Shown here: positions 1 to 64,000 of the stretch, in pieces
How the letters are laid out: each line of letters begins with the position of its first letter
Numbering within the stretch: position 1 is the first letter of the stretch
NCBI GenBank assembly: GCA_963693365.1
Contig: CAVNZM010000013.1
Location: 4,817,814 to 4,881,813 of the forward strand
Length of the DNA stretch: 64,000 nt
DNA from: Amoebidium appalachense
Lineage: Eukaryota; Protista; Ichthyosporea
Direction of reading: 5' to 3'
Notes under the pieces: generated by a model
Database searches by the model: none
What the model saw: only the letters and a program-made list of their open reading frames with translations
Told to the model about the DNA's origin: nothing
Translations under genes and position numbers: made by a program

Positions 1-68
1 GCTACTTTTTTGACAAGCACGGTCATTTCAGGTTCAGCAAGCGTGCGCGCGCATACACACACACACAT

Positions 69-138
<70 letters not shown>

Positions 139-203
139 AAACACACAAACACACACACACACGCACACACACACACAAACGCACACACACAAACGCACCA
201 GTG

Positions 204-244
<41 letters not shown>

Positions 245-642
245 ACAGTATAGATCTTACAGTTACTGGCACAGGCATTAATAAACATTGGATTAAGCAT
301 ACACGTTCATATACGGACATGTTGTGTGGCACGTGCATGGACATGTCAGACATGTGCACACACGTATGCAACAGTTTGAAACATGCACATGCTGATTGAC
401 AGTATCATCACAAAGCACGGAGCCAGGGAGACACAGAAAGTCACGCGGCAGAGGGGCATACCGTAGTAACACCTGCACGTTCACACGCATGCACATACAC
501 ACACGCACACGGTGCACACAGCAGAAATACATACACACGTCACGGTGACCACATACGTGCCGTACCACATACATACACAAACGGTCATAGCTATAGGTTC
601 AACCATGTGTGTCACAGTGGCACACACACATACCACACACAG

Positions 643-674
<32 letters not shown>

Positions 675-2057
675 GCGCGCGCGCGCGCACGTGTCACACA
701 CAAACACGCACACAAACGCACGTTTGAAACACGCACACAAACGCGTCAAACACACGTGCAGCCACAGCATATCATGGCAAGCATGCCACGGCGATCCTCA
801 AGCCATGCACACACACAGATTTCGAATTCAGCTCAACGTTTTCCGCCGGGGGGAGGAAGGGGGGGGTGCGGAGGGGGGAAGAGAGAAAGGTGGGGGGGGG
901 GGGGGGAGGGGGTAGTTGGGGGGGGGGGGGGGGGGGGGGGAGGGGGGGGGAGGGGGGGGGGGGGCTCTGTGACTGTGACGCACGGCTGCCGCATACATTT
1001 CCAACTGTTACAATCATTACTCACTTACAGTCATGCATTACTAGAACTGTAACACACTCCCATCAGAGTTTAAGTTCGTGTACTATGTCAGACGAGATGA
1101 TACTGAAACAAACCGCCAGTAGCTGTTGCAAATGGTCATATGAATCAACGTTACTTGCGCCAATAGCACGGGTTTTATCTCCTCTGAGAACAACCATACA
1201 CGTGCACAAGTACACACAAGCATAACATACACATAGTGGTTCACAAGTTTTTCATTCTTTTTCCCTTTCACCCACCGGACCCCGCCCGTTGTAGCGCTGA
1301 CCCGTCACTGTTTTCCACACATCACCCCCGATTCTTTTACTAGCCATTCTTGCGGAAAGAGAATAAGAAATCCTTTTGGTCCCGGGTCAAAGACGAATTC
1401 AAACATTAATGGCCTTGGTGACTTCAAAAATATTTGTAGACACGTGTCTCATAATGGTGCCATTGGCTCATTGTTTAGTAGCGGTATGTGGTTCGAGAGC
1501 ATATATATGCCCGTGAGGCTTTGAAATAGTGCAAATAGTGCTGAGTAAAATTTTGAATCCAAAGTTGTTCCCTTATTCTGTGTTGATCTTGGTAAAGTCC
1601 GCAGCAAGGTGGCCATAGTGTGTGTGCGCGTGTTCTTGTTTGTGCGTCTGTTTCTGGATATGCTTGTGGTTCTGTGTCCGCGTGTTTGCGTAATTGCATG
1701 TGTTTGCGTGTCCCCGTGCTTGTTTAAGCACATGTCACAAAGTTTTGTGTCCGCGTGTTTGTGTCAGCGCAGTGTTTGTGTGTGCTTGTGTGCACACACA
1801 ACCTTGTGGGTGTGATTCAGAAGGTGCCTCCCCCTGCCCCCTCCCCCCCCCCAAACACACACACAAACTCAAAGGCCAACTACTAGCAGCATTGATTCTC
1901 GCTCCCTTTTTTGCCCCAGACCAAATTTGCTGCATTTGCCTTTTTTTGGGGGTGTGTATGTGTGGGAACAGGGGGAGGGGGGGGAGAGGGGGAGGGTGCG
2001 CTGGGGAGAAGGGGACTTTAAATTTCTCGGGTGGGGGGGAGGGGAGAGGGGGAAGGT

Positions 2058-2091
<34 letters not shown>

Positions 2092-2628
2092 GAGGGCCCG
2101 GGGGAGGGAGGGGTTGGAGGGAAGGGGGGGGGAGGGGGGGCCGAGGGGGGAAGAAGATTGTGAAGCCCGGGCCGGCAAGGCTACACGATCAACGTTTAGC
2201 TATTATAGACATTGCGTTTTCAAGGTCGATAACTGTACAGACTTTCAGACGTCGACTAGTACTGCGGTCTGCCCACTCTCTCCGACCAATTTTTCTGAAT
2301 AGGCCGACACCCTAGGTGTCAGAGTTTGAAACCATACTTCTACATTCCGAATCCACATGTAATATACTATGTACATGTATCCATACAGAGGGGCACACCT
2401 AATAAATAATATAGCGCACACAACGGTATATACAAGCAAAGCCATCATATCACCGCGAGAATGATGGCAAGTATCATTGGTCCGATAGATGCATGTGTGC
2501 GCCGGGTGGTGGTGATGGTGAAGGTGTGCACATGTGTGATACGTGCGTGTATACAAGCGTGCGAGTGCTCATAATAAAGGTGTGTGTGCGTGCGCGCATG
2601 TGTGTGTGTGTGTGCGTGCGTGTGTGTG

Positions 2629-2718
<90 letters not shown>

Positions 2719-4003
2719 TGTTGTGTATCAGTGTCAAGTGTGTGTGTATGTGAGTGTACGTGTATGTGTGTTGTGTGTTTTCTGTGAAACTTTGTCTGTG
2801 CATAGCTTGTATGTGTGCGTGTGTGTTCATGGTTGGGAGAAGCAGCCGGCGAGGTGGACCGGGGAGTGTGCACGTGTTGGTTGGGTATGTTGAGTGGGAG
2901 GCCGAGAGCTCGCGAGGTGTAGGCTGCCTAGCAGAGAGGCGTTTCACACGCCAGGGCGCTGGGTGGGGTGGGGGGGGGGGGGGAGGGGGGGGGGGGGGGG
3001 CTGGACGGGGAGGGGGTATTTCTAATATACCAATATACCTTCTTCTTCTTCGGCCTTCTTCTTTTCAAGTTCTTTTGTGGTGATGGTGGCGGGCCCGGAA
3101 TGCCCGAAAGGGGGGGGGGGGGGGGGGAGGGAGGGGGGGGGGGGGGGTTGATTCTTCTATGGGGCTTTGGTCTTGATGACTGGTCCCGTTTATTGCCTAA
3201 TTAGGTCAGTTTTGTAGAAAAAGAGTCTTCCCACACATGATTCGTTGTTTTGGAAATGAACAAGACACAAAAACACCGGGATCACTCCCTCATATTAAAT
3301 GATTATTTTTTGCAAAGAAGAATACTAGAGTTCAGGATCAAACAACCGCCTCGATATTTCTATCTATTCCTATTCCTATTTCTATTGTTATGCAACACAT
3401 CATGTCTTTAAGTTAGGTACACTATTAATCATGTCATTGCATCCGTTAAGTAGGCCATGGGCACAGTACAACATTATGCTGACTCAGGTGCCGGGGGCTT
3501 ATAACCACAGCGGTAGAAACACCGAATTTCCAAATTACAGCTAGATATTTTGCAAAATTGGGGGTTTAAGGGTAAATACTGGTCTGAAACGAGATTCGCA
3601 ATATAGCCTCTGCTCCATTCCGGGTTATATGAAAACTAATAGTATTTCCTAATTGGTTCGTTTAAAAATTACTAGAAAATTAACTACTTTACAAATTTAC
3701 TGGAAACGGTTGCATGCACTATGTGCCTGCTTAATACAGAACTCCTTTGTGATTAAGATTCACGACCTCGGTGGCACGCCCCTGGGCCTCCCACAAAAAC
3801 AAGAGAAAAAAAGAAATAAAAAAGAAGAAGAAAAGGAAATATGACCATAAGACCCCACAGCAATTAAACCCCCACACCGCAAGCCCCAATCAATTTTGAC
3901 CTACTCTGTGTCTTACCAAATAAGGAAATCACCACACAATTGTGTTCACTCATCATCAACAACCAGAATCCTCTGAATTGCTACTTGGCCTACCATACGT
4001 CCA

Positions 4004-4043
<40 letters not shown>

Positions 4044-4149
4044 TCAATTAACTATTTGCTACTGAATTCCTGATAAATTAATCAGCTCTAACCATACAAC
4101 CTCTAAATTTCGCGAAAGGAAAAACACCTGCAGACCCCTCCCCCCCTCC

Positions 4150-4181
<32 letters not shown>

Positions 4182-4241
4182 CCACACACACACACACACC
4201 CACCCACACACACACACACACACCCAACACCATCATCATCA

Positions 4242-19886
<15,645 letters not shown>

Positions 19887-20867
19887 TCCCGCTATCCTCG
19901 ACTGCTCTTGTATTCAACGCATACCAGGCTGGACTGCTCACGTAAAGTAGGCTAACTTCTAAAAGTGATTCCACGAGTAGACGTCATGCAGTAGCAAAAG
20001 TTTTTTTTTCTACACGACAAGGCAACAACGTTGTCAATATGAAGAAAACTTGCCAGAATAAAAACAGGGAAAACGCTATTCGGTGTCATAGAAAAAGTGA
20101 ACGTAACGTGATCAAGTGTGCTGAATCCAGAAAAATGTGGCAAGGCTTTTCTGACTTGCTCCCACGCATTCATTCGAATCGAGCCAGAAAATCGGGTTTG
20201 GTTCGAAAAGCCGTTTACCAACATTCTACATATGCATAGGATTCCTTCACTGCAATAGGCGCATGGATGCAGTCTGTATGTATCCATTCCAAATCAAAAG
20301 CCTTGAAGTTCTATAATTTTCTCTATGGCTTCATTTAGTATTTATGGAACCTTTTGTTGGTGGAAGCTGTTTACGACACTCGAATCAGCCGATGCATGGT
20401 GGCCCCAAGTGCTCTCGATTCGAACCGGAATGTGATCACTGACCATTCCTGGAGAGTCATGGTGATGTCATCAAGCCATATGTGATTGGTTCCTTTTGCA
20501 ACGTTTGCGATAACGCGATATGATTTGGCCTCTTGAGGAATTTGCCTAATCACAGCCATCTAATTGGTGGTGATGGCATAATGGCGCGAGTTTTGAAAAT
20601 CCGATGTCGATGCTGGTTGATGGATGATCATTCATCACATCATGCATTCATGCATTTGTACACGTGTTCCGGCTTCGTTGGTGTGCGTGTGCAGTGAAGT
20701 GAACTTGCGTGTGCGTGTGTGTTTGTGTGTGTTTGTGTGTTTGTGTGTGTGTGTGTGTGTGTGCGTGTGTGTGTGCGTGCGTGTGTACACCGTGTGCGCG
20801 CGTGGATGTGTGTACATGTGTACATGTGTGTCCGTCTAGATCTGTGTGCGTGCGTGCGTGCCATCTG

Positions 20868-20906
<39 letters not shown>

Positions 20907-20948
20907 ATGCAGGCGTACGTTTACACGTTGGTGTGTGTGTGTGTGTGT

Positions 20949-20986
<38 letters not shown>

Positions 20987-20997
20987 ACATGTACATG

Positions 20998-21032
<35 letters not shown>

Positions 21033-21062
21033 ATGCATGTGTGTGCGTGTGTGTGAACGTGT

Positions 21063-21118
<56 letters not shown>

Positions 21119-21325
21119 TTTGTACGTGTGTGTGTGTGTGTGTGGGTGGGTGGGTGGGTGGGTGGGTGGGTGGGTGGGTGGGTCACGGTGTGCGTGTGTA
21201 TGCTCAGCCTAGGCCTTCCGGCGCCAGCATCAGCCGCAGCCTCCTCATCATTTCTTCTTTATTTTTTATGTTTCCTTCTTCTTCTCTTCGTCTTTCTTTC
21301 TTTCTTTTTTTTTTTGTGTGTGTGT

Positions 21326-21361
<36 letters not shown>

Positions 21362-21534
21362 AGGTGGTGGTGGTGGTGGTGGTGGTGGTGGGGGGGGGGG
21401 GGGGGACATGTACAGAGTTACCAGGGACGTGTAGAACTTCAGCCAATGAAACAGCGTCGAGAATTTGAATGGAGAGGAGGGGGGATGCAGGCGGGGCGCC
21501 CCGGAAGGAGGGGGGGGGGGGGGGGGGGGGCCGG

Positions 21535-21591
<57 letters not shown>

Positions 21592-22545
21592 TCGGATCTA
21601 CTCGGATGTGTGTGTACACACATGTGTGTGTGTGTGTGTTTGGGAGGCGGGGGTTACACACACACCAGAGGTTAATTATGTAGTAGGTGCCTGCAGCGCG
21701 CGCTGGTACATTATATCGGAATTCGAAAACAGGATGGGACCATAAAAAGTCATGTCGTGCACGGTCGGTCACTCACGTGCCCGTGCACCTCAGTGCACGT
21801 GAGCTCATGAATTAATTTTATCACACACATATTCTTCGTCATGAAAATTATGCACTGTTATTACATTTTGTGTACACACCCTTCGTACTCACAGTCAAGT
21901 TGAGCAGAATCTGATATATTTAGCACCGTGACAGTCTGAGATAGGTGATATCTATTACGATCTATCAACCGTAACGTGAATTTGTGACCTCCCTTAAGCC
22001 GCGCATCACTACGTAACACTCATGATCAGGAGGCATAAGGTGTGAGTTCAACCCCAGTGATAGATATTGATATTCAGAATCTCAAGAAATTAAAACAAAG
22101 TGTCACATGGTTCATGAAATGACATGACCAATCTGGAGATATATGGATGGCCTAATTACACAGTGTCATAGTGTATATACTCAACCTCCTTCGGCGTGCG
22201 GAATGCAATATATGTATGCAATAGCCAGGATGACGTCATTCGTATGTTCGTTCCAAATTCAAATGCTGTTAACAAGCACCAGACAATGGCGAAGTCTTAT
22301 AAATTGCAGTAATTTCTTGCGGTGTTCGTTTCTCCCCCTTAAACCCCCCCTCTCCTCCCCACCCCCCTCCCCCCTCCCCCCTTCTCCGAAGACCGAGGAC
22401 CACACACACATACATGCACACACACTACCTATGCAGCCACCCATCTACCCACACAATGAACTACCCAACTCCATACACCTCAAAGCTAACATGTTTCATT
22501 ACAGCAACCACGTGACACCTCCGCCTACGATATATGCCAAGCCAT

Positions 22546-40006
<17,461 letters not shown>

Positions 40007-41232
40007 GGCGTCGTAATCTGCATGGCATAACCAGCAACTAGGCTACGTCCTTCGAATTCGGTGCCACGGATCTGCCTGGAGAAAAGGGTGCCCTGAATTC
40101 TTTCTATGCCAACAACCCGGGGAGCCAGTTCTACACCACAAAACCTTCCTAATTCATAAACTCGCTTCTAAGGACCAAAAAATCCTCCCATCTCTGAAGC
40201 TCCTTTTTCATCTGACTAATGGGTGGTGCCGCAATCTTTGAACCTCCGAGGCCACAAAACTGAAACTTTGAAACCTCGATTGCTCTAGACTCTCATTGTC
40301 ACCTCTGTCAGTCTGTGACAGTCACCTGATGACGTCTTACAAGCAAAATCCCCAATGGCCATTCGCTGCCAGCACATCAAAGTATCATAGTCGAACATTT
40401 TTTTTTTGCACTTTTACCATATCTGGTTATTTGCTTGGGGAATTTGCGTAACGAGGTTACATGAGCCTAAGTTTTATTGGCTACGCGCGCACCAGCATGA
40501 CGTCACAATTGACATCAGACACTGTGTGACCGAAACCACGGCCCTCTGAAAACGGATTTCTCGAGGACCACGCCGAAACGCAGCGTTGCTGCGAACAGCT
40601 GCCAGGCTGCAGGTGAACGAGCCCAACCCACACAAGAGGGTCGGCCCAAACTACCCCGAAAATACAACCTTCCTCTACCAACCCATGCAACCTGCAGGGC
40701 CAGCGCTTTCCATCTGTCACTACCCAGCAGATGTCAAGTTGCCAGCATCAAAGCCCCTCTCAGCACCTTAAGTCCCCCGGCCAATTGCAGCACGAGCACA
40801 GCCACCCATGGATGCACATGGAGGTACGTAGCTGGCCCGGGCTCCACCTAAACGCTAGACGACCACAAGCAGCCACGAGCAAACGCCCTCCCCCTCCCGA
40901 ACTATGTACAGCCCCCACGTGTTTTGAAAGAAACCAGTCAGCTGCCACCTGTACACACCATAGCGCAAATCCAACCTCACAGCCTTCCCCCCTTCCCCCC
41001 CCCTCCCCCGGGGCGACCTACCGTACCCTCTCTAAATGTATACTGTCTAGCTTCCAACACACATTCAAATACAAGAACCCACAACCCCATCCACCCAAAC
41101 CTGACCCCTTTCAAACAAGTAATGAGCTAGCACGGCTGCATTGGCATGTCGCCTATAAAACAGCAGCAAAGATTCTAATGGAAAATTCCCGCGGAAACAG
41201 CCCATATATATATAATCAATATGTATAAGCCT

Positions 41233-41685
41233 TTGGACTGCTCCCCCTAGTTGAACAGTTTGGGGGGAAAGCCGAAGGCTCTAAATTCGGATATTCGGGA
41301 TTTGGTTGTAAGGTTTTACGGGTCGGGCCGAAGGCCTTAACGGGCCGCAGGCCCGCCTATTGGGCCGCCAGGCCCGGGGCCCCGGGGACCGGGGGCCTCC
41401 CCACCCACGCGGGCCACCCCCCGGCCCGGCCCGGCCCGCGGGGGCACGGGGAGTAGAGCTCTACTCCCCGTGCCCCCGCGGGCCGGGCCGGGCCGGGGGG
41501 TGGCCCGCGTGGGTGGGGAGGCCCCCGGTCCCCGGGGCCCCGGGCCTGGCGGCCCAATAGGGCGGGCCTGCGGCCCGTTAAGGCCTTCGGCCCGACCCGT
41601 AAAACCTTACAACCAAATCCCGAATATCCGAATTTAGAGCCTTCGGCTTTCCCCCCAAACTGTTCAACTAGGGGGAGCAGTCCAA
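41233..41685. repeat. Spacer-less near-perfect palindrome, arms of 226 and 227 bp, centre gagtagag|ctctactc at 41458/41459
   Basis: Arms compared by eye; the only difference found is a 1-nt indel (gcccgcctat vs gcccgccctat). Confidence 0.95.
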
Positions 41686-41816
41686 TATTGCTTCGCTCTT
41701 TCCAGTAGATCACTTCCAAATATCTATCACGTGATGACCTTCCCGATTGTTCTTCCAATGACATTTTCTATCACTATCGACAGTTCTCCAATATTAGAAC
41801 AGAAAACGGTTTATAC

Positions 41817-41908
41817 CCACATGGCCAGATGGCCAGATCAAATCCAGTCTGTGAGCAGGGGGGGGGATCCACCTGAAGTCAAAACAATCTGGCCATCTGG
41901 CCATGTGG
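41817..41908. repeat. 22-bp perfect inverted repeat (ccacatggccagatggccagat) with a 48-bp spacer
   Basis: 41817-41838 matches the reverse complement of 41887-41908. Confidence 0.9.
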
Positions 41909-41940
41909 CCATAGAATAGATTAGTATGTAAGGCACTGGC

Positions 41941-42925
41941 TGCCACCACTGGGGGGCGTGGTTCCGGCAGCAGGGGGGGAGGGGAGGCACACGTGCACAG
42001 GAGGCCGGGGAGAGTGGGGGAAGCATGTTGGAATGCCACCACTGGGGGGCGTGGTTCCGGCAGCAGGGGGGGAGGGGAGGCACACGTGCACAGGAGGCCG
42101 GGGAGAGTGGGGGAAGCATGTTGGAATGCCACCACTGGGGGGCGTGGTTCCGGCAGCAGGGGGGGAGGGGAGGCACACGTGCACAGGAGGCCGGGGAGAG
42201 TGGGGGAAGCATGTTGGAATGCCACCACTGGGGGGCGTGGTTCCGGCAGCAGGGGGGAGGGGAGGCACACGTGCACAGGAGGCCGGGGAGAGTGGGGGAA
42301 GCATGTTGGAATGCCACCACTGGGGGGCGTGGTTCCGGCAGCAGGGGGGAGGGGAGGCACACGTGCAGGGGGGCTGGGGAGAGTGGGGGAAGCATGTTGG
42401 AATGCCACCACTGGGGGGCGTGGTTCCGGCAGCAGGGGGGGAGGGGAGGCACACGTGCAGGGGGGCTGGGGAGAGTGGGGGAAGCATGTTGGAATGCCAC
42501 CACTGGGGGGCGTGGTTCCGGCAGCAGGGGGGGAGGGGAGGCACACGTGCACAGGAGGCCGGGGAGAGTGGGGGAAGCATGTTGGAATGCCACCACTGGG
42601 GGGCGTGGTTCCGGCAGCAGGGGGGAGGGGAGGCACACGTGCACAGGAGGCCGGGGAGAGTGGGGGAAGCATGTTGGAATGCCACCACTGGGGGGCGTGG
42701 TTCCGGCAGCAGGGGGGGAGGGGGAGGCACACGTGCAGGGGGGGCTGGGGAGGCACACGTGCACAGGAGGCCGGGGAGAGTGGGGGAAGCATGTTGGAAT
42801 GCCACCACTGGGGGGCGTGGTTCCGGCAGCAGGGGGGAGGGGAGGCACACGTGCAGGGGGGCTGGGGGAGTGGGGGAAGCATGGCACCGCTGGGGAATGG
42901 CACCACTGGGGGCGTGGTTCCGGCA
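41941..42925 (+). repeat. G-rich ~93-bp tandem array, about 10 copies
   Basis: tgccaccactggggggcgtggttccggcagcag... recurs at 41941, 42034, 42127, 42220 and onward. Confidence 0.95.
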
Positions 42926-43394
42926 GGCCAGCAAGAGGGCGGATATGTGAGGCACACATGCTGGCGAGGAGGGCAAGGAGGGCGAGACTGGCGAGCCACC
43001 CACAGTGAGAAAGTATTATGTATGCATAGAGCATGTTGCCTGTGCAGCAGGTAGATGTGCATGAGGCACCAGAGTGGTGCAAGTTTCTGGTGGCTCTGTT
43101 TGACTAATAAAGGCATATGCTGCAACCACTGGGGGCCTGGTTCCGGGAGGAGGGGGGGCTGGGGGAGGGGGAGGCTGGGGGGCCGGGGGGGGAAGCATGG
43201 CACCGCTGGGGGCGTGGTTCCGGCAGCAGGGGGGGCTGGGGGGAGGGGGAGGCTGGGGGGCCGGGGGGGCGGAGGAGGCGGGGGGGCCGGGGGGCGGAGG
43301 AGGGGGGGCTGGGGGCCTCACAGTTGGTTCCGGGGGGCACGGGGGGGGGGGCTGGGGGGGGGGCAAAAAGTCTCTCTCTCCTATGCACACATAT

Positions 43395-43454
43395 ACTAAG
43401 TGTGAGGCCGGGAGGCCAAATATAAATGCTAAGTGTGAGGCCGGGGGATGCAAA

Positions 43455-43487
<33 letters not shown>

Positions 43488-44200
43488 CAGGCCAAATATA
43501 TATGCTAAGTGTGTAATGCTAAGTGTGAGGCCGGGGGGCCAAATATATATGCCAAGTGTGTGATGCTAAGTGTGAGGCCGGGGGGCCAAATATATATGCT
43601 AAGTGTGTAATGCTAAGTGTGAGGCCGGGAGGCCAAATATATATGCTAAGTGTGTAATGCTAAGTGTGAGGCCGGGGGGCCAAATATATATGCCAAGTGT
43701 GTAATGCTAAGTGTGAGGCCGGGGGGCCAAATATATATGCTGTGTGAGGCCGGGGGATGCAAAAAGCTCTCTCTCTCTCTCTCTCGGCAGGCCAAATAAT
43801 GCTAAGTGTGTAATGCTAAGTGTGAGGCCGGGGGGCCAAATATAAATGCTAAGTGTGTAATGCTAAGTGTGAGGCCGGGAGGCCAAATATATATGCTAAG
43901 TGTGTAATGCTAAGTGTGAGGCCGGGGGGCCAAATATATATGCCAAGTGTGTAATGCTAAGTGTGAGGCCGGGGGGCCAAATATATATGCTGTGTGAGGC
44001 CGGGGGATGCAAAAAGTCTCTCTCTCTCTCTCTCTCGGCAGGCCAAATAATGCTAAGTGTGTAATGCTAAGTGTGAGGCCGGGGGGCCAAATATATATGC
44101 TGTGTGAGGCCGGGGGATGCAAAAAGTCTCTCTCTCTCTCTCTCGGCAGGCCAAATAATGCTAAGTGTGTAATGCTAAGTGTGAGGCCGGGGGATGCAAA

Positions 44201-44245
<45 letters not shown>

Positions 44246-44323
44246 CAGGCCAAATATATATGCTAAGTGTGAGGCCGGGAGGCCAAATATAAATGCTAAG
44301 TGTGAGGCCGGGGGATGCAAAAA

Positions 44324-44359
<36 letters not shown>

Positions 44360-44548
44360 CAGGGAGGGGGGAGGGGGGAGGGGGGCAAATAAATGCATCC
44401 GTGCATGCAAATAATGCTAGAGACCGGGAGGGGGGAGGGGGGAGGGGGGCAAATAAATGCATCCGTGCATGCAAATAATGCTTAGTGTGAGGCTGGTGAA
44501 TCCGGGGGCCAAGTAAATGCATCCGTGTGAGGCCGGGGGATGCAAAAA

Positions 44549-44586
<38 letters not shown>

Positions 44587-44664
44587 CAGGCCAAATATAT
44601 ATGCTAAGTGTGAGGCCGGGAGGCCAAATATAAATGCTAAGTGTGAGGCCGGGGGATGCAAAAA

Positions 44665-44702
<38 letters not shown>

Positions 44703-44885
44703 CAGGGAGGGGGGAGGGGGGAGGGGGCAAATAAATGCATCCGTGCATGCAAATAATGCTAGAGACCGGGAGGGGGGAGGGGGGGGGAGGGGGCAAATAA
44801 ATGCATCCGTGCATGCAAATAATGCTTAGTGTGAGGCTGGTGAATCTGGGGGCCAAGTAAATGCATCCGTGTGAGGCCGGGGGCA
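43395..44885 (+). repeat. Mosaic subterminal tandem array of modules gctaagtgtgaggccggg, ccaaatatatat and gatgcaaaaag(tc)n-ggcagg
   Basis: Dozens of recurrences of gctaagtgtg(t/a) modules. Confidence 0.9.
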
Positions 44886-45142
44886 ACACGTGCTTATATA
44901 TTTATTTGTATTTCCACTGAGCTTTACAAAATAAATACATCCGTGGTGGCACACGTGTCTTCTTAATGTAATATATTTATCTGTATTTCCACTGCATAAG
45001 TTTTACATAGTATCGAAATACATCCGTTGTGGCTCCCCTCTCCCAAAAAATACACTCGGTTGTTTGTAACCCCCCCCCCCCCAACAATACACCCAGTTTG
45101 CTTGCAAAAACTATACCCCAAACACCCCCCACCCACCACACA

Positions 45143-45853
45143 CTACTTGCTGGGCGCGTGTCTCTTGGGGTCATGCTCGACATCGTCACTGCCTCTCTTA
45201 CCACCCTTCGGGGTGGTGGTGCGAGGGGTACCCAAAAGCGCGGGGGGGGGTCCCGGAACGACACGGCCGGGAGGGGCAGGGGGCTTTGTTGAGCCGGCCG
45301 GGAGGGGCAGGGGGCTTTGTTGAGCCGGCCGGGGGGGAGGGGGCTTGCGGTGGGTCTGGTCGGAGGGGTTGTACACAGAACTCATCGGGTTTTCGTCGAT
45401 ACATGCAGACAGCCTGTCACGCTGAAGCCTGTACTCTTCAGCCGTGGCCCTCACGCTCGCCAACTCGACCTCCCTTGCCTGAAGAGCATCCCGAGTCTCC
45501 TTCAGCTGCTGCACAAGCCCCGCTACATTACCGTACCCACGGGACATACGATGGAGCAATTCTTGTGCTTCATTCGCACTCGATGCTGCAGACTCTTGTA
45601 GAGCCTCGTTCTGGCGTTGCAGAGCTTCGTTCTGGCGAACAACTTTCCCCGAAACCTTCTCGACGTCGACGGACAACGACTTGAGCTGCTCCTCGACAAC
45701 ATTGACCCGATTGCAAAGCTCGTTCCACGTCTCGGGGGTGACATAGACCCGACGGCAAAGCTCGTCCCACATCTCGGGGGTAACACGGAAGGTCTTTTCC
45801 CCCTCACCCCCCTCCCCACCCCCTTGACTATGCGGAGACTTGGGCTCTGACAT
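45143..45853 (-). CDS. Hypothetical coiled-coil protein, 236 aa
   Basis: Intronless ATG ORF with an internal duplication (VTPEMWDELCRRV/VTPETWNELCNRV), a long heptad-like stretch and a Pro-rich tail. Confidence 0.65.
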   Translation of the reverse strand: MSEPKSPHSQGGGEGGEGEKTFRVTPEMWDELCRRVYVTPETWNELCNRVNVVEEQLKSLSVDVEKVSGKVVRQNEALQRQNEALQESAASSANEAQELLHRMSRGYGNVAGLVQQLKETRDALQAREVELASVRATAEEYRLQRDRLSACIDENPMSSVYNPSDQTHRKPPPPRPAQQSPLPLPAGSTKPPAPPGRVVPGPPPALLGTPRTTTPKGGKRGSDDVEHDPKRHAPSK

Positions 45854-46689
45854 GACTAGTAACGCTCAAAAACAAAAGAAAGGATTTTCGAGGTGAGAGT
45901 GATCGAAATGAGAAACCCCAATCGGTAACGCTTAAGGTTAAGAACAAAAGGGTCAAGAACAAAAGAAAGGAATTTTTGCCTCGAGTAAGGTTTAGACAGC
46001 GTGAAAGGATTTGATCGACAAATGACCCCCAAATCAGTTAGACTGCCTTTTTATAGCCCCAGCTCCAACAGACATCTTACTCGCGGATCGAAATGGGGGA
46101 TCGATTCGGGACGATTGTCCAAATTATGAGTACGTGAATTGGCTTGACTGCTTTTTTTAGGTCTTTTTTTACTTGTAATGTTTTTGGCTCAACATGGAAA
46201 ATAAATTCATAGGGAACAGCGCGAACAGGTACAACTGCATCTTGTTTTGGGTAGCTCTGGCATGGGCTTTCTAGAAGATGCGCATGCCCTTGGATTGGTT
46301 GGGGCATTTTCACAATTTTAATGCCCCGGTGAAAAGGATTCTTAAAAAACTCATCACAATCAATGCAAAATTCAAGTGTTTTTCTACATAATTTTATTTA
46401 TTTCATTCAAGTCTTGTGTACAACGAACAAAAAACATCAACATGGATGCCATTGCCGCGGGTCATTCGAATATCACCCCTTTTTGCCCCCCCTCCGGTGA
46501 GATGGCTTTTGAATTATTCCGTTTTTTTTAACGCCCACTGTCAAAACGATTATAAAAACCCTCTTTTATCACAATCAAATCTATTAAAATTCAAAATTAT
46601 ACTTCTCTGGATAAGATCATTACAATGAAGTATTAATGATTTTGTTTATACACAATATGTACACAGAAGACCCGCGAATTCAGGATCCT

Positions 46690-46750
46690 TTTGATTGGCT
46701 GGACAGCGATTGGGGTCATGTGTCTTTTTGATTGGTTGGACAGCGATTGA
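46690..46750. promoter_or_regulatory. Duplicated module carrying clustered ATTGG (CCAAT) boxes, between divergent genes
   Basis: tttgattggNtggacagcgattg occurs twice. Confidence 0.4.
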
Positions 46751-47104
46751 GGTATCTCGTGGATCACGTGAACTTCTGAGAACTGTCTGGAGGGGGGCAA
46801 GGCTTTTCAAAGCAAACATCGATGTGCCTGTAACGCAGTGCCTTCTATTGACGCTGTATTAAGATATATTTATGGATAAGTACAGTACACAAAATAAACA
46901 CATACAATAAAAATAATCTCAAATCTTCGCATTGTGGTAGCCTAACTGCAACGGGTATCGGTGGCCGAGACAGTGATTGAAATACATATATGTGGGTACA
47001 CATTTTTGCCCTACTTCGATTACCAATGCTCGAATTATATGACCAAGCGTGCACTTGAACAAACCCGTCGGTTCTACAGTCTCTCACTTCCGGCAACAGT
47101 CTGT

Positions 47105-47306
47105 CACGTCTTAGCGCTACACATTTTTAGCCACAGCAAAACTTCCTTTTACCCCGAAAGATTTTCTACTACACGTCTTAGCGCTACACATTTTTAGCCA
47201 CAGCAAAACTTCCTTTTACCCCGAAAGATTTTCTACTACACGTCTTAGCGCTACACATTTTTAGCCACAGCAAAACTTCCTTTTACCCCGACAGATTTTC
47301 TACTAC
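47105..47306 (+). repeat. Three 67-bp tandem repeats immediately upstream of the JmjC gene ATG
   Basis: cacgtcttagcgctacacatttttagcc... at 47105, 47172 and 47239. Confidence 0.9.
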
Positions 47307-47356
47307 TCGCTTGCACACAAACCACAATTCGCTCACGCACAAACCATTATATTAAC

Positions 47357-48090
47357 ATGGCCGGTTCCGATTTTCAAGAATGGCTCGGCACAACACAAGC
47401 CTACCCATATGCTAAACGTGCAACTTTTCATTTTTCCACCTCTTTCGATGCACACAACGTTTTTGCACATGGGCGGGTCCACGCTATAGAACGCATCGTT
47501 TTGGTGGGAAACAAAACTGCCGATTATCCTGTCAGGCTCTCCATTCTACACAAGGACGAGCAACACGAAATTCTTATGTTTTTCAAAAAAGGCAAGAAAG
47601 GAGAGCAGTCAGGCTGGAAAATTAGGGAGGAAAAGTTCATAGCCGGAAAGATACCAGGAAACGTAATGAAAATTCTGAGACAGGGGGGGAAAGACTGGGA
47701 AGTTTACGATTTGGGGGCATATGCCGACATACACAGAAAGACAATCGACTCCGGGTTCACGTTTGCTGCGGGCCCTGAATACAACGAGGATACCCCTACC
47801 CTTGCCAAGTTACTCTACCTTCTCAGAACATGCCCAATACCCGAAAAGGGGGATTCCCTTTCCATAAACGACGACCCAACACACAGACTCGAACTCAGTC
47901 ACACAATTCGAACAAACATGACGGACCGTGATTGCGTTCTGTTTTTTGGCGGGGTTCGTTATATCAGACTCCCTTCTCTCCAGAAGGCTGCCACCTTGTG
48001 GGCTGCCAAACGTCTTCGTCTTAACAATTTCTCGGCCAGATTTGCGGCGGTAGCAAGCCCACTATCGAGGCTGGCGCCGCCTGCAGGTTG

Positions 48091-48125
<35 letters not shown>

Positions 48126-50937
48126 ACACACACACACATGCACACACACACACACACACACATGCACACACAAAAGGCATTCGGGCACACACATGCACAC
48201 ACACAAAGGCATTCGGGCACACACATGCACACACAAAAAGGCATTCGGGCACACACATGCACACACACAAAGGCATTCGGTGACACACATGCACACACAA
48301 AAAGGCATTCGGGCACACACATGCACACACACAAAGGCATTCGGGCATACACATGCACACACACAAAGGCATTCGGTGACACACATGCACACACAAAAAG
48401 GCATTCGGGCACACACATGCACACACACAAAGGCATTCGGTGACACACATGCACACACAAAAAGGCATTCGGGCACACACATGCACACACACAAAGGCAT
48501 TCGGGCATACACATGCACACACACAAAGGCATTCGGTGACACACATGCACACACAAAAAGGCATTCGGGCACACACATGCACACACACAAAGGCATTCGG
48601 TGACACACATGCACACACAAAAAGGCATTCGGGCACACACATGCACACACACAAAGGCATTCGGGCACACACATGCACACACAAAAAGGCATTCGGGCAC
48701 ACACATGCACACACACAAAGGCATTCGGGCACACACATGCACACACAAAAAGGCATTCGGGCACACACATGCACACACACAAAGGCATTCGGGCACACAC
48801 ATGCACACACAAAAAGGCATTCGGGCACACACATGCACACACACAAAGGCATTCGGTGACACACATGCACACACAAAAAGGCATTCGGGCACACACATGC
48901 ACACACACAAAGGCATTCGGGCACACACATGCACACACAAAAAGGCATTCGGTGACACACATGCACACACACAAAGGCATTCGGGCACACACATGCACAC
49001 ACACAAAGGCATTCGGGCACACACATGCACACACACAAAGGCATTCGGGCACACACATGCACACACACAAAGGCATTCGGGCACACACATGCACACACAA
49101 AAAGGCATTCGGTGACACACATGCACACACAAAAAGGCATTCGGGAACACACATGCACACACACAAAGGCATTCGGTGACACACATGCACACACAAAAAG
49201 GCATTCGGGCACACACATGCACACACACAAAGGCATTCGGGCACACACATGCACACACAAAAAGGCATTCGGGCACACACATGCACACACACAAAGGCAT
49301 TCGGGCACACACATGCACACACAAAAAGGCATTCGGGCACACACATGCACACACACAAAGGCATTCGGGCACACACATGCACACACAAAAAGGCATTCGG
49401 GCACACACATGCACACACACAAAGGCATTCGGTGACACACATGCACACACAAAAAGGCATTCGGGCACACACATGCACACACACAAAGGCATTCGGGCAC
49501 ACACATGCACACACAAAAAGGCATTCGGTGACACACATGCACACACACAAAGGCATTCGGGCACACACATGCACACACACAAAGGCATTCGGGCACACAC
49601 ATGCACACACACAAAGGCATTCGGGCACACACATGCACACACACAAAGGCATTCGGGCACACACATGCACACACAAAAAGGCATTCGGTGACACACATGC
49701 ACACACAAAAAGGCATTCGGGAACACACATGCACACACACAAAGGCATTCGGGCACACACATGCACACACAAAAAGGCATTCGGGCACACACATGCACAC
49801 ACACAAAGGCATTCGGGCACACACATGCACACACAAAAAGGCATTCGGGCACACACATGCACACACACAACTCCCAATATTTACACACACCACCCACCAC
49901 ACACAGAGCAGGAAGAGAAGTTCCCAGTCGAACCCCAATCGCCCCGGTCCACGACACCCATCATCTCCAGACGTATTCCAACCTTTCGCTTGACACCTGA
50001 CATATTGGAGAGGTACACACTGGAGCAGTTCCTGTACAAAATCGGCAAGTATGACGACGTGAGGAGGGCGGGGGCTGCGAGGCTAGTCCTACCCGAGGAG
50101 GTGAAGGAGGCACTGGCAGCAGCATCCCAGGAGCTGGATTTGCCCGGCAGACCCCACAACGTACAAAATCTGCAGGCAACAGAAAACAAAGACGTATATG
50201 CTCTGACGCATGAACTGGACCACGGTAACCTACCGGCCCCACAGGTGTGTTACTTGAGTTTTGGATGGAGAGGAAGCCTCACACCTAGCAATGTTTGCAT
50301 TTACTTGGCCTGCCGAGAGACACTTTTTGCACGCCCCGGCCTCACACTTAGCAATGTTTGCATGAATTTACTTGGCTTGTTTTTGCACGCCCCGGCCTCA
50401 CACTTAGCAATGTTTGCGTGATTTTAAAACTTGGCCTGCCGAGAGACACTTTCTGCACGCCCCGGCCTCGCATGCCCTGACTAAACATTATACTAACATT
50501 GCAACCCGTGAATTAGGGCAATGCATCGTTGTCCGAGAGAGAGTTTTGGGACATGCTGGACGAGCATTGGCCTGAAAGCCGTCCCGAGGAACGGAATCAG
50601 TTGGGGAAACCTGTGTTTGAATTCCACTACGCCAACGAGCACAGCATTCCACCTGGCACACGCACCCCCAGCGAGGTAAGCGGGCGAAGTTGCTCTGCAC
50701 ACCATTTCAGCACTTGCAACCTCCCCTTTGTGACCCCCAATCCCGCACATTGCATCGTTTGTATAGTTGCACCATGCCTCCGGACCGTAGCTATGTAGCT
50801 AAGTGCATGCCCATTCAGGTGGTCAGCGAGACCTACAAATGGATGCCCAATTTAAGGAAATTGGACTCTGTTCTTCATCGCATCCATGAATACCAGCACC
50901 TCGACGGGATATGCATTCCCATGTTTTACAAGTACTA

Positions 50938-50968
<31 letters not shown>

Positions 50969-52210
50969 AAAAAATCCTCACAAGAATTCAGAATAGTTCA
51001 CTTGCCCGCACAGATTTCCCGTCCTCACTCACCCTCCCGACCTCTAATTTTGAATTGACTACCCCATATCCACACACAAGAATTCAGAATAGTTCACTTG
51101 CCCGCACAGATTTCCCGTCCTCACTCACCCTCCCGACCTCTAATTTTGAATTGACTACCCCATATCCACACAAGAATTCAGAATAGTTCACTTGCCCGCA
51201 CAGATTTCCCGTCCTCACTCACCCTCCCGACCTCTAATCGAATCGACTTTGTTTCAATCTTTTGCAGGTCCCGCTATCTTGGTTTGTTCGGCCCACATCC
51301 AGAGGATGCTGCCTTCGGCAGTCTCAACCTAATGGTTGACGGTCCGCACGGAAAACACTGGTATTCGATTAGCCCTGGCAGTCGAGATCGTGTCGAAAGG
51401 GTCCTTCGGGATATCCATCCGGATGCAAAGTCCAAGAAGCCGTGCCCTGGGTTCATGATGCATAAGGTAAGCAGCCAAATTAAGCAAAAGACACGGCACA
51501 AAGGCATTCGGGCACACACATGCACACACACGACACAAAGGCATTCGGGCACACACATGCACACACACGGCACAAAGGCATTCGGGCACACACATGCACC
51601 ACACACGGCACAAAGGCATTCGGGCACACACATGCACACACACGGCACAAAGGCATTCGGGCACACACATGCACTTAAGCAAACACACGGCACAAAGGCA
51701 TCGGGCACACACATGAACACCCAAAGGCATTCGGGCACACACATGCACACTATCATGTGCTTACACCCGGGGTGGGACAGAATATTTTTGTGAACCCGAG
51801 GCTGTTTGGAAAAAGGGGCATCCACGTCTACCATGCAGAGCAAAGGCCGGGCGACCTTATTTACACCCTGCCTGGGGCCTACCACATGGGGTTCGCCTCT
51901 GGCGCCCCACCTTGCCGAGGCGGTCAACTTTGCAACTCGTGATTGGTTGGAACATTTGAACGGGAAGGTACCCCCGTTTTGCACATGCCCCGATCGCCAA
52001 AACGAGACATTCGAGGTACAACCCCCACACCCCCCCCCCCAAAAAAAAAAAAAAAAAAAACGAGACAATTCGTTGGTCTGAAGGTAGTTGAAACAATCTA
52101 TTGGTATCAAAGTAGTTACACACACACCATTACACCCCCGGTATCAAAGTAGTTTGGGGGATTAACTATTAAGCACCTAATCTATCGGTCTAACAGTGTA
52201 ACACACACGC

Positions 52211-52247
<37 letters not shown>

Positions 52248-52385
52248 CACACACACATGCACACATGCACTTAAGCAAACACACGGCACAAAGGCATTCG
52301 GGCACACACATACACACACACGGCACAAAGGCACCTAATCTATCGGTCTAACAGTGTAACACACACGCACGCACACGCACACACG

Positions 52386-52458
<73 letters not shown>

Positions 52459-52518
52459 CAGCTCGACCTCCCTATTTTGAAACGTGAGATGGTGGACTAT
52501 CGGATGCAGAAGCCGTGA
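47357..52518 (+). CDS. KDM4-like JmjN/JmjC histone lysine demethylase, 7 exons (47357-48086, 49907-50244, 50517-50675, 50819-50931, 51268-51466, 51781-52015, 52462-52518), with one apparent +1 frameshift near 51905
   Basis: Jmj[17 protein letters not shown]. Jmj[33 protein letters not shown], then [37 protein letters not shown] and FCTC. Exon phases are all compatible and a TACTAAC branch site sits at 50491. The exon 1 donor is the least certain. Confidence 0.88.
48173..49868 (+). repeat. 32-bp minisatellite, about 53 copies, filling JmjC intron 1
   Basis: Unit aaaggcattcgg(g/t)(c/g)acacacatgcacacac; the same motif recurs in introns 5 and 6. Confidence 0.95.
50978..51238 (+). repeat. ~95-bp tandem repeat, about 2.8 copies, in JmjC intron 4
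   Basis: caagaattcagaatagttcac at 50981, 51077 and 51171. Confidence 0.9.
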
Positions 52519-52539
52519 GGTTGCAATGGCCCGATACGG

Positions 52540-52926
52540 TGGGGGAAACGTAGTTGTGGTGGTGTGGTGTGGGCAGTAGGCACATCTATAGGGTTCGTGG
52601 TGGGTGCGGTGGGGAAACGTAGTTGTGGTGGTGTGGTGTGGGCAGTAGGCCACACATTCACATCTATAGGGTTCGTGGTGGGTGCGGTGGGGAAACGTAG
52701 TTGTGGTGGTGTGGTGTGGGCAGTAGGCCACACATTCACATCTATAGGGTTCGTGGTGGGTGCGGTGGGGAAACGTAGTTGTGGTGGTGTGGTGTGGGCA
52801 GTAGGCCACACATTCACATCTATAGGGTTCGTGGTGGGTGCGGTGGGGAAACGTAGTTGTGGTGGTGTGGTGTGGGCAGTAGGCCACACATTCACATCTA
52901 TAGGATTCATGGTGGGTGCGGTGGGG
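52540..52926 (+). repeat. 78-bp tandem repeat, about 5 copies, downstream of the JmjC stop
   Basis: ggggaaacgtagttgtggtggtgtgg recurs with period 78. Confidence 0.9.
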
Positions 52927-53215
52927 AGAGACGTGGTACAAAGTTTTCATTGTTTCAACAAGTTTTTTTATTATTTTTGTATTTAGCTCGATACCAAAAA
53001 TTTCCGTAATGTTAACTCGAATGTGGTCTGCAAAAATATGTGACGTACCAAATTTTCTTTCCAAGTTTTTATGTGTATTGTAGTCACCCATAGTGGCGGA
53101 GAGACTCCAATAAATATACCAATTCTGCTTTGAATCTGTGACATGTGTGCAATCACACACACACACACACACACACAAAGCTCAACACACACACACACAC
53201 ACACACACACAAAGC

Positions 53216-53509
53216 TCAACACTTTCTCTCATGATTTTCCGTTTCGGCTGGTAGGGTCTCCGGCTCCATCATCTTCTGCAGCACGATGGCTGTCTGCCGT
53301 TGGTTTTGGGGCACCCACTTCTTGAATCCGCACTTATCCGCAAGCTCTTCGGGCAGGTCTATGTAGCCTTTTTCCGCAAGCTCTTGTGCGTATGCTCGTT
53401 GCTCCATCTGCGTCCGCCGGGCGGTGGCCTCGGTCGGCACAATAGTTGCCTGCACCACGGGTGCCTTGCCGGGCTCCTCCTTTAGCTTGTACTCCCATCG
53501 GTACGCCAT
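53216..53509 (-). CDS. Small hypothetical protein, 97 aa
   Basis: Intronless ATG ORF with normal complexity, co-oriented with its neighbours. Confidence 0.5.
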   Translation of the reverse strand: MAYRWEYKLKEEPGKAPVVQATIVPTEATARRTQMEQRAYAQELAEKGYIDLPEELADKCGFKKWVPQNQRQTAIVLQKMMEPETLPAETENHERKC

Positions 53510-53545
53510 ACTCTATGCCACAAAAATCTCTTGCCGTGTCAATCC

Positions 53546-53917
53546 TCATGCCCGCTCCTTGATCACCACCGCCGGCGCATGTGCACACGTGGGGCACGCC
53601 GGGCACTTCTGCTCGGGCGGGCAGTGCTTGCATGCGGGACACTGGGTGCACCGGGTGGGGCTTGCACCGCACACGTGGCAGCGGGGGCAGTGCGCACACT
53701 TGCGGCGGGGCGAGCAGCTGCCGCAGCTGGCACACATCGGGCATGTACCGGGGCACTTGAGCACCGCCAGCCGCCGCCGCACACGCGGGCTGAACGTGTC
53801 CCACAGCACGTAGAGAATGAGCCCGGCGAGCACGGCCAGCAGGATGGGGGAGGGAGGGTTTGTTGTTCGCAAGGCGGAGAGGGGACGGGGCGGTAGAAAG
53901 GGTGCGCCGGCGTCCAT
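53546..53917 (-). CDS. Small membrane protein with a CxxC-rich tail, 123 aa
   Basis: ATG at 53917; hydrophobic helix ILLAVLAGLILYVLW followed by CPxC/CxxC repeats. Confidence 0.6.
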   Translation of the reverse strand: MDAGAPFLPPRPLSALRTTNPPSPILLAVLAGLILYVLWDTFSPRVRRRLAVLKCPGTCPMCASCGSCSPRRKCAHCPRCHVCGASPTRCTQCPACKHCPPEQKCPACPTCAHAPAVVIKERA

Positions 53918-54079
53918 GTTACTCGGTGCATGATATAATGCGGTGGTGGGGGTGCGCGAGAGGTGATGGGGGGGGGGGACTTTTCTCCGATTGCGGAGTG
54001 GGGTTTCCAATCCGGAGGGGGGGGGGGGGGGGGGGGGAGAAGGGAAGGGGAGAGGGTTTTCCCGATTTTGGGAGGATGT

Positions 54080-54915
54080 AACGTTGATCAAAATCGGACT
54101 TGTGTTGTGGCACTCCGAATAATGGAATAAAACGTTGACCGAATTCGGATATGTGTTGTGGCACTCCGAATAATGGAATAAAACGTTGACCGAATTCGGA
54201 CTTGTATTAATTGCTACCGAGCACGCCGAAAAATGAGATGCAACTTTGCCCAAATTCGGACTTGTATTAATTGCTACCGAGCACGCCGAAAAATGAGATG
54301 CAACTCTGACCGAATTCGGACTTGTATTAATTGCTACCGAGCACGCCGAAAAATGAGATGCAACTTTGACCAAATTCGGACTTGTATTAATTGCTACCGA
54401 GCACGCCGAAAAATGAGATGCAACTTTGCCCAAATTCGGACTTGTATTAATTGCTACCGAGCACGCCGAAAAATTGACCGAATTCGGACTTGTATTAATT
54501 GCTACCGAGCACGCCGAAAAATGAGATGCAACTTTGACCAAATTCGGACTTGTATTAATTGCTACCGAGCACGCCGAAAAATGAGATGCAACTCTGACCG
54601 AATTCGGACTTGTATTAATTGCTACCGAGCACGCCGAAATATGAGATGCAACTCTGACCGAATTCGGACTTGTATTAATTGCTCCCGAGCACGCCGAATA
54701 ATGGAATAAAACGTTGACCGAATTCGGACTTGTATTAATTGCTACCGAGCACGCCGAAAAATGAGATGCAACTTTGACCAAATTCGGACTTGTATTAATT
54801 GCTACCGAGCACGCCGAATAATGGAATAAAACGTTGACCGAATTCGGACTTGTATTAATTGCTCCCGAGCACTCCGAATAATGGAATAAAACGTTGACCG
54901 AATTACTTGTATTAT
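54080..54915. repeat. 60-bp tandem array, about 12 units plus degenerate ends, many carrying a ccgaattcgg palindrome
   Basis: aattcggacttgtattaattgct at 54193, 54253, 54313, 54373, 54433, 54481 and onward to 54841. Confidence 0.92.
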
Positions 54916-54943
54916 GGTGCTTATCCATTGAAATGTCTTGGGG

Positions 54944-56542
54944 CTACTGCGCTTGCTCCTGACTGCCCTTCTTGAACACGCTCATGACGAGGTCCCTTGT
55001 CAAGTCGTCTTCCATGTGCTCCCTCGCCATCTCCAGCATGGCCGCAGCAAAAGTCACAAAGTCCACACCGAACAGCTCGCGCTCGACGTTCTTGTGTTTG
55101 AGTGCTGTGTGCAGGCACTTCTCCGCAAGCGCCAGCTGCTCGGACGGCACGGGCAGCGCAAAGAGCAGGCGCTTGTTGGGTCCCACATGCCACGTACCGG
55201 CCTGCTTCATGCGGCCCTTCACGTCCTTCAGACTGAGTCCGATTTTCAGGCAGGGCGGGTCGCCATACTCGGACACGAACACGTAGATGCCGGACTGCTG
55301 CTTGGTGCACACGTGGTTGGTGACCCGGCGCAGCTCCTCGCTGGCATCCTCGTATTCGGGTGGGATGTGGTCCTGCTTGATGCTGTCTGTTGCCTGGAGC
55401 TCCAAAAGCCGGCACTGCGCCTCGAGTTTCAGGCGCTCCTCGCGAATCACACCTGCGCGCTTGTCACACAGAGCGCCTTCCTCGCGCATCATCATGATCT
55501 CCGTGTACTGTGCAGATTCGGCGATGCGCGCCTCCTTGTACAGACTCAGTGCAGTTTCCATCTCGGCCTGGTTGGTCATGAACTGGGTGATGTCTCCGAG
55601 CTTCAGTCTCTTGGGCTCCCTCTCGGGTGTCCTGTCGGCATCCATTTCTGCTTGCACACTGTCACGCATGAAAGCGTTGGGTCCTGACGGGTTGGCCGCT
55701 GCCGTGGCACGGTTGCGCTCGATGTCCTCCACGAGTGTTTCGTCTCCACCTTCCAGGCGCGCTATATCTTGAGCCCACTTGTCGATGATCGCGGAACCAT
55801 AGCGTGAGCCAGATGCAATTTTTAGGGTTAGCCTACCCAGCGACTTAGCAGGCACACCAGGTGATGCCTTCCCTCCGACTTGAAATTGACAGTTGGTCAC
55901 GTTAAGAGAATCTTTGAGTTGAGGGTTATTCTGCAAGAGACGGCGCAGATAGCAACCCGCTGCATTCCTGTCCAAACCACGCACCAGCATGGTATAGTCC
56001 ACCAAGCTTGCCATCTTCACACCGTCGACCTCACATACTCGAATGGCATAGTCGCCAATGCCAATACATTCGCCTTTTTCAGCGACAATCTCGTCTGCGG
56101 TCATTACGACTTCGTTGTGTTCAGTTTCCATGGTTTGCGAGACTGAGGGGTTGTGATGTGTGTTGGGTCTTTTTATACCCTTGGGTTGACTGTCGGGGTT
56201 CACCTTGTTGGACATCAGCCGCGTGATAAAATTGATGCTGCTCATGCGAGCATGGTGCGCGCGCTTGCCGGGAAGAAGGAAGATGATCTCGAGGAGGTCA
56301 CGGAACGAGGCCACTGGGGTGAGCCTCCCCACTCCATTGATGCGAAGTTGGTAAATGCGGCTTACCAAAGGCTTTTTGGATTCATTTCCACCCTTTTTCA
56401 TCTCATGCCAAGCCATCTTGGCAGCATCCATTCCAAATGCTCTGTCCGGTAGCCATGCTGTGTCAGACTGACCCCAGTTGGCTGTGTGTGCTCCTTTTAT
56501 ACCTGCGCACATCAGTCGTGCCGAGAATGCTGGCAGCAACAA
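54944..56542 (-). CDS. Bro-N-like DNA-binding protein with coiled coil and a C-terminal T5orf172/GIY-YIG-like domain (start uncertain)
   Basis: N-terminal IRVCEVDGVKMASLVD..GGDETLVEDIERN; C-terminal SGIYVF..LKIGLS..RMKQ..AEKCLHTALK..RELF. Confidence 0.75.
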   Translation of the reverse strand: MLLPAFSARLMCAGIKGAHTANWGQSDTAWLPDRAFGMDAAKMAWHEMKKGGNESKKPLVSRIYQLRINGVGRLTPVASFRDLLEIIFLLPGKRAHHARMSSINFITRLMSNKVNPDSQPKGIKRPNTHHNPSVSQTMETEHNEVVMTADEIVAEKGECIGIGDYAIRVCEVDGVKMASLVDYTMLVRGLDRNAAGCYLRRLLQNNPQLKDSLNVTNCQFQVGGKASPGVPAKSLGRLTLKIASGSRYGSAIIDKWAQDIARLEGGDETLVEDIERNRATAAANPSGPNAFMRDSVQAEMDADRTPEREPKRLKLGDITQFMTNQAEMETALSLYKEARIAESAQYTEIMMMREEGALCDKRAGVIREERLKLEAQCRLLELQATDSIKQDHIPPEYEDASEELRRVTNHVCTKQQSGIYVFVSEYGDPPCLKIGLSLKDVKGRMKQAGTWHVGPNKRLLFALPVPSEQLALAEKCLHTALKHKNVERELFGVDFVTFAAAMLEMAREHMEDDLTRDLVMSVFKKGSQEQAQ

Positions 56543-56714
56543 TCGACTGGTTTACGGGGAGGGGGGGTATGATTTCTCCGCAATGCAAACAAATTTGTGC
56601 GCGCATACACAGGCATGCGCTCGGACGACACCTTGGGGGTGGCCCTGCTTATATACGCGTGCTGCACCATCCGGGGCGCAGTCGCACACACACACGCACT
56701 GCGTGATATATTTA

Positions 56715-57233
56715 TCATTCTCTACGCAGCCGCCTATTTTTCTTTACTGATTCACATAGCTGCAGCGACAGGATGTCGCAGCCCGTGTCGTGCCAAAGGA
56801 AGTCCTTCAAAAAGTCGATTCGCAGAAGGGTTGTTCGTTGGCTCTTTGCCTCCATGGGAACCGCACGTCCCTCGCCCATGCCCTCCTCCTCCGCCGGATC
56901 CCTCGGTGGCAGCAGCGACAGCGTGGTGTCCCAGCGCTCCCAGGTCAGCCGAAACGACTTGCCCCAATCCAGGTCGATGGTCACCGCATCCCCGGCCCCC
57001 TCCAGTGGACACGTCGAAAATACAAGGTGGTTGAGTCCAGTCCTGTTCGACGCTTCTACCGACTGCAGCGGCAGCATCGTGTCCGACAGCATCGTGTCGC
57101 CCTTGCCGAGTCGTGCGTGGAGCTGCAGCGGCCGGCTCGCCACCCGCCCGGCGCCGTTCGAGTCGAATGTCATGCTCGAGACAAACAGAGAGAGGCGGCT
57201 GACGAATAGCTTCAGGTCCTGCTCAAAAGCCAT
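56715..57233 (-). CDS. Hypothetical protein
   Basis: ATG ORF beginning MAFEQDLKLF; no recognisable domain. Confidence 0.4.
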   Translation of the reverse strand: MAFEQDLKLFVSRLSLFVSSMTFDSNGAGRVASRPLQLHARLGKGDTMLSDTMLPLQSVEASNRTGLNHLVFSTCPLEGAGDAVTIDLDWGKSFRLTWERWDTTLSLLPPRDPAEEEGMGEGRAVPMEAKSQRTTLLRIDFLKDFLWHDTGCDILSLQLCESVKKNRRLRRE

Positions 57234-57609
57234 GGTCGGTTCTGGTGCAGATGCAGACTGGCAGCTCCCCGTGTCAGACACACGCTTTTATACCCTCCAG
57301 AGTCCCCGCCTGCGTCGTCGAACGCTCGTTCGCAAGGTGTCGGTGCTCGAGGCGCTGCACGACCATGAGTGCACTCTTGCGTGTCTGGGCGTGTGCGTGC
57401 GCGGCCCGGACTCGGGTTGCGAGGTGCTCAGCGTGCGCTGTTGTACGTCTCCTTGGACCGCAGGGGTCCGCCCGGGAGACCTGATCGTGGTCTGTGACAT
57501 CAAGCCTGTCGGCCCCGGTTGGCGGAAGATGTATCTCGAGCTCGAGGAGGGTGCGTGGACCAGCAACCTGTGCGCGGCTGGGTGCAAGAGGAGGAAGTGG
57601 TTTCACTAG
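57232..57609 (+). CDS. Putative divergent PDZ-like domain protein
   Basis: LGVCVRG..GCEVLSV..SPWTAGVRPGDLIVVCDIKPV resembles the PDZ pattern LGF.I.G..GV.V..V..GSPA..AGL.PGD.I..VNG.PV. Confidence 0.4.
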   Translation: MVGSGADADWQLPVSDTRFYTLQSPRLRRRTLVRKVSVLEALHDHECTLACLGVCVRGPDSGCEVLSVRCCTSPWTAGVRPGDLIVVCDIKPVGPGWRKMYLELEEGAWTSNLCAAGCKRRKWFH

Positions 57610-57782
57610 AGAGGTTGTGCAGCCGAGAGCCCACAATTTTTAGGCAAGGGTCATGTCAAAGCAAAGAGGTCGCTCCAAAAAGAGGGGTCACAGACGTGTG
57701 AAGTACGTGTATGCAGACGAGTTCATGCCAAAATACAGGAGACTGGTGCTCCGCCAGAGCGTGCGAGTGAAGCGTAAATGAG

Positions 57783-59198
57783 TTATTGTTTGGTTTCTGC
57801 GTCCGTTGGATTGGTTTTCGCTTTAAACGGAGCCAATAGCCTCTCCATATCTTCCATCGAAACTAGCCTGCTGAACAGCACGCCAAGGTCTTGCGTCACC
57901 TCGTGCCAATCATAGAACAGGTACCCCATGCGGATGCGCCCGTCCTTGAACAGCGCGACGTAGTCTATGTCTCGCACATGTCTGATGGCGACCGTGAGTG
58001 CCTCGAGCCTCTGCTTCATTGGAGTTCTCTGTGTTTTGCTGTCGACCTTGAATCCGTGTGGGTTGAATCGAATAAACATGGTCGGCACTTCGTGCGCAGA
58101 TGCCTGGTTGAACATCCGTGCAATCTCGCACGTGGTGTCATAAGCACGGTGTTGCTCTTCGTCCACCTCGACCACAAGTACAAATGTCCCAAAGTCGTAG
58201 TAGAGATCAGGACGAGTGCGCTCCCCACAATCATTTGGCACGATTTTGTCGTGGCTGGTGGGTGGACCTATGGAACGCGATATGTGACGTAACACCTTTA
58301 TTTCAGGACGCGCCTCAGACCACTTAGCTCGGCGTATGGATTGTGGGTCGCAAGTGGCGCATAGGTTTCCCCTCTTGTGTACTTGTGTCAGCGTGCACGC
58401 CACGCAGAAGTTGCGCAGGTCACACAGCCTGCAGGTACGCCTATGCTTACCGTGTTCACAAACTCCCTTTCCACCACATGCTTTGCAATGATACCTCCGT
58501 TTACCGTGGTCGCAAACACTGGATCCGCCGCACAGATTACAATCGAATTTCAGTTTGCCATGTTTGCAAACACCCAATCCGCCACACGCTTTGCACGCAT
58601 ACCTTCGTTTACCGTGTTCGCAAATCCTGGATCCGCCACACAGATTACAATCGCATTTCAGTTTGCCGTGTCCGCAAAAACCGGATCCGCCGCACGCCTT
58701 GCACTGAGACCTTTGTCTGCCGTGTTCGCAAATCCTGGATCCGCCACACAGATTACAATCGCATTTCAGTTTGCCGTGTCCGCAAAAACCGGATCCGCCG
58801 CACGCCTTGCACTGAGACCTTTGTCTGCCGTGTTCGCAAAAACTGGATCCGCCGCACGCCTTGCACCGAGACCTTTGTCTGCCGTGTTCGCAAACACCCA
58901 ATCCGCCACAAGCCTTGCATGAGTACCTTTGTCTGCCGTGGTCGCAAACACCGAGTCCGCCGCACGCCTTGCACCGAGACCTTTGTCTGCCGTGTTCGCA
59001 AAAACCGGATCTGCCGCACGCCTTGCACCGAGACCTTTGTCTGCCGTGTTCGCAAAAACCGGGTCCGCCGCACGCCTTGCACCGGTCCCTCCGTTTACCG
59101 TGTTCACATTCAGGATAACATTTTTTCGATTTCATTTCCTTTATTGTGTCGACAGAGTTCATTCCCATTATAAGTGACAGAAAATATTGCACATACAC
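57783..59198 (-). CDS. Cys/His-repeat (CEHGRQRSRCKACGG, 18-aa unit) protein with a C-terminal PD-(D/E)xK-type endonuclease, NCLDV-type
   Basis: About 13 zinc-binding repeats followed by RPDLYYD..VVEVDEEQH..CEIARM..FIRFNP. Confidence 0.85.
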   Translation of the reverse strand: MYVQYFLSLIMGMNSVDTIKEMKSKKCYPECEHGKRRDRCKACGGPGFCEHGRQRSRCKACGRSGFCEHGRQRSRCKACGGLGVCDHGRQRYSCKACGGLGVCEHGRQRSRCKACGGSSFCEHGRQRSQCKACGGSGFCGHGKLKCDCNLCGGSRICEHGRQRSQCKACGGSGFCGHGKLKCDCNLCGGSRICEHGKRRYACKACGGLGVCKHGKLKFDCNLCGGSSVCDHGKRRYHCKACGGKGVCEHGKHRRTCRLCDLRNFCVACTLTQVHKRGNLCATCDPQSIRRAKWSEARPEIKVLRHISRSIGPPTSHDKIVPNDCGERTRPDLYYDFGTFVLVVEVDEEQHRAYDTTCEIARMFNQASAHEVPTMFIRFNPHGFKVDSKTQRTPMKQRLEALTVAIRHVRDIDYVALFKDGRIRMGYLFYDWHEVTQDLGVLFSRLVSMEDMERLLAPFKAKTNPTDAETKQ

Positions 59199-59378
59199 AC
59201 TCCCGAATTGGACTTAGCCATTTCTACACTGAACTACACTCGATTTCTTGTAGCCATCTAAACCAAAATCACCCCCAAGTCACATCATTTATAAACAAAT
59301 CCAACCAACCCAACCAACAACAGAACAACTTGATTTTGTTCCCTAAAACCGCCACACACCACCACGGGCCATGCATGC

Positions 59379-60794
59379 TCAGGCGTGGGACCCCTGCCCC
59401 AGGCAGTCCTTCTTGTGCTCACCCCAATCGCGGGTCTGGCAGTCCCTGCTGCAGTAGTAGACGTGCTTACAGGCCGAGCACTTCTTGGTGCGCCCGGTCG
59501 AGCCGCAGGTGGCACAGACGACAGAGGGCAGCTTGTCGATGAAGTGCTTGACGGCCCGGTTGCACCATTCATACATACACATGTTGTCCATGTCGTACTC
59601 CGTGGACACGGGAAGAGTGCTCACCGCAAACTCCGCAATCTGCACAACAGCCTCGGGCGTGGTGTGCTCGAGGCCGGAAGACGCGCACAGTACATGAAGC
59701 ATCATTCTGAAGACAATACCGGCGCCCGTGCTGATGTTTCCGGCATACAGGGCATTGTAGTCCCGCTCCTCCAGCACGTAGCGGTGGAAGACACAGTAGT
59801 GCCTAAAACACGCGAAGTAGGCAGCCATGTTGCGTTCGGCCGCAGTCACCGTTGGGTCGTTCACCCATCTCCGCTCCTCTATAGCACGCATCTCGCCCGC
59901 CAGGGTAGCCTCGCATTCCATGTAGCGCTCCTTGTTGCGAAACACACGCAGGTCGCCGCACTCCAGAACTTTTAGCATCAGGTTGCAGACCGGGTCCGAG
60001 TGGAAACGCAAGTGGCTGTCCATGGTGTAGACCACGACCTCGTTTTTCGACACCGTTGGGTCTTGGTGGGTGGGTTGCTCCTTGCAGTCCTTCTTGTGCT
60101 CGGGCCACTTTTGTTTCATACAGATGTCATTGCAGAAGTAGGCGTTTCTGCAGCGGGTGCACTTCTTTGTGTCGACGGGCGAGCGGCACTGGAGACATGA
60201 CACGGAAGGCAACTCGTTCACAAAGTGCTCGACGGCCCGGTTAGCCCAATCATTGTACACCACGTCGTCAATGTCCTTGCATAACGTATACGTACGCAAG
60301 GCGGAAGTGGCCGGCTCTTGACTGAAGTGGGCAGGGGGTCGGGCCTTGAGACCGGACCGCTCGCATAGCGCCGTCCCCACGAGCATGAAGAAGTCCTGAA
60401 CCCCTTGACCGAGCGTGCCCTCGTGGAGAGCCTCATGGTCCGGATTCCCCAGCACGTAGCGCTGGAAGGCGGCGTACATTGGGAACGCGATGGAGTGCAG
60501 ACAAGTGTCCCAGAGGGGCGGCACCCGCCCAGGCCCGTGGGGTTGTCTCTCCAAATGCAGCAGCAAAGTTTTCATGTCGTTTTCAAGGACTGAACGGAAC
60601 GCAGCGAAGCTCTCCCGTGTTTCGAAGATGCGGAGGTCGCCGTCTCTCGCAACTTCCAGCAGCCGAGCGCTGACAGGGTCCCGGTGGAGCCGATACTTGT
60701 CGTCCACGGCATAGACGACGACCTTGTCCGTGTCCGAGCCGGGGGGCCGGACGATGAAAGGCAAAGCCACGGCCTCTTCAGGTGTTTGGTCCAT
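59379..60794 (-). CDS. Protein with two tandem [unknown domain + MYND zinc finger] units
   Basis: CLQC..KKCTRCRNAYFCNDICMKQKWPEHKKDC and CATC..KKCSACKHVYYCSRDCQTRDWGEHKKDC. The two halves are homologous (VVVYAVDDKYRLHRDPV / VVVYTMDSHLRFHSDPV). Confidence 0.88.
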   Translation of the reverse strand: MDQTPEEAVALPFIVRPPGSDTDKVVVYAVDDKYRLHRDPVSARLLEVARDGDLRIFETRESFAAFRSVLENDMKTLLLHLERQPHGPGRVPPLWDTCLHSIAFPMYAAFQRYVLGNPDHEALHEGTLGQGVQDFFMLVGTALCERSGLKARPPAHFSQEPATSALRTYTLCKDIDDVVYNDWANRAVEHFVNELPSVSCLQCRSPVDTKKCTRCRNAYFCNDICMKQKWPEHKKDCKEQPTHQDPTVSKNEVVVYTMDSHLRFHSDPVCNLMLKVLECGDLRVFRNKERYMECEATLAGEMRAIEERRWVNDPTVTAAERNMAAYFACFRHYCVFHRYVLEERDYNALYAGNISTGAGIVFRMMLHVLCASSGLEHTTPEAVVQIAEFAVSTLPVSTEYDMDNMCMYEWCNRAVKHFIDKLPSVVCATCGSTGRTKKCSACKHVYYCSRDCQTRDWGEHKKDCLGQGSHA

Positions 60795-60944
60795 GCTTGT
60801 GCGTGAATGCCAGCGTGTGGTGATTTGTCTAGTGAAACGATCCGCTAAGAAAGGCGAGAAAGAGGGACGTGGTGAGATGTCTGGCAACAATCGTTTGGCT
60901 GGGAGTTGTTGTGAGGGAGAATGTGTGAAAGCGTGAAAGTGACA

Positions 60945-61200
60945 GGATTGGCCTCGTGTTGGTCTCTTATGTAGGATCGGTTTTCAGAAAGTACTGGTAT
61001 GGCATGTCCACAGCGCCATTTGATTGGAGTTCAATTCGCGCGCTGATTGGTTGGCAGGGATGGTGATCTAGGTTGAGCTAATGTGATTGGTTCGCAAAAT
61101 TCTCACAGCATTGAAGTGAGCCGCGATAATTAATTTGATTGGTAGATTTGCATATCCGATCTGACAGCCAATTTTGATCTTAGTCATGATTACACCAATC
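60945..61200. promoter_or_regulatory. Cluster of 7 CCAAT/ATTGG boxes plus an ATTTGCAT octamer, upstream of the MYND gene
   Basis: ATTGG at 60947, 61023, 61046, 61086 and 61138; CCAAT at 61168 and 61195; atttgcat at 61146. Confidence 0.5.
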
Positions 61201-61665
61201 AAAACGCGATAGCTGTCAGCCCTGAGAAGCGCAGCCGTGCTGGACACGACCAGTAAATAAAAATTGCCACTTCCTCTTCCACACCTGTGTTGTGGACCGT
61301 AGCGCTTGCATGCATGGTGCTGCTCGTGCTGCTTGCCGCGTGCTGGCGCTCAGGGGGGGGGGTGGGGTCTTGTTGTTTGTGTTAATGTACCGACAGCGTG
61401 CCCTTTGTGACACTTGCAGTGGGTTGTTGTTGTTGCCTTTTACAACCACCGCTCTGGACACAAGATCGAACAGCTATCAAATTGACCATATATATGACCA
61501 AGAAAAACAAGGTTACCAAAGATCATTGTAGCAGTGCGTCCTCCGTCTTGGCGCGCCCTACGTCCCAGCGGTTTTTAGGTTCCATTAGCACTGCGATGCA
61601 TAATCTCTGTGTGTGCTCCCCGAGTTTCTGGGGAGGGGGCGCTCCAAACTATCTCTTCGGAAGGT

Positions 61666-61920
61666 ATGACTTCTCCGAACATTGCAAACCTGAGATTTGA
61701 CAACCCGAGTAACTCGTGGGTGCGCAGGGATGACATTGCCGCCGACCCGCACGAGTACCACCTGACCATCGACAACAGCACGCGCTTCATGCTCTACATG
61801 GGCACTTCATTGGACGACCATGATGCACAGCTCAAGAGCGCTTCGATGTGGAGGGGCATAGCGCTTGCATGCATGGTGCTGCTCGTGCTGCTCGCCGGCG
61901 TGCTGGTGTACAGGTGGTAG
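61666..61920 (+). CDS. Small tail-anchored membrane protein, 84 aa
   Basis: C-terminal hydrophobic helix GIALACMVLLVLLAGVLVYRW directly before the stop. Confidence 0.55.
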   Translation: MTSPNIANLRFDNPSNSWVRRDDIAADPHEYHLTIDNSTRFMLYMGTSLDDHDAQLKSASMWRGIALACMVLLVLLAGVLVYRW

Positions 61921-61978
61921 GGGGGGGGGGGGGGGGTTAAGTTTGTAATTTTTATTCCTGGGCCGCACCAGGCGGACT

Positions 61979-62569
61979 TCACACGAGTTGGTTGCCCGGT
62001 TGATCTTGTTGTTTGTGTTTATGCACCTCCTTTCGATGTCGCCACAGCCCACTACGCCATGAGAAGGCCTTTGAGCACCCTTCCTCAGCGCATATGTAGG
62101 AGCGCTGACCTGTATGGATGCGGTTATGAAATTTAAGCGCGTTGGCAGTTTTGAAGGTTGCTTCACATCCAATAGCCTTGCACATTAGCTGTTGTATTGG
62201 ATAGTGCGTTCGTAAGTGCATAAGAAGTGCCCCCCGATATGAAAAGCGCCTGCCACACCCCTCGTGTTCGCAAGCGTATGGGCGTTCACCCGTGTGTCTT
62301 CTTTTATGTCGCAGAAGTCGTCCAGATGTCGGAGCCCTGTAGGTGCATCCGGTGTAGTTGCATTCAAATTTTTTTACTCCAGTGTGAGTTGTCATGTGTG
62401 CGTCCAGGCCAACCTGCTGTGTGCACCGTACTGCACAACCAGGCCATGTACAGGAAAATGGTTTTTCACCGGTATGACATGTGGCGTGACGTTGGAGGTT
62501 CTGCTTTGTTGCAAATTTTTTATTACATATCGCACATATATAGTCTTGCATATTCATGTATGGCATCAA
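61979..62569 (-). CDS. Intronless C2H2 zinc-finger protein with 6 fingers
   Basis: Canonical C-x2/4-C..H-x3/4-H fingers with TGEKPF, TGERPY and TGQRSY linkers. Confidence 0.9.
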   Translation of the reverse strand: MMPYMNMQDYICAICNKKFATKQNLQRHATCHTGEKPFSCTWPGCAVRCTQQVGLDAHMTTHTGVKKFECNYTGCTYRAPTSGRLLRHKRRHTGERPYACEHEGCGRRFSYRGALLMHLRTHYPIQQLMCKAIGCEATFKTANALKFHNRIHTGQRSYICAEEGCSKAFSWRSGLWRHRKEVHKHKQQDQPGNQLV

Positions 62570-62785
62570 AAAAATAAGAGGTTACTGAAACCCGGTAGTC
62601 GGGTCGTCGGTAGTAGCTAGCCTTTGCACTGGGAATATTTTTCACCTTTTTATTTTTTTCTAAAAGTAAGTTACCACCCAACGACCCGACTACCACTAAG
62701 TAAAATCATCAACCCAACTCAAAATCTATAATAAAACACCACTTTGGAATGTGTCTGGGTAGCTACTTGTCGTAAGATCCCGCAG

Positions 62786-64000
62786 CTATTCCAGCGAACC
62801 AAGACGGTCCTGCTCCATGGCCTGACAAACATCTTTCGACAGACCAACCCTCTCAAACGACAAAACATAACAGTACCGAGATGCTCCATTGACCTTGGTA
62901 GCCACTGGTTGTCCCAAAATAGCTCGAAGCGCACTACCAAACAGCTTTTGGCTTGGTCTCTGACTGCGCCCGGTTGCGTTCCGCTCGTGCCACAGACGAA
63001 AGTAGTTAAACAGGTCGGTGCTGGTGAACCGTTGGCCATCAACAGGTCTGGGCCATTCCTCACATCCGTTGTCCCCCGTCACAAGGTCGCGTAGAAACTG
63101 CAGTTCGTCTGGCCGTCCAAGATCTGTCAACCGTGAACGAAGTTCGGTTGTTGGAGGGGTTGGCATACGCTGGGGGACATTCACTTCAGCCATCAGCTCG
63201 TCCAAAATTGCCTGGAGAACAGATGGATTGGAGTGTCGTTCCTTGAATTCCGCAAAGTATGCAAACTGCCCCTTCCTCTCCGACGAAGATTCAAAACAGG
63301 CCCATCGTCGGTCACCCTCCTCTAGATTCAGTGGGTGTGACTCGTTGCTGAGAATCACATAGCGTTCACAACTCTCCACAGTAATGATGTCACACCCCTT
63401 CTTTTCCATAAGGCTTGTGGTTTCCGTAACACGGGCCTTCATCTGGTTGATGATATCAACATTACCATGCCAAAACACCTCATCGCACACGATGAGCAGT
63501 CGGTTGTTGAGATGGGCATTGAAGTTCCCACCAACGTGCTTTTTGTTTGTGACGGACACATAGTAGTCGCGTCCGATGATATCACCCAGGACATCAAAGA
63601 ACACGTTCTTGCCCACACCTTGGACTGACCGGAAGACGAGAGCCACTCCTGGTTTGATGTCAGGGTACTGAAAGAGCTGGGCCAACCAGTGACGTGTGTA
63701 GAGGTAAGCTTTCTCGTCGTAGTTGCACAACATGCGAAGATGGTCAAAAAACATACTGGTTGCCGATTGCGCGAGAGGGCGTGTGGGGTTGTGCACTATC
63801 TTGAGTCCACGAAAAATGTTAAAAGGACGGCCTTGCCTCATGACATTTTGTGCACGACGCTTCCCCGTCCGTGGATCCGGGTCTGCTGGGTCAAACACAA
63901 AGCGCGAATATTGCAGTATGTGGTCACTCTCCATGAACCAGGTACCCTTGTAGACACGCGTGATGGGCCGATTGCGCTCAAAAAATTCCATTCTGAAGAG
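62786..64000 (-). CDS. D5-like primase-helicase, SF3 helicase part; 5' end probably beyond the window
   Basis: Walker A region KPGVALVFRSVQGVGKN, Walker B LIVCDE, ILSNE and DRRW, with a probable C-terminal winged helix. Confidence 0.88.
   Translation of the reverse strand, partial: LFRMEFFERNRPITRVYKGTWFMESDHILQYSRFVFDPADPDPRTGKRRAQNVMRQGRPFNIFRGLKIVHNPTRPLAQSATSMFFDHLRMLCNYDEKAYLYTRHWLAQLFQYPDIKPGVALVFRSVQGVGKNVFFDVLGDIIGRDYYVSVTNKKHVGGNFNAHLNNRLLIVCDEVFWHGNVDIINQMKARVTETTSLMEKKGCDIITVESCERYVILSNESHPLNLEEGDRRWACFESSSERKGQFAYFAEFKERHSNPSVLQAILDELMAEVNVPQRMPTPPTTELRSRLTDLGRPDELQFLRDLVTGDNGCEEWPRPVDGQRFTSTDLFNYFRLWHERNATGRSQRPSQKLFGSALRAILGQPVATKVNGASRYCYVLSFERVGLSKDVCQAMEQDRLGSLE

Follow-up and report, generated by a model that had tools for sequence, protein, structure and literature searches.

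The closest case to the locus described here, among the systems covered by the sources available to us, is that of Halocafeteria seosinensis, in which terminal palindromes have been described in endogenous virophages of subtypes 1, 2, 5 and 6 and in the polinton-like virus (PLV) subtype 4 (bioRxiv 10.64898/2026.07.28.741278). In the figured subtype the palindrome is 52 nt long and lies beside a TSD, and priming by the hairpin is put forward there as an untested proposal (bioRxiv 10.64898/2026.07.28.741278). Giant endogenous viral elements are known from Amoebidium appalachense, where multi-exon JmjC-only KDM4-like genes are found in 39% of insertions (PMC11244446). The borders of these insertions were defined by methylation, and integration was called apparently stochastic (PMC11244446).

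Other giant viruses integrate through defined ends. Phaeoviruses use a tyrosine recombinase with CC dinucleotide targets, carry an internal telRL palindrome and likely have covalently closed telomeres, and punuiviruses integrate with long TIRs and TSDs; these accounts, as far as their available text goes, contain no palindrome of comparable size at a host junction (PMC13236599, PMC12993054). Among hairpin-ended genomes, vaccinia has AT-rich, incompletely paired hairpins that flip and flop (PMC8956199), and the ends of kaumoebavirus are incompletely paired as well (PMC11814242). Terminal resolution in AAV relies on a site- and strand-specific nick (PMC11014581). No terminal palindrome of the kind reported below is described in the accessible parts of three further accounts (PMC12220804, PMC11296320, PMC12210455), and our literature search, in which subscription journals were thinly covered, returned no report of one on a giant-virus insertion.

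We analysed a stretch of DNA of 64,000 nucleotides (the window) in which a large palindrome separates host DNA from virus-type genes. Short-read evidence was taken from assembled contigs: the stretch is present in 12 DNA runs from three studies, and four runs (X1, X2, X8 and X9) were compared. X1 and X2 are different samples from different studies, and X8 comes from a related organism, C. Only two X9 records aligned, both in the left flank, and no inference is drawn from their lack of palindrome cover. In our judgement there is about an even chance that a repeated virus-like element, likely an Amoebidium giant-virus insertion, has its fixed left end in this palindrome, and that the palindrome likely preserves the trace of a hairpin telomere which, after opening at a defined position, was copied out before being joined to the chromosome.

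A near-perfect palindrome at the border between host and virus-like DNA

The sequence-only reading of this stretch had pointed to a spacer-less, near-perfect palindrome centred on AG/CT, which our analysis confirms (Table 1). The arms, of 226 and 227 nt, are exact reverse complements save for one 1-nt indel (after 41355 in one arm, at 41562 in the other). Outward from the centre there are 103 perfect pairs, compared with 23 at the second-best centre in the 64 kb (an AT microsatellite) and with at most 9 in triplet shuffles of the surrounding 1 kb (n = 300). The very GC-rich core (83% GC in 41321-41458) and the ggccc repeats, present as a run of three or more CCCGG units at 41420-41439, were likewise recovered. 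The internal sub-palindromes are present too, with stems of 6-8 bp, but the fold of one arm is no more stable than that of shuffled versions (z -0.51, with 56 of 200 shuffles equally stable), and we therefore rejected them as a special feature. Pieces of the arm of 24 and 22 nt had no exact match among viral or metagenome contigs.

Table 1. Positions of the features of the palindrome, its host flank and the adjoining virus-like element in the window.
Feature	Position	Strand or place	Description
Single-copy host flank	39800-41232	left of insertion	flat depth 107.8 (X1), 35.5 (X2)
Six junction bases	41227-41232	between end of X8 match and palindrome terminus	TSD, filler or polymorphism
Palindrome	41233-41685 (453 nt)	left border of virus-like insertion	arms 226/227 nt, without loop
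Outer arm	41233-41458	+	226 nt; terminus 5'-TTGG at 41233
GC-rich core	41321-41597		copies vary by short tandem units and indels
Centre, inferred hairpin tip	41453-41464		GTAGAG/CTCTAC, spacer-less, 6-bp palindromic core
Inner arm	41459-41685	-	227 nt; terminates in CCAA
High-copy inner segment	41686-41940	+	255 nt, includes second hairpin
Second hairpin	41817-41838 and 41887-41908		22-bp perfect arms, ATGGCCAG repeats, 48-nt loop
Subterminal tandem arrays	41941-44883	+	92-, 47-, 110-, 341-bp units and others; 92-bp array first (41941)
236-aa intronless ORF	45143-45853	-	coiled-coil, Pro-rich; no family, only weak coiled-coil matches
Multi-exon KDM4-like JmjC gene	47357-52018	+	exon limits approximate
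522-aa intronless ORF	54944-56512	-	T5orf172-like C-terminus, Pfam E 0.009, below cut-off
Cys-repeat intronless ORF	57783-59168	-	C-terminal domain common to giant-virus EsV-1-7-repeat proteins
MYND-finger intronless ORF	59379-60794	-	Pfam E 3.7e-17
C2H2 zinc-finger intronless ORF	61979-62566	-	Pfam E 4.8e-18
D5-like (DUF5906) primase-helicase	62786-64000	-	Pfam E 6.6e-18; frame open at window end

The palindrome sits exactly at the step from single-copy to high-copy DNA, with virus-type genes beyond it, in agreement with its earlier placement at a host/virus border. The description of the outer arm as abutting AT-rich, host-like DNA holds for the 30 nt of host sequence nearest the palindrome (20% GC) but not for the 1.4-kb flank as a whole, which has 51% GC. 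Microsatellite and homopolymer runs occur at 5.7 per kb in the left 39.7 kb versus 0.4 per kb in 53.5-64 kb. The host part also contains a tRNA-Arg(TCG) gene at 34283-34358 (minus strand) and three near-identical blocks of 150-190 bp (35160-35330, 36055-36245 and 36500-36645). A GTAAG donor shortly after an ATG, at 40006-39987 (minus strand), suggests a host gene start about 1.2 kb left of the insertion, transcribed away from it; at 40470-40520 lie what we take to be CCAAT-like and TGACGTCA motifs upstream of this putative start.

Organism C shares the flank as far as 41226; over 40220-41226 its sequence departs by 15 other letters and 23 gap letters, and the flank depth in X8 is about 11.5. 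At 41226 one X8 contig departs from the window and continues for 461 other letters, which fits an empty or differently filled insertion site in that organism. The six bases that follow, 41227-41232, are not repeated after any CCAA end further right within the window. Beside the palindrome, the left flank ends in AAGCCT and the right flank begins with TATTGC; these are not direct repeats, and the comparison yielded no TSD pair on the two sides of the palindrome alone. Lacking a TSD on its sides and bordered inwards by high-copy DNA, the palindrome taken by itself does not qualify as a simple MITE.

Short-read contigs enter the arm from the flank and cross the centre

A palindrome of this size could arise from fold-back chimeric reads, a concern raised at the outset and now checked against the short-read contigs: the palindrome is present in them, X1 crosses its centre, and both X1 and X2 cross the host junction. 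The contigs leading from flank to arm reach 15 letters into the arm in X1 and 14 in X2, below the 31-letter bridging threshold. X1 record 8 spans 41418-41473 without mismatch at a depth of 204.7 and extends 15 letters beyond the centre, against the same 31-letter threshold. We infer that assembly on a 31-mer graph has to reverse when it meets a perfect palindrome, which matches the stop of this record 15 letters past the centre. At the other end, X2 record 12 (41656-41717, depth 366.6) connects the inner arm with the inner segment.

Low-depth X1 contigs jump from 41261/41262 to 41671 over a G5 microhomology, and both arms must therefore lie on one molecule. The flank contig breaks there because 41671 mirrors 41247. 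These skip products, which are without the palindrome interior and leave a 15-bp mini-hairpin, are a library artefact or a somatic deletion.

Copies of the arm diverge in sequence and share a common end point

Contigs in the arm and the adjoining 255 nt reach about 10 to 76 times single-copy depth, rough figures in that contig depth is not copy number: the inner junction stands at about 10 times and parts of the inner segment at 65-76 times. Single contigs of the inner segment range over 14-76 times in X1 and 16-65 times in X2, with 34 times in X8. This segment intervenes, together with its second hairpin, between the inner arm and the 92-bp array, and the earlier impression that the inner arm runs straight into tandem arrays has to be corrected accordingly. 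The loop of the second hairpin differs between copies, and elsewhere short tandem repeats take its place; the hairpin is a candidate protein-binding or resolution site. No Rfam match reached its gathering score, and two miRNA-hairpin matches far below theirs were taken as chance.

Among the X1 records on the arm region, 100 of 162 are less than 99% alike and 29 of 162 aligned only partly, as did 10 of the 17 X8 records. Divergence between copies amounts to 1-10%, while the arms within this copy differ by one indel in 227. Given identical arms within the copy and divergence between copies, one arm is best explained as having been copied from the other.

The copies have a common end. Five X1 contigs carry long, mutually unlike loose ends at 41233 (median 154 letters, agreement 0.56) and two further contigs have loose ends at 41232, giving seven that join at 41233 +/-1, and three X8 contigs (2+1) with differing flanks join the arm at 41233/41232. 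About 510 other letters are attached at exactly 41233 in X1 records 2 and 3, and X8 record 10 begins exactly at that base with a depth of 185, or 16 times single-copy. Among the 12 of 19 loose-end rows listed, every long loose end starts at 41232 or 41233, and the eight that fall within the arm measure just 10-35 letters each and represent variants of the core sequence. Such core variants have loose ends or joints at 41302, 41375, 41376 and 41407-41409. The sequence-only reading had predicted an outer arm of variable length in a P-nucleotide-like palindrome; the differing flanks that meet the arm at 41233 +/-1 (seven X1 and three X8 contigs) do not bear out the variable length, nor is the model supported by the 12 of 19 rows listed, which show no long loose end inside the arm.

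A shorter variant of the arm, seen in nine X1 and two X8 contigs, likewise ends in CCAA and in X1 continues into identical inner bases; arm and inner segment therefore travel together. Some or all of the long flanks at 41233 may be variant inner sequences rather than host junctions, and single-copy inner variants exist (X2 record 15). A canonical TG...CA integrase end was considered and rejected: the T at 41233 is included in an X8 contig, so that the end reads TTGG.

Genes to the right of the palindrome are of giant-virus type

The KDM4-like assignment comes from the exon at about 51269-51466, for which 37 of 38 matches in the PDB belong to the KDM4 family; the best is weak (KDM4D/A, E 0.008), and the Pfam JmjC match of the same exon (E 0.04) falls below the cut-off. 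Splice donors of the gene lie at 48087, 50245 and 51467. The first exon (47357-48086, about 243 codons) had no homologue in any search and would be an N-terminal domain without a recognised family. A Relaxase hint on 47357-48082 (E 0.023, below cut-off) was discarded for want of Atlas, homologue or PDB support and with a fold pLDDT of 31. Exon 49909-50244 had no PDB match, and exon 51794-52015, in the frame tried, matched KDM4 in the PDB at E 0.8-1 only. On these weak single-exon scores the window holds a multi-exon, JmjC-only KDM4-like gene among intronless genes, an arrangement described for Amoebidium insertions. Introns of the gene (48155-49870 and 51491-51750) are packed with minisatellite DNA, made up of 54 copies of a 32-bp unit and of related units, and more tandem arrays lie inside the element at 54080-54904, 52581-52927, 50974-51238 and 47105-47306, with units of 60, 78, 96 and 67 bp, respectively.

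The subterminal arrays contain 22 occurrences of a 13-nt motif, which is also present in inverted orientation at two places within an intron of the KDM4-like gene and is absent from the left 41 kb. The terminal module is thus tied to the element at this locus, and the link of the high-copy module to virus genes rests on this one locus. We also considered that a short transposon might be nested here, with its end near 45 kb, and rejected this, having found neither a second terminus nor a TSD in the window.

Several of the intronless genes have viral relatives. The Atlas look-alikes of the 522-aa ORF fall into T5orf172/Bro-N clusters that are mostly viral, and the Cys-repeat ORF has 15 homologues, including Faustovirus FSTVLC9_298 (E 1.3e-13), 13 of which contain PF19114 (EsV_1_7_cys). 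The D5-like helicase matches DNA primase in PHROG (E 2.9e-33). Its best relative is 44% identical, and most of the ten best are 341-503 aa long; such short relatives do not decide between a giant virus and a PLV. Searches of viral and metagenome contigs with the helicase alone or with a 14-sequence alignment brought up no related locus. Of the core NCLDV genes (MCP, A32, VLTF3 and D5 primase), the D5-like helicase alone lies within the window. Capsid, ATPase, PolB and integrase genes were not found in the 23 kb of the element that the window covers (16 ORFs scanned), nor was a resolvase, tyrosine recombinase or nicking/joining enzyme found within the window. These 23 kb likewise show neither the far end of the element nor a TIR. 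Since this mix of genes matches the published description (PMC11244446, to the extent of its available text), the element would be an Amoebidium giant-virus insertion.

Discussion

The locus shares features with several known systems and differs from each. As in the Halocafeteria elements, the outermost bases of the element, next to host DNA, are those of the palindrome, as shown by the depth step and the common end at 41233; those elements are small Polisuviricotina with a 52-nt palindrome, TIR and TSD in the account at hand, whereas here the palindrome measures 453 nt and accompanies a giant-virus-type gene set (bioRxiv 10.64898/2026.07.28.741278). With the insertions described in Amoebidium it has in common intron-poor virus genes in an intron-rich host, a D5 primase, KDM4-like genes and polymorphic insertions; unlike in that account, whose main text mentions no hairpin, palindrome or inverted repeat, the terminus is defined here (PMC11244446). 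The sequence-only reading had likened the palindrome to the hairpin ends of poxviruses, asfarviruses and chloroviruses. The likeness holds for position, with a fold-back at the extreme end and tandem repeats just inside (41941-44883), but not for structure: the viral hairpins, as far as the available descriptions go, are AT-rich and incompletely paired (PMC8956199, PMC11814242), while here the core is 83% GC, with 103 perfect pairs, and is integrated in opened form.

The T-shaped centre of the AAV type is absent from this palindrome; in the AAV ITR, the centre is imperfect and T-shaped. The parvovirus ITR model nevertheless resembles the locus in that a nick unfolds a hairpin to give a complete palindrome whose end is fixed (PMC11014581). 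AAV has a small ssDNA genome and a Rep nuclease-helicase, whereas no Rep-like enzyme was found in the window. Phaeoviruses and punuiviruses are, like the virus proposed here, giant viruses that integrate via defined ends (PMC13236599, PMC12993054). The telRL palindrome is an internal site; here the left side is single-copy host DNA.

A copied arm together with a fixed end makes a hairpin telomere opened at a specific site the simplest route to this structure. The free genome would be linear, ending in a perfectly paired hairpin whose tip corresponds to the AG/CT centre. A site-specific nick opposite the TTGG/CCAA boundary, comparable to parvovirus terminal resolution, would open the hairpin, which would then be copied out into the full palindrome, and the opened end would be joined to host DNA. 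Upon release, the palindrome could fold back and prime replication, as proposed for the Halocafeteria elements. More tentatively, and as a possibility rather than an expectation, we suggest a giant-virus lineage with perfectly paired GC-rich hairpins that are opened in the parvovirus manner at one fixed site, the opened end entering the chromosome.

Two alternatives concern what the element is. The palindrome, inner segment and arrays could together constitute a non-viral repeat, such as a foldback or non-autonomous transposon, at or inside the viral border, which we consider fairly unlikely. Depths of 65-76 times single copy in parts, a fixed end and many variants would suit any transposon end, more than 13 kb separate the palindrome from the first clearly virus-type gene, and secondary TE insertions are reported in these elements (PMC11244446); yet neither a further copy of the terminus nor a matching TSD occurs in the window, the palindrome with its non-repeated flanks and high-copy inner flank is not a MITE by itself, and the array motif recurs in the KDM4-like intron while being absent from the left 41 kb. 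Alternatively, the same mechanism may have operated in a polinton-like virus, adintovirus or virophage, making the palindrome a long version of the Halocafeteria tips. We regard this as distinctly unlikely, with capsid, ATPase, PolB and integrase absent from the 23 kb next to the end, multi-exon KDM4-like and EsV-1-7-type genes being giant-virus features, and complete Amoebidium adintoviruses measuring about 30 kb (PMC11244446), even though the Halocafeteria palindromes accompany non-pPolB replication genes such as D5 primase-helicases (bioRxiv 10.64898/2026.07.28.741278) and a D5-like helicase, with mostly short nearest relatives, is present here.

The remaining alternatives concern how the end arose. 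Had a hairpin end been nicked at random and joined by host repair, the P-nucleotide-like arm would vary in length among insertions. We find this quite improbable: the outer arm stops exactly where inner variants also diverge, a point rarely hit by chance, and the eight listed loose-end rows inside the arm are all short sequence variants. It would, however, accommodate the six junction bases unmatched in X8 as repair filler, junction contigs from other loci might cover too little of the arm for alignment (15 letters here), and the end positions come from 12 of the 19 loose-end rows. The perfect centre with its 6-bp palindromic core recalls telRL (PMC13236599), and a telomere-resolvase or recombinase site could have been trapped at the border by rearrangement. 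This is very improbable, as telRL is flanked by virus DNA on both sides while here the DNA on one side belongs to the host and recurs in an organism without the arm at that place, and no resolvase or tyrosine recombinase lies within the window. An assembly artefact of fold-back long reads is highly unlikely. Short-read overlaps do remain under the 31-letter threshold, and X1 may be the sample used for the assembly; against this, contigs from two studies pass from unique flank into the arm, one X1 contig crosses the centre with no mismatch, the skip products could form only from a single molecule carrying both arms, and a read folding back would have no reason to end at a family boundary.

Taken together, these observations make it likely that the palindrome is the hairpin tip, in unfolded form, of a giant virus genome, which would integrate via a defined end. 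The insertions in Amoebidium have been regarded as stochastic (PMC11244446). With a fixed palindrome common to many copies there is a border marker from which exact ends, TSD status and full-length copies could be established, and it would give the likely genome form of a virus for which the literature found, in its accessible parts, reports no isolate. A terminal palindrome here would also widen the range of such structures, so far described in small virophages and PLVs, to include giant viruses. If a giant-virus lineage does enter chromosomes by hairpin ends opened at one fixed site, this would represent a third route of giant-virus integration beside the tyrosine recombinase of phaeoviruses and the TIR- and TSD-associated integrase of punuiviruses. 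The Amoebidium insertions would then be no accidents but programmed proviruses whose end signature can be searched for.

Follow-up and report, generated by a model that had tools for sequence, protein, structure and literature searches.

Does the KDM4-like gene in a 64,000-nucleotide stretch of Amoebidium DNA (the whole stretch analysed, here called the window) belong to an integrated virus or to its host, and is its product equipped to remove histone methylation? With a probability of about 0.7, it belongs to a giant virus that has become endogenous, as a spliced and transcribed gene for a KDM4-like JmjC protein predicted to erase H3K9 methylation against host silencing. This kind of gene and the anti-silencing hypothesis are already known from Amoebidium (Sarre et al. 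2024, PMC11244446).

The gene occupies positions 47357-52518 of the plus strand, from an ATG at 47357 to a TGA ending at 52518, and has seven exons (Table 1). Each of the six introns has GT..AG ends, the phases agree across all junctions, and the spliced model encodes 609 amino acids without an internal stop, a frame break in exon 6 being read as X. A spliced gene with exactly these ends had been proposed from the sequence, with a check of RNA junctions suggested; it is borne out, as all six junctions are supported by spliced contigs from public runs (X4-X6), two as joints and four as loose ends. One 1535-nt contig in each of runs X4 and X5 skips introns 2 and 3 exactly (272 and 143 nt, both GT..AG), and its loose ends carry the final letters of exon 1 on one side and the first letters of exon 5 on the other. 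This contig has 822 nt ahead of exon 2, and its exon 1 loose end corresponds to 48054-48083. Exon 5 is connected to exon 6, and exon 6 to exon 7, in runs X4 and X6. For introns 1, 4, 5 and 6, the letters of the loose ends were compared by eye with the neighbouring exon. Contigs of the genomic-type runs X10 and X7 continue into the introns, without joints, and run X15 has no contig over exons 2-4, which has no bearing on expression. At least half of the words of exon 1 are present in 16 of the 24 runs listed. No run carrying exon 1 is recorded as RNA among those listed; it is thus the spliced contigs, not the run labels, that identify X4-X6 as derived from RNA. The spliced runs all come from a single study with conditions not on record, and each carries a flag as a potential source of the window's own DNA. 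The gene is confirmed as real, spliced and transcribed.

A frameshifted pseudogene, decaying as a relic within an insert, would account for the exon 6 break, which could be real if the window comes from a different isolate than the runs. However, the break is absent in all four runs compared, spliced and genomic, and the window's broken form is found in none of the contigs listed. Three more single-base differences (exons 4 and 6) are common to every run covering them, the pattern that errors in the window's consensus would produce. A consensus error is thus the simplest reading, a different isolate being the alternative. The gene is probably intact and its break probably an artefact of assembly; a decaying relic is highly improbable. 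The "frameshift-corrected" protein suggested earlier for assay probably needs no correction, as the transcript reads through.

Table 1. Features of the window in and around the KDM4-like gene.
Feature	Position	Strand	Remarks
Near-perfect palindrome	41233..41685	.	453 bp; 226/227 positions paired
92-bp and 47-bp tandem arrays	41941-44900	.	After the palindrome
Intronless coiled-coil ORF	45143..45853	-	Upstream of gene; first ORF past repeat block
Exon 1	47357..48086	+	N-terminal region of 243 aa, an orphan; shares frame and transcript with JmjC part
Intron 1	48087..49906	+	1820 nt; C32 run, CA tract, 32-bp unit x54
Exon 2	49907..50244	+	JmjN-like pattern by eye, without statistical support
Exon 3	50517..50675	+	EREFW helix; HYANE (candidate Y132, ambiguous)
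Exon 4	50819..50931	+	DGICIPMFY, equivalents of G170 and Y177
Exon 5	51268..51466	+	H-x-E iron ligands, N198, K206, first half of KDM4 zinc site (C...HK)
Exon 6	51781..52015	+	Third iron ligand, EAVNF, zinc-site CxC; frame break near 51905 in window only
Exon 7	52462..52518	+	Final 18 aa, then stop; PHD and Tudor absent
Dense intronless virus-like ORF block	53216..64000	-	Pfam/PHROG matches, composition
Weak T5orf172 ORF	54944-56512	-	In virus-like block
Cys-repeat ORF	57783-59168	-	In virus-like block
MYND ORF	59379-60794	-	In virus-like block
C2H2 ORF	61979-62566	-	In virus-like block
DUF5906 primase-helicase ORF	62786-63991	-	PHROG match, E=2.7e-33

The composition of the window changes along its length. 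Positions 1-39800 are host-like, with intron-rich gene fragments (6PF2K, weak RGS), a tRNA, a CpG o/e of 0.50 and 2.96 C/G runs per kb. Positions 53200-64000 are about 80% coding, in intronless ORFs, with a CpG o/e of 0.96 and 0.37 C/G runs per kb, and positions 44900-47356, just upstream of the gene, have a CpG o/e of 0.89. The palindrome and tandem arrays form an apparent left border of the element, and the gene is about 5.7 kb from the palindrome, on the element side. No match to the palindrome centre was found among viral contigs. With intronless, CpG-rich, virus-like ORFs on both sides and the border upstream, the gene thus most likely lies inside the element, in agreement with the element-borne position proposed earlier.

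The element itself is likely a giant virus that became endogenous in a protist resembling Amoebidium. The nearest clusters of its primase-helicase are mostly phage-like, and no close viral contig was found for this ORF. None of eight element ORFs is present by exact sequence in the protein collection. The ORFs scanned in the window yielded no gene for capsid, VLTF3 or A32, and the element continues past 64000; the assignment to giant viruses thus rests on the match with the literature.

A host-lineage or host-domesticated KDM4 paralogue, lying at the edge of the viral insert or recently picked up by it and serving host chromatin, would fit the transcription of the gene and its six spliceosomal introns, of which three contain host-style C runs and two contain CA tracts. 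A couple of KDM4-like genes were also found among host genes by Sarre et al. (2024, PMC11244446), who left the direction of transfer open. Such a paralogue is nevertheless unlikely, given the flanking ORFs on both sides, the location of the gene on the same side of the palindrome as the element, its extreme divergence and the absence of PHD and Tudor domains. Its coding CpG o/e (0.84) is also within the range of the element ORFs (0.82-1.22), compared with 0.50 for the host region, a value for bulk sequence and not for exons alone.

For the element-borne gene, the KDM4-like identity proposed from the sequence is supported by the PDB matches of exon 5, the zinc site and the best metagenome match. 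Exon 5 has 37 matches in the PDB, led by KDM4D and KDM4A; all are to KDM4A-D, Rph1 or 2w2i (a chain named 2-oxoglutarate oxygenase), and none is to KDM5. Exons 2, 3 and 4, searched singly against the PDB, gave no relevant matches. The best match among ORFs from 80 metagenome loci is KDM4-type (105.7 bits), the best KDM5-type match reaching 80.1 bits. Both zinc half-sites (C...H and CxC), which together are assumed here, with their numbering, to define KDM4, are found in the model and in all four KDM4-type references but in none of the 21 KDM5-type references. The type labels were first set by these zinc motifs, and the two types were then separated independently by the tree (96% bootstrap support).

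The core scores of the two types overlap (199-233 for KDM4-type, 162-222 for KDM5-type), and 92 of 314 aligned residues (~29%) are identical to the best KDM4 reference. Exon 6 alone scores higher with KDM5-type chains (JMJ14, 49.7 bits; KDM5A, 45.5 bits) than with KDM4A (41.0 bits), and its EAVNF motif is common to KDM5/JARID1 and plant JMJ14. A search for longer proteins with exon 6 returned one fungal KDM5, and a search for longer relatives with exon 5 returned none; no protein of the Amoebidium insert group came up in these searches or in that for longer proteins with exon 1. A JmjC phylogeny had also been suggested. In the unrooted tree of 28 rows, without outgroup, the KDM4 and KDM5 groups do come apart, but the gene falls between them, with a branch length of 3.1. 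The 27 references of this tree are P0001 and the 26 of the 80 metagenome loci that have a long enough JmjC frame, the other 54 being short, split or near-duplicate. Ten metagenome loci that were inspected look like ordinary protist or algal genes, and a low-sensitivity search of IMG/VR by exact short patterns uncovered no KDM4/5-like gene.

The domain architecture differs from that of KDM5/JARID1 and JMJ14, as the spliced model has no room for an ARID/PHD insert or a C5HC2 finger, and neither has a Pfam match. The protein stops 27 residues past the CxC, the exon 7 junction being seen in spliced contigs, and the C-terminal PHD and Tudor domains carried by the canonical host KDM4A-C type are absent. 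Human KDM4D and KDM4E and fungal Rph1 have the same iron triad, 2-OG Asn and Lys and zinc site, and, as here, Ala at 288, a branched residue at 289 and no PHD or Tudor. Compared with these proteins, the gene product has an orphan N-terminus, a putative, degenerate JmjN, an insertion in the exon 3 region and an uncertain Y132.

The Pfam JmjC domain matches exon 6 above the cut-off (E=2.4e-10), and the JmjC iron triad H-x-E...H is present. In the alignment of exon 5 to KDM4D, the H-x-E, the N of SLN and the K of KHWY (the equivalents of N198 and K206), the W of KHWY and the C...HK are in place, as are the H of YH, the A-V-N of EAVNF and the CxC in the alignment of exon 6 to KDM4A. The iron ligands (H-P-E and YH) and all four zinc ligands (C..H in CPGFMMHK, CxC in FCTC) named in the sequence-only reading are thus confirmed. 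Equivalents of G170, Y177, E190, S/A288 and N290 of the methyl-lysine pocket are present, N290 being presumed to be part of the pocket. The pocket residues named earlier (G of DGI, Y of MFY, K of MHK and N of VNF) align with KDM4D/KDM4A, KDM4-type proteins or KDM5, the G and Y both with fungal KDM5 and with KDM4-type proteins.

Y132, N198 and K206 are described as 2-OG contacts, and G170, Y177 and E190 as methyl contacts (PMC13632499). Two of the three 2-OG contacts claimed for this gene, the N of SLN and the K of KHWY, hold, but the third, the Tyr of HYANE, is opposite the YGAD Tyr (Y132) in none of the alignments made. The spacing from the HYANE Tyr to HxE is 63 residues, versus 52-54 in three KDM4-type proteins measured; the KDM4 spacing would put Pro-Gly-Thr-Arg at the Y132 position, and the exon 3 region has ~25 extra residues relative to KDM4-type proteins. 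The HYANE Tyr may be the equivalent of Y132, in an ambiguous register. In addition, Pro is found in place of Trp before the first iron His, and Met in place of the first Tyr of the YxY pair. A JmjN pattern is seen by eye at the right place, although 63 and 45 of 500 shuffles score as well, and JmjN has no Pfam match and exon 2 no PDB match.

These irregularities, together with the KDM5-like EAVNF and exon 6 scores, could point to an element-borne JmjC oxygenase that acts off H3K9/H3K36, on another mark (H3K4 as in KDM5, or methyl-arginine) or a non-histone target, or to a catalytically weak binder. KDM4E has been reported to demethylate arginine as well (PMC11831885). However, with ~70% divergence elsewhere, the product still has the three iron ligands, the four zinc ligands and N198, K206, G170, Y177 and N290, and the C5HC2 finger and ARID/PHD insert of KDM5 are missing, which makes such a shift in activity rather unlikely. 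The product is probably an active histone demethylase.

Residues 288/289 are Ala-Val, as in KDM4D/E. The replacement of S288 by Ala was read correctly before, but its likeness to KDM4D is not diagnostic, since EAVN is common to JMJ14 and KDM5A and Ala288 is thus no KDM4D marker. Residues 309/311, in KDM4 numbering, are Pro/Arg if ungapped, with an Asp one residue off, so that Arg309 and Asp311 are not found in register. S288A and T289I are described as raising activity on dimethyl marks (PMC13632499), and the KDM4E changes tied to poor H3K36 activity include Ala, Ile and the loss of Asp311 (PMC11831885). Ala-Val at 288/289 and the lack of an in-register Arg309/Asp311 would make H3K9me2/3 the likelier substrate; activity on H3K36, also proposed earlier, appears less likely than activity on H3K9.

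In the giant-virus inserts of Amoebidium, no domain is as strongly enriched as JmjC, and the genes that carry it are divergent KDM4 paralogues with a Pfam-defined JmjC domain only (Sarre et al. 2024, PMC11244446). These genes are multi-exon, unlike other insert genes, and are present in 52 (39%) inserts; they are transcribed in four cases, under some conditions, and reactivated by 5-azacytidine, and an escape from H3K9me3 silencing has been proposed for them (PMC11244446). The present gene is likewise a divergent, multi-exon, transcribed KDM4 without PHD or Tudor among intron-poor virus-like genes, with the same proposed role, and is very probably a member of this GEVE group. The product would be an Fe(II)/2-oxoglutarate enzyme, encoded by a viral gene putatively captured from a host KDM4, and its predicted removal of H3K9me2/3 would relax the silencing that the host imposes on the viral DNA. 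That anti-silencing is the function of the gene seems slightly better than an even bet.

TET-like genes of a punuivirus and of Polinton-like viruses are similarly virus-borne epigenetic erasers proposed to counter host silencing, and are intron-bearing in an endogenous giant virus, as here (bioRxiv 10.64898/2026.10.09.758095; 10.64898/2026.06.19.733378). They act on DNA methylation, however, and belong to a different enzyme family. Viral capture of a host heterochromatin eraser would be a clear case of chromatin conflict. No biochemical test of the Amoebidium insert enzymes was found in the literature surveyed, including passages of PMC12344493; the locus adds a concrete example, spliced and probably intact, whose defined cDNA makes the predicted biochemistry easy to assay.

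The published insert genes are described as having only a JmjC domain (PMC11244446), whereas here the N-terminal region encoded by exon 1 is added, making up 40% of the protein. This region was not flagged in the sequence-only reading. It is an orphan: no homologue was found in longer proteins, IMG/VR, ESM Atlas, PHROGs, NCBIfam, phage records or the PDB, or at E≤0.001 among 1.84 billion representative sequences. Single-sequence AlphaFold models are unusable (pLDDT 31.1 and 36.3), and a fold search with the first of these low-pLDDT models returned nothing at E≤0.001. A weak match to the Relaxase family of Pfam (aa 7-70, E=0.007, 17 bits versus a cut-off of 24.6) was rejected, with four chance plasmid matches without relaxase and no HUH motif seen by eye. 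An apparent resemblance of the second half of exon 1 to KilA-N was not supported.

In the main text of PMC11244446, "N-terminal", "palindrom", "hairpin" and "inverted repeat" have no hit, and words for the N-terminus and the palindrome are also absent from its supplementary PDF; its figures and table archive may show the locus or the N-terminus. Both the orphan region and the palindrome at the element's apparent border are thus leads beyond the text of that paper. One conjecture, quite improbable as it stands, joins the two: the exon 1 region would be a virus-acquired targeting module that replaced the lost PHD and Tudor readers and guides the enzyme to the insert itself, perhaps via the terminal palindrome and repeat arrays, being encoded beside what would be an opened hairpin end of the viral genome. 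If so, the protein would be a self-addressing anti-silencing enzyme.

At the transition from host-like sequence to the element, the inferred viral insert, lies a palindrome in which 226 of the 227 positions are paired (-353.7 kcal/mol, z -44.5). Two readings of the palindrome are possible: the terminus of a linear viral genome whose hairpin has opened, or a foldback transposon. A second copy was not found within the 64-kb window, and its centre has no match in viral contigs. It is followed by 92-bp (x8.8) and 47-bp arrays, which extend to ~44900. Between the host-like part and the palindrome there is a 1.4-kb stretch without simple repeats (39800-41232), possibly part of the element or of a separate insertion.

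Features in and around the element and the KDM4-like gene (a spliced JmjC gene)
Feature	Position	Strand	Location or remark
tRNA gene	34285-34357	-	within host part
Near-perfect palindrome, 453-bp, no spacer	41233-41685		host/element transition
Minisatellite, 67-bp x3	47105-47306		directly upstream of KDM4-like ATG
Minisatellite, 32/37-bp unit related to that of intron 5	48155-49870		intron 1, KDM4-like gene
Minisatellite, 96-bp x2.8	50974-51238		intron 4, KDM4-like gene
Minisatellite, 32/37-bp unit related to that of intron 1	51491-51750		intron 5, KDM4-like gene
Minisatellite, 78-bp x4.4	52581-52927		directly downstream of KDM4-like stop
460-aa ORF, 20-aa repeats x12.6, Cys-rich tail	53546-54928	-
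461-aa ORF, ~13 C-x-H-G...C-x-x-C repeats, then further domain	57783-59168	-
DUF5906 primase-helicase	62786-63991	-	frame open up to window edge

The satellite unit that is arrayed upstream of the KDM4-like gene (43400-44900) also occurs as degenerate, inverted copies inside intron 2 (50276-50472). These intronic copies are covered by much deeper contigs in X10, a public sequencing run of genomic type, and thus the unit is probably dispersed in the genome. The gene is also dotted with minisatellites, both in its introns and at its two flanks.

Among the neighbouring ORFs, the DUF5906 primase-helicase has mostly viral closest Atlas clusters, with Uroviricota the commonest phylum among phylum-assigned members, and it matches a PHROG DNA primase (E=2.7e-33). 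The portion of this ORF that lies within the window gave no match to a primase domain. The repeats of the 461-aa ORF match phrog_37414 (E=3.8e-8), and the domain that follows them, which we take to be PD-(D/E)XK nuclease-like in appearance, has no Pfam match. The 460-aa ORF likely has a membrane segment.

In the host-like part (1-39800), C/G homopolymers of at least 10 are unusually abundant (118 runs), as are CA tracts (122).
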